A stretch of 44,975 nt of DNA from a virus. The notes under the pieces were generated by a model. That model did not search any database, was not told where the DNA came from, and saw only the letters and a list, made by a program, of their open reading frames with translations. The position numbers were made by a program, and so were the translations under genes. Numbering within the stretch: the first letter of the stretch is position 1; each line of letters opens with the position of its first letter. Location of the stretch: UHGV virus genome UHGV-0285350; one strand, given 5' to 3'. This document shows positions 1 through 44,975 of this stretch, in pieces.

Positions 1-374
1 ATATCACCACCATCTTCTGTACTTATGACGCCGACACCTTAAGCAAAGATCCGGCAGATGGTCGTAAAGTGAAAGGTGTTATCCACTGGGTGAGCGCGGC
101 ACATGCGCTGCCGGTTGAAATCCGCTTGTACGATCGTCTGTTCAGCGTGCCGAACCCAGGTGCTGCGGATGATTTCCTGTCGGTGATTAACCCGGAATCG
201 CTGGTGATCAAACAGGGCTTTGCTGAACCGTCTCTGAAAGACGCGGTAGCGGGTAAAGCATTCCAGTTTGAGCGTGAAGGTTATTTCTGCCTCGACAGCC
301 GCCATTCTACGGCGGAAAAACCGGTATTTAACCGCACCGTTGGGCTGCGTGATACCTGGGCGAAGTTAGGTTAA
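1..374 (+). CDS. glnS: glutaminyl-tRNA synthetase, C-terminal fragment (5' end outside window)
   Basis: Translation ...[100 protein letters not shown] matches the conserved enterobacterial GlnS C-terminus as I recall it; frame open to window start, stop TAA 372-374. Confidence 0.9.
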
Positions 375-400
375 TAGGTATTTCGCCACATAAAAAAGTA

Positions 401-426
401 AACGCCGCTACTGCGGCGTTTTTTAC
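401..426. terminator. rho-independent hairpin terminator, usable in both directions (glnS on +, Dam-type gene on -)
   Basis: aacgccgc-tact-gcggcgtt stem-loop followed by tttttt on + strand; on - strand the same hairpin is followed by ctttttt after a 3-nt gap; lies between two convergent stop codons (374 and 423). Confidence 0.6.
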
Positions 427-1328
427 TTCATTATTGCAATTATATCGTTAGCAACTACACGTGTTGACGCCTTGCAGGAAACCGACCGTCTGGCTGCCAT
501 ATGATGTACTTTAAACCCGTTTCCTTCATATAGTTCACGGATGTTTGGCGCACCACTATTTGTTATCACTACCTTAGCGCCGCGCTGGTGGGCTTCCACC
601 AATAGAGATACCAGCCGTTTCTGTTCGTCGAAACGGAAGCTATTTCCTGAATAACTGGTAAACCCTTCTGTATCCGGCAGCGGTTCATACGGCGGATCGC
701 AAAAAATCACATCGCCTTCACCAGCCGCCTCGATGACGCCAGCAAAGTCACCTGATACAAAGGACGTGTTTTTGAGTACGTCATCAGCCAAAAATGCCTC
801 CATCTCTGCATGTGGGAAGTAGGGCGCTTTGTATTTGCCATACCCCACGTTGAACTCGCCATTTTGGTTGTACCGCGTTACGCCATTAAAACAGTGCCGA
901 TTAAGGTACAAAAAGGCGGCAGCATGATGTAGCTGGTCATACTTTCCTCTGTTAAATGCCTCACGCACTTCGAGGTAAGCGTCAGCGTTGTTGTAATTTT
1001 TGAAAAAACTATATGACAGCGTGACGAGCGAATGTCCTTCTCGCTGCAATGTCTGATAGAAGTTAATCAGGTCACCGTTAATATCATTAAGCAGGTTGTG
1101 GCGAAATCCTGCATTCGTAAATACGGAACCGCCACCAACGAATGGTTCTATTAACCGCTTACCGTGTGGTAGATGCTCAAGCACTGTAGGCAATTCTGAG
1201 AATTTACCACCTACCCATTTGAATATCGGACGCTCATATTCATCCGGAGTCCGAATGGTGCGCATATAGCTAATTTCAGCCATCGTATCCTGTTTTTTTA
1301 TGGCTATGCTTGCTATAGATTTACTCAT
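423..1328 (-). CDS. DNA adenine (N6) methyltransferase, Dam / D12 class
   Basis: Translation has FKWVGGK (Dam KWAGGK-type SAM motif) near N-terminus and DPPY catalytic motif; start placed at internal ATG (MSKSIAS...) preceded by AGGGGGTG SD; track ORF extends to 1424 but overlaps the upstream gene. Confidence 0.85.
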   Translation of the reverse strand: MSKSIASIAIKKQDTMAEISYMRTIRTPDEYERPIFKWVGGKFSELPTVLEHLPHGKRLIEPFVGGGSVFTNAGFRHNLLNDINGDLINFYQTLQREGHSLVTLSYSFFKNYNNADAYLEVREAFNRGKYDQLHHAAAFLYLNRHCFNGVTRYNQNGEFNVGYGKYKAPYFPHAEMEAFLADDVLKNTSFVSGDFAGVIEAAGEGDVIFCDPPYEPLPDTEGFTSYSGNSFRFDEQKRLVSLLVEAHQRGAKVVITNSGAPNIRELYEGNGFKVHHMAARRSVSCKASTRVVANDIIAIMK

Positions 1329-2001
1329 AGAGCACCCCCTTATTCGCTTCGAAAACTGCCTTTGCGAATCCATGTGGAGTAGCACTTCGAAAATTAGCCC
1401 TGTCAGGCCCTGGTGGCGCGGCATGGATTCTGTTATCTGGCTTGCCTAATGATTCGTCCATTAGGGCATCAGGCATGACAAAGCCCTGGCCGCTCCAGAG
1501 GCATGTTTTTTTGGTGTAGTTATCTTCCTGACAATATGCAGTGAAGAAGTAAGGGTGAAAGATGTGATCTGGCTTACGCCAGAATGTCGATATTTTGCTG
1601 ACCGGATTTTCAATCATGTACGGACAACCGATCATCTTTGCAATGTCATAACACTGCCAGACAACCTGCATTGCTTTGAACTGGAAAACCGGATCTTTAT
1701 TAGCCTTGTCCGAAAACCAGCGCGCGCCGGAAACAGCCAGGTCAGTACACGGTGGGAACCCGGCCAGAAACACGATGCGCTGCAAATTCTTACGGAGAAA
1801 AGCGTATACTTCATCGCTATCGATGATCGCACTAATACGCGTCAGAACGGCACCTGATTGCATCAGCTCGTCACTGGTCGATAAGTGCTGTGGATCGACG
1901 ATAGCGGCATCGACACCGTATTCCAGCCAGGGGGCAACCATTGCCCCCGTAAAATCACAAAGACTCACAACAAGCGGTCGGTTATTATCGTTCTGCTTCA
2001 C
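1321..2001 (-). CDS. short C5-cytosine-methyltransferase-like protein (motif IV PC and motif VI ENx present; no target-recognition domain; motif I degenerate)
   Basis: [15 protein letters not shown] resembles C5-MTase motif IV (GFPCQxFSxxG) with catalytic Pro-Cys; YMIENPVS resembles motif VI (ENV) about 40 aa later; only about 226 aa. Start uncertain (GTG near 2001 after GGAGG, or ATG near 1941); overlaps rdgC 3' end. Confidence 0.45.
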
Positions 2002-2890
2002 CGCCAATGGCCTCCACCAGCGCGTTAAACAGTGCAGATAATTCGCCCGTAAAGAGCACGAAATCAGCATCAAATCGTTGTGCTACATCCTCCCGGTCGA
2101 TATCGTCGTTCTGGTCATAGAGATCATCACAGAATGTCAGGGCTTTGATACTCATATCATCGTTGACTCTGAACGACGCGCGGTCCATCCAGTTAATTGC
2201 AACGGTCGTAGCTACTTTCCCCGCCTCAATGTGAGACATAATCTCGTCGGACTGTAGATCAACTTTGTTGCAGCGAACGGCACCACCATTATCGAGCAGA
2301 CCCTTTAATGTGGCGTCTTCACCTGCTGTAAATCCGGCAGGGAAGCCGTTTTTAAACCACTCGGTCATTGTAATTTCCAGCGGTTCGCGTGGTGTGAATG
2401 GAATGACAGGCAGGCTGCCGAGCGATTTTCGCAATAAAGCCAGCTGGTCCTCTGCCTTTTTGGCGCTGCTTGCCTCAACGAATACCAGATGGTTGCTGCG
2501 GTCGATCAGGATTTTGGCGAGTGATTTTCTCGTGAAAGCACGAGGAAGAAGAGAGTGAAGCACTTCATCCTTCAGCGAATCTTTTTCGGTCTTCTTCAGC
2601 TTTCTGTCTTGCTCTTCTTCAAGTGTCAGGATTTTTTTCTGTAACTCTTCTTTGAGCACTTGAGAAGGTAGGATTTTTTCCTCTCGTTTATGCTGTATCA
2701 GAAGAAAACCCTGGTATTCATGGGTGAGGTTGTCACCAAGAACGGAGGTCCAACCAGCTTTAGCCATATCCTGAGAACCGCATGGGGTAAACACAAACTT
2801 GCTAAGGGCTGCATTTACTTCTGCAGTATCCCAGCTAACTTCGCGTGAAAGACGATAGATGAAGATATTTTTGAAAGCGACTGATCTCAT
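1985..2890 (-). CDS. rdgC: recombination-associated protein RdgC homologue
   Basis: Full-length similarity to my recollection of enterobacterial RdgC ([14 protein letters not shown]..., [15 protein letters not shown]..., [58 protein letters not shown]); ATG preceded by GGTGAG SD. Confidence 0.85.
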
Positions 2891-2896
2891 GTCTCA

Positions 2897-2940
2897 CCAT
2901 TTGTGTTAGAAAATACATATTAATTATCTAACACAAATGG
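2897..2940. promoter_or_regulatory. perfect 14-bp inverted repeat (ccatttgtgttaga N16 tctaacacaaatgg) directly upstream of rdgC start; candidate operator
   Basis: Read directly from sequence; halves are exact reverse complements; contains the recurring TGTTAGAA/TTCTAACA motif; AT-rich stem so unlikely to be an intrinsic terminator. Confidence 0.4.
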
Positions 2941-2949
2941 GTGCATTTT

Positions 2950-3603
2950 CTATCCTTTCTTGAAATCGAAGTTGCCAGCAGTGGCCTGAAAGGTTCCTCC
3001 TGCCTTGAAAGCTATGTCTCCGTTAGCGGTGACAGCAATATTTTCCCCTTTAACATTGATGTTGTTGGTTGATTTGACGTTAACACTCCCTCCTGCATTC
3101 ACGATTACATCAGCCGGACCAATGATATATATCTGCCCGGACTCATTCATGCCAATCCTTGAGCCTGCTGCCGTATTGGCAATTTCATAGCCGCCACCAG
3201 CAGTTCGTACTTCAAGAATATTGTTGCGGTGAATAACGAAGTCTTTCGTTGCTGAGATTTGGGGGCGGGGAGGTGCTCCATCTACTTCCGGCGGCGTCCA
3301 GCCGTTGCCTTTGCCAGATGCTTCTGGTGCAACGTTTGGAATTCCTCCCGGTGCATCCTGAGCGGCACCAACTATCATTGGGCGTCTGGTGTCTATTCGA
3401 CCGTTAACATCTAAATAAGGAAACTCTACCCAGACCAGGTCACCTTTGACTGTGGGTACAAAAGCGTTTCCGATGGGTAACAGGTATTCCGCCCAGGGTA
3501 GATCGTCATCAGGAACGCCATTCCAGTCAGGTAAAACACGGACTTGAGCACGCATAAGCCCTGCCGGGTGCACAGTTCCAACAATTTGCGCTCTACGCTT
3601 CAT
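2950..3603 (-). CDS. gpV / gp5-type baseplate spike protein (OB-fold N-domain plus Gly/Asn-rich beta-helix-like C-region)
   Basis: N-terminus IVGTVHPAGLMRAQVRVLPDWNGVPDDDLPWAEYLLPIGNAFVPTVKGDLVWVEF fits the phage baseplate-assembly-V OB-fold pattern; C-terminal repeats (IVNAGGSVNVKSTNNINVKGENIAVTANGDIAFKAGG). Confidence 0.6.
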   Translation of the reverse strand: MKRRAQIVGTVHPAGLMRAQVRVLPDWNGVPDDDLPWAEYLLPIGNAFVPTVKGDLVWVEFPYLDVNGRIDTRRPMIVGAAQDAPGGIPNVAPEASGKGNGWTPPEVDGAPPRPQISATKDFVIHRNNILEVRTAGGGYEIANTAAGSRIGMNESGQIYIIGPADVIVNAGGSVNVKSTNNINVKGENIAVTANGDIAFKAGGTFQATAGNFDFKKG

Positions 3604-4580
3604 TTGTTCGGCACTCCCAATATCATTCGTGTTGTGTAGCCTACGCGGTCTTCAAAGTGCGCAACATTTTTTACTATCAGCTTACGGGGCATTGATTCAT
3701 CAATGCGGTTTTCCTGGTCATAGCGGTATACGATAATCTCTATCACCATCCCCGGTTTTATATCAGGATTGCCTGCGACTTCTATATCCATTTTGGGGAC
3801 GAGAGACAGCTGCATATTGCGAAGAGTTTCCATATCAGAGTCGGATATATAACGCACTGGGAGTGAGCTATCGCCATATTCGACGTAGCCATCGGTCATG
3901 GAATACCCAACAAAACGATATTGATTCTTTGCTGTTGTCGCATGTTCCTGTTGGAGTAGGCGCATTTTGGACAAAGTGTATTCTGCTTTAGGGTTATTCC
4001 CCTCGTAGGTAAATGATGGCGTTTGCTTCATCAGATCAGCCAGGGTGTAAAAGTTAAATTCCCCCCGGCATACCCAACATAATGCACCTTTGTCTCGCGC
4101 TATCTCCGAAAGCATTTTTGACGGTTTGTCACCGGCATTCAGATGATATGTAACTGCGCGTTTTAGCACGCTGCTGGTAATTTTAAGCTTGCCGGAATAT
4201 GCCTTGAATATAGCGTCTGGTGTTTTGTTGGTATGTAAATTTGTGCGCGGGGAGGGGATCTTAAACCTGCGCACGTCTTCACTGACAGCAATAACGGTAA
4301 CAACATCACCAGCCAGCATTGCAGACGTAACAAAGAAATCTGTTTTAAAAGTGCCTGCATTACCGTTTGGATCGCCCATTTCAGCCACCAGCGATGCACC
4401 GTATTTGGCTTTCCAGTCATCAATTACGGTGCCGGTAGCGTCATGAATTTCCAGTTTTAGCAAAGGGGCTTTGAGGCTGGTTTTTTCTACATATACTGCG
4501 GTAAAAATCCAGTCTCGTGGCACTTTGTTATCGTTAATGAGCACTGACTGTAGAAAATATTGTTGTAACTCCTGGGCCAC
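3600..4580 (-). CDS. hypothetical protein, possibly baseplate hub (gpD/gp27-like) partner of the adjacent spike
   Basis: 326-aa ORF translationally coupled (overlapping stop/start) to the spike gene; hub assignment is positional inference only. Confidence 0.3.
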   Translation of the reverse strand: MAQELQQYFLQSVLINDNKVPRDWIFTAVYVEKTSLKAPLLKLEIHDATGTVIDDWKAKYGASLVAEMGDPNGNAGTFKTDFFVTSAMLAGDVVTVIAVSEDVRRFKIPSPRTNLHTNKTPDAIFKAYSGKLKITSSVLKRAVTYHLNAGDKPSKMLSEIARDKGALCWVCRGEFNFYTLADLMKQTPSFTYEGNNPKAEYTLSKMRLLQQEHATTAKNQYRFVGYSMTDGYVEYGDSSLPVRYISDSDMETLRNMQLSLVPKMDIEVAGNPDIKPGMVIEIIVYRYDQENRIDESMPRKLIVKNVAHFEDRVGYTTRMILGVPNK

Positions 4581-4583
4581 TTA

Positions 4584-5351
4584 TCACCCCATAGATATCG
4601 AGGTTTCGGTAATAATACGTTTTGCGTCCAACTCCCATGCTGTGATCACGTCTGCAATCACACTTATCGGCGCTTGTGTGGCATAAATACGCTCTTCTCC
4701 AATTGGTGCTGAAACATCCGTAAAGCCGACTTCTTTGGCATCCTGTATCGAGCAAATCAGCGGGACCGGGACACGAACAAGGTGAGTGGTTGCTTCAAAT
4801 TGTGTACCTGTCATCAGGCGAAGCCGTGCGCCCAGCGAATTACACATCAGACTCATGGTCGCTTTATCAGTTGCCATTAACGTGACGTCATACGTCAGAA
4901 TGGCCTGGGTGTATTCCAGTTCTGCTAAAGGCATTCCGGTATCCGGTTCGCAAAAACTGGCTACTTTTTTGCGGTCAATCTGCTGATCATCGTTGATATA
5001 ATTGATATCCATATTGCGTGAGATATTGACCAGGGGGAGAGCATCCCGGTTAATGTTCTGGTTTTCAGGTTTTCTCCCTTGCCCGGCATTTGCGCGACGA
5101 ACTGCTTTAAGAAACTCGATCGCATTGTCGAAACGGGCCACATAGACACGCTCTGCTGGTGGACGATTCAGGAATGACGCAAAGCGTTTTTCTTCCGGCG
5201 CGGGGGCCACCAGTAAGATATCAGAAAAAATGTTGCTGATTAGCGTCGCAAACGCGTTATCCACGTTTTCAAAGCCCGTGGTCTGGAATTTTCCTGTGCG
5301 TGAGGTTTGCCATTCACCTGTTCGCGCCAGGAGGGTTTTATTTGAAGTCAT
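4584..5351 (-). CDS. hypothetical protein (member of leftward 4-gene module)
   Basis: 255-aa ORF, 3-nt gap to downstream gene and overlapping upstream gene; no motif recognised. Confidence 0.5.
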   Translation of the reverse strand: MTSNKTLLARTGEWQTSRTGKFQTTGFENVDNAFATLISNIFSDILLVAPAPEEKRFASFLNRPPAERVYVARFDNAIEFLKAVRRANAGQGRKPENQNINRDALPLVNISRNMDINYINDDQQIDRKKVASFCEPDTGMPLAELEYTQAILTYDVTLMATDKATMSLMCNSLGARLRLMTGTQFEATTHLVRVPVPLICSIQDAKEVGFTDVSAPIGEERIYATQAPISVIADVITAWELDAKRIITETSISMG

Positions 5352-6139
5352 TCGATCACTCCGTTTTGAGTCGTATCAAAATTCCTGGCAGGTATGCAGT
5401 AGTAAAGCGAACCAACATGCTGTGTGCCGTAGCTAAAAATACGGTGCACGTACCACCAGCGGCGCGCTACGCCGTTTACCATCTCTTCATTCCATTCAAG
5501 AATTGAGCCGACGGGGACGTTATTTGCTGCAATACGCAGAATCAGAACATCATCGGTTAAGCCATCCTGCTCACCGTCTGCGTCAATCGCATGGAAAGAG
5601 TCACGCCCGTCAGGGTTATCCAGCACATAAACGATTTCAGGTTCCTGGTAAGTCAGTTCGCGTTGGTTGTTATCCAGTTCGGTGAATGACTCTTCTCCTG
5701 TTTCGTCGCTGACTACCCCATATGTGCCAACATCTGGTCGATATAAGAGAGCCTGAAACGCGTCTGGGCTGGATTCAATAATCAGCATCCAGTCTGCGCG
5801 GATTTGGTCGTTAAAGGCTTTATGCCCGTTATAGCGTGCTTTTAACTGTGGAGTCGGTTCTCTGCCAGCCAGGGAAGATGGAAGTATGGCTATATCTGAT
5901 TCGCCAGCATCCGGAGTAAGGCCACCGTTGCTATCAGCAAAATTATCATGGCTATCAGCTTTGGCGGCGGGTTGCTCTTCCAGAATGCTGAATGAATCCG
6001 AACCGGTATTGCCATGTTCCGGCGCGCCTCCTGCATTCGCTTCAATCGGCGCTGGCGTTTCTCTCTGCGTGCTGTCATGTTCTGACTCCTTACTTGCCAG
6101 GTTTGCATCGTCAGCAAACCATTCGTCAAAACGGCCCAT
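5348..6139 (-). CDS. hypothetical protein with acidic, low-complexity N-terminal half
   Basis: First gene of the leftward module; start placed at ATG (MGRFDEW...) 6 nt after AGGA; track ORF begins at TTG 6151. Confidence 0.5.
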   Translation of the reverse strand: MGRFDEWFADDANLASKESEHDSTQRETPAPIEANAGGAPEHGNTGSDSFSILEEQPAAKADSHDNFADSNGGLTPDAGESDIAILPSSLAGREPTPQLKARYNGHKAFNDQIRADWMLIIESSPDAFQALLYRPDVGTYGVVSDETGEESFTELDNNQRELTYQEPEIVYVLDNPDGRDSFHAIDADGEQDGLTDDVLILRIAANNVPVGSILEWNEEMVNGVARRWWYVHRIFSYGTQHVGSLYYCIPARNFDTTQNGVIE

Positions 6140-6233
6140 AAGCATCCTCAAAGGTCGATCTGTCAGGTATCGAAAGGAAGATTTTCTGGAGATTGTGATT
6201 TTGGATGAAGGAGGGGGAATTCATAAAATGCAC

Positions 6234-6262
6234 TTGCGCACAGTGCAGCGGTGCGCTATAGT
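6234..6262 (+). promoter_or_regulatory. candidate sigma70 promoter for higBA (-35 TTGCGC, 17-bp spacer, -10 TATAGT) overlapped by inverted repeat GCGCAC-N9-GTGCGC
   Basis: Hexamers and spacing read from sequence; palindrome overlapping the spacer is the usual arrangement for antitoxin autorepression. Confidence 0.4.
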
Positions 6263-6301
6263 TATGGCATTCGGTAATCATCACGGAGGATCAAATGACT
6301 A

Positions 6302-6604
6302 ATGACCAAAAAAATTAACATAAAGGATTTCAGGGATGCGTGGCTTGATGATTTTTTTGAATTTTCAACACCACATAGAAAGATACCTCCTGATATTCAT
6401 ATGACATTGTCACGGAAGTTGGACATTATCAATGCCGCAACTACCTGTAAGGATTTAAGATCACCACCAGGTAATCGGTATGAGGAACTGTCAGGGAAGC
6501 TAAATGGCTATTCATCAGTAAGGGTGAATAAGCAATATAGGTTAATTTTTAAGTGGGTTAACGGAAAGGCCGAGGACTTGTATCTCGACCCTCACAAATA
6601 CTAA
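6302..6604 (+). CDS. higB: type II toxin HigB (RelE/ParE superfamily)
   Basis: C-terminal LSGKLNGYSSVRVNKQYRLIFKWVNGKAEDLYLDPHKY aligns with HigB LKGDREGYWSITVRANWRITFQFINGDAYILNYEDYH; toxin-first order with HTH antitoxin directly downstream. Confidence 0.8.
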   Translation: MTKKINIKDFRDAWLDDFFEFSTPHRKIPPDIHMTLSRKLDIINAATTCKDLRSPPGNRYEELSGKLNGYSSVRVNKQYRLIFKWVNGKAEDLYLDPHKY

Positions 6605-6674
6605 AACAGATACCCGGTTACGGACCGGGTTCTGACCAGAGTCCACTTAATACGCACGCTAGTAAGGGCAAAAA

Positions 6675-7013
6675 ATGAAACAGGCAACCAGAAAACCGAC
6701 GACCGTAGGTGATATCCTGCTGTACGAATACCTGGAGCCGTTAGAGCTGAAGATCAACGAGTTGGCAGAAATACTTCATGTTCATCGTAACACCGTAAGT
6801 GCTCTTGTTAATAATAATCGTAAGCTAACGATGGATATGGCATATCGCCTGGCAAAAGCATTCGATACTTCTGTAGATTTTTGGATTAATCTTCAGACCG
6901 CAGTAGACCTGTGGGAAGTCGAAAATGATATGCGCGTTCAGGAAGAGTTAAGTCGTATCAATACTGCTGAAAAATTTATTTCTCAGCGGAACCTGAATAA
7001 AAAAGCAGCCTGA
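6675..7013 (+). CDS. higA: antitoxin HigA (XRE-family HTH, VapI type)
   Basis: N-terminal HTH LAEILHVHRNTVSALVNNNRKLTMDMAYRLAKAFDTSVDFWINLQ typical of HigA/VapI antidote proteins; immediately downstream of higB. Confidence 0.8.
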   Translation: MKQATRKPTTVGDILLYEYLEPLELKINELAEILHVHRNTVSALVNNNRKLTMDMAYRLAKAFDTSVDFWINLQTAVDLWEVENDMRVQEELSRINTAEKFISQRNLNKKAA

Positions 7014-7069
7014 TATAGTAAAACACATACAAAAAGCCCACTTAGCAAGTGGGCTTTCCTTTGTAATTA

Positions 7070-7372
7070 ATGAACATTAAACCTATCCGTACAGAACAAG
7101 ATTATGAGGCCGCACTGCGTGCGGTCGAACCGATGTTCGATAACGAGGAGTACGAGAAAAAACATTACCCAATTGAGCCACCATCACCTATTGAGGCCAT
7201 TAAATTCCGTATGGAACAGCAAGGGCTGACCGTGAAGGATCTGGAACCGGCGATTGGTAAGTCAAATCGTGTTTACGAAGTGCTAAATGGGACACGAAAT
7301 TTGACGTTACCTATGATTCGCCGTTTACATTCCCAGTTTGGCATTCCTCTTGAAAGCTTGGTTGGTATTTGA
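7070..7372 (+). CDS. second HTH (XRE-type, C-terminal HTH) antitoxin-like regulator
   Basis: C-terminal LTVKDLEPAIGKSNRVYEVLNGTRNLTLPMIRRLHSQFGIPLESL resembles HigA-family antitoxins with C-terminal HTH; no cognate toxin directly upstream. Confidence 0.6.
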   Translation: MNIKPIRTEQDYEAALRAVEPMFDNEEYEKKHYPIEPPSPIEAIKFRMEQQGLTVKDLEPAIGKSNRVYEVLNGTRNLTLPMIRRLHSQFGIPLESLVGI

Positions 7373-7434
7373 GTTTGGCGGTCTGGATGACCGCTATTTT
7401 CATAAAATAGATATTAGAAATCACGGTAGTTTAT

Positions 7435-8163
7435 ATGAATACAGATTCATCAACAGAAAAATTGACTGAAAATGATCTAATCAAAGTATCTTTTGGAGAT
7501 GCCATAAAAGACAAGCTTTTTAATAAAGTGTTTGCATATATATTCATTTCTTTTCTAATTATTAATTGGAAAGATATACTAATATTGATGAAGTCAAAGG
7601 ATGATATCCTATATACTTTATCTGTAACATTTGTTGGAGGTAAGATTCCTCTAGTTTATGAAGGCGTTTTGTCTCCTTGGTTTTATCATTTTTGCTTGCC
7701 ATTTATTTTTGGAATTATTGCATCAATTGCAGCTCCGATTGTCACTCTTTGCGTATCAAAGCTAACAAGTAAAATATATACAGAGATAAGGTATTTGGAT
7801 GCCGACATGGATCAAAATAAAAGAAAGGCGTTGCAAATAAAAGAGACTGAAATAATAAAAAGTATTAATGATACACAATTCAACAAAAGAATTATGGATG
7901 AAAATAAAAATGAACTTGAGAGATTGCTTAGGCAGCAAAAAGAGATTATGGCGGCAATAAAATTATTATATGATGATGTTGGAGTTATCATTGAGCTTTT
8001 TAAAAGTAGAGGGGTTGGTATTGACTCCCCAGAAAAGTTATATGATTTTGTAATGGCAATAAAGAAGACTTCGCTTTATAATGGTGATCATGATTTTAAT
8101 AAATTGGTTGCTGATATTTCAAATTTATTTGATAAAACGGAAATTGATTTTTCAAAAAGATGA
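7435..8163 (+). CDS. hypothetical membrane protein (2 predicted TM helices plus Lys/Glu-rich coiled-coil tail) in strongly AT-rich DNA
   Basis: Hydrophobic segments VFAYIFISFLIINW and FYHFCLPFIFGIIASIAAPIVTLCV; region about 7380-8200 is markedly AT-rich relative to flanks. Confidence 0.6.
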   Translation: MNTDSSTEKLTENDLIKVSFGDAIKDKLFNKVFAYIFISFLIINWKDILILMKSKDDILYTLSVTFVGGKIPLVYEGVLSPWFYHFCLPFIFGIIASIAAPIVTLCVSKLTSKIYTEIRYLDADMDQNKRKALQIKETEIIKSINDTQFNKRIMDENKNELERLLRQQKEIMAAIKLLYDDVGVIIELFKSRGVGIDSPEKLYDFVMAIKKTSLYNGDHDFNKLVADISNLFDKTEIDFSKR

Positions 8164-8196
8164 AAGCCTAGCCTAGGCAGCTAGGCTATGTGTGGT

Positions 8197-9390
8197 TTAT
8201 GCTTTTTTTACATACTCCATGAACATTTTTTCAGCTTGTGCTGGTGGTGTTCCAGCCATGACAAGCGCATCAATGAACGCCTGCTTCTTCAGTGCGAACT
8301 GATCGGCAAGGCGTTGCTGAAGCTCCTTGTTTTTCTGTTTCTCACGTTGCAAGGCCGCTTCTTTTGCTGCCGCCCGTTTTTTCTGTGCATCTGACAACTT
8401 TCTGGCCTTGGTCAATTGGTCACGTAGTTTGTCGATCTTGCCGTTGTCCTTTGCCAGTTTTGTACTTAAAGCTGCCTGGCGCTTCTGATAGAGTCTCCAT
8501 TCGCGTTTGGCGGCTTCAACGTTCGTTTTACTGCTACGATTGCGATTAAACTCCTTCTCGTCTTCTTTTGAGAAGTGTTTGGTTGTACGTCGGCGATCGT
8601 CACCAAATGCAATTTGCGTTGCAGCCTTTTGTAGTGCACGAGCAATACTCATTTGCCAACTTGCGGACTGTAACCGCGTCATTGAGTGGATCACGTGTTT
8701 ACAGGCGACGCCTTGTAGCTTAGGGTTACGAACTTTTGGATAGGCGTATTCTTTTGGCGGGGCCAGGGCAAAGTTACCCGCAGTAGCGATGTAACGATAC
8801 CAGTATTGATGACGACCACAGTCACAATCGAAAGACACTCGCCCGGCGCACAGTGATTTAGTGATTTTCAGAGCTGATTTATCGTCTTCTGCGATGTCAT
8901 CGACCATCTGATCCCATTCTTCAAAGCGTATCCGGACGATATGGTGCTGGTGGACGGATATATCCGATGCTTCTACGCGGATATTAATCACGTTGTGGCG
9001 AAGAGATACGGGTGTAGCTCTTTTGATACCAGATCCGTCATCCACGGCGTTATTTGCACGCTTAATATCGATTGCCTGGCTGGATGCCACCAGCTGGGCG
9101 TATGTGATGCCAGCCGTCTTGCTGTCATATTTTTCGCGCGTTTTACTCCGTAGCTTTTCGAAACCTTTCAGGTCGTCTCGCGTGAAGAACGTGCCGCCTT
9201 TTTTCTTCCCTAACTTGAGAATATCTTCGGCGGATTTGTTCCTCAGTCTACCTGGCGTCAGAGTCCGGTGAGCTTGTCGGCGCTTACGGGTTTGTTCTTT
9301 CCTGATAAGATCGAATAAACGCGTGAAGTCCTTAGAGGACAGACCGTCAGTGATATAGCGCCCGTCCTGGTTTTTCAGGAAATCAGGCAT
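8197..9390 (-). CDS. hypothetical protein with SWIM-type zinc-finger motif and Lys/Ala/Gln-rich coiled-coil C-terminus
   Basis: CDCGRHQYWYRY...GVACKHV fits CxC-xn-CxH (SWIM) pattern; 397 aa; stop convergent with the membrane-protein gene. Confidence 0.55.
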   Translation of the reverse strand: MPDFLKNQDGRYITDGLSSKDFTRLFDLIRKEQTRKRRQAHRTLTPGRLRNKSAEDILKLGKKKGGTFFTRDDLKGFEKLRSKTREKYDSKTAGITYAQLVASSQAIDIKRANNAVDDGSGIKRATPVSLRHNVINIRVEASDISVHQHHIVRIRFEEWDQMVDDIAEDDKSALKITKSLCAGRVSFDCDCGRHQYWYRYIATAGNFALAPPKEYAYPKVRNPKLQGVACKHVIHSMTRLQSASWQMSIARALQKAATQIAFGDDRRRTTKHFSKEDEKEFNRNRSSKTNVEAAKREWRLYQKRQAALSTKLAKDNGKIDKLRDQLTKARKLSDAQKKRAAAKEAALQREKQKNKELQQRLADQFALKKQAFIDALVMAGTPPAQAEKMFMEYVKKA

Positions 9391-9712
9391 TTTCTATCTC
9401 CGGTTCCGCGCTCGCGTAATCACGGATCTTGTTCCTCAGCCATGCCACATCAGGAAGAGTTAACGTGGTCCCGGCGGGCATTTCTTCCATTTCTGACTCA
9501 TGGCCCACCAGCACCCGGAATACCCAGCGCAAATCTGCATTGCCATACGCCCTGTAGGCTGCAAGGTCTGAACGATATACTTCATCAATCTTTATCGTGT
9601 ACTGGAAATTATCAGAGTGATACTCCGATACCCGCTTAATCATTTCCTGGTGAAACAGCGCACGAAAAATATCGTCTTCAATGTACCTATCGTCGAGTCT
9701 GCTATAGCCCAT
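9383..9712 (-). CDS. hypothetical protein (upstream partner of SWIM protein, overlapping start/stop)
   Basis: 109-aa ORF whose stop overlaps the start of 8197..9390; no motif recognised. Confidence 0.5.
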   Translation of the reverse strand: MGYSRLDDRYIEDDIFRALFHQEMIKRVSEYHSDNFQYTIKIDEVYRSDLAAYRAYGNADLRWVFRVLVGHESEMEEMPAGTTLTLPDVAWLRNKIRDYASAEPEIENA

Positions 9713-9905
9713 AACAAAGCCTCTCAGTCATAACCTGGGGGAAACTGTATGCAGGGTGTGAAATGCGAGAAACAGACAGGCCACCAGTTCAGGGGGATGT
9801 GGTTCATAAATCCCCTCACTGGTGACAAGTGACTTTCATTAATCTTTATGCGGGGGCCAGCTTCATTTGCTGGCATTAGATTAAAAATTAAACGGAGTGA
9901 ATGAC

Positions 9906-10040
9906 ATGGATGTTATCTTCGAATTATTAATGCTAATTGATCTGTTTATGAACGCTTCATTGACCACTCAAATACTCGCGTCAATATTTTTGTTACTCTT
10001 CTACCTGGTATTGAGGGAGTTAACAAAGCTACTAATGTGA
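9906..10040 (+). CDS. possible small hydrophobic peptide (44 aa, one TM-like segment)
   Basis: ATG after GGAGTG; translation MDVIFELLMLIDLFMNASLTTQILASIFLLLFYLVLRELTKLLM*; AT-rich; below the track's 60-aa cutoff, coordinates from my own reading. Confidence 0.3.
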   Translation: MDVIFELLMLIDLFMNASLTTQILASIFLLLFYLVLRELTKLLM

Positions 10041-10694
10041 TCAAAGTATCACGGTATCTTCATCAACTTCTTTCCCAGCCAGTGACTTTGGCTGGGAGGT
10101 GCCTGCTTTAACTTTTTCATGCCCAATAATGGACAGGAACGAAGCGAGTATGCCTGTTTTTTGCTCTTTCTCGACTGTACCGGTCATCTGCTCTACATAA
10201 TCTGCACTGGCAACGTTGTGGTATACGGTCGCGTAGCAACACAGGATCATCAGAATATGCTCCGGCCTGATATCCTGCCAGTTCACCCTGTAGACTTCTT
10301 CTCCGTTACCGTTGTATTCGGTATCAACGATAGAGTCGGGGATTTCGAAAGCACCTTTGTTATTTTGCGGCAGGGATAATAGTTTCTGGAGTTTTAACTC
10401 TCTGTATCTTTCCATCCCAACGATGATTGCTGCTCTACCATCGGCATGACGGGTCTTGAGAGTCACCTGGCTTGCTCCGGTGCCAGCGGAGATCGTTGGC
10501 GTAATTTCGTCTACTAGAACCTTAAATTTGCTTTTCCGCAGGGCTGCTATAGCTGGAGGAATTTTTTGCTTTTGCTCCAATGCTGACGCGGGAAGGGGTT
10601 TTACTTCGTTAATAATGAGAGCACCGTCTTTCAGTATTGCAGTGAGCATTTGAGGCTTGCTGGTGGTCAGGCTGAATATTGCGATCTTTTCCAT
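10041..10694 (-). CDS. hypothetical protein
   Basis: Start placed at ATG (MEKIAIFSL...) preceded by GGAGGAAGG SD; track ORF extends to 10736. Confidence 0.55.
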   Translation of the reverse strand: MEKIAIFSLTTSKPQMLTAILKDGALIINEVKPLPASALEQKQKIPPAIAALRKSKFKVLVDEITPTISAGTGASQVTLKTRHADGRAAIIVGMERYRELKLQKLLSLPQNNKGAFEIPDSIVDTEYNGNGEEVYRVNWQDIRPEHILMILCCYATVYHNVASADYVEQMTGTVEKEQKTGILASFLSIIGHEKVKAGTSQPKSLAGKEVDEDTVIL

Positions 10695-10721
10695 TTTCCT
10701 TCCTCCACGGATGACGGATAC

Positions 10722-10745
10722 AAAAAAAGGCCGCACATGGCGGCC
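10722..10745 (-). terminator. intrinsic-terminator-like hairpin on minus strand (ggccgc-acatg-gcggcc followed by T7) just upstream of the 10041..10694 gene
   Basis: Stem-loop and adjacent A7 on + strand (T7 on -) read from sequence. Confidence 0.35.
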
Positions 10746-10962
10746 TGCTTTGGCGTTATGACTCCCTACCGCGCTTCGGCTGAAAGTTAATCGTCAAAAG
10801 AACCTTCAACGGGAGCCGTTAGCGCGATGGATTATGTGCAGTTTGTGATTTCCAAAATAGTGTCAACCACTTTTTGTGGATTTTATTTTTTGACCGAAAT
10901 TTGGCCTAAATCATGTTGATGTAGTTAATTGTTTTTATAACATAAAACTTCATTTTGTTTAC

Positions 10963-11586
10963 ATGAAGGATGGTGTAGTGAAGTTAAGGGTTTTAGGGGC
11001 CGCGCTCGCGGCTATGTTGGGATGCGTATCTGCTAATACTGCCAATGCAACTGCGTTACCTGCACAATTCAGGGCAGGGCAGCAGGTTATGAATAACGCT
11101 GGTGGGGATCATTCACAAGCGGCCATTATGGACTTTTGCAAGAGGGAGGGCATTCCATTACGGCCTGTTGGAACTCAGTTTATTGGTAAAACTGACTTTT
11201 GCGTTTTTGCATATACAGCATATCTGACGGGCAAAGCTATAACAAAAACAGGTTACTCAACCAAAGATACTCTTTCCAGATTAAGTCAGGGATGGCAGCA
11301 ATTCGAAGTGTATCGCCAGCAAGGATTAGGTGAGTTATTGCAACCACTTTTTATGCTTGCATTGGTGCCCGAGGGGCAGCAATTTTTGGTTAAAAAGGGA
11401 ATGCTTCGCCAAAGTGATATTGCCGGGTTCGATAGCATGATGGCTTATGAGCGCAAACTAACCGAGCAGCGAAATAAAAAACCATCTGCTTCATGTGTGC
11501 AAAGTAAAACAGCAGAATACAGTGCAGTAGCCGGGCCTTTAGCCAAACAAATGGCAGAGCAATGGTGTAAAAAATACGGGCAATAA
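10963..11586 (+). CDS. hypothetical secreted protein (N-terminal signal peptide)
   Basis: N-terminus KLRVLGAALAAMLGCVSANTANA is signal-peptide-like; true start may be GTG at about 10978. Confidence 0.55.
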   Translation: MKDGVVKLRVLGAALAAMLGCVSANTANATALPAQFRAGQQVMNNAGGDHSQAAIMDFCKREGIPLRPVGTQFIGKTDFCVFAYTAYLTGKAITKTGYSTKDTLSRLSQGWQQFEVYRQQGLGELLQPLFMLALVPEGQQFLVKKGMLRQSDIAGFDSMMAYERKLTEQRNKKPSASCVQSKTAEYSAVAGPLAKQMAEQWCKKYGQ

Positions 11587-11606
11587 GTTACGCAGCGGAG
11601 GCAGAA

Positions 11607-11999
11607 TTGAAAAGATTGGCTATTGCTTTACTGGCGTCTTTCCCTTTGATCGCGAGCGCCGGAAATTTACAAGTTAAGTGCGGTCGGTTTGATATAAAAA
11701 TCTATCCGGATGCCATATTTCTGAATGGGAATAAGGTTGATAACGCACACCGAAAAACTGAATCTGACGTAATGAGCTATGTGTTCCAGGAGTATGCGGA
11801 GATGGGGGGAACTTATACGCTGTACTCGCTGGATGTTCCTTCTCGCGGTGATATGACATTATCCCATCAATGGCAGAACGCCGATGGAGAAGCTCTGCGC
11901 GAGGTTAAAATAGAAAAATGTGGCACTTTCCATTCTTTTAAAGGGAAAGCGCCAAATGTTAAATCTGTGCTTGAAAAACAGCGCACAGGTGAGCTTTAA
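11607..11999 (+). CDS. hypothetical secreted/periplasmic protein (signal peptide)
   Basis: MKRLAIALLASFPLIASA signal peptide with AxA cleavage motif; no other motif recognised. Confidence 0.55.
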   Translation: MKRLAIALLASFPLIASAGNLQVKCGRFDIKIYPDAIFLNGNKVDNAHRKTESDVMSYVFQEYAEMGGTYTLYSLDVPSRGDMTLSHQWQNADGEALREVKIEKCGTFHSFKGKAPNVKSVLEKQRTGEL

Positions 12000-12307
12000 G
12001 CCCCTTTAATCACGGAGATGTCGTTCCCCGTACGATAACGACGGGGAACGGAATTATCCATCAGGTCACGAATTGCTCCCGCTTCACGTAGTTCCTCTGT
12101 TTCCCTGTATCTATTTGTCACCAGATCCAGGCTGGCAATGACTTTGTGCCGGTCATTCGGCATAGCCAATTTTTCTGCCATTATCATCAGCGACAAATCT
12201 TCATCCAGAAGAATTTGATACCAGTTTTTTGATAGTTCTACTTCCCTTATGAGACTGAAACGTCGCTGGATTGTTGCAGCAGAGTAAGTGAAATCTATTT
12301 TCTTCAT
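11996..12307 (-). CDS. hypothetical protein
   Basis: 103-aa ORF; stop overlaps the end of the upstream convergent gene. Confidence 0.45.
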   Translation of the reverse strand: MKKIDFTYSAATIQRRFSLIREVELSKNWYQILLDEDLSLMIMAEKLAMPNDRHKVIASLDLVTNRYRETEELREAGAIRDLMDNSVPRRYRTGNDISVIKGA

Positions 12308-12369
12308 CGTGCGGAGAATCCGGTTATTTAGTAGTTAAAGCCCCGACGACCCCGGGTAACCCTACACCT

Positions 12370-12543
12370 TCAGGCTTTATGCTTGGTTGATTTCTTCTTG
12401 GTTTGCTTGCAGGCGTAGGCCATTGCTTTAGCTTTCACTTCATCCAGTTTACCAGTAATCACTTCTTTTCCGAGAGTGACAAACCAGTCATAGCAACCGC
12501 CAGTAATGTTCTTGATTTGAAAGTTGAGGTAGCGAACAGTCAT
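12370..12543 (-). CDS. possible small basic protein (57 aa, Lys-rich C-terminus)
   Basis: ATG preceded by GGGGGTG SD; translation MTVRYLNFQIKNITGGCYDWFVTLGKEVITGKLDEVKAKAMAYACKQTKKKSTKHKA*; not in track (<60 aa). Confidence 0.35.
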   Translation of the reverse strand: MTVRYLNFQIKNITGGCYDWFVTLGKEVITGKLDEVKAKAMAYACKQTKKKSTKHKA

Positions 12544-12874
12544 TTTGACACCCCCGGCGCGAGTAAAGAATGCAGATTATCGCGTGAGTGGTGGACGACG
12601 AGTGATGGGAAAAGACTGTAGTTGTTCATAGTGTAGTGACTCCTTGCTTTCGGAGCCGCCATCGACTGTTCCACGGTCTGGTGGCGGCGCAATAAAGGCT
12701 GGAACACCGTGAGTCAACGGGGGCTTTTCAGCCACCTATATTGCACCGCCATTGGTATGGCGGCAGCAATCATACGAAAAACTAAATAGTTTGTCTCAAA
12801 AAGTTGACCGGTGTGCCAATCGGTAGTGAATGTACATCGGAGCATTTTTCAATTCAACTTAAAATGTTAGAAAA

Positions 12875-13453
12875 CTAATTTATCAATTCAATCGCCATCT
12901 GATACAACGTCATTTCATCGGCATTGTGCCGCATGAAATCTGCTTTTCCGCCTATTTTTCCATCAGCATGAACAGGGACCAGCCAGGGATATTGTTCTCG
13001 GACCTCGGCTGGCGCTGCGTACTGGTGGTGCCATTTACACAAAGGGAGGACATATTTATGCGCGTTCTCTGCCGTTCTCCCGAAGATATGGTGCAGGGAT
13101 ACCACTGGGCTATGTTGCCCGTGAATATGGCAGGCAATGCAGGGGAGAGTACCGATAGCGGTCTGTATCCGGCGTTCATCGGCTGTGAGTGATCTGCCCT
13201 TCAGGCCGCGTGACGTGCGTGTTTTTTTGGACGGAGTGGATACAGCTTTCTCTTTTCTCCGCTGGTCATATTGCTTTGCTTTTTCAATTCTCTTTTGCCG
13301 ATATTCAGGCGATGCGGCTTTTTCTCTCGCTCGTTGCTGCTGGCGTTGAGCTTGTTGAAGGCGCTTTGCCCTTTGTTCCTCTCGCCAGGCTGGGTCAGCC
13401 AATTTTTGCATGGCTTTTTGTCTCTGTTTCTCCCAATAGCTCTGTTTCTGCAT
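12875..13453 (-). CDS. Ref-like (phage P1 recombination enhancement function) HNH-type nuclease with basic low-complexity N-terminal region
   Basis: N-terminal about 90 aa Arg/Lys/Gln-rich; C-terminal LPCIACHIHGQHSPVVSLHHIFGRTAENAHKYVLPLCKWHHQ has Cys/His spacing of an HNH zinc-finger nuclease; architecture matches P1 Ref as I recall it. Confidence 0.55.
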   Translation of the reverse strand: MQKQSYWEKQRQKAMQKLADPAWREEQRAKRLQQAQRQQQRAREKAASPEYRQKRIEKAKQYDQRRKEKAVSTPSKKTRTSRGLKGRSLTADERRIQTAIGTLPCIACHIHGQHSPVVSLHHIFGRTAENAHKYVLPLCKWHHQYAAPAEVREQYPWLVPVHADGKIGGKADFMRHNADEMTLYQMAIELIN

Positions 13454-13484
13454 GATGGCTGCCTCTTACTTTTCAGCTATTTTT

Positions 13485-13535
13485 CTATGATTGATCAAAA
13501 TAGTTAGATATTCAAAATTGATTTTCTAACACAAA
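13485..13535. promoter_or_regulatory. divergent control region with repeated TTCTA/TTAGA half-sites including TTTTCTAACA
   Basis: ttttcta...tagttagata...attttctaacacaaaac read from sequence between the leftward Ref-like gene and the rightward early operon. Confidence 0.35.
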
Positions 13536-13725
13536 ACATTAATATCATTTCTGATAACTGTTTGGAGGACATGATGCTTATAGCTTTAAGTGCGATCCAC
13601 CAGCCATCTGTGAATGAGATTGGCCTGTTCTATGTGTTGTTTTTCGGGGCGTTGGCGCTACTTGAGCTTGGTATTGAGCTTTTCGCAGTGCTTATGTTTT
13701 GCGTCACGATTTTGGGGAAATTTTG

Positions 13726-14337
13726 ATGGTGAAACGTGTTTTGAAAATTTACATCGCGGGGCCGATGACTGGTTATCCAGATTACAACCGTGCGGCGTTT
13801 AATGCGAAAGCGAGCGAGTTGATGGCTGAAGGGCATATCGTTCTGAATCCAGCTGTGTTACCTGGTGGCCTTTGTCAGAGTGAATACATGGATATTTGCC
13901 TGGCAATGGTGCGTTCTGCTGATGCGATCTACTTGCTCAATCGATGGGAGGAATCGATTGGTGCTCGTGCAGAGCACGCGCTGGCTGAAAAGCTGGGGCT
14001 GACTGTAATTTATGAGTCACCAACCAACATTGAATGCCAGGTTGCTCCGCATATTTACCGGGAACTGGTCAATGCACTGCGTGATATCGCTGCTGTATAT
14101 CACGGCACAGAACAGCTTCGTGAGCGTTTAGCCCATACCATTTTCTATTACCTGTCTTTATCTCATGAGCACAAGCTCCGCCAGAAGGTAATGATCAAAT
14201 TTATCATGAGGTTATCGAAATCCCTGGCAAACGCCGATCCAAAGAATCCATTACCGAAAGAGGCAATGAATTACCTGAAATCCTGCAACGTTGTTTCTGA
14301 AGATGGCGTTCTTTTGGTTAGAAGGAGTTCTGCGTGA
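13726..14337 (+). CDS. DUF4406-like (nucleoside 2-deoxyribosyltransferase-like fold) protein with about 100-aa C-terminal extension
   Basis: KIYIAGPMTGYPDYNRAAFNAKASELMAEGHIVLNPA matches the YIAGPM(T/S)G signature; start at ATG 13726. Confidence 0.55.
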   Translation: MVKRVLKIYIAGPMTGYPDYNRAAFNAKASELMAEGHIVLNPAVLPGGLCQSEYMDICLAMVRSADAIYLLNRWEESIGARAEHALAEKLGLTVIYESPTNIECQVAPHIYRELVNALRDIAAVYHGTEQLRERLAHTIFYYLSLSHEHKLRQKVMIKFIMRLSKSLANADPKNPLPKEAMNYLKSCNVVSEDGVLLVRRSSA

Positions 14338-14366
14338 GCTGGCGGGGATGGGGAAGGGCAGAAATC

Positions 14367-14651
14367 ATGATACTCCGCCAGTGCGCCGGGACTATGACAG
14401 TCGAGAGTATTGGGAGGCTGATCGGGCGTACCGGTAGTGCTGTCAGAACCAAAGCGCGGCAACTGCGGATCTGCATGATTCTGAAAGGAGACTTTCACCC
14501 GTCAGCCAAATACCGGCAGGGCGATATAGAACTGGCACGGCAGCTTCATCGGTGTGGTGTTCCCCGCCGTGAGATCGCGGAAAAACTCGAAATGCCCCTG
14601 GGCATGATTAATCAGTACGTTTATTTCGAAAGGAGAGTGTATGAAGTCTGA
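14367..14651 (+). CDS. hypothetical small protein with two HTH-like segments (putative DNA-binding)
   Basis: Start placed at ATG after GGGAAGGG; track ORF starts at GTG 14334 overlapping the previous stop. Confidence 0.4.
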   Translation: MILRQCAGTMTVESIGRLIGRTGSAVRTKARQLRICMILKGDFHPSAKYRQGDIELARQLHRCGVPRREIAEKLEMPLGMINQYVYFERRVYEV

Positions 14652-15192
14652 AGGTTTAACGCCCGCACAACTGGCAGAGCGTAACGCTGAGTATGTAACG
14701 GAAATTTCCCGACTTGAGAAAGCGTGTGCTGCGCTGGCGGCGGAGAATGCTGGGCTGAAGTCTGAAGCTCCACTTGGTGCCATCGAGAATGGCAGAGCGT
14801 TTGCAGACCGTTTAGAGAATTACCAGTTCGAGTGTGAAGGCGGAAACCTAAACATGTGCAGTGATTGGCAGGAGTTTCGCCGTTGCTTCGAGTATTTATC
14901 TGAATGGGCAATGCATAGCCAGACAGAGCACCCAGCCACCGATGCTTTCCTGGCTGAAGTGAAGACTGAAGCACGCAAGGAGGGCGCTTACTTTGTGGCG
15001 AACAGAATGCTGGCTGCCTGGGAAGCTGGTTTTATTGATGATACTGCGAAGAACGCCGCGGATATTGCCCGGATGATTCTTACCTCTACTGAGTTTATGG
15101 CTAATGCGCCGGAAGGCGATTTTGACCGCTCATTCTCTGATGGCGTTCTCGAAGATATCGCCGCCCAGCTTGGAAAAGGAGGCAAACAGTGA
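14641..15192 (+). CDS. hypothetical protein, paralogue A (coiled-coil N-term; conserved C-terminal domain shared with 16304..17002)
   Basis: Shares ALEAKCAALAAENA(G/R)LK and PATDAFLAEV(K/R)(T/A)EAR(K/N)EG blocks and C-terminal GKGGKQ/RKGSSQ with the downstream paralogue. Confidence 0.6.
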   Translation: MKSEGLTPAQLAERNAEYVTEISRLEKACAALAAENAGLKSEAPLGAIENGRAFADRLENYQFECEGGNLNMCSDWQEFRRCFEYLSEWAMHSQTEHPATDAFLAEVKTEARKEGAYFVANRMLAAWEAGFIDDTAKNAADIARMILTSTEFMANAPEGDFDRSFSDGVLEDIAAQLGKGGKQ

Positions 15193-15377
15193 GTAACCGT
15201 TTTTACATGATGTGCTTGCGTGAAACTGTGGGTAATAACGCCTCATTCCATTGCCATAACGGCAATGGTTACAGTTCTTGGCGCGGCGGAAGCGTTTATG
15301 ATGCAGAAGCATGGCGAGATGGCTATGAAGCAGGGAAAACGCCTGTCGAAGTATATTGTGATGAGTGGGGTGGGTGA
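15189..15377 (+). CDS. small Cys/His-containing protein (62 aa)
   Basis: GTG start overlapping upstream stop (GTGA); stop overlaps methyltransferase ATG (TGAATG); residues C9, HCH, C57. Confidence 0.4.
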   Translation: MSNRFYMMCLRETVGNNASFHCHNGNGYSSWRGGSVYDAEAWRDGYEAGKTPVEVYCDEWGG

Positions 15378-16106
15378 ATGATTTGCCTTCACAACGCAGA
15401 CTGCTTTGACATCTTTCCGCAAATCGCCAGCAACTCCGTAGATCTTGTATGTGCCGATATTCCATATGGAACAACTCGGTGTCGCTGGGATTCTGTTCTC
15501 GACCTGCAGTTGATGTGGAAGCAGATTTACCGTATTTCCAAACCGAACGCTGCAATTGTTCTGTTTTCCGCTCAGCCTTTTACCAGCGTGCTGGTCAACA
15601 GCAATCTTCGTGACTGGAAAACAGAATGGATTTGGGAAAAGCCACACGCGACAGGATTTTTGAACGCAAAAAAACAACCTTTAAGAGCGCATGAAAATAT
15701 TGAAGTTTTTTACAGAAAGCAACCGACATACAACCCACAGATGACGTATGGGCACGCCAGAAAAACCTCAACAAGAGGTAGGCTGAATACTGATGTATAT
15801 GGCGATGCGCTGAAAAAGGTCGTTTACGATTCAACAAGTCGCTATCCGAGAGACGTGCAGAAATTCTCCAGCGACAAGCAAAAGCAGGCACTTCATTCAA
15901 CACAAAAGCCACTGGCTCTGGTGAGATATCTGATTGAAACATATAGCAATATTGGCGACACAGTGTTGGATTTCACTATGGGTAGCGGAACTACTGGCGT
16001 TGCGTGCCAACAATCAGGACGCCGATTTACAGGAATAGAAAAAGATCCAGAAATTTTTCGTATCGCATTAGAGCGTATGGGAATTAAACAGGAGCATGCA
16101 GCATGA
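15378..16106 (+). CDS. DNA methyltransferase, N6-adenine/N4-cytosine beta class
   Basis: Motifs DIPY (catalytic DPPY variant), HSTQKP, and FTMGSGTTGVA (SAM-binding FxGSGTT) in beta-class order. Confidence 0.85.
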   Translation: MICLHNADCFDIFPQIASNSVDLVCADIPYGTTRCRWDSVLDLQLMWKQIYRISKPNAAIVLFSAQPFTSVLVNSNLRDWKTEWIWEKPHATGFLNAKKQPLRAHENIEVFYRKQPTYNPQMTYGHARKTSTRGRLNTDVYGDALKKVVYDSTSRYPRDVQKFSSDKQKQALHSTQKPLALVRYLIETYSNIGDTVLDFTMGSGTTGVACQQSGRRFTGIEKDPEIFRIALERMGIKQEHAA

Positions 16107-16124
16107 TTTTTGTGGAGGCAACCA

Positions 16125-16307
16125 GTGAGCGAAATTAACTATCAAGAACTGCGCGAGGCGGCGGAACAGGCAACGCAAGATGAATGGGTAGCATATATTT
16201 TGCCGGTCATAACGGCATTTATCCTGCGCGCACGTCTGAGGGTAGGCATTGCGGATACTTTATTGACTGGCCTGGCGTCTGTCAGGGGCGGGAGAGCATC
16301 AGCATGA
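16125..16307 (+). CDS. possible small protein (60 aa)
   Basis: GTG 6 nt after GGAGG; stop overlaps start of next gene (ATGA); track lists a longer in-frame ORF from 16110. Confidence 0.35.
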   Translation: MSEINYQELREAAEQATQDEWVAYILPVITAFILRARLRVGIADTLLTGLASVRGGRASA

Positions 16308-17002
16308 GCATCAGAACCTACGCAGTGAATTGCAATGACGCATGGCTAAACACCGAAGGTGATGACATCTCCGGCTCATACGTTAAGTACAAAGACCATC
16401 AGGAAGTGGTTGCCGCTCTTGAGGCCAAGTGCGCGGCGCTGGCAGCGGAGAATGCAAGACTGAAGGCCGGGGCTATGTATTTCTCATATGGCTCTGAATT
16501 TAGTTTCGAGTGTCACAAAACTGCTGAGGAGGCTATCGCTGCTGCTGAGGCTGCAATTGACGACTATAGAGGCGATGCTTGCGATGGATGGAGCGAAGAG
16601 GTCGAAAGCATTTGCTGGGGGGTAATTATTCAGCAGGCAACCAAGGTCGGTGAACGCAAGAAGAGGAAATGCGACAGAGTATCACCATGGATTGAAAGAG
16701 TTTGTGATTATGAGCTTCGACCTAATGTCGAAACCCCAGCCACCGATGCTTTCCTTGCTGAAGTACGTGCTGAAGCACGCAACGAGGGGATTAACTATAC
16801 CGCCAGCCGTCTTGCTGCTGCGTTCAATCACGGATTTATCAATAAGTCTTTGCGTGAAGTTTTCGACGTTACACGCATGATTTTGTCAGCGAAAGAAGAG
16901 TTGGCTAATGAAGCGCATCCGATTGATGGCCTGTCTGGTGAATATGCGGAGAAATCCCTTGAAGAATGGGCGGAACAGATTCGCAAAGGAAGCAGCCAGT
17001 GA
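16304..17002 (+). CDS. hypothetical protein, paralogue B (with Cys-containing insertion)
   Basis: Same conserved blocks as 14641..15192 plus an about 60-aa insertion (CHKTAEEA...CDGWSEEVESICWG...KCDRVSPWIERVCD). Confidence 0.6.
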   Translation: MSIRTYAVNCNDAWLNTEGDDISGSYVKYKDHQEVVAALEAKCAALAAENARLKAGAMYFSYGSEFSFECHKTAEEAIAAAEAAIDDYRGDACDGWSEEVESICWGVIIQQATKVGERKKRKCDRVSPWIERVCDYELRPNVETPATDAFLAEVRAEARNEGINYTASRLAAAFNHGFINKSLREVFDVTRMILSAKEELANEAHPIDGLSGEYAEKSLEEWAEQIRKGSSQ

Positions 17003-17274
17003 ATATCGACACGACAATAACGATCGATACGCTCCTAAATACCGGTCTGGCACTTCTCGGTTGGCTTTACATCATGTCCCGTACCTGGCGATGGCTGGGT
17101 TCCATTTTCCTAAAAGAGTGGAAAAAACGGCGCAAACAGGAACTACGCCAGAAGGCATTAGAAGCGTTCTATGACGCATTTGAACTTAGCCGCATTGAAC
17201 CAGGCACAACAGCCAGAATAGCGACAAAAGGCGACCTGATGATAGTGATGTTCAGACAGGAGAAAACCAAATGA
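16999..17274 (+). CDS. small membrane protein (1 TM)
   Basis: GTGA overlap with upstream stop; hydrophobic LLNTGLALLGWLYIMS followed by basic stretch. Confidence 0.4.
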   Translation: MNIDTTITIDTLLNTGLALLGWLYIMSRTWRWLGSIFLKEWKKRRKQELRQKALEAFYDAFELSRIEPGTTARIATKGDLMIVMFRQEKTK

Positions 17275-17495
17275 CAGAACAGACGATGACAAATCGCGAA
17301 CTTGTTGATGCCGCGATTGAACTTGCTGGCGATTTTTATTCCATGATGGGGTACACGCATCGCCCAGGCTTCAAATATTGGGAGTCTCCGCACCCGCAAG
17401 AGCAACGGGTATTTCAAATGGCCTGCCGCGCTTTTGAAGTTATTCGCGGTTCTGATGTGATGGACGCGGTTGCTGATTTGGAGGATGAAGAGTGA
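17271..17495 (+). CDS. hypothetical protein
   Basis: 74-aa ORF translationally coupled to neighbours. Confidence 0.45.
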   Translation: MTEQTMTNRELVDAAIELAGDFYSMMGYTHRPGFKYWESPHPQEQRVFQMACRAFEVIRGSDVMDAVADLEDEE

Positions 17496-17803
17496 ACACA
17501 ATTAAAGAAATGCCGGTAGAACGTGATGAATATGGCTGCTGGACACATCCGGAGTATGAAAAGTTTTGCGCAGGTCGTGAATATATTTCTACTGAGGAAT
17601 TTGACGCCTGGATGAAGGAAAATAATCTTCAGTGGACTATTCGCAGTATGGATGAAGATGATTTTGATCTGGACGCAGCTGGTCCCGATATTGCCGCCTG
17701 GGAACCGGAGCGACCAGAGGGTGAAGGCTGGTTTGTTGGCTCTATTCATGACACTGAAGATGGTCCGGTTTGTATCTGGCTGCGTGAGAAGGTTGCCGCA
17801 TGA
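17492..17803 (+). CDS. hypothetical acidic protein
   Basis: 103-aa ORF translationally coupled to neighbours. Confidence 0.45.
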
Positions 17804-18492
17804 CCCAGGCTCTGCATGAAGTGAATTTATATAGCCGTATTGATGGTTCTGGCTATAGAAACATATGGGTTGTTGGTGATCTGCATGGTTGCTACACCAG
17901 ACTGATGTCCGAACTCCATCGTGTGGATTTTGACCCGGCGCAGGATTTACTGATATCGGTTGGCGACCTTATCGATCGCGGTACTGAAAATGTCGAATGT
18001 CTGGAACTATTGCAGATGCCCTGGTTCAGGGCAGTAATGGGGAACCATGAGCGGTTGATGCTTGATGCGTTAAGTCCTGATGGCAACGTGAATAACTGGC
18101 TAATGAATGGCGGACAATGGTTCTTCATGCTGGACACTGATCAGGAAATATTAGCCAAGGCGCTGGTGGAGCTGGTAAAGCGTCTGCCATATATCATTGA
18201 GTTGAACGCCGGGCATGAAACTATCGTTATAGCCCATGCCGACTATCCAGGTGGAGAGTACCAGTTCGGTAAGGATGTGTCGCTTTTTGATGTTGTCTGG
18301 TCGCGCAGTCGCGTCGGTGATTCGATAGATGGCATTGGTGGAGAAATCACAGGCGCAGATCGCTTTATCTTTGGGCACACACCGGTACGAAGACCAAAAG
18401 CATACTGGAATCAGCACTACATAGACACGGGCGCGGTTTTTTGCGGAAATCTGACGCTAATGCAGGTGAAGGGAGGGCAGCTTAAAGTCTGA
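17800..18492 (+). CDS. serine/threonine protein phosphatase (lambda-phosphatase-like metallophosphoesterase)
   Basis: Metallophosphatase motifs GDLHG, GDLIDRG, GNHE in canonical order. Confidence 0.85.
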
Positions 18493-18518
18493 TCAAATCA
18501 TTTACGCACTCAAATCAC

Positions 18519-18546
18519 GTTAGAACATTGATTTTAGTTTTCTAAC
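18519..18546. promoter_or_regulatory. inverted repeat GTTAGAA-N14-TTCTAAC upstream of the 18590 operon; candidate operator
   Basis: Read from sequence; same motif family as 2897-2940 and 13522-13531. Confidence 0.35.
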
Positions 18547-18589
18547 ATATTATTTTACCGATCGGAACAAAACAGAGTCGGTATGCATT

Positions 18590-19585
18590 ATGAGTGCAAT
18601 AATCACCCCATATGTCGTAAATGAAACTGGTGTGGCTGTCTTTCCTGTAGATAAGCCCACCAGCAATTACATCGGCGCAGGACGCCGTTTTCTTATATCC
18701 CCATTGCCGCGTGAACAGGCTGAAAACACCCCTGATGGTGTCGTTGACCTGAATTATTCACTGGTTGCCAACCAGTCACTGGCACCCTTTTTTCAAAGTG
18801 AGCGTGTATTTAACGCGTTAGGTGGTGAGGATTCTCTCGTTCACTGGGTTAGCACCAACATTCACGATTGCCAGGCGCACGATAAGCGCGATTGCAGCCA
18901 CCAGCTAACCACTCATTTCTATAACGGCTCTGCCGTTCGCCTGTGCTGGAAGCATGATGCGGAATACATGATGAAGGGGTACAGCAAGCTGGACGACCAG
19001 TTATCCCTGAATCGTGCCAACTGGGTTATGAACTGGGCTGCGAGCGAGTTAAAACTACCGCCAGAACGCGATCTGAGCATGGTTGAACTCACTTTTTGGG
19101 CCATTCGCCGGAATCTGAAAGATGAGCTGCCAGATGAAGCCGGTCGCATTGCATTTTGTCAGCCAAAAACTGAAATCCCTACCGGTACGCTGAAAGAATC
19201 AGATATCACCTGGGAGCACAGTACCCGCGAGCTGGTGGACATAACCGCAGAGCAGATCGTCAACCTGTCTGTAGATGAGGATTCCGGCCTGCTTTATATG
19301 CGCCGACCAAAAGCGGTCCTCGGTAAAAGCCCGGCTTATCTCCGGTTTGTGGTTTCTCGTCCGTGCATCGGATGCGGTGGCAAAGTTAACCACCCGTTCA
19401 TGTACCGCGCCCGCTCGTTAAACGAACACGACCGCTGGGCTGTTCCTCTTTGCGATGACTGCGCCAGAAGCGCAGAAAACGATGTCCGGGCATGGGAAAA
19501 AGCACATGGCATACGCCTTTACGTAGCCGCTAACCAGCTTTTTGACTTCGCCATCGAGCGCGGAGTGATCACTTTCAATAACTGA
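18590..19585 (+). CDS. hypothetical protein with C-terminal HNH-like zinc-ribbon motif
   Basis: C-terminus RPCIGCGGKVNHPF...SLNEHDRWAVPLCDDCA fits CxxC-x5-H-x10-N-x2-H-x7-CxxC (HNH core); large N-terminal domain unassigned. Confidence 0.5.
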   Translation: MSAIITPYVVNETGVAVFPVDKPTSNYIGAGRRFLISPLPREQAENTPDGVVDLNYSLVANQSLAPFFQSERVFNALGGEDSLVHWVSTNIHDCQAHDKRDCSHQLTTHFYNGSAVRLCWKHDAEYMMKGYSKLDDQLSLNRANWVMNWAASELKLPPERDLSMVELTFWAIRRNLKDELPDEAGRIAFCQPKTEIPTGTLKESDITWEHSTRELVDITAEQIVNLSVDEDSGLLYMRRPKAVLGKSPAYLRFVVSRPCIGCGGKVNHPFMYRARSLNEHDRWAVPLCDDCARSAENDVRAWEKAHGIRLYVAANQLFDFAIERGVITFNN

Positions 19586-19589
19586 TGAG

Positions 19590-20282
19590 GTGGATCAAAA
19601 AATGAAAGAACGCGGGATGATTTTTAACGATGAGATGGTCAGGGCCATCCTCGAAGGAAGGAAGACGCAGACTCGCCGACCTGTAAAAAATGTCAGGGCC
19701 GATAACTGCCTGGTTATCCGTAAACCGACAAAGAAACGCAATGGTGTCTATACCCACGTTATGGATGCACCTGAACATGGTTTATGCCCGTTCGGTAACG
19801 TTGGTGATCGCATATGGGTCCGTGAGGCGTGGGCGATATTAGGCAATGAGGATGGTTGCAGTGTGGACTGGAACGACAACCTTTGTCGTGGCGATGAGAA
19901 GAACGCAGCAAGGATTTATCGGGCCAGTTGTGAGCAAAAGCCGGGTGATTACGGCTTGTGGTCGATACCCGATGATGCCGACTGGAAACCTCACACTGTG
20001 AATGAAAAATTTGATGGCGGGTGGTGTCCATCAATTCACATGCCGCGCTGGGCATCGCGCATTTTGCTGGAAATTACCGACGTGCGTGTGGAACGGCTGC
20101 GTGATATGAGCGAGGCAGATGCTAAAGCAGAAGGCGCATCTCCGGCGATGTACAAAATTACGCCGCCGGAAGCTGTTTATCGCGTTGGTTTTGGTGATAT
20201 CTGGCGCAGTATTTACGGGCAGGATAACTGGCTATCTAACCCGTGGGTATGGGTAATCGAGTTTAAGCGCGTTCAGGAATAA
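19590..20282 (+). CDS. ASCH/PUA-like domain protein (tentative) with Cys-containing insertion
   Basis: N-terminal MIFNDEMVRAILEGRKTQTRR resembles the ASCH GxKxxExR motif; C-terminal ...ILLEITDVRVERLRDMSEADAKAEG resembles the conserved ASCH C-terminal strand; assignment by motif recall only. Confidence 0.45.
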   Translation: MDQKMKERGMIFNDEMVRAILEGRKTQTRRPVKNVRADNCLVIRKPTKKRNGVYTHVMDAPEHGLCPFGNVGDRIWVREAWAILGNEDGCSVDWNDNLCRGDEKNAARIYRASCEQKPGDYGLWSIPDDADWKPHTVNEKFDGGWCPSIHMPRWASRILLEITDVRVERLRDMSEADAKAEGASPAMYKITPPEAVYRVGFGDIWRSIYGQDNWLSNPWVWVIEFKRVQE

Positions 20283-20285
20283 ACC

Positions 20286-21164
20286 GTGAGTATGCATCAA
20301 GTTGTCAGCTTTTCAGGTGGACGAACATCGGCTTATCTCGTTCATCTGATGGAAGCACAGCGAAAAGCTGGCGCTAGCGTCCATTTCATTTTTATGGATA
20401 CCGGCTGTGAACATCCTCTGACGTATCGCTTTATTCGTGAGGTTGTGAAGTTCTGGAACGTACCGCTAACGGTGTTGCAGGTCGATATAAATCCAGAACT
20501 TGGGCAGCCAAATGGTTATACGGAATGGGAACCAAAGGATATTCAGACGCGAATGCCGGTGCTTAAACCGTTTATGGACATGGTTAAAAAGTACGGTACG
20601 CCATACATCGGCGGCGCGTTCTGCACTGACAGATTAAAACTCACCCCCTTCACAAAATACTGCGATGACCATTTCGGACGAGGGAATTACATCACATGGC
20701 TGGGTATTCGTGCAGACGAACCTCGTAGGCTGAAACCAAAATCGGGCGTCCGGTATCTTGCCGAGCTATCTGATTTTGATAAGTCGGATGTTATCCGGTG
20801 GTGGCATAAACAACCTTTTGATTTGCAAATCCCGGAGCATCTCGGGAACTGTATTTTCTGCATCAAAAAGTCCACGCAAAAACTGGGGCTTGCATGTAAA
20901 GACGAACCTGGTCTGATGCGGGTTTTTAATGAACTGGTTACAGGCAAACACGTCAGGGATGGTCATCGCAGAACAGGTAAAGACGTTATGTACCGTGGTC
21001 ACCTGACGCTTGACGGGATTGCCAGAATGTATGCCGACAGCGACTACAGAAATTTGTATCAGGCGATGGTGCAGGCCAAGCGGTTTGATACTGGTTCGTG
21101 TTCCGAATCATGTGAAATCTGGGGTGACCAATTGGAGTTGAAATTCGAAGAGGTAGTGGTATGA
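20286..21164 (+). CDS. PAPS-reductase-family PP-loop protein with C-terminal Cys cluster
   Basis: VVSFSGGRTSAYL is the PP-loop (SGGxxS) of the PAPS reductase / adenine-nucleotide alpha-hydrolase family; cysteines GNCIFCIKK and CSESCEIW suggest a metal or Fe-S site. Confidence 0.75.
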   Translation: MSMHQVVSFSGGRTSAYLVHLMEAQRKAGASVHFIFMDTGCEHPLTYRFIREVVKFWNVPLTVLQVDINPELGQPNGYTEWEPKDIQTRMPVLKPFMDMVKKYGTPYIGGAFCTDRLKLTPFTKYCDDHFGRGNYITWLGIRADEPRRLKPKSGVRYLAELSDFDKSDVIRWWHKQPFDLQIPEHLGNCIFCIKKSTQKLGLACKDEPGLMRVFNELVTGKHVRDGHRRTGKDVMYRGHLTLDGIARMYADSDYRNLYQAMVQAKRFDTGSCSESCEIWGDQLELKFEEVVV

Positions 21165-21640
21165 CAAACAAAATTGACTATCAAAAACTTCGTGAAATCG
21201 CTGAAAAAACAAAAATTGCTGGTGAAGCACCTGTAATGCCTTTCGATCAGCGAATTAATGCGCTTAACGATTTTATGAAGCACTTTTCGCCAGATATCGC
21301 GTTGGCATTGTTGGATGAAGTTAAACGCCTAGAAGACACAAATATTGATTCTATATGCCGAATTGCAGAGATGGAGACGCGGGAAATAAAACCAGCAAAA
21401 GGCGAAGTTCTTGTCGTTGTATCTGGTTTTACTGGTTGCGGAAAAAGCGCCATTGCCGGGGAAATAGAAATCGCGATGAAGGCTATTGGTGTACCGGTTC
21501 AGTGGACTAATGGCGATGCAGAAAAGCGCATGACAGGAGCTGACTGGCTGACAGCAATTGAGATGTACAAACCAACAGTGCGCATCGTTGAAGTTAATGT
21601 GCCACGCGTCCCTGGCATTCGCATCAAAGGAGGTGAGTAA
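21161..21640 (+). CDS. hypothetical small P-loop protein
   Basis: VVVSGFTGCGKSAIA matches Walker A GxxxxGK[ST]; only 159 aa. Confidence 0.45.
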   Translation: MTNKIDYQKLREIAEKTKIAGEAPVMPFDQRINALNDFMKHFSPDIALALLDEVKRLEDTNIDSICRIAEMETREIKPAKGEVLVVVSGFTGCGKSAIAGEIEIAMKAIGVPVQWTNGDAEKRMTGADWLTAIEMYKPTVRIVEVNVPRVPGIRIKGGE

Positions 21641-21816
21641 TGCGTGTGGCATGTATCGGCTTGTTACCGTACCCGACTCGTTTTTGGGCTTCTGCGCTAA
21701 TTGCAAAGCCACATGTACTGATGGCTGACAACATCATCCCGGCACCAAATCGCCGCCATACCGGTATTGCAGCGGCACGACGTGCAGCAAAGAAACGCAG
21801 GAGAGCAAAGCGATGA
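21640..21816 (+). CDS. possible small Arg/Lys-rich protein (58 aa)
   Basis: ATG overlaps upstream stop (TAATG) and is preceded by AAAGGAGGTGA SD; stop overlaps next ATG; not in track (<60 aa). Confidence 0.45.
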   Translation: MRVACIGLLPYPTRFWASALIAKPHVLMADNIIPAPNRRHTGIAAARRAAKKRRRAKR

Positions 21817-21995
21817 AAAACCGTAAGGCAAAAATTCTGTTAGCTCGCAGAAACGGTGTTGGGGTCTGGCGATGGTTGAGGATTAGTAACAGACGAGTGA
21901 GGTTGACGGGGTGTTGCGGGGTGATGTTGCACAGCTGTTGCAAAAAGCCCAGCGCGGCGCAAAACCGCTGGAAGAATCACACTAACGCAAAGTAA
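21813..21995 (+). CDS. possible small Cys-rich basic protein (60 aa)
   Basis: ATGA overlap with upstream ORF; CCGVMLHSCC cluster. Confidence 0.35.
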   Translation: MKNRKAKILLARRNGVGVWRWLRISNRRVRLTGCCGVMLHSCCKKPSAAQNRWKNHTNAK

Positions 21996-22012
21996 TTAAA
22001 TAATAACCAATA

Positions 22013-22038
22013 ACAGACCAAAACATATGTTTTGGTCT
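22013..22038. promoter_or_regulatory. perfect 26-bp palindrome CAGACCAAAACAT|ATGTTTTGGTCTG, followed by a second CCAAAA-N6-TTTTGG repeat
   Basis: Read from sequence; exact dyad symmetry around AT|AT; sits between the early operon and the gemA region. Confidence 0.45.
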
Positions 22039-22062
22039 GCCAAAAGTAGTGTTTTGGTCATT

Positions 22063-22341
22063 ATGAAGATTGAACAAGTCGGAATGGCAGCTTTCAGGCA
22101 ACAGGCTGAAAGCGGTGGCGTGGATGAGTTCGTCGTGCAGCGGTTCGGTGGTGTGTATCACCTCTTCGCTGTGAATCGCCGCGCCGGGGTGTCCTATTTT
22201 CTACAGGAACGCCGTGGCGATTACAAGACGTGGCTGTCTCTTGACCGTGCCGCCGCGTTCCTGTCGGGGATTGGTGTTTCACGTTTTACCGTGCGTTTTG
22301 AGGATAACAAACATGCTGAAAAAGATGATCGGGGCCATTAA
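22063..22341 (+). CDS. hypothetical protein
   Basis: ORF in track (22027..22341); start ambiguous (ATG 22027 inside palindrome, or ATG 22063); no clear SD for either. Confidence 0.35.
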   Translation: MKIEQVGMAAFRQQAESGGVDEFVVQRFGGVYHLFAVNRRAGVSYFLQERRGDYKTWLSLDRAAAFLSGIGVSRFTVRFEDNKHAEKDDRGH

Positions 22342-22708
22342 AGCCGGTCAGGCATATCTGGGGTGGGATGATGCTCTTTATCGCCAGACACTGGTCCGCC
22401 TGACAGGTAAAACCAGCACCACACGCTGCAATCTCGATGAACTGCGCATCATCCGGGAATACATGCACGAACAGGGATTCCCGCGCAAGGCACCCGCTGG
22501 TAAAGGTCGCCGCCCTCGTGTTGCAATGAGCAGAAAATCAGTATTATCCAAAATTGAAGCGTTGCTGGCTGATGCCGGTCGTTCCTGGGCGTATGCAGAA
22601 GGACTGGCATCTCACATGTATAAGCAACATGTGATCGAATGGCTGACGGATGATCAACTGTTTGGGGTGATGGTGGCGCTGGTTAAAGATTCAAGGAGAC
22701 GTAAATGA
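22313..22708 (+). CDS. gemA: GemA-like protein (Mu gp16 / DUF1018 family)
   Basis: MLKKMIGAIKAGQAYLGWDDALYRQTLVRLTGKTSTTRCNLDELRIIREYMHEQGF matches the Mu GemA/gp16 pattern; ATG after GAGGA. Confidence 0.7.
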   Translation: MLKKMIGAIKAGQAYLGWDDALYRQTLVRLTGKTSTTRCNLDELRIIREYMHEQGFPRKAPAGKGRRPRVAMSRKSVLSKIEALLADAGRSWAYAEGLASHMYKQHVIEWLTDDQLFGVMVALVKDSRRRK

Positions 22709-23043
22709 AAAAACTGTTATTACTTATTCTGGCTTTATGTTTTACAGGGATATCCCATGCTTCTGATTCAGAGGAAGATTTGATCAAAAAAACATTACAG
22801 GGCGATTATCAGGCACAACGTAATCTGGCTTATTCATACATGAATGGCTGGGATGATATTTCAAAGGATACCATTAGAGGATGTGCTCTCAGGAAGGTTA
22901 TTCTCTTAACACAAGCCCAAGCTGACATTGGCGATTATGGAAATGAAGCCATAGATTGTCGAAAAGTGCATCCAACAGATAACCAGAAAGTATGGGAGTA
23001 TGTCAGAGGATACCTGGTGTTAATAAACGAGAATAAAAAATAA
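22705..23043 (+). CDS. hypothetical secreted protein (signal peptide), AT-rich moron-like gene
   Basis: MKKLLLLILALCFTGISHA signal peptide; local AT-richness; followed by strong terminator. Confidence 0.55.
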   Translation: MKKLLLLILALCFTGISHASDSEEDLIKKTLQGDYQAQRNLAYSYMNGWDDISKDTIRGCALRKVILLTQAQADIGDYGNEAIDCRKVHPTDNQKVWEYVRGYLVLINENKK

Positions 23044-23055
23044 TATGAACAAAAA

Positions 23056-23080
23056 CCTTCGCAAACGCGGAGGTTTTTTA
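23056..23080 (+). terminator. rho-independent terminator (ccttcgc-aaac-gcggagg then tttttt)
   Basis: Hairpin and U-run read from sequence immediately after stop of 22705..23043. Confidence 0.6.
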
Positions 23081-23084
23081 TGGT

Positions 23085-23113
23085 CTGTACAGGCGATCAT
23101 GTATGGCTATAAT
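23085..23113 (+). promoter_or_regulatory. candidate promoter for Mor/C-family gene (-10 TATAAT at 23108-23113; weak -35 CTGTAC)
   Basis: Consensus -10 hexamer about 30 nt upstream of the 23143 ATG; -35 is poor, compatible with an activator-dependent promoter. Confidence 0.35.
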
Positions 23114-23142
23114 AACAGTAAGTTACTACCGGAGACGCCATC

Positions 23143-23610
23143 ATGCAGACCTTCAGTGAAACAGATCTTCGCGATGCGCAGGCACTGCTGCCCGACTCCG
23201 TGCAGCAACTGATTAGCGTGATTGGCTTCCCCGCTCTGACCCGGTTGATTCGTTCTTTTGGTGGTGTGACGTTAAGTGGTAAAACCGGCGCACACGCCGA
23301 ACGCACCGGCGGTGTCCATGCCCTGTTACATGACGTGCTGACCGAAGACGAAATCAACAAACTGATCCGCTTTCTTGGCGGCGCACCGTTTTACATTCCC
23401 CGTTGCGATCATGCTTTACGTGCCCTGCGTAACACCCGTTTTATGGCTGATTTACAGCGGCATCTCAGGGACGGATTCTCACATCGGCAGGCGCTGGCAC
23501 AGCTTTGTCCCCGTTACGGGATTTCAGACCGGTACGCATGGCAACTGATACACCGACGACAAAAACAGACTTCGCTGAAAAGCCCCACCCAGGTGGGGCT
23601 TTTTGATTAA
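23143..23610 (+). CDS. Mor/C-family transcriptional activator of phage middle/late genes
   Basis: C-terminal HTH ...LAQLCPRYGISDRYAWQLIHRRQK typical of the Mu Mor/C family; cannot tell whether this is the Mor or the C equivalent. Confidence 0.7.
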   Translation: MQTFSETDLRDAQALLPDSVQQLISVIGFPALTRLIRSFGGVTLSGKTGAHAERTGGVHALLHDVLTEDEINKLIRFLGGAPFYIPRCDHALRALRNTRFMADLQRHLRDGFSHRQALAQLCPRYGISDRYAWQLIHRRQKQTSLKSPTQVGLFD

Positions 23611-23635
23611 TGGGCCTCAGAAAAAGGAGACACTT

Positions 23636-23914
23636 ATGACCAACTATACGGCACTTGGCGAGTATACAGCCTACTCAGAGCAGGCCAGGGATGCTGCCGG
23701 ACGCCGCTTCGCTTATATGAAAAATCTGGCCAGCCAGCTAAACCGAATGGCTGAACAACCGGATATGGTTGTTCAGGAAGAAGCGTTGCAGTGTGCCATT
23801 GCTGACATCATCGCCAGCGAAAACGAGATGCGCGCAGCGATGGAAAAGGCGAACGCCTCTGCTCCGCTTTGTAATAAACCTCTTATTACGCCGGATTCTC
23901 TTTCCCGCTTCTGA
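23636..23914 (+). CDS. hypothetical protein
   Basis: ORF in track (23603..23914); start placed at ATG (MTNYTALGEY...). Confidence 0.4.
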   Translation: MTNYTALGEYTAYSEQARDAAGRRFAYMKNLASQLNRMAEQPDMVVQEEALQCAIADIIASENEMRAAMEKANASAPLCNKPLITPDSLSRF

Positions 23915-24096
23915 TTTATCACCCCGCCGCCGCGGGGTGCTGAACTCCCCCAGCAGTACCCACCACACCAGACCGTTTACCCTGTCCACTCAGACCACAA
24001 GGCACCTTAAGGGATAGCGCCCTGCAAAAGGCTTATGTGCCTTTGACAGGGTGTTATTTACGGGCCGTCAGTGGCTCAGATTTACAGGAGAAACTC

Positions 24097-24489
24097 ATGT
24101 CTGAACCCTTATCAGGCGGCGGAGCTGTGGCAGTCACCATCGGTGGTGCCAGTGTGTTTGGCCTTCTCACCAATACCGATTTCGGGGTCGTGGTGGGCGC
24201 GTTTGCCGGGGCGCTTTTTGTTGTCACGCAGCAGAAAGAAATCCCGGTCTGGCGAATGGCTATCCACCTGCTCGTCGCGTTTGTGGTTGGCGTTCTGGGG
24301 GCTGGCGTGGCTGCGTCACTGATGCAGTGGCTGACCCACTACAACGACAAGCCACTCGATGCATTGTGTGCGGTCGGTGTCTCGGCGTTATCCATCAAGA
24401 TACTGACCTTTCTTTATCAACAGGAAATTTCATCGCTGTTCGGCCTGTTTTCCAGACTGCGCGGCGGAGGGGGTGGAAATGGAAAGTAG
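24097..24489 (+). CDS. holin-like membrane protein (3-4 TM, Gly-rich tail)
   Basis: ATG 7 nt after GGAG; hydrophobic segments; first gene of lysis cassette. Confidence 0.5.
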   Translation: MSEPLSGGGAVAVTIGGASVFGLLTNTDFGVVVGAFAGALFVVTQQKEIPVWRMAIHLLVAFVVGVLGAGVAASLMQWLTHYNDKPLDALCAVGVSALSIKILTFLYQQEISSLFGLFSRLRGGGGGNGK

Positions 24490-24775
24490 CCTTGCCGGTA
24501 TCGTGAACGTCTGGCTGTGTCTCGCCATTGTGCTGGGGTTGTTTGTGTATCGCCGCCACGGTGCGGCGCATGAGCCGATGATTACCTGGCTGGCGTACTG
24601 GCTGATGCTCGGCTACATCATCATCCCGTTCCGCTGGCTGTCCGGTACATACACGCACTCCAGCTGGCTGGTTGTGGCGCTGAATCTGGTTTTCTGTGCG
24701 CTTATCGTGTGGGCGCACGGGAATTTGTCAAAAATCCTTTCGTTACTGAGGCATCCACATGAAATCAAAAGATGA
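24479..24775 (+). CDS. lysis-associated membrane protein (holin/antiholin-like, 2-3 TM)
   Basis: ATG after GGAGGGGGTGG; hydrophobic segments; overlaps neighbours. Confidence 0.5.
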   Translation: MESSLAGIVNVWLCLAIVLGLFVYRRHGAAHEPMITWLAYWLMLGYIIIPFRWLSGTYTHSSWLVVALNLVFCALIVWAHGNLSKILSLLRHPHEIKR

Positions 24776-25304
24776 CATTTTTGATGAAGTCCTGGGCAAA
24801 GAAGGCGGTTACGTCAATCACCCGGATGATAAGGGCGGCCCGACCAAATGGGGCATTACGGAAAAAGTCGCCCGTGCCCACGGATACCGTGGCGATATGC
24901 GTGAGTTAACCCGCGAACAGGCGCTGGACATCCTTGAAGCCGATTACTGGTATGGCCCGCGATTTGACCAGGTAGCAGCGTTATCCCCTGATATTGCCGC
25001 AGAGCTGTGTGATACCGGTGTGAATATGGGGCCATCCGTGGCGTCCAGAATGCTCCAACGCTGGCTGAACGTTTTCAACCTGCGCGGCAGGCTGTACCCG
25101 GATATGGACGCAGACGGACGCATCGGACCTCGTACCATCAGCGCATTGCGCGCCTTCCTGAATAATCGCGGTCAGGACGGTGAACGGGTGATGTTGACAG
25201 CCCTGAACTGCACGCAGGGTAACCGCTATCTGGAGCTGGCAGAGAAACGCGAGGCTAACGAATCGTTTGTTTATGGCTGGCTGAAGGAGCGCGTGGTGGT
25301 ATGA
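24759..25304 (+). CDS. endolysin (GH108-type N-domain with EGGY motif plus peptidoglycan-binding C-domain)
   Basis: LGKEGGYVNHPDDKGGPTKWGIT matches the GH108 signature; C-terminal region resembles a PG-binding domain. Confidence 0.8.
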   Translation: MKSKDDIFDEVLGKEGGYVNHPDDKGGPTKWGITEKVARAHGYRGDMRELTREQALDILEADYWYGPRFDQVAALSPDIAAELCDTGVNMGPSVASRMLQRWLNVFNLRGRLYPDMDADGRIGPRTISALRAFLNNRGQDGERVMLTALNCTQGNRYLELAEKREANESFVYGWLKERVVV

Positions 25305-25483
25305 CGCGTCAGCGCTGGACCCACAGAACGCCACGTAAAGCCGCCCGCTGTGTTCTGGCCCTGTTTCTGGTGATGTTGCTTCCGGTGGGATGCACAGACA
25401 TTAACAGAGCAGGACAGCTGTTAGACGCGGCAGCGCAGGTCTGCCGGATTATTGACGGCATCCGGCAGTGTTCACAGAGCTGA
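25301..25483 (+). CDS. outer-membrane lipoprotein, o-spanin (Rz1)-like
   Basis: Basic N-terminus, hydrophobic core and lipobox LLPVGC; ATGA overlap with endolysin stop. Confidence 0.55.
   Translation: MTRQRWTHRTPRKAARCVLALFLVMLLPVGCTDINRAGQLLDAAAQVCRIIDGIRQCSQS
25424..25483 (+). repeat. 60-bp direct repeat, copy 1 (3' end of o-spanin-like gene)
   Basis: gacgcggcagcgcaggtctgccggattattgacggcatccggcagtgttcacagagctga; 56/60 identical to copy 2. Confidence 0.7.
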
Positions 25484-25515
25484 ACATCTGCCAGTTGTTT
25501 CACTAAGGAGAAGTT

Positions 25516-25704
25516 ATGGCATCACCAGTTATGAAATATTTCGCTTATGAACATCTTCCGGCTTCGTTACAGGAAGTGAGTAAACCGATTGGCGATCTGG
25601 CAAGAAAAATGGATGAGTCTCTGCCAGACGGGCCGGAAAAGTCAGTCGGGTTACGTAAATTGCTGGAAGCAAAAGATGCTTTAGTCCGGGCGAAACTGGG
25701 TTAA
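25516..25704 (+). CDS. hypothetical small protein (62 aa) located between the two 60-bp repeat copies
   Basis: ATG after AGGAGAAG; no motif recognised. Confidence 0.45.
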   Translation: MASPVMKYFAYEHLPASLQEVSKPIGDLARKMDESLPDGPEKSVGLRKLLEAKDALVRAKLG

Positions 25705-25730
25705 TGACTTAACAAGGCTACCAATTTTTT

Positions 25731-25790
25731 GACGCGGTAGCGCAGGTCTGCCGGATTATTGACGGTATCCGGCAGTGTTCGCAGAACTGA
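25731..25790 (+). repeat. 60-bp direct repeat, copy 2
   Basis: gacgcggtagcgcaggtctgccggattattgacggtatccggcagtgttcgcagaactga; contains internal hairpin ctgccggat...atccggcag. Confidence 0.7.
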
Positions 25791-25810
25791 TTTTTTGAAG
25801 GTCTGACACA

Positions 25811-26017
25811 GTGAGCATTATCAGATTTACAGAATACAGAGGTTCAGGAGGTGCTGGCGCTGTCATGGTGCTCGCTGAACGCATCACCCATTTTTACCGT
25901 CAGTACGGTACACATGATGGCACGGTCATTGAACTGGATACCGGGAAAAACGTGTTCGTTCTTGAAAATCCCGACGAAGTTCAGCGCAGGATTGAACAGG
26001 CTCAGAAGGACACTTAA
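25811..26017 (+). CDS. hypothetical protein
   Basis: GTG start; stop overlaps next ATG (TAATG). Confidence 0.45.
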   Translation: MSIIRFTEYRGSGGAGAVMVLAERITHFYRQYGTHDGTVIELDTGKNVFVLENPDEVQRRIEQAQKDT

Positions 26018-26517
26018 TGGCGTGGTCACAGGATATCAGGGACAAAGTCCGTAACGGGTACATCTTTGACCAGCTTCCGCTGGATATCGTCGCCATGAAG
26101 TACGCCGTACCGCACGATACCGCGCGGCGCTGGAAAACGCAGGCAATGAAGAACGGCGACGACTGGGACAAGCTGCGGGCCGCGCACGCGCTCGCCGGTG
26201 ACGGGCTGGAAAGTGTCGCCCGCACCGTGCTTATCAGTCTGGTGGTGAAGTGTCAGACGACGCTTGAGCGGCTGAACCAGAACCCGGACATCCCGCCGCA
26301 GGAGTCCGTCGAACTGCTGGCGAGTCTGTCTGACAGTCTCAGTAAGGCGGTGGCCAGCAGTAAAAAAATCCTGCCGGAAACCGACCGGCTCGCCACGGCA
26401 CTGGAAGTGGTGCAGCGGCTCGGCGCGTTCATCAAGGAGCGTCACCCGGCACAGTATGCCCCGTTTCTTGAGGTGCTCGAAGGCTTCGCTAAAGAGCTTG
26501 AGGATAATTTCAGTTAA
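26017..26517 (+). CDS. terminase small subunit-like protein (Mu gp27 position)
   Basis: Immediately upstream of terminase large subunit; N-terminal HTH-like region; positional plus weak motif evidence. Confidence 0.55.
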   Translation: MAWSQDIRDKVRNGYIFDQLPLDIVAMKYAVPHDTARRWKTQAMKNGDDWDKLRAAHALAGDGLESVARTVLISLVVKCQTTLERLNQNPDIPPQESVELLASLSDSLSKAVASSKKILPETDRLATALEVVQRLGAFIKERHPAQYAPFLEVLEGFAKELEDNFS

Positions 26518-26551
26518 CCACAGCGGCCCGGTTTTCCGGGCCGTCTGATAT

Positions 26552-28210
26552 TTGTATACCAGGTGTGACGTGGCAAAACGTAAACTTTCCATTAAAGAGT
26601 TTCAGAGAAGCTTACAGGAATACATCGCCAACCTCCGCCAGACCATCGAGGCTGAATGTCTGGGGTTCGATGTTAACCCGCAGGCCACACAGGCCCGTCG
26701 GGCGGCAGTCTGCGACCCGGTGACGGGCTACGATTATTTTGTCGAAAACTATTTCCCGCATTACGTCCGCAACCCGGCAAAAAGCGAGCTGCATAAATAC
26801 CTGTTCAGCCGTCTGCCACAGGTTGTGGCAAGCCCTGACCCGGAGAACGACGCCATCGCCGCGCCCCGTGGTGAAGCAAAATCCACGCTGGTGACGCAGC
26901 TGTTTACCCTGTGGGCCATTATCCGGGCCATTAAGCATTACCCGGTCATCATTATGGACAGTATCGACCAGGCTTATCCGATGCTGGAAGCCATCAAGGC
27001 TGAACTGGAATTTAACCCCCGTTTAAAAAACGATTTCCCGGAAGTGTGCGGGCAGGGTCGCGTCTGGCGTATGGGGACCATCGTCACGGCCAACAATATC
27101 AAGGTGACCGTTGCCGGTAGTGGTAAAAAACTGCGTGGTCTGCGCCACGGCCCGTACCGTCCTGACCTGGTTATCCTCGACGACATCGAGAATGACGAGA
27201 TGGTGCGTAACCCGGAGCAGCGCGACAAGCTGCACGACTGGCTCACTAAAACCGTGATGCCGCTGGGTGAGGCTGGCGGTAAAACCGATATTATTTATAT
27301 CGGGACCATCCTGCATTACGACTCCGTGCTGTCGCGCACGCTGAATAACCCGATGTGGAAAACAGCCCGCTTTAAGGCTGTTATTCAGTGGCCTGCCAAC
27401 ATGAAGCTGTGGGACGAGTGGGAAGAACTCATCCGCAACAAACAGCCGGAAGCGGCGGAGGCACTTTACCGGCAGAACGAAGCCGAGATGCTCGCCGGGT
27501 CAGTGGTGTCATGGGCGGCGCGCCCCCTGCTGGCACTGATGAAAATCCGTGTCCGTGACGGTCATGACACCTTTGATTCTGAATACCAGAACGACCCGGT
27601 CAGCGGTGAAGACGCGCTGTTTGCGGGCTGCATTAAGTTCTGGGTTAACCGTCTTGATGAATGGGTGTTTTATGGTGCGGTTGACCCCAGTCTCGGGAAG
27701 AAAAACAAAAACCGTGACCCGTCGGCCATTCTCGTGGGGGGCTTTAACCGCTTTACCGGCATTCTGGATGTGGTTGAAGCCGATATCCGCCGACGTCTGC
27801 CAAACAAACTTATCGAAGACGTGATTAAGTATCAGCGGGAATATCACTGCCTGTGCTGGTCGTTTGAGTCCGTCCAGTTTCAGGAGTTTCTGCGTACCGT
27901 GCTGGTTGAGCGTTCGGCAGCGCTGGGCGTGCCGGTTCCGGCGCTGCCGGTCATCCCGCTGGAGGATAAGGCACTGCGTATCGAATCCCTTCAGCCGCAT
28001 ATGGCCAACGGCCTGATTCGTATCAGCCACACACATCAGACGCTGATTGACCAGCTGCGCCACTACCCCAAAGCTGACCACGATGATGGCCCGGACTGTC
28101 TGCACATGCTGTGGACGCTGGCGGTTTCGCGTAGCGCAAAATTTCAGATACACACCCCACGCAGCAGCGGGCGTGACCGTGGCGGGCGTTTTGGTTCAGG
28201 AGGATGGTAA
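26552..28210 (+). CDS. terminase large subunit
   Basis: ATPase motifs APRGEAKST (Walker A-like) and VILDD (Walker B) with C-terminal nuclease-like region; 552 aa; start codon uncertain (TTG 26552 or GTG about 26567). Confidence 0.85.
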   Translation: MYTRCDVAKRKLSIKEFQRSLQEYIANLRQTIEAECLGFDVNPQATQARRAAVCDPVTGYDYFVENYFPHYVRNPAKSELHKYLFSRLPQVVASPDPENDAIAAPRGEAKSTLVTQLFTLWAIIRAIKHYPVIIMDSIDQAYPMLEAIKAELEFNPRLKNDFPEVCGQGRVWRMGTIVTANNIKVTVAGSGKKLRGLRHGPYRPDLVILDDIENDEMVRNPEQRDKLHDWLTKTVMPLGEAGGKTDIIYIGTILHYDSVLSRTLNNPMWKTARFKAVIQWPANMKLWDEWEELIRNKQPEAAEALYRQNEAEMLAGSVVSWAARPLLALMKIRVRDGHDTFDSEYQNDPVSGEDALFAGCIKFWVNRLDEWVFYGAVDPSLGKKNKNRDPSAILVGGFNRFTGILDVVEADIRRRLPNKLIEDVIKYQREYHCLCWSFESVQFQEFLRTVLVERSAALGVPVPALPVIPLEDKALRIESLQPHMANGLIRISHTHQTLIDQLRHYPKADHDDGPDCLHMLWTLAVSRSAKFQIHTPRSSGRDRGGRFGSGGW

Positions 28211-28213
28211 TTA

Positions 28214-29809
28214 ATGGCACAGCTTGTTGATATTTACGGACGCCCGCTGAAACGTGAGGCACTCAAAACCACGCAGTCGGTCAGAGTGGCGGAACGGCTG
28301 CGCATTTATCCAGACCACCCGTCGCGTGGTCTGAACATCAGAAAACTGCCGCGCATTCTGGAAGCCGCCGAACGCGGTTATCTTCCGGCGCAGGCGATGC
28401 TGTTTGCGGATATGGAAGAACGTGATGGCCATCTGTTCGCCGAGATGGAAAAGCGCAAAAAAGCATTGCTGACGCTGGACTGGTCGGTGGAGCCGCCCCG
28501 CAATGCCTCGAAGGCAGAAAAGGAGCTGGCCGCCGCCGTGGATGAATGGCTGCACGGTATCCCGGACATGGAGGACATCATCCTCAACGGGATGAGCAGT
28601 GTCGGTTACGGTTTCAGCTGTCAGGAAATCAGCTGGGCGTTCGTGGATAAAACGTGGTTACCGGATGCGGTGACGCTGCGCCCGCATAACTGGTTCATTA
28701 CCCTGCCGGAACACAATGACGAACTCCGCCTGGATGACGGCGGTCGCGGGGAAGATGGTAAAGACGGTTCCGCACTGTGGCCGTTCGGCTGGCTGGTTCA
28801 TCGTTACAACGCCCGGTCGGGGTTTCTGGGTTCATCCGGCCTGTTCCGCGTACTGGTCTGGCCGTATCTGTTTAAAAACTTTGCGCTGCGTGATATGGCG
28901 GAATTTCTGGAGATTTACGGCCTTCCGGCGCGCATTGCCTACTATGCACAGGGCACCAGTGACGAGGACCGGGACAACATTCTCGAAGCCCTGGTTAATC
29001 TGGGCCATGAAGCGGTGGCAGCCCTGCCGCAGGGTAACGAAATCGAGTTCAAGGAAGCCGCGTCCGGCGGGCCGGAGGCGTTCATGTCGATGGTGGAATG
29101 GGCGGAGCGTACCACCTCAAAAGTGATTCTGGGCAGTACGCTGACCAGCCAGGCCGACGGTAAAACCTCCACCAACGCACTGGGTAATGTCCATAACGAG
29201 GTCCGGCACGACATTCTGACCGCTGATGCACGCCAGCTGTCCGGCATGTTCAGCAGTCTGATACAGATGATGGCCAGTCTCAACGGCTGGCAGGATATCC
29301 CGCCACGCCGTCTGCCGCGTCTGGTGTTTGATGTGCAGCAGGAAGCCGACATTAAGGGGGTGGCGGAAGCCGTCAGTGTGCTGGTCAACAATGTGGGGAT
29401 GAAGGATATCCCGGTGTCGTGGGTGCGCAAAAAAACCGGTATCCCCACCCCGAAAGACGGCGAAGAGGTACTGGTTCCGGTGGCACAGCGTCTCCCTGTG
29501 CAGGCCGGTCTCAGCCAGCTGCGTGAGCGGATGAATGTTGCCGCACTCAGTCAGCAGGACAACGGGGAGGACGACCCGGCACAGCGTGCCATCGACCGGG
29601 CAGAGCTTCCGGCAGGGGCCATCGCGCAGGGGATGAACGAACTGGTGGCCCCACTGGTGCAGGCCATACAGGAAGGCCGGGATGCGGACGAGGCCATGAA
29701 CGTACTGGCGGAAGCGTGGCCGGAGCTGCCGGATGACACGCTGCGGCAGTTGCTGACACAGGCATTCTTTGTGGCTGATATCTGGGGGCGACTGAATGCC
29801 GACAGCTGA
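28214..29809 (+). CDS. portal protein (Mu gp29/H-like)
   Basis: 531 aa directly after the large terminase; N-terminal MAQLVDIYGRPLKREALKTTQ... resembles Mu-type portal family. Confidence 0.8.
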   Translation: MAQLVDIYGRPLKREALKTTQSVRVAERLRIYPDHPSRGLNIRKLPRILEAAERGYLPAQAMLFADMEERDGHLFAEMEKRKKALLTLDWSVEPPRNASKAEKELAAAVDEWLHGIPDMEDIILNGMSSVGYGFSCQEISWAFVDKTWLPDAVTLRPHNWFITLPEHNDELRLDDGGRGEDGKDGSALWPFGWLVHRYNARSGFLGSSGLFRVLVWPYLFKNFALRDMAEFLEIYGLPARIAYYAQGTSDEDRDNILEALVNLGHEAVAALPQGNEIEFKEAASGGPEAFMSMVEWAERTTSKVILGSTLTSQADGKTSTNALGNVHNEVRHDILTADARQLSGMFSSLIQMMASLNGWQDIPPRRLPRLVFDVQQEADIKGVAEAVSVLVNNVGMKDIPVSWVRKKTGIPTPKDGEEVLVPVAQRLPVQAGLSQLRERMNVAALSQQDNGEDDPAQRAIDRAELPAGAIAQGMNELVAPLVQAIQEGRDADEAMNVLAEAWPELPDDTLRQLLTQAFFVADIWGRLNADS

Positions 29810-30962
29810 CGATGTTGACCTGGGTTATGCGTACACACTGAAACCGGAAGAAGCGATTAAGTATTTCGAAAGCAAGGGATACGTTATCGGCTTCCGCTGG
29901 CACGATGTGAAGGACATAGCACACGCCCGGGCGTTCACGGTGGCGGGCGTGCTGAAACTGGATGTTCTGAAGGATATCCGTGATGGCCTGACGGCGGCAA
30001 TGACTGACGGCGGGACATTCCGGGAGTTTGCTGCACAACTGGAACCACTGCTGGAATCAAAAGGCTGGCTGGGTAAAAAGCTGATTGTGGACGAGGACAC
30101 CGGCGAACTGCACGGCAGACAGCTGACGCCGCGCCGGTTGCGCACGATATTTGATACCAATATTCAGTCGTCCTACAACGCCGGGCGTTATCAGCAGCAG
30201 ATGGCGAACGTGGCTGACCGGCCTTATTTTGAGCGCGTGGCGGTGATGGACCTTCACACTCGCCCGAAACATGCCGCCCTGAACGGCTTTACCGCCCGGG
30301 CGGATGACCCGGTCTGGGAGTATTTCTACGCGCCGGACGGATACGGATGCCGCTGCCGTATCCGGGCGCGTTCGGCATCGGATGTGGAGAAATATGGCCT
30401 GACGGTGCAGAGCAGCGAGGGGCGACTGGTTGAGGTTGAGCAGGAATATGGCCAGCCGGGCCAGACCATCAGAACAATGGGGCTGAAGATGCCGGACGGC
30501 TCCGTGTATACCGCCGACCCGGGCTTCGGATTTAATCCCGGTCGGGTGGCATGGCAGCCGGAACTGGAAAAATACGATTACCGCAGCGCCCGCCAGTATG
30601 TCACCGGCACCCTGACCGGGCCGGATTTTGCCCGGGGACTGGCGAACGTCAGTGAGCTGGATGCGCGCCAGCGGTATCCGCTGGCCATCCGTTCACCGGA
30701 ACAGGTCGCCGCCACGAGGGCCGCACGGCAGACGGTAAACCTTACAGCTGACGTTATGAAGCGCCTCAGTGCAACAGACACGCCCCCGACCACCGCCGAC
30801 TATGTGCTGATGCAGCAGACCATCGAACGGGCGGAGCATGTCACGCAGGACGGTAACGCGTGGCGGTATGCGTTACAGTCAGGCGACCGCTGGTCGGTGG
30901 TGACGGTTGAGGATGACGTGCTGACAGACTGGGTTATGCAGGACACACCGGAGGCATCATGA
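29796..30962 (+). CDS. head morphogenesis protein (Mu F-like)
   Basis: Position after portal and family-like N-terminus (LKPEEAIKYFESKGYVIGFRWHDV). Confidence 0.75.
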   Translation: MPTADDVDLGYAYTLKPEEAIKYFESKGYVIGFRWHDVKDIAHARAFTVAGVLKLDVLKDIRDGLTAAMTDGGTFREFAAQLEPLLESKGWLGKKLIVDEDTGELHGRQLTPRRLRTIFDTNIQSSYNAGRYQQQMANVADRPYFERVAVMDLHTRPKHAALNGFTARADDPVWEYFYAPDGYGCRCRIRARSASDVEKYGLTVQSSEGRLVEVEQEYGQPGQTIRTMGLKMPDGSVYTADPGFGFNPGRVAWQPELEKYDYRSARQYVTGTLTGPDFARGLANVSELDARQRYPLAIRSPEQVAATRAARQTVNLTADVMKRLSATDTPPTTADYVLMQQTIERAEHVTQDGNAWRYALQSGDRWSVVTVEDDVLTDWVMQDTPEAS

Positions 30963-31510
30963 GCAGCGGTAAACTGGATATTAAGATTGATTTAAGCGCG
31001 TATAACACCACGCTGGGGAAACTGATTCGTTCCGTGAAGGACCGGCGCGACCTGATGACGGCACTTGCAGGCTCCATGCTGGATGCGGTTGAGACTAACT
31101 TTGAACAACAGGGTCGCCCGAAATGGATGGGCTGGAGTCCGGCTTATGCGAAGCGACGCGGCCCCGGGCAAATCCTTCAGAAGTCCGGGCGACTGGCTGC
31201 CAGTATCCGCTCTGCGGTTAACAATAACGAGGCCACGGTCGGGACAAACGTCCGTTATGCCCGTATCCACAACGAAGGCGGCGAAATCCGCCATCAGGCA
31301 CGGACGCAGAACCTGTATTTTAAACAGTACAAAAACGGCAGCGTCAGCAGCCGTTTTGTGAAAAAGCGCAACAGTAATTTTGTGCAGAGTGCAACGGTCG
31401 GAGCGTATACGGTCAACATGCCCGCGCGCCCCTTCCTTCAGCTTGTGCAGGATGACATCGACGAGCTGGAGAACACCGCAAACCGCTATTTTGCGCGTGT
31501 GATTGACTGA
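30959..31510 (+). CDS. virion morphogenesis protein (Mu G-like)
   Basis: 183 aa, position and pattern consistent with Mu G family. Confidence 0.7.
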   Translation: MSSGKLDIKIDLSAYNTTLGKLIRSVKDRRDLMTALAGSMLDAVETNFEQQGRPKWMGWSPAYAKRRGPGQILQKSGRLAASIRSAVNNNEATVGTNVRYARIHNEGGEIRHQARTQNLYFKQYKNGSVSSRFVKKRNSNFVQSATVGAYTVNMPARPFLQLVQDDIDELENTANRYFARVID

Positions 31511-31708
31511 ATGGCCAGAAACGCGCTGTAATCGTCTGTGACAACATAAACGCCTCACGGATGAGGTATTAGCACCGCACCCCGTAAATGTCGTCAGAAT
31601 CGTTTTTAAAAGGGTTTTAAAAACGGTTTTATTTCCCATTTTATCCTTTCGCGTTATGGCAGGGTGCTGAACACCCTCCACAGTACCCCGTGTTCCCCTT
31701 CCGTCATC

Positions 31709-32833
31709 ATGCCGCGTATGAAGATGAACATTGCGGCGTTAAGCCTCGAAATTACTAAAGCAACCCACAGCGAAATCCAGCTGTTTCCGGCAGGCGAGTT
31801 CAGTGCGGTGGATGGTCGCCCACATACCGATGAAGTCGAAAGCGGTAAATGGGTGCTGACTGCCGAACTGGCCGCGCAGCTTGTCGCACAGGTGGCAGCC
31901 CGTACCACGCCTTTTGTCATTGATTACGAACATCAGACGCTGCGCGCCGTAAACAACGGCAAGCCCGCCCCGGCGGCGGGCTGGTTCAGCCAGGTGGAAT
32001 GGCGAGAAGGTGCGGGCCTGTATGCCACCGGTGTGGAGTGGACGGATAACGCGGCGGCCATGATTGCCGCCGGTGAGTACAAATTTATTTCCCCTGTTTT
32101 TGCCTACAACAAGCGCGGCGAAGTGCTGGAGCTGTTACATGCTGCGCTGACCAATACCCCTGCGCTCGACGGTATGGACGCGGTCATGCTGGCTGCGGCC
32201 AGCCGTCTGGCGAGTCTGTCAACTGAAACGGAGACCACAACGGTGGATGAAGAACTGTTAAACGATTTGCTGTCCAGTCTGCGCTGGATGCTTAACCTTC
32301 CGGTTACCTCAACGGCGGAAGATATTAAAAGTGAGCTGCAAAAGGTCGTTGACATGATTTCGAACGGTCAGGGAACGGCGGCGGCATCCGTCAGCCTGCT
32401 GGCCCTGCTGAATCAGAAAGACGAGCAAATCGCCAGCCTGTCAGCAAATGCCTATGACCCGACGAAGCATATCCCTCTGACGGCATATGAAGAACTTCAG
32501 GGACGTTATGCCGTACTGGCGCAACAGTCCGGTGAAGCCGAAGCCGGGGCACTGATTCAGGCGGCGCTGTCTGACGGGCGACTGCTTCCGGCACAGGAAG
32601 GCTGGGCGAAAGATTACGCCAGCCGCGATATCAACGGCTTTAAGTCCTGGCTGGATAACGCACCAAAACTTGTTGCGCTCAGTCAGACCCAGACCGGCGG
32701 CAAACCACCCAAAACGCCGTCACCGGCCCCGGCGCAGATTAAAACCGGCGATGACGTCGATGTCGATATCGCCATTTGTTCAATGATGGGCGTCGATCCA
32801 GAGGATGTCGCCCGTTACGCAGGAGATGAGTAA
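31709..32833 (+). CDS. head maturation protease / scaffold (Mu I-like)
   Basis: Position before major head gene; N-terminal region ...ITKATHSEIQLFPAGEFSAVDGRPH...; start could be ATG 31709, 31718 or 31724. Confidence 0.7.
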   Translation: MPRMKMNIAALSLEITKATHSEIQLFPAGEFSAVDGRPHTDEVESGKWVLTAELAAQLVAQVAARTTPFVIDYEHQTLRAVNNGKPAPAAGWFSQVEWREGAGLYATGVEWTDNAAAMIAAGEYKFISPVFAYNKRGEVLELLHAALTNTPALDGMDAVMLAAASRLASLSTETETTTVDEELLNDLLSSLRWMLNLPVTSTAEDIKSELQKVVDMISNGQGTAAASVSLLALLNQKDEQIASLSANAYDPTKHIPLTAYEELQGRYAVLAQQSGEAEAGALIQAALSDGRLLPAQEGWAKDYASRDINGFKSWLDNAPKLVALSQTQTGGKPPKTPSPAPAQIKTGDDVDVDIAICSMMGVDPEDVARYAGDE

Positions 32834-33229
32834 ATGGATCGCAATACCCCCTATCGTGACGGCGAACTGAACCCGGTGCCGGTTGCCGCTGCGACCGAAA
32901 TTTTTGGTGGTCATATGGTGGCCGTTAACGCATCCGGTTATGCCGTTCCGGCCAGTGCCACGGCCTCACAGATTACGCTGGGCGTGTCTGATGGCTGGGT
33001 GGATAACAGCAAGGGCAGCGATGGCGACGCCACCGTTCTGGTGCGTTGCGGCAAAGATTTTCTGATGGTGAACAGCACCTCAGACCCGGTCACACAATCG
33101 CAGGTCGGCAAGCTGTGCTACGTGGAAGACAGCGTAACCGTGGCAAAAACCGACAACAGCAGCGCCCGTCCTGTCGCCGGGAAAGTGATCGGCATCTGTG
33201 GCGATGGCGTCTGGGTTCATTTCAGTTAA
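32834..33229 (+). CDS. small head-associated protein (DUF2190-like, Mu Z position)
   Basis: 131 aa between protease/scaffold and major head genes. Confidence 0.5.
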   Translation: MDRNTPYRDGELNPVPVAAATEIFGGHMVAVNASGYAVPASATASQITLGVSDGWVDNSKGSDGDATVLVRCGKDFLMVNSTSDPVTQSQVGKLCYVEDSVTVAKTDNSSARPVAGKVIGICGDGVWVHFS

Positions 33230-33239
33230 GGAGCGAAAC

Positions 33240-34148
33240 GTGTTAGTCAACGTTAAAAACGTCAAACAGATTTTTATCAATCTGAAGGCCACCTTCCAGA
33301 AAGCCTTCGACCAGTCGCCAACTGACTGGCAGAAGGTGGCAATGGAAGTGCCATCAAACGGCAAGGAAAACGACTACAGCTGGTTAAATCGTTTCCCGAA
33401 AATGCGCGAGTGGATTGGTGACAAGGTCGTTAAATCACTGGCGGCATTTAACTACACCATCCGTAACAAGGACTGGGAAGCCACGGTTGAAGTCGATCGT
33501 AACGACATCGAGGACGACCAGATTATGGGCTATGCCCTTCAGGCAAAAGGAGCCGGACAGTCGGCAGCAGAGCTACCGGCAGATATTGTGGCGTCCCTTA
33601 TCAGTAACGGTTTTACCAATCCCTGTTACGACGGCCAGCCGTTCTTTGATACCGACCACCTGGTCGCCGGTAAATCGGTATCCAACAAAGGCACCAAAAA
33701 ACTCAAAGTTGGCTCGCTTGCCGAAGCGAAAGCCTCCTACGGTGCCGCCAGAACTGCCATGCGTAGTCTGAAAGATGACGAAGGCGCATCCCTCAAAATT
33801 CGCCCGAATCTGCTGGTTGTGCCACCGGCGCTGGAGGATGACGCGAACTACCTGATGACCGCCGAGAAGTTCCCGGACGGTACGCCGAACCCGTACCGCA
33901 ATACCGCCGACGTGCTGGTGATGCCGGAGCTGGCGTCGGATTCTGCGTGGTTCCTGTTTGACACCACCAAACCGGTGAAACCGCTGATTTATCAGCTGCG
34001 TAAAAAGCCTGTTTTTGTGGAGCAGACGGACTACAACAGCGACAACGTGTTCAAGCGTAAGAAGTTCCTGTTTGGTGCCGAAGCGCGCTGTAACGGTGGT
34101 TACGGCTTCTGGCAGATGGCGTTTGGCTCTGACGGTACGGAGGAATAA
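33240..34148 (+). CDS. major head subunit (Mu T-like)
   Basis: GTG start 6 nt after AAGGAG; about 303 aa; position and family pattern of Mu major head protein. Confidence 0.8.
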   Translation: MLVNVKNVKQIFINLKATFQKAFDQSPTDWQKVAMEVPSNGKENDYSWLNRFPKMREWIGDKVVKSLAAFNYTIRNKDWEATVEVDRNDIEDDQIMGYALQAKGAGQSAAELPADIVASLISNGFTNPCYDGQPFFDTDHLVAGKSVSNKGTKKLKVGSLAEAKASYGAARTAMRSLKDDEGASLKIRPNLLVVPPALEDDANYLMTAEKFPDGTPNPYRNTADVLVMPELASDSAWFLFDTTKPVKPLIYQLRKKPVFVEQTDYNSDNVFKRKKFLFGAEARCNGGYGFWQMAFGSDGTEE

Positions 34149-34150
34149 GG

Positions 34151-34492
34151 ATGACAAAAGTGATTGAGATTACCGCCCGCCGTGAGGGGTTTCGCCGCTG
34201 CGGTGTGGCACACAGTGCAACCACGAAGGCATGGCCTGCGGATGCGTTCACACCAGAACAACTGGCGGTGCTGAAGGCTGACCCCATGCTGATTGTGGTG
34301 GAACGTGATAAAGCGTCCGGCCAGAACGACGCGGCCCGGGGTGATGAGCTGGCCGCACAGCTGGATGCCGAACGCCAGAAAGTCAGCGAACTGACGGCGC
34401 AGCTGGAAGAAGAACGCCAGAAAGTCAGTGAACTGACCGCACAGCTGAACGCCGCACAGAAAACACAAAAAGCGGACAAAAAGGAGAAGTAA
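34151..34492 (+). CDS. hypothetical head-region protein with tandem coiled-coil repeat
   Basis: Internal duplication AQLDAERQKVSELTAQLEEERQKVSELTAQL. Confidence 0.5.
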   Translation: MTKVIEITARREGFRRCGVAHSATTKAWPADAFTPEQLAVLKADPMLIVVERDKASGQNDAARGDELAAQLDAERQKVSELTAQLEEERQKVSELTAQLNAAQKTQKADKKEK

Positions 34493-34495
34493 CCC

Positions 34496-34927
34496 ATGTC
34501 TTACGCCACACCGGAACAGTTCATCAGGGCATTCAGTGAACGCGAGGCACGCACACTGACGGATGAAGACATGACGGGATTCATCGACGAAGAAAAACTG
34601 GCCTCCGCGCTTGCGCGCGCCAGTGCCCAGATTGATGGCTATCTGGTGGGGCGTTACCGGACCCCGTGGCCTGACAGCCCGGGGATTCTGGTGGGTTACT
34701 GCTGCGATATCGCCCGCTATCACCTGGCGACCGATTACCGTATCTGCTCAGAAGAAATTCAGATGCGCTACCGGGACGCCATCCGCTTTCTGGAGAAAGT
34801 CGCGGCAGGACAAATCAACCTCGGGCGGGATACGTCCGGCAGCGTGATCCAGTCATCGTCACAGGTGCGTATCCGCTCCGGCTCCCGTCAGTTCGGGCGT
34901 GAGTCCACGCGGGGAGGTGCATTCTGA
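34496..34927 (+). CDS. Mu gp36-like protein (DUF1320)
   Basis: N-terminus MSYATPEQFIRAFSEREARTLTDED typical of gp36/DUF1320. Confidence 0.7.
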   Translation: MSYATPEQFIRAFSEREARTLTDEDMTGFIDEEKLASALARASAQIDGYLVGRYRTPWPDSPGILVGYCCDIARYHLATDYRICSEEIQMRYRDAIRFLEKVAAGQINLGRDTSGSVIQSSSQVRIRSGSRQFGRESTRGGAF

Positions 34928-34980
34928 TTACTGAAATTGAACGGGCGCTGGTTGAGCGTCTGCGCTGTGGTCTGGGGCAT

Positions 34981-35571
34981 ATGGTGCAGGATGTCCGCAC
35001 CTATGCCGGTGAACTGGATGAAGACCCGGGCCGGATCGTTCGCAGCCTTCCGGCAGCCTGGGTGACGTTCGGCGGCATCGTGAAAACCGAGCGCTATTCC
35101 ACGTCACGCCAGAAATACATTGCTACAGGACGCTTTGTGGTTGTGGTGGGTGATTACAACACCCGCAGCGAACAGAGCGCCAGACAGGGAGGCACCGTCC
35201 GGGATGAAGTCGGGACAAACCTGCTGGTTGAATCCGTCCGTCGCCTGCTGACCGGTCAGGATTTGGGGCTGGAGATTGATTATTTCGAACCCGGGCGGGT
35301 CAGGACGCTGTTTAACACCGGCGTGGCAGAGCGGGCAATGTCCGTGTTTGCCTGTGAGTTCGATACCCGCTGGGTGGAGCACGCGCTGGAGAACGGCAAA
35401 TGGCCGGAGCGTGGCGCAGAAACGGATATGGCTTTCAACCGTTACCACGGCAGGCTGTCAGACCCTGACCCGGATTTTCTGCGGGCCGGGCTGGACTGTA
35501 CGTCCGGCGTCATCACAGTGTCAGACCTGATTGAACTGAGGAAACAGAAACATGACCAGCATGAAAGTTAA
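34981..35571 (+). CDS. Mu gp37-like protein (DUF1834)
   Basis: Position and pattern; frame is open upstream to the previous stop (ITEIERALVERL...), so the true start may be a non-ATG codon near 34927. Confidence 0.6.
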   Translation: MVQDVRTYAGELDEDPGRIVRSLPAAWVTFGGIVKTERYSTSRQKYIATGRFVVVVGDYNTRSEQSARQGGTVRDEVGTNLLVESVRRLLTGQDLGLEIDYFEPGRVRTLFNTGVAERAMSVFACEFDTRWVEHALENGKWPERGAETDMAFNRYHGRLSDPDPDFLRAGLDCTSGVITVSDLIELRKQKHDQHES

Positions 35572-35785
35572 GGCGGCTCCCGGGATGAAGTTCCCGATGG
35601 AGGATAACGCCCGGAAATACATCACCACGGAAGCGGTGACCGTTGAGAACACCGCTTATTACCGACACGCCGTTCAGGACGGTGACCTGATTCTGGTAAC
35701 TGAAGAGCCTGAAACGGCAGAACAGGATACCGGACCAGAAAAAACGAAGGTGAAGAAAGAGAAACAGGTGGATTCCGATGAGTGA
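35552..35785 (+). CDS. small protein preceding sheath (Mu gp38 position)
   Basis: 77 aa, overlaps neighbours. Confidence 0.5.
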   Translation: MTSMKVKAAPGMKFPMEDNARKYITTEAVTVENTAYYRHAVQDGDLILVTEEPETAEQDTGPEKTKVKKEKQVDSDE

Positions 35786-37199
35786 AATTCAGTTTGACAC
35801 CATTCAGAGTGGTATCCGTAAGCCCGGTGTGCATTTTGAGTTTAATACCCGGCTGGCCGTTAACACGCTGCCGGGTAATGAACAGCGTGTTCTGGTGATT
35901 GGCCCGATGCTGTCAGGCGGCACCGCCACGCCCCTGAATGCCGTCTCCGTGTATTCCGAAGACGAAGCGGATTTGTATTTCGGGGCCGGTTCTCTGGCCG
36001 CAGCAATGGCACGCGCGGCCATTAACGCCAACAGCTATCTGCAACTGGATGTTATCGGTATTGCAGACAGTGGCGCAGGAAAGGCGGCAACCGGCGCAGT
36101 TACCGTCAGTGGCACGGCAACCAGCAGCGGCACGCTGTCGGTATGGGTTGCCGGTGAGCAGGTCACGGTGGATGTGGATACCGGTGATGAACCAGCAAAA
36201 ATCATTCCGGCACTGGTGACGGCAATGACGCAGACGCCATCGCTTCTGGTTACGGGGGAATACAAATCGGAAACCTCTCAGCTGACGGTGACCACCCGGA
36301 CCAAAGGAGCCTGGGGGAATGGCATTACCCTGTCAGCGTCCACCACGGCAGGCGGTCTGACCGTGAGCACCACGGCAATGGCGAACGGCGAAATGGACCC
36401 GGATATTCAGCCCGCACTGGATGCGGTCTTTGCTGCCGGTCACAACATTCTGATTTGTCCGTTCAGTACCACGCCAGCCCTTGCCGCCCTGAAGCAGCAT
36501 CTGGAGAAAACCGGGAACGCGATGGAACAGCGTGGCGCGATTGGCTGTGCGGGCTGGACGGGTAGTCTCGGAAACGGGATCACCCTGGCAGCCGGTGTGA
36601 ACAGCGGGCGCGTGTCCGTCCCCTGGTATCGCGGCTCCGTGAAGCTGCCAGCGGTGCTGGCCGCCATCTACGGCGCTGTGATGGCGGGCGAGGAAGACCC
36701 GGCGCGTCCGCTGAACTCGCTGGCACTGTCCGGGCTGGATGTGGTCGCCATGTCACAGCGTGAAAGCCGTAACGAGCAGGAAAACGCCCTGCATAATGGC
36801 CTGACGCCGGTTGAGGTTGGCCCGGGTAACACGGTACAGATTGTGCGTGCGGTCAGTACGTACACGGTTAACGCACAGGGCGTGACTGACGTCTCGTTAC
36901 TGGATATCACGTCCATCAGAACGCTGGACTACACCCGCAAGGCGTGCCGCGAACGCATCAGCCTTCGCTTCCCGCGCGAAAAACTCAGCACCCGTACTAT
37001 CGCAAAAGTGGAAAGCGAACTGTATGACGTGCTGATTAAGCTGGAGGAAGCGGAGATTCTGGAGAACGTGGAAGCGAACAAGGCAAAGCTGCGCGTTCAG
37101 CGAAACGGGAAAGATGCAAACCGTCTCGACTGCGTGGTTCCGGCGGATGTGGTTAACGGCCTGCATGTGTTTGCCGGTCGCATCGACATGATTTTGTAA
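35778..37199 (+). CDS. tail sheath protein
   Basis: 473 aa, followed by small tube gene; position and size typical of contractile-tail sheath. Confidence 0.8.
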   Translation: MSEIQFDTIQSGIRKPGVHFEFNTRLAVNTLPGNEQRVLVIGPMLSGGTATPLNAVSVYSEDEADLYFGAGSLAAAMARAAINANSYLQLDVIGIADSGAGKAATGAVTVSGTATSSGTLSVWVAGEQVTVDVDTGDEPAKIIPALVTAMTQTPSLLVTGEYKSETSQLTVTTRTKGAWGNGITLSASTTAGGLTVSTTAMANGEMDPDIQPALDAVFAAGHNILICPFSTTPALAALKQHLEKTGNAMEQRGAIGCAGWTGSLGNGITLAAGVNSGRVSVPWYRGSVKLPAVLAAIYGAVMAGEEDPARPLNSLALSGLDVVAMSQRESRNEQENALHNGLTPVEVGPGNTVQIVRAVSTYTVNAQGVTDVSLLDITSIRTLDYTRKACRERISLRFPREKLSTRTIAKVESELYDVLIKLEEAEILENVEANKAKLRVQRNGKDANRLDCVVPADVVNGLHVFAGRIDMIL

Positions 37200-37211
37200 G
37201 GAGCGCGGTAA

Positions 37212-37586
37212 ATGTCCATTAAAGAATATGTCGGCTCGATTGTGCTGGAGGTGGACAGCCAGGAAATCGAGATCACCGACTTCGATGTTCAGATCAACAC
37301 CGGGCGAAAGCTGGTCAAGACCATGAACAAAACCGGCAGGGCCAAAGGCTTTGCCCGTGGCATTGCCACTTACGATATTTCTGTTTCGGCGGTTATCCCT
37401 GATACCAACGAGCCGGACTGGGAAAATCTGGAAGGTGTGAAAATCTCAATTTATCCGCTCAGCAACAGCGGCAAGCGCACCTCCTATCTGGACTGCTTCA
37501 CAGCTGAAGTTGGTGAGAAATACACCGTCGACAGTGAAGCGAAAATTGATATCAAAATGGCTGCACTCAGGAAGGTGACAGGATGA
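37212..37586 (+). CDS. tail tube protein
   Basis: 124 aa immediately after sheath. Confidence 0.75.
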   Translation: MSIKEYVGSIVLEVDSQEIEITDFDVQINTGRKLVKTMNKTGRAKGFARGIATYDISVSAVIPDTNEPDWENLEGVKISIYPLSNSGKRTSYLDCFTAEVGEKYTVDSEAKIDIKMAALRKVTG

Positions 37587-37966
37587 CTTTGATTAATACA
37601 CAGACCGGCGAACTGTCTGATGGCGTGGTATTTAACGGCACCGTTCATAAAAACTTTGAGCTGCGTCTGCCGGTCATGCGTGATAACGGACAGGCACTGG
37701 AAGAAACTGAAGAACGCTTTCAGACGGTGGACGGCTTCGCGGCGGATTATTACTACCGCTGTGCGGTGATGGCGGCAACGCTGGTCCGTCTGGGGGATAT
37801 TCCGCAGGAAGAACTGACGGCGGAGCTGTTGCACGACAACATGACGCCGGACGATTTTAATATTCTGCTGGCATCACGCAACGTCCTGAAGGTAAAGCGG
37901 AACGGCGGGAATCCCGGCTCGCCGGACTCCGGCTCGCAGTCCTCATCCTCGGGCGCTACGGAATAA
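37583..37966 (+). CDS. tail assembly chaperone
   Basis: 127 aa between tube and tape measure; -1 frame stays open across its 3' end (see 37981..38139). Confidence 0.65.
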   Translation: MTLINTQTGELSDGVVFNGTVHKNFELRLPVMRDNGQALEETEERFQTVDGFAADYYYRCAVMAATLVRLGDIPQEELTAELLHDNMTPDDFNILLASRNVLKVKRNGGNPGSPDSGSQSSSSGATE

Positions 37967-37980
37967 CCGAAGAGCAAATC

Positions 37981-38139
37981 ATGACCATGAGCCGTCCCGA
38001 GCTGGACGGCTGGCTTGCCGCCGTTGACAGACTGAACGGCGGCGGCTCAGGAAGGAAGGACACCTCACAGACCACCCGCCAGTCATTTAAATCCCTCAGA
38101 AAGAAACGCAGAAAAGGTAAGCAGAAAAATGGCCGGTAA
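37981..38139 (+). CDS. ORF in -1 frame relative to chaperone; probable frameshift extension or small independent gene
   Basis: -1 frame is open from about 37861 to stop at 38137-38139, overlapping the chaperone stop (37966) and the tape-measure start (38129); ATG at 37981. Confidence 0.4.
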   Translation: MTMSRPELDGWLAAVDRLNGGGSGRKDTSQTTRQSFKSLRKKRRKGKQKNGR

Positions 38140-40402
38140 TTTCAAAGTTGGCATGACCCTGACTGCGAAGGACGAAGCCTCGCAGGTTCTGGAAAAGGGA
38201 CAAAAACAGGTTATCAAAGCCACCGAAGGTGTAACAAAGGCAACCCGGAAGGCAGGCGCAGAGCAGAAGCGTACCGAGCAGGAAAGCGTTAACAGCACGA
38301 AAAAGGCCGCAAAAGAGATACAGCGTGCCGCCCGTGCCCGGGAAACGCTCGGTATTCGTGCAGAACGCGAGATCCGGCGTGAAATTTATCAGACGGTTGC
38401 CAGCTATAACCGTCTGGCCCGCGCCGGTTTTGAATCTGCGCAGGAGCAGGAACGTGCCATGCAGGCCACCCGGGAAAAAGCCCGGGCACTCAAGCGTGAA
38501 CTGGATGGCGTCACTCAGGCTCAGATGAAGATGGCGAAAACGCCCGTTATCCCTGAACCGGGGCGTTTTGCCCGTGCGGCTGCATTTGGCGGGAATGCCG
38601 TGACAACAGGTGGTGGTATTGCGGCAGGTGCTGCCATTATGGCGCAGCCGGTCAAAAAGCAGATGAGCTACGAACGCCAGCTGGCAATGATGGCCAATAC
38701 CGCCTTCAGTGATGGCGGGCTGGAGGGACGCAAAGCCGGTCTTGAGCAGATGAAAAGCAGCATCCGTAACGCGGTGACCTATGGTGGCGGCACAAAAGAG
38801 GATGCAGCCGAAACACTGGATGCCCTGCTGAAAGATGGCGGTATTTCATTTGACACAGCCAGCAAGTGGCTACCTGAACTGATGAAATACGCCACGGCTT
38901 CTGGTGCATCAGCGACAGACCTGGCTAATGTGATGCTTAAGGGCAAAAAGACCTTTGGATTCCGGGATGAAGATATTTCCACTGTCCTGAATATGGCGAT
39001 TGCGGCAGGAAAAGAAGGCAGCTTTGAACTGAACGATATGGCCCGCTGGTTATCCCAACAAATGGGATCTGCGTCAGCTGCGGGAATGAAAGGCAAGGAT
39101 GATTTCGTCAAGATTCTTGCGCTGAATGAAGCCGCCGCGATCACGGCTGGTAGCAGTGATGAAGCAGGGAATAACGTGGTTAACCTGCTGGCTAAACTGA
39201 CCAGCCATGATATTGAAACTGCGGCAAAGAGCATTGATTACAACGGTAAAGGGATTGATTTTTCAGGTACGCTGACTGAAGCGCGCAAGCATGGACTGGA
39301 TCCGATAGACGCGCTTTCCAGCCTGATAGATAAAATCGTTGCCAGCGATAAACGCTATCAGGAGTTGCAAAAGAAACTGTCATCTGCCCGGAATAAAGGT
39401 GAACAGACGGCTGTTTACGATTCGATGGCAAAACTCCTTGAAGGCTTTGGTGTCGGGAAACTGGTTGCAGACCGTCAGGCGTTGATGGCGTTGTTAGCCT
39501 ACCGTAACAACCCGGAATACCGTAAGAAGGTTGAAGACGCGATTAATCAGCAACGTACCCTGCCGGAAGGCCAGCGCGCGGGGGATGTTGATTTCAGATT
39601 CATATCCGGCCTCAATGATTTTAAAACCGAACAGGCTAAAAACACACTTGAATTTTCACAAATGGACAGCGTGAAAAAGCTGGCTGATGCGTCCGGTACT
39701 GTGGCCGATGCCATAAGCTGGGCGGGTGAAAAGTTTCCGGGGCTGACCACGGCAGTGGTGGGTGCCACGACTGCGATTGAAGCGATGACCGCAGCGGCTC
39801 TGACATGGGCCGGGATCAAAATCCTGACCGGGGGTAAACCTGGTGGCAAGGCTGGCGAGGTTGTCGGTGATGTCATTGAAAACACGGTCAAAAAAGGCAA
39901 AGGATTTAAAATCCCCGGCATTGCCGGTAGCCTGCTTTCTTTCGGTGGCACCGTTACGGCACTGGCCACCGCAACCAGCCCGGAAGAAGACGCCGCCGTC
40001 GAAGGAAGCGAAGAACGCTGGAAGCGCATCCGTGCCCGATACCCCCAGGAAATCATCGACGCTGCCCGTAAAAAATACCAGCCGTGGTGGCAGTTTGGGG
40101 AAGGCTACTCCACCGAAAACGAAGAGTGGTTGAGGCGCTGGGAGGAAGACAGGAAAAAAGCCGCAGCTGATGCCCTGCCATCACCGGCGCAGGTCAACAA
40201 AGCCGCCGGAAACACAACGCCTGAATCAGCATCAACGCAACCCGGACGCATCACCCAGCCGGAATACCTCACGCACTGGGGACCACCTGCCAGTCCCATA
40301 AATTTCACCACACAACTGGTGCTTGATGGTCAGGTCGTGGCGGAAGCGGTGAATAAATACAACCTTCAGGATGGTAACAGAGGCACGGGAGGAACTTACT
40401 GA
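38129..40402 (+). CDS. tail tape measure protein
   Basis: 757 aa, Ala/Gly/Lys-rich, long helical regions, C-terminal Gly-rich segments; position after chaperone. Confidence 0.85.
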   Translation: MAGNFKVGMTLTAKDEASQVLEKGQKQVIKATEGVTKATRKAGAEQKRTEQESVNSTKKAAKEIQRAARARETLGIRAEREIRREIYQTVASYNRLARAGFESAQEQERAMQATREKARALKRELDGVTQAQMKMAKTPVIPEPGRFARAAAFGGNAVTTGGGIAAGAAIMAQPVKKQMSYERQLAMMANTAFSDGGLEGRKAGLEQMKSSIRNAVTYGGGTKEDAAETLDALLKDGGISFDTASKWLPELMKYATASGASATDLANVMLKGKKTFGFRDEDISTVLNMAIAAGKEGSFELNDMARWLSQQMGSASAAGMKGKDDFVKILALNEAAAITAGSSDEAGNNVVNLLAKLTSHDIETAAKSIDYNGKGIDFSGTLTEARKHGLDPIDALSSLIDKIVASDKRYQELQKKLSSARNKGEQTAVYDSMAKLLEGFGVGKLVADRQALMALLAYRNNPEYRKKVEDAINQQRTLPEGQRAGDVDFRFISGLNDFKTEQAKNTLEFSQMDSVKKLADASGTVADAISWAGEKFPGLTTAVVGATTAIEAMTAAALTWAGIKILTGGKPGGKAGEVVGDVIENTVKKGKGFKIPGIAGSLLSFGGTVTALATATSPEEDAAVEGSEERWKRIRARYPQEIIDAARKKYQPWWQFGEGYSTENEEWLRRWEEDRKKAAADALPSPAQVNKAAGNTTPESASTQPGRITQPEYLTHWGPPASPINFTTQLVLDGQVVAEAVNKYNLQDGNRGTGGTY

Positions 40403-41751
40403 TGGGCTGGGCTGAAAACCTGCAAAACGCCTCCTTTCGCGGTGTGCAGTTTGAGGTGCTGAATACTGACGAACAAATCAGCCGCGACCATGCGGTCTAT
40501 GAATACCCTTTTGTTGACGGGGCAGATTTGCACGACCTCGGACGCAAGGCGCGACCGTTCCGCATGACGGCGTTCCTGTGGGGCGATGACTATGAATATA
40601 AACTCGGAAAACTGACCGCCGTCCTGGATAAAGGCGGCGATGGTGAACTGATTCATCCGGTTTATGGCTCTGTGCCGTCGGTGATTGTGACCGGCTACAG
40701 CATCCGCCATGACGCAGAAAGCCCGGACAGCTGCACCATTGACATGAGTTTTCTGGAGAACCGCACCGGCAGCGCGTTGTTCAGCACCCCGTTACCGGAG
40801 CTGTTCGCGCAACAGTTGTTTGATGAACTGGATGCTTTACAGACACAGTTAAGCGAATTTTTTGACGCTGTTACGTCCCCTTTAAAGACCATTAACAGCG
40901 TGATTAAAAAAATCCAGACGGTGCGTGCCACGCTGGTGAATACCCTGCTGACGTTCAAAAGTGATTCATTCTCCACAGTCGATAATGTTGTGTCACTGGC
41001 CAGCGAACCCGGAAAGTTTATCGGCGGGCTGGCAGAGGTGCTGGAAATCCACACGTCAGATGTCGGGCACGCGGTGCCGGTGCTGGCGCGTACTGATTCC
41101 GCCACCACGACCGGACTGACCGGAGAAGACAGCGTCGCCAGTTCTGCGACCGTGATGACCTGCTGGAATGAGGTGATGGCTGATATGGATGAGCTGGTCG
41201 CGCTGCCGGTCGCACTGGTCAGCGGTGATAAAACGCCGTCTGTGGCACTTCCGCCGGATGCGTCCGTGGAAGACGTGCAGGACGTGAAAGCGGCTTATGC
41301 GGTTCTGGCGGCCTCAGAGCTGGCCAGCGTGGCAACAGCGATACTGTCCGATGAGGCCCAGTCAGAACAGCTTATACCGGCGGATATCGGGCGACTGGTC
41401 GGGGATGTGCGCACCCGCTTACAGGCAGCCATTACGCTGTTCCGTGAGCGCTATGAAGGCGAACGTGAACGGATAACCGAAACCGCATCACCGCTGGGGC
41501 TGATGTACCCGGAAATCATTCAGAGCATGAAGAACGTGGCGGCATCCGTGCAGGATGTTGGCCTGCTGGTTCTGTCACGCCGCCCACCGCTGACGCAGAA
41601 ACAGGTGCAGGCGGACAGCTGTCTGCTGTTGCTGGCGTGGCAGTGGTACGGTGATTACAGCCGTGCGGCAGAGCTGCAACGTCTGAACCCGCAGCTGCGT
41701 GACCCGAACAACATAACCGCCGGGATGGTGATTAATGCCTACGCAAAATAA
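40402..41751 (+). CDS. DNA circulation protein (Mu N-like)
   Basis: 449 aa directly after tape measure; N-terminus MGWAENLQNASFRGVQFEVL... Confidence 0.75.
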   Translation: MGWAENLQNASFRGVQFEVLNTDEQISRDHAVYEYPFVDGADLHDLGRKARPFRMTAFLWGDDYEYKLGKLTAVLDKGGDGELIHPVYGSVPSVIVTGYSIRHDAESPDSCTIDMSFLENRTGSALFSTPLPELFAQQLFDELDALQTQLSEFFDAVTSPLKTINSVIKKIQTVRATLVNTLLTFKSDSFSTVDNVVSLASEPGKFIGGLAEVLEIHTSDVGHAVPVLARTDSATTTGLTGEDSVASSATVMTCWNEVMADMDELVALPVALVSGDKTPSVALPPDASVEDVQDVKAAYAVLAASELASVATAILSDEAQSEQLIPADIGRLVGDVRTRLQAAITLFRERYEGERERITETASPLGLMYPEIIQSMKNVAASVQDVGLLVLSRRPPLTQKQVQADSCLLLLAWQWYGDYSRAAELQRLNPQLRDPNNITAGMVINAYAK

Positions 41752-42931
41752 CGAAGACAAAATCAGCCTGGTCATTGCCGGAAGGTCGCATTCTGACTGG
41801 AGCAGTTATCGTATTGACAGCGATTTCCTGAAAGCCGCCGACGGCTGGCACCTTCAGCTGGGACTGCCTGAAAAGGTGTTCCCGGCGGATATCGTCCGGG
41901 GTGCGCCGGTCCGTTTGCAGGTGGGAGACGAGACGGTGCTCAGTGGTCGCGTTGACAGCGTGCGCCGCAGTGTATCCCGTCAGAGCTGCACGCTGACCCT
42001 GTCCGGGCGTGATGATGCCGCCATCCTGGTGGACTGTGCCGCACCGGTGTTCAGCGCCAACCAGCTGACGCTGGACGAGGTCATTGACAGGATTGTCAGA
42101 CCGCTGGGGATACAGCGCATCCGCATTCAGGCATCCGGTGTGTCACGTAATGACAAAGTCGTTATTGAGCCGGGGATGCGTGCGTGGGATGCACTGGCCA
42201 AAGCTGCCGCCGGTCGCGGCTTATGGCCGTGGTTTGAGCCTGACGGGACGCTGGTTGTGGGTGGCCCTGACTACACCACCACGCCGGTGGATACGCTGAT
42301 TCTGAAGCTGAACGGCACCGGGAACAACGTGATGGAGCTGGACGATACCCGGTCCATTAACGGCTGTTTCTCCGAACTTACTGTGCTGGCCCAGAGCCAC
42401 GCCCGCCGCGCAGACAGCAAGAAACCGGTGGCCGTGGTGCCGCTGGATATCTGGAACGAGGACGGCAGCGTGCGCACATTGTCCGGGCAGGACAGCGGTA
42501 ATACGGACAGTGGCCAGACAGGCATTCATAACATGAAAGCCGTGGCCACCGACCCCACCGTGGATTATTATCGCCCGCAGATTATCACCCAGGGCGACAC
42601 CAGCAATCTGGAGCAGGTGAGCTGGCGCGCAAAAAAAATGATGAGTGATGCCCGCCTGTCGGGGCTGGATATCGTCGCACTGGTTGCAGGTCATCGCACG
42701 GCAGATGGTGTTCTGTGGCAGCCCGGCCAGCGGGTGCGGATTGTCAGCGAACTCCACGGCATTGATGCCATATTTTTCCTGATGGGGCGTGAGTTCAGCG
42801 GAGGCCGGAACGGGCAGACAACCCGGCTTCGCTTTAAGGAGGACGGCGTGTGGATACCTGACGCCTTCCCGCGCGAGAAGAAACGCCATCACCGCAGGGG
42901 CGTCGCCATTGTTAAGGTCTGGGAGAAATGA
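41735..42931 (+). CDS. baseplate hub / late-control-D-family tail protein (Mu P-like)
   Basis: 398 aa, position between N and spike. Confidence 0.75.
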   Translation: MPTQNNEDKISLVIAGRSHSDWSSYRIDSDFLKAADGWHLQLGLPEKVFPADIVRGAPVRLQVGDETVLSGRVDSVRRSVSRQSCTLTLSGRDDAAILVDCAAPVFSANQLTLDEVIDRIVRPLGIQRIRIQASGVSRNDKVVIEPGMRAWDALAKAAAGRGLWPWFEPDGTLVVGGPDYTTTPVDTLILKLNGTGNNVMELDDTRSINGCFSELTVLAQSHARRADSKKPVAVVPLDIWNEDGSVRTLSGQDSGNTDSGQTGIHNMKAVATDPTVDYYRPQIITQGDTSNLEQVSWRAKKMMSDARLSGLDIVALVAGHRTADGVLWQPGQRVRIVSELHGIDAIFFLMGREFSGGRNGQTTRLRFKEDGVWIPDAFPREKKRHHRRGVAIVKVWEK

Positions 42932-43581
42932 TGTGGGACAAGGTTAATCAGCGCGTACAGCAGGCACTGGCCGCCGTTCGCCAGGCATTCAGGGTGGTGA
43001 CCGGTACGGTGGACAGTTCGACCAAAGTACAGCTACTTCAGCTGAACGGGCTGGCAGGCGAACAGCTGGATGGTGCGGAGTATTTTCAGCATTACGGCCT
43101 CACCACATCCCCGCCGCCCGGCTCAATGGGTATTGCCGTTCCGCTGAATGGCAATACCTCCCATACCGTCATCGTGGCCACAGAGCACGGCGCATATCGC
43201 CTGACGGAACTGAAACCCGGGGAAGTGGCCCTGTATACCGATGAAGGCGCGAAAATCGTACTGAAGCGCGGACGGGTTATTGAGCATGAATGTGACGTTT
43301 ATCGCGTGAAATGCAAACGCTACGAGGTTGAGGCAGAGGAGAACGCCGCGTTCACGACACCGTTACTGACAGCCAGTGACAGGCTGACGGTGGAAGGTAA
43401 AATCACCGGCAACGGTGGCATGGCCATCAGTGGGGGCAAGAAATACGCCGCCACCTTTGAAGGCAACATCAACCATGTGGGTGGTGTGATTACCTCCGTT
43501 GACGTCACCATTAATGGCGTTAAAATCGGAACGCACAAACACCCGACCCCACACGGCATGTCTGACACGCCGGTTAATTAA
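42928..43581 (+). CDS. baseplate spike protein (Mu gp45 / gpV-like)
   Basis: 217 aa; N-terminal OB-fold-like region; C-terminal HKHPTPHG resembles the His-rich spike apex motif. Confidence 0.75.
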   Translation: MMWDKVNQRVQQALAAVRQAFRVVTGTVDSSTKVQLLQLNGLAGEQLDGAEYFQHYGLTTSPPPGSMGIAVPLNGNTSHTVIVATEHGAYRLTELKPGEVALYTDEGAKIVLKRGRVIEHECDVYRVKCKRYEVEAEENAAFTTPLLTASDRLTVEGKITGNGGMAISGGKKYAATFEGNINHVGGVITSVDVTINGVKIGTHKHPTPHGMSDTPVN

Positions 43582-43634
43582 GTGCTGAACACCCTCACCT
43601 GATTCTTACCTGTCCATGCTGCCAGACTGGCGGC

Positions 43635-43985
43635 ATGGACCAGACGATTTCACCTGCAACCGGCGACTACGAACGCCGCCGGATTTATACACTCCATAAC
43701 GCGGTTTATCTGCGACTGGCGACACCGCTTGGCAGTTACTGGGCGGATGCGTCGCTGGGGTCACGCCTGCACGAACTGAAGCGGGAAAAAGACGTTTCCC
43801 GTGTTCACAGGCTGGCGGCGCAGTATGCCAGCCAGGCACTTCAGCCACTGCTTGATGACGGGCGGGCGACAGCAATTACCGTTGACACGAAAGCGGGCCA
43901 GCGCGGCTGGCTGTTGCTGTTAATCACCGTCACGGATAACGCGGGCACACCGCAGACGTTTGAACACCCTGTGAGGATTATGTAA
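43635..43985 (+). CDS. baseplate protein (Mu gp46 / gp25-like)
   Basis: 116 aa after spike. Confidence 0.7.
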   Translation: MDQTISPATGDYERRRIYTLHNAVYLRLATPLGSYWADASLGSRLHELKREKDVSRVHRLAAQYASQALQPLLDDGRATAITVDTKAGQRGWLLLLITVTDNAGTPQTFEHPVRIM

Positions 43986-44975
43986 TGCCGTTTCCTGTTC
44001 CGGGCGTTGCTGAAAACACAGAACGCCAGCTACGTGATATCGCTAACGCCCTGCCGGGAGAAACCATCGACACCGGCGCTGACAGCGATTACCGCATTCG
44101 TGCAAATGCCGTATCCGGCGTGGCGGAGGGGCTTTTTATGCATCAGGGATGGATCCTCCGTCAGGTGTTTCCTGACACGGCAGACCCTGAATATCTGGAG
44201 TTGCACTGCCGCACGCGCAATGTTTTTCGTAAAAAAGCAACAACCTCATCCGGTCAGGCCGTGATTACCGGCACACCCGGTAAGACGCTGCCAGCCGGTG
44301 CGGAAATTCGTGGTGAAGGTGTCAGCGTGGCCACCATAGCAGACTGCACCATCGGTGATGAAGGCAGCGCAGAGGTGACGGTAAAAAGCACCGCCACGGG
44401 TGCACAGATGAATGCATCCACGACGCAGACGGCAACGCTGGTCAGCCCGCCTGAAGGCATCAACAGCACGGTGACGATTAAATCCCTGACCGGCGGAACG
44501 GACAGGGAAAGTGACGCCGACCTGCTGGCGCGTTATCTGGATATTCTGCGCAGGCCGCCCGCTGGCGGTAACAAATATGATTACAAACGCTGGGCGCTGG
44601 AAGTGGATGGCGTTACGTCTGCATATGTGGAGCCATTGCGCAGAGGGAAAGGTACTGTTGATGTGGCCATTACGTCAGCCAATGACCTCCCCTCGCAGGA
44701 ACTGATCAATGCCGTGCTGGCACATATTGAGGAAGTCCGCCCGGTCACAGCGAAAGACACGATGGTACTGGCCCCGACGAAAAAAGCCGTTGATTTCATT
44801 GTCCGGGTAAAAACCAGCGGCCTGACCGTTGAGCAAATAAAACCGCAGATAACTGGCGTTATCACGGATTTTATGAACCGACTGGAGCCGGGGCAGGAAT
44901 TAATTATTTCACAGCTGGAAACACAGATTTCATTAATTTCCGGTGTCAGTGACCGGCGAATCGTTACGCCAGCAG
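43985..44975 (+). CDS. baseplate J-like protein (Mu gp47-like), 3' end outside window
   Basis: ATG overlaps gp46 stop (TAATG); frame open to window end (about 330 codons); my own translation MPFPVPGVAENTERQLRDIANALPGETIDTGADSDYRIRANAVSGVAEGLFMHQGW... Confidence 0.7.
   Translation, partial: MPFPVPGVAENTERQLRDIANALPGETIDTGADSDYRIRANAVSGVAEGLFMHQGWILRQVFPDTADPEYLELHCRTRNVFRKKATTSSGQAVITGTPGKTLPAGAEIRGEGVSVATIADCTIGDEGSAEVTVKSTATGAQMNASTTQTATLVSPPEGINSTVTIKSLTGGTDRESDADLLARYLDILRRPPAGGNKYDYKRWALEVDGVTSAYVEPLRRGKGTVDVAITSANDLPSQELINAVLAHIEEVRPVTAKDTMVLAPTKKAVDFIVRVKTSGLTVEQIKPQITGVITDFMNRLEPGQELIISQLETQISLISGVSDRRIVTPA

What the first reader, a model, noticed from the sequence alone, without database searches (positions are those of the whole stretch)
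37861..38139. Probable programmed -1 frameshift between tail chaperone and tape measure genes, without a canonical slippery heptamer
The -1 frame is open from about 37861 to 38139, overlapping the last about 35 codons of the chaperone and ending inside the tape-measure start. This is the conserved G/GT-type arrangement. I could not find a classical X XXY YYZ heptamer in the overlap; a GC-rich repeated segment (cggctcgccggactccggctcgc) might act as a stimulatory structure.
Basis: partly seen in the sequence, partly recalled or inferred. Interest (0 to 1): 0.45.

Follow-up and report, generated by a model that had tools for sequence, protein, structure and literature searches.

The report
Tail chaperone -1 frameshift at A_AAG
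A Mu-like prophage of E. coli and Salmonella almost certainly makes a longer version of its tail-assembly chaperone by a -1 ribosomal slip on a minimal A_AAG site. This is an ordinary phage mechanism, but public annotation misses it here.

Summary
The -1 frame is open at 37861-38139. It overlaps the last 35 codons of the tail chaperone gene (37583-37966) and ends 11 nt inside the tape-measure gene. The overlap contains no in-phase X_XXY_YYZ heptamer.

The interpretation also holds, and the slip site can be located. Every relative keeps the -1 ORF. One clade narrows the usable overlap to 46 nt, which coincides with a nearly invariant block at 37886-37931. Nucleotide variability moves from third positions of the zero frame to third positions of the -1 frame by 37932. 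That is 49 nt before the first start codon of the -1 frame (ATG 37981).

The only conserved in-phase slippery element is A_AAG at 37894-37897, in the context G_GUA_AAG_CGG. At the aligned position, distant relatives carry A_AAA_AAG_CGG (a Klebsiella phage and a Ralstonia phage) or G_GGA_AAG_CGC. The window therefore has a degenerate heptamer in which only tRNA-Lys can re-pair.

An invariant 7-bp hairpin (-10.9 kcal/mol) starts 5 nt downstream. It is a plausible stimulator but is not proven. The predicted fusion is 185 aa (105 + 80).

This is a new, unannotated member of a known kind. Interest is modest.

The parts
35778..37199 (+). Tail sheath gene (context)
   Evidence: Pfam Phage_sheath_1/1C/domII.
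37212..37586 (+). Tail tube gene (context). Its stop overlaps the chaperone ATG (ATGA).
   Evidence: phrog_185 tail tube, E 8.6e-35; ORF list.
37583..37966 (+). Tail assembly chaperone gene, the zero-frame 'G-like' product of 127 aa
   Evidence: phrog_508 tail assembly chaperone, E 1.1e-40. Weak collinear similarity to Mu gp41.
37861..38139 (+). Stop-free stretch of the -1 frame (92 codons plus stop)
   Evidence: Kept in every relative that shares the -1 arrangement.
37886..37931 (+). Nearly invariant nucleotide block containing the slip site and the hairpin. Both frames are coding here.
   Evidence: Alignments. Mean pairwise variability is 0.04-0.12 per phase, against 0.19-0.55 in the flanks.
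37891..37897 (+). Proposed shift site G_GUA_AAG. The effective element is the tetramer A_AAG at 37894-37897, Lys105 of the chaperone.
   Evidence: It is the only in-phase A_AAG in the gene and the only conserved in-phase Z_ZZN in the overlap. K105-R106 are invariant in the family. Aligned heptamers in relatives are A_AAA_AAG (L023, L065, L066, L053, L069) and G_GGA_AAG (L048). L050/L051 restrict the overlap to 46 nt that starts at this site.
37898..37902 (+). 5-nt spacer CGGAA. CGG is the zero-frame codon after the slip, and GCG (Ala) is the first -1 frame codon.
   Evidence: Sequence. Ala is the first residue after the junction in all 17 reconstructed fusions.
37903..37924 (+). Candidate stimulatory hairpin: 5' arm CGGCGGG (37903-09), loop AAUCCCGG (37910-17), 3' arm CUCGCCG (37918-24)
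   Evidence: It appears in the minimum-free-energy and centroid folds, with dG -10.9 kcal/mol. Six of 7 pairs are invariant in 12 representatives, and both L050 substitutions fall in the loop. There is no covariation, and 9.5% of random positions have an equally stable hairpin.
37897..38139 (+). -1 frame coding for the 80-aa 'T-like' C-terminal extension (AERRESRLAGLRLAVLILGRYGITEEQIMTMSRPELDGWLAAV...basic tail), stop included
   Evidence: The peptide is conserved across clades starting at the junction. The variability peak lies on -1-frame third positions from 37932 onward.
37981..38139 (+). Small ORF as annotated in RefSeq (52-aa hypothetical protein, phrog_3114). I read it as the 3' part of the frameshift extension.
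38129..40402 (+). Tape measure gene. Its ATG overlaps the end of the -1 ORF (ATGGCCGGTAA).
   Evidence: PF10145, E 3.2e-21; alignment.
37914..37937 (+).
   Evidence: The second copy is not conserved in L020, L021, L024-L026, L046, L048 or L050.

Best explanation
**Proposed mechanism.** A small fraction of ribosomes translating the tail chaperone gene slip one base backwards at G_GUA_AAG (37891-37897). tRNA-Lys decoding AAG (37895-97) re-pairs with AAA (37894-96). The neighbouring tRNA-Val (GUA) cannot re-pair well, so the site behaves as a Z_ZZN tetramer rather than a tandem-slip heptamer.

Translation then continues in the -1 frame from GCG (37897) to TAA (38137-39). The product is a 185-aa fusion: chaperone residues 1-105 plus an 80-aa helical, C-terminally basic 'T-like' domain. 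Ribosomes that do not slip make the 127-aa chaperone.

A conserved 7-bp GC hairpin starts 5 nt after the tetramer (37903-37924). It probably pauses the ribosome and raises the slip frequency to the low-percent range.

By analogy with lambda gpG/gpGT and Mu gp41 with its frameshift product, the two proteins would coat the tape measure protein, and the T domain would recruit tube subunits.

**Shown here:**
- the anatomy of the locus
- conservation of the -1 ORF
- selection on the -1 frame upstream of any start codon
- homology of the site to canonical heptamers in relatives

**Inferred:**
- that slippage actually occurs, and how often
- the role of the hairpin
- the assembly function
For: 1. Synteny is that of a Mu-like contractile tail, with the chaperone between the tube and tape-measure genes.
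2. The -1 ORF is present in all relatives down to about 34-38% identity. In L050/L051 the overlap shrinks to 46 nt that begins at the GGT AAA G position. In the Klebsiella-phage clade the -1 frame opens with a TAA immediately before AAA AAA GCG.
3. Phase test: pairwise variability peaks at zero-frame position 3 upstream (0.55). It peaks at -1-frame position 3 in 37932-37966 (0.49), 37967-37980 (0.42) and 37981-38128 (0.41). The -1 frame has no ATG/GTG/TTG before 37981.
4. Reconstructed fusions align from the first residue after the junction (K|A-E/Q/D/A-R...) across four clades.
5. Aligned shift sites are A_AAA_AAG_CGG (Klebsiella phage ST405-OXA48phi1.1 and relatives; Ralstonia phage YO374_1 and relatives), G_GGA_AAG_CGC (L048), and G_GUA_AAG or G_GCA_AAG elsewhere. 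K105-R106 are invariant.
6. A_AAG is the only conserved in-phase Z_ZZN in the overlap.
7. Literature: A_AAG is by far the most shift-prone tetramer in E. coli. It reaches up to 5.6% with a downstream pseudoknot placed 5 nt away and is near background without a stimulator (PMC4066793). A_AAG-only sites are used by IS1222 (G_CGA_AAG) and occur in Bacillus cdd. Tail-chaperone frameshifts of -1, -2 or +1 are conserved in tailed phages, and Mu uses -2 (PMC5009743; the Mu record annotation).
8. The hairpin is invariant at 6 of 7 pairs with a 5-nt spacing.
Against: - There is no experimental evidence for the fusion protein.
- The exact 185-aa sequence is absent from a 15-billion-protein collection, and RefSeq annotates two separate hypothetical proteins. 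This shows only that nobody has annotated the fusion.
- The P-site codon GUA or GCA cannot re-pair in -1, so efficiency is expected to be low.
- The hairpin has no covariation support. Its stability is not unusual: 9.5% of random positions match it, and shuffle z-scores are about 0. Its invariance could come from dual coding alone.
- An ATG with a weak SD-like GAAGAG 6 nt upstream exists at 37981, so independent translation of the 52-aa ORF is not excluded as an additional route.
Confidence: 0.8

Rival explanations
1. There is no frameshift. The 52-aa ORF (37981-38139) is an independent small gene, translated from its own ATG or by re-initiation after the chaperone stop 14 nt upstream. The upstream open -1 frame is incidental.
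For: RefSeq and many other records annotate it as a separate gene. phrog_3114 models it as a stand-alone family. A Met is conserved at or near this position in all clades. A weak SD-like GAAGAG lies 6 nt upstream.
Against: The -1-frame peptide upstream of the ATG (RLAGLRLAVLILGRYGITEEQI) is conserved across clades whose nucleotides differ. Variability there follows -1-frame codon phase. No start codon can reach it. In the Klebsiella-phage clade the AAGGA motif is only 1 nt from the ATG. L048 lacks the first of the two Met codons. The SD-like string is simply the conserved Glu-Glu codons.
Confidence: 0.08
2. A -1 frameshift does occur, but at another place or by another mechanism inside the conserved block. 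Examples are P-site slippage at AAU_CCC (U_CCC) or GGC_GGG, or slippage of peptidyl-tRNA-Lys driven by a hungry rare CGG codon rather than by the hairpin.
For: The whole block 37886-37931 is invariant, so conservation alone cannot single out one tetramer. CGG is a rare E. coli codon (my own knowledge). In the main clade alone, the 46-nt bracket from L050 still contains the other candidates.
Against: U_CCC and C_GGG are not Z_ZZN motifs. Relatives place canonical heptamers exactly at the A_AAG position. L050 changes CCC GGC to CCA GCC, and L048 and L050 use the common CGC instead of CGG. Fusions align from the Ala that follows Lys105.
Confidence: 0.09
3. Chance overlap or a decaying prophage remnant, with no functional recoding.
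For: Open -1 runs of 92 or more codons do occur elsewhere in the window (4 of 613 runs).
Against: The arrangement is conserved in 56 complete E. coli genomes and in many viral contigs with an intact tail module. Purifying selection acts on the -1 frame.
Confidence: 0.02

Closest known systems
Lambda gpG/gpGT and the conserved tail-assembly-chaperone frameshift of tailed phages (Levin 1993; Xu, Hendrix and Duda 2004; summarised in PMC5009743)
   Same: The gene lies between the tail tube and tape measure genes. The second ORF overlaps the 3' end of the first in the -1 frame, and its conserved part has no start codon of its own. The fusion is expected to be a low-abundance product carrying a small C-terminal domain.
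   Different: Lambda uses the tandem-slip heptamer G_GGA_AAG. The window has G_GUA_AAG, in which only the Lys tRNA can re-pair. There is no detectable sequence similarity to lambda G or T.
Phage Mu gp41 and its frameshift product (Mu_41/Mu_56; verified -2 shift, PMID 15469818 as cited in the GenBank record)
   Same: Both belong to a Mu-like contractile tail module (sheath, tube, chaperone, tape measure, gpN, gpP). Similarity to gp41 is weak but collinear (hhalign E 7.8e-4; Pfam Gp41_Mu best E 0.03 in 4 of 12 members).
   Different: Mu shifts by -2 at CGG_GGG_CGA into the +1 frame. The window shifts by -1 at A_AAG. Sequence membership in Gp41_Mu is below threshold.
A_AAG tetramer -1 frameshift sites of IS elements (IS1222 G_CGA_AAG; synthetic Z_ZZN series on the IS3 pseudoknot; PMC4066793, PMC5009743)
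   Same: The minimal motif A_AAG is preceded by a codon that cannot re-pair. A structured element starts 5 nt downstream. The host has a single tRNA-Lys that is shift-prone on AAG.
   Different: The context is a phage tail chaperone, not a transposase. The downstream element looks like a simple 7-bp hairpin, not a demonstrated pseudoknot.
E. coli dnaX A_AAA_AAG
   Same: Distant relatives of this gene (Klebsiella phage ST405-OXA48phi1.1, Ralstonia phage YO374_1) carry exactly A_AAA_AAG at the aligned site, followed by CGG.
   Different: The window keeps only the 3' half of that heptamer. No suitably spaced upstream SD-like stimulator was found. The AAGG at 37889-92 is only 1 nt from the tetramer, and by my own knowledge that spacing would not favour a -1 shift.

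Membership tests
G/GT-type tail assembly chaperone programmed frameshift | Gene located between the major tail (tube) gene and the tape measure gene | tested here: met
   Tube 37212-37586 (phrog_185), chaperone 37583-37966 (phrog_508), tape measure 38129-40402 (PF10145).
G/GT-type tail assembly chaperone programmed frameshift | Second ORF overlaps the 3' end of the first in another frame, and its conserved coding part cannot be reached from a start codon | tested here: met
   -1 frame open at 37861-38139; first start codon at 37981. -1-frame codon-phase signature from 37932. Peptide conserved from the junction onward.
G/GT-type tail assembly chaperone programmed frameshift | Canonical X_XXY_YYZ slippery heptamer in the overlap | tested here: not met
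   None in any phase in 37855-37966. Canonical heptamers are present at the aligned site in relatives L023, L065, L066, L053, L069 and L048.
G/GT-type tail assembly chaperone programmed frameshift | Arrangement conserved among relatives independently of sequence similarity | tested here: met
   All relatives from 100% down to 34% identity keep the -1 ORF. One 30% relative (L067) has the T-like domain in the +1/-2 frame.
G/GT-type tail assembly chaperone programmed frameshift | Fusion protein made at a low fixed ratio and required for tail assembly | not testable with these tools
   Needs a reporter assay, western blot or mass spectrometry, plus genetics.
Z_ZZN (A_AAG) tetramer -1 frameshift signal | In-phase A_AAG within the productive overlap | tested here: met
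   A_AAG at 37894-97 is the only one in the gene. The other in-phase tetramers are T_TTT at 37855, which runs straight into the -1 stop, and G_GGC at 37951, which is not conserved.
Z_ZZN (A_AAG) tetramer -1 frameshift signal | Downstream stimulatory structure about 5-8 nt from the motif | tested here: inconclusive
   A 7-bp hairpin with a 5-nt spacer and dG -10.9; 6 of 7 pairs invariant; no covariation; 9.5% of random sites do as well.
Mu gp41 family (Pfam PF23746 Gp41_Mu) | Sequence match above the family threshold | tested here: not met
   No Pfam hit for the window protein. Best E 0.03 among 12 family members. hhalign against Mu gp41 gives probability 25%, E 7.8e-4.
Mu gp41 family (Pfam PF23746 Gp41_Mu) | -2 frameshift into the +1 frame, as verified for Mu | tested here: not met
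   The conserved extension is in the -1 frame. The +1 frame is short and closed in L026.
PHROG 508 tail assembly chaperone / PHROG 3114 | Profile match | tested here: met
   phrog_508 E 1.1e-40 for the chaperone; phrog_3114 E 9e-19 for the extension.

The most novel reading that the evidence does not exclude
This chaperone family is a natural evolutionary series. A canonical tandem-slip heptamer (A_AAA_AAG or G_GGA_AAG) has decayed to a single-tRNA A_AAG site, and the loss is compensated by an invariant hairpin inside a 46-nt dual-coding block. One distant member has moved the same T domain to the +1 frame, with a UCG_UUU_CGA site as the candidate. The family would then show how phages tune the G:GT ratio by trading motif strength against stimulator strength, and how the direction of the frameshift can switch within one protein family.
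Probability: 0.35. Interest if true: 0.45.

Novelty: new member of a known kind. Interest (0 to 1): 0.3.

Why it matters
It fixes an annotation error that recurs widely. In E. coli, Salmonella and related enterobacteria, more than 1000 contigs list the chaperone and a 52-aa 'hypothetical protein' as two separate genes, and none has the fusion.

It is also a well-bracketed natural case of a tail-chaperone frameshift that relies on the minimal A_AAG tetramer rather than a heptamer. The mechanism itself is already established, so the conceptual gain is small.

Tried and rejected
- **Canonical heptamer.** None found in any phase.
- **Other tetramers.** T_TTT at 37855 runs into the -1 stop. G_GGC at 37951 is not conserved and lies beyond the zero-frame stop of L050.
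- **H-type pseudoknot.** I considered pairing loop CCGG (37914-17) with CCGG (37929-32). I rejected it because the connecting loop is only 4 nt across a 7-bp stem, and the pairing is lost in L048 and L050.
- **Long-range helix.** A helix 37886-93 / 37945-52 proposed by RNAalifold has one apparent covariation (column 8:60). I set it aside because the two states match two clades, and the 5' arm would sit inside the ribosome at the moment of slipping.
- **Upstream SD-like AAGG.** It is only 1 nt from the tetramer and is absent in L025, so I rejected it as a -1 stimulator.
- **Transcriptional slippage.** There are only three A's in the window. It remains possible in the A8 run of the Klebsiella clade.
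- **Rfam.** No match at gathering thresholds over the whole window and nothing relevant locally.
- **Pfam and NCBIfam on the fusion and the extension.** Nothing found.
- **Wider searches.** Scans of genome contigs and metagenome contigs returned only close relatives. Alignment A2 was too diverse for pattern scanning.
- **Structure prediction.** Single-sequence AlphaFold2 of the fusion gave pLDDT 52, too low for a fold search. It suggests only a helical extension.
- **Xu et al. 2004.** The paper is not held in the library. Its content is cited through PMC5009743, PMC2628397 and the Mu GenBank record.

Full report
**Observation**

The window region 35.7-43.9 kb is a Mu-like contractile-tail module. 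In order it contains:
- sheath, 35778-37199 (Pfam sheath domains)
- tube, 37212-37586 (phrog_185)
- a 127-aa tail assembly chaperone, 37583-37966 (phrog_508, E 1e-40)
- a small ORF, 37981-38139 (phrog_3114)
- tape measure, 38129-40402 (PF10145)
- a DNA-circularisation gpN-like gene, 40402-41751
- a gpP-like baseplate hub, 41735-42931

The small ORF is in the -1 frame relative to the chaperone. That frame is stop-free from 37861 (after TAA 37858-60) to TAA 38137-39. It overlaps 106 nt (35 codons) of the chaperone and 11 nt of the tape-measure gene. The first ATG/GTG/TTG in that frame is at 37981.

The overlap has no X_XXY_YYZ heptamer in any phase. The description is therefore accurate.

A 92-codon open -1 run is uncommon here but not extraordinary. 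Only 4 of 613 such runs inside the large ORFs of the window are this long. The case rests on comparative evidence.

**Comparative evidence that the -1 frame is translated as an extension of the chaperone**

The locus is a prophage found in 56 of 5426 complete E. coli genomes at 90-99% identity. RefSeq annotates the tube, the chaperone and the 52-aa ORF as three separate hypothetical proteins. I collected relatives from viral contigs, genomes and phage records, spanning 100% down to about 34% protein identity.

All of them keep a -1 ORF bridging the chaperone end and the tape-measure start. In L050/L051 (46-48% identity) the chaperone stops early and the -1 frame opens late. That leaves only 46 nt in which a shift could be productive, equivalent to window positions ~37892-37937. 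This interval coincides with a nearly invariant nucleotide block at 37886-37931. The block persists in relatives whose flanks are heavily diverged.

A codon-phase test on 12 representative sequences gave these peaks of mean pairwise variability:

| Segment | Frame position with the most variability | Value |
|---|---|---|
| Upstream of the block | zero-frame position 3 | 0.55 |
| 37932-37966 (still inside the chaperone ORF) | -1-frame position 3 | 0.49 |
| 37967-37980 | -1-frame position 3 | 0.42 |
| 37981-38128 | -1-frame position 3 | 0.41 |

Upstream of the block, the other two positions scored 0.28 and 0.19. The -1 frame is thus the selected frame at least 49 nt before its first possible start codon.

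In line with this, the zero-frame tail after the block is low-complexity and varies in length. Examples are GSQSSSSGATE* and ALPSSPSGDAASPKTE*. In some E. coli variants the stop is lost, giving 133 aa. In contrast, the -1 peptide LAGLRLAVLILGRYGITEEQIMTMSRPELDGWLAAV is conserved.

**Locating the shift site**

Inside the bracketed interval the only conserved, in-phase Z_ZZN element is A_AAG at 37894-97. Its context is CUG AAG GUA AAG CGG, and the AAG is Lys105. It is also the only in-phase A_AAG in the whole gene. Lys105-Arg106 are invariant in the family alignment.

The decisive observation is what relatives carry at the aligned position:

| Relative(s) | Sequence at the aligned site |
|---|---|
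| Klebsiella phage ST405-OXA48phi1.1 and two related contigs | CUU AAA AAA AAG CGG, i.e. A_AAA_AAG, with the -1 frame opening at a TAA directly before it |
| Ralstonia phage YO374_1 and a relative | GCA AAA AAG CGG, again A_AAA_AAG |
| L048 | AAG GGA AAG CGC, i.e. G_GGA_AAG, the lambda heptamer |
| Remaining clades | G_GUA_AAG or G_GCA_AAG |

When the fusion is reconstructed with the junction after this Lys, all 17 sequences align from the first residue onward (K|A-[EQDA]-R...). The window's site is therefore a degenerate heptamer that keeps only the A_AAG half.

The predicted products are the 127-aa chaperone and a 185-aa fusion (105 + 80 residues). The exact fusion sequence is absent from a collection of about 15 billion proteins. 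The 52-aa ORF is recorded on more than 1000 contigs as a hypothetical protein.

**Mechanism**

In E. coli, A_AAG is by far the most shift-prone tetramer. It reached 5.6% with a pseudoknot placed 5 nt downstream and is near background without a stimulator. The best bacterial motifs are those that let the A-site tRNA re-pair cognately (PMC4066793). Natural A_AAG-only sites include IS1222 (G_CGA_AAG) and Bacillus cdd (PMC5009743). A frequency of a few percent is what a G:GT-type system needs; lambda runs at about 30:1 (PMC5009743).

In the window, 5 nt after A_AAG, a hairpin forms: CGGCGGG (37903-09), loop AAUCCCGG, CUCGCCG (37918-24). It appears in the minimum-free-energy and centroid folds and has dG -10.9 kcal/mol. 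Six of its seven pairs are invariant in 12 representatives, and the two substitutions in L050 both fall in the loop.

Position 37906 could change C to A synonymously in both frames (GGC to GGA, CGG to AGG), yet it never does. This hints at an RNA-level constraint.

The support is still weak. There is no covariation. Shuffles fold about as well (z about 0). And 9.5% of random positions in the same region have an equally stable hairpin 4-9 nt downstream. Dual coding alone could explain the invariance. I rate the hairpin's role as plausible (about 0.45). I rate the frameshift itself at about 0.85 and the A_AAG location at about 0.75-0.8.

**Rivals**

- **Independent translation of the 52-aa ORF.** This is what public annotation implies. 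A conserved Met and a weak SD-like GAAGAG exist. But this route cannot explain selection on the -1 frame upstream of the ATG. It may occur in addition to the frameshift.
- **A shift elsewhere in the block** (U_CCC, C_GGG, or slippage driven by a hungry CGG codon). The canonical heptamers at the A_AAG position in relatives argue against it. So do CGC replacing CGG in L048 and L050, and CCA GCC replacing CCC GGC in L050.
- **Chance.** This is excluded by the conservation.

**Comparison with known systems**

Functionally this is the conserved tail-assembly-chaperone frameshift of tailed phages (lambda G/GT; Xu et al. 2004, as summarised in PMC5009743 and PMC2628397). It departs from the family definition in one tested feature, the lack of a canonical heptamer.

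Its module is Mu-like, but Mu itself uses a verified -2 shift at CGG_GGG_CGA. Sequence similarity of the chaperone to Mu gp41 is only marginal, so I do not file it as a Gp41_Mu member.

The signal type matches the A_AAG tetramer sites of IS elements. Rfam, Pfam and NCBIfam have nothing for the RNA element, the fusion or the extension.

**Verdict**

The finding is real and correctly interpreted. It is a new, unannotated member of a known kind. Its value lies in annotation and in showing that tail-chaperone frameshifts can rest on the minimal A_AAG motif. Interest is 0.3.

Noticed in passing
L067:1771-1951: A 30%-identity relative of the chaperone has the T-like domain (LLALLKLGFSYTEALAMPWSEAFAYLDAV) in the +1/-2 frame, not the -1 frame. 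The overlap contains UCG_UUU_CGA, which resembles known +1-prone UUU_Y sites followed by a rare Arg codon. The frameshift direction appears to differ within one protein family, as it does in Mu.
   Followed up: partly
window 37964-37966; L015:3382-3402: In some E. coli variants (L015; proteins P0003, P0008, P0058, 133 aa) the chaperone stop TAA is changed to TCA. The zero-frame product gains 6 residues while the -1 ORF is untouched. The zero-frame tail therefore seems to be under little constraint.
   Followed up: partly
window 37893 with 37945 (alignment A3, columns 8 and 60): RNAalifold pairs 37886-93 with 37945-52 and shows U-A changing to C-G at one pair (4 and 5 sequences). The two states follow two clades, so this may be a single event. 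The helix would enclose the slip site.
   Followed up: partly
L023:2801-2812 (also L065, L066): The Klebsiella-phage clade has a run of eight A's (CTTAAAAAAAAGCGG) at the shift site. That is long enough for transcriptional slippage to contribute alongside ribosomal slippage.
   Followed up: no
window 38129-38139: The end of the -1 ORF and the start of the tape-measure gene share the string ATGGCCGGTAA (ATG GCC GGT AA / ..GGC CGG TAA). It is invariant in all close and mid-distance relatives aligned, which suggests translational coupling.
   Followed up: no
window 37583-37586: The tube stop and the chaperone start overlap (ATGA). Together with the other overlaps this makes a tightly coupled tube, chaperone, tape-measure translation unit.
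   Followed up: no
window 1-14000 and 14600-26000: The first ~14 kb carries mostly minus-strand ORFs and may be host DNA. Between ~14.6 and 26 kb the largest plus-strand ORF is 331 aa, so no Mu A-sized (~660 aa) transposase ORF is evident. The prophage may combine Mu-like head and tail genes with a different replication or integration module. No tRNA genes and no Rfam families were found in the window.
   Followed up: no
window 37981-38139: Public records (RefSeq WP_000178828.1 and more than 1000 contigs in E. coli and Salmonella) annotate this stretch as a stand-alone 52-aa hypothetical protein. PHROG 3114 ('unknown function') is probably a family of frameshift-extension fragments.
   Followed up: partly
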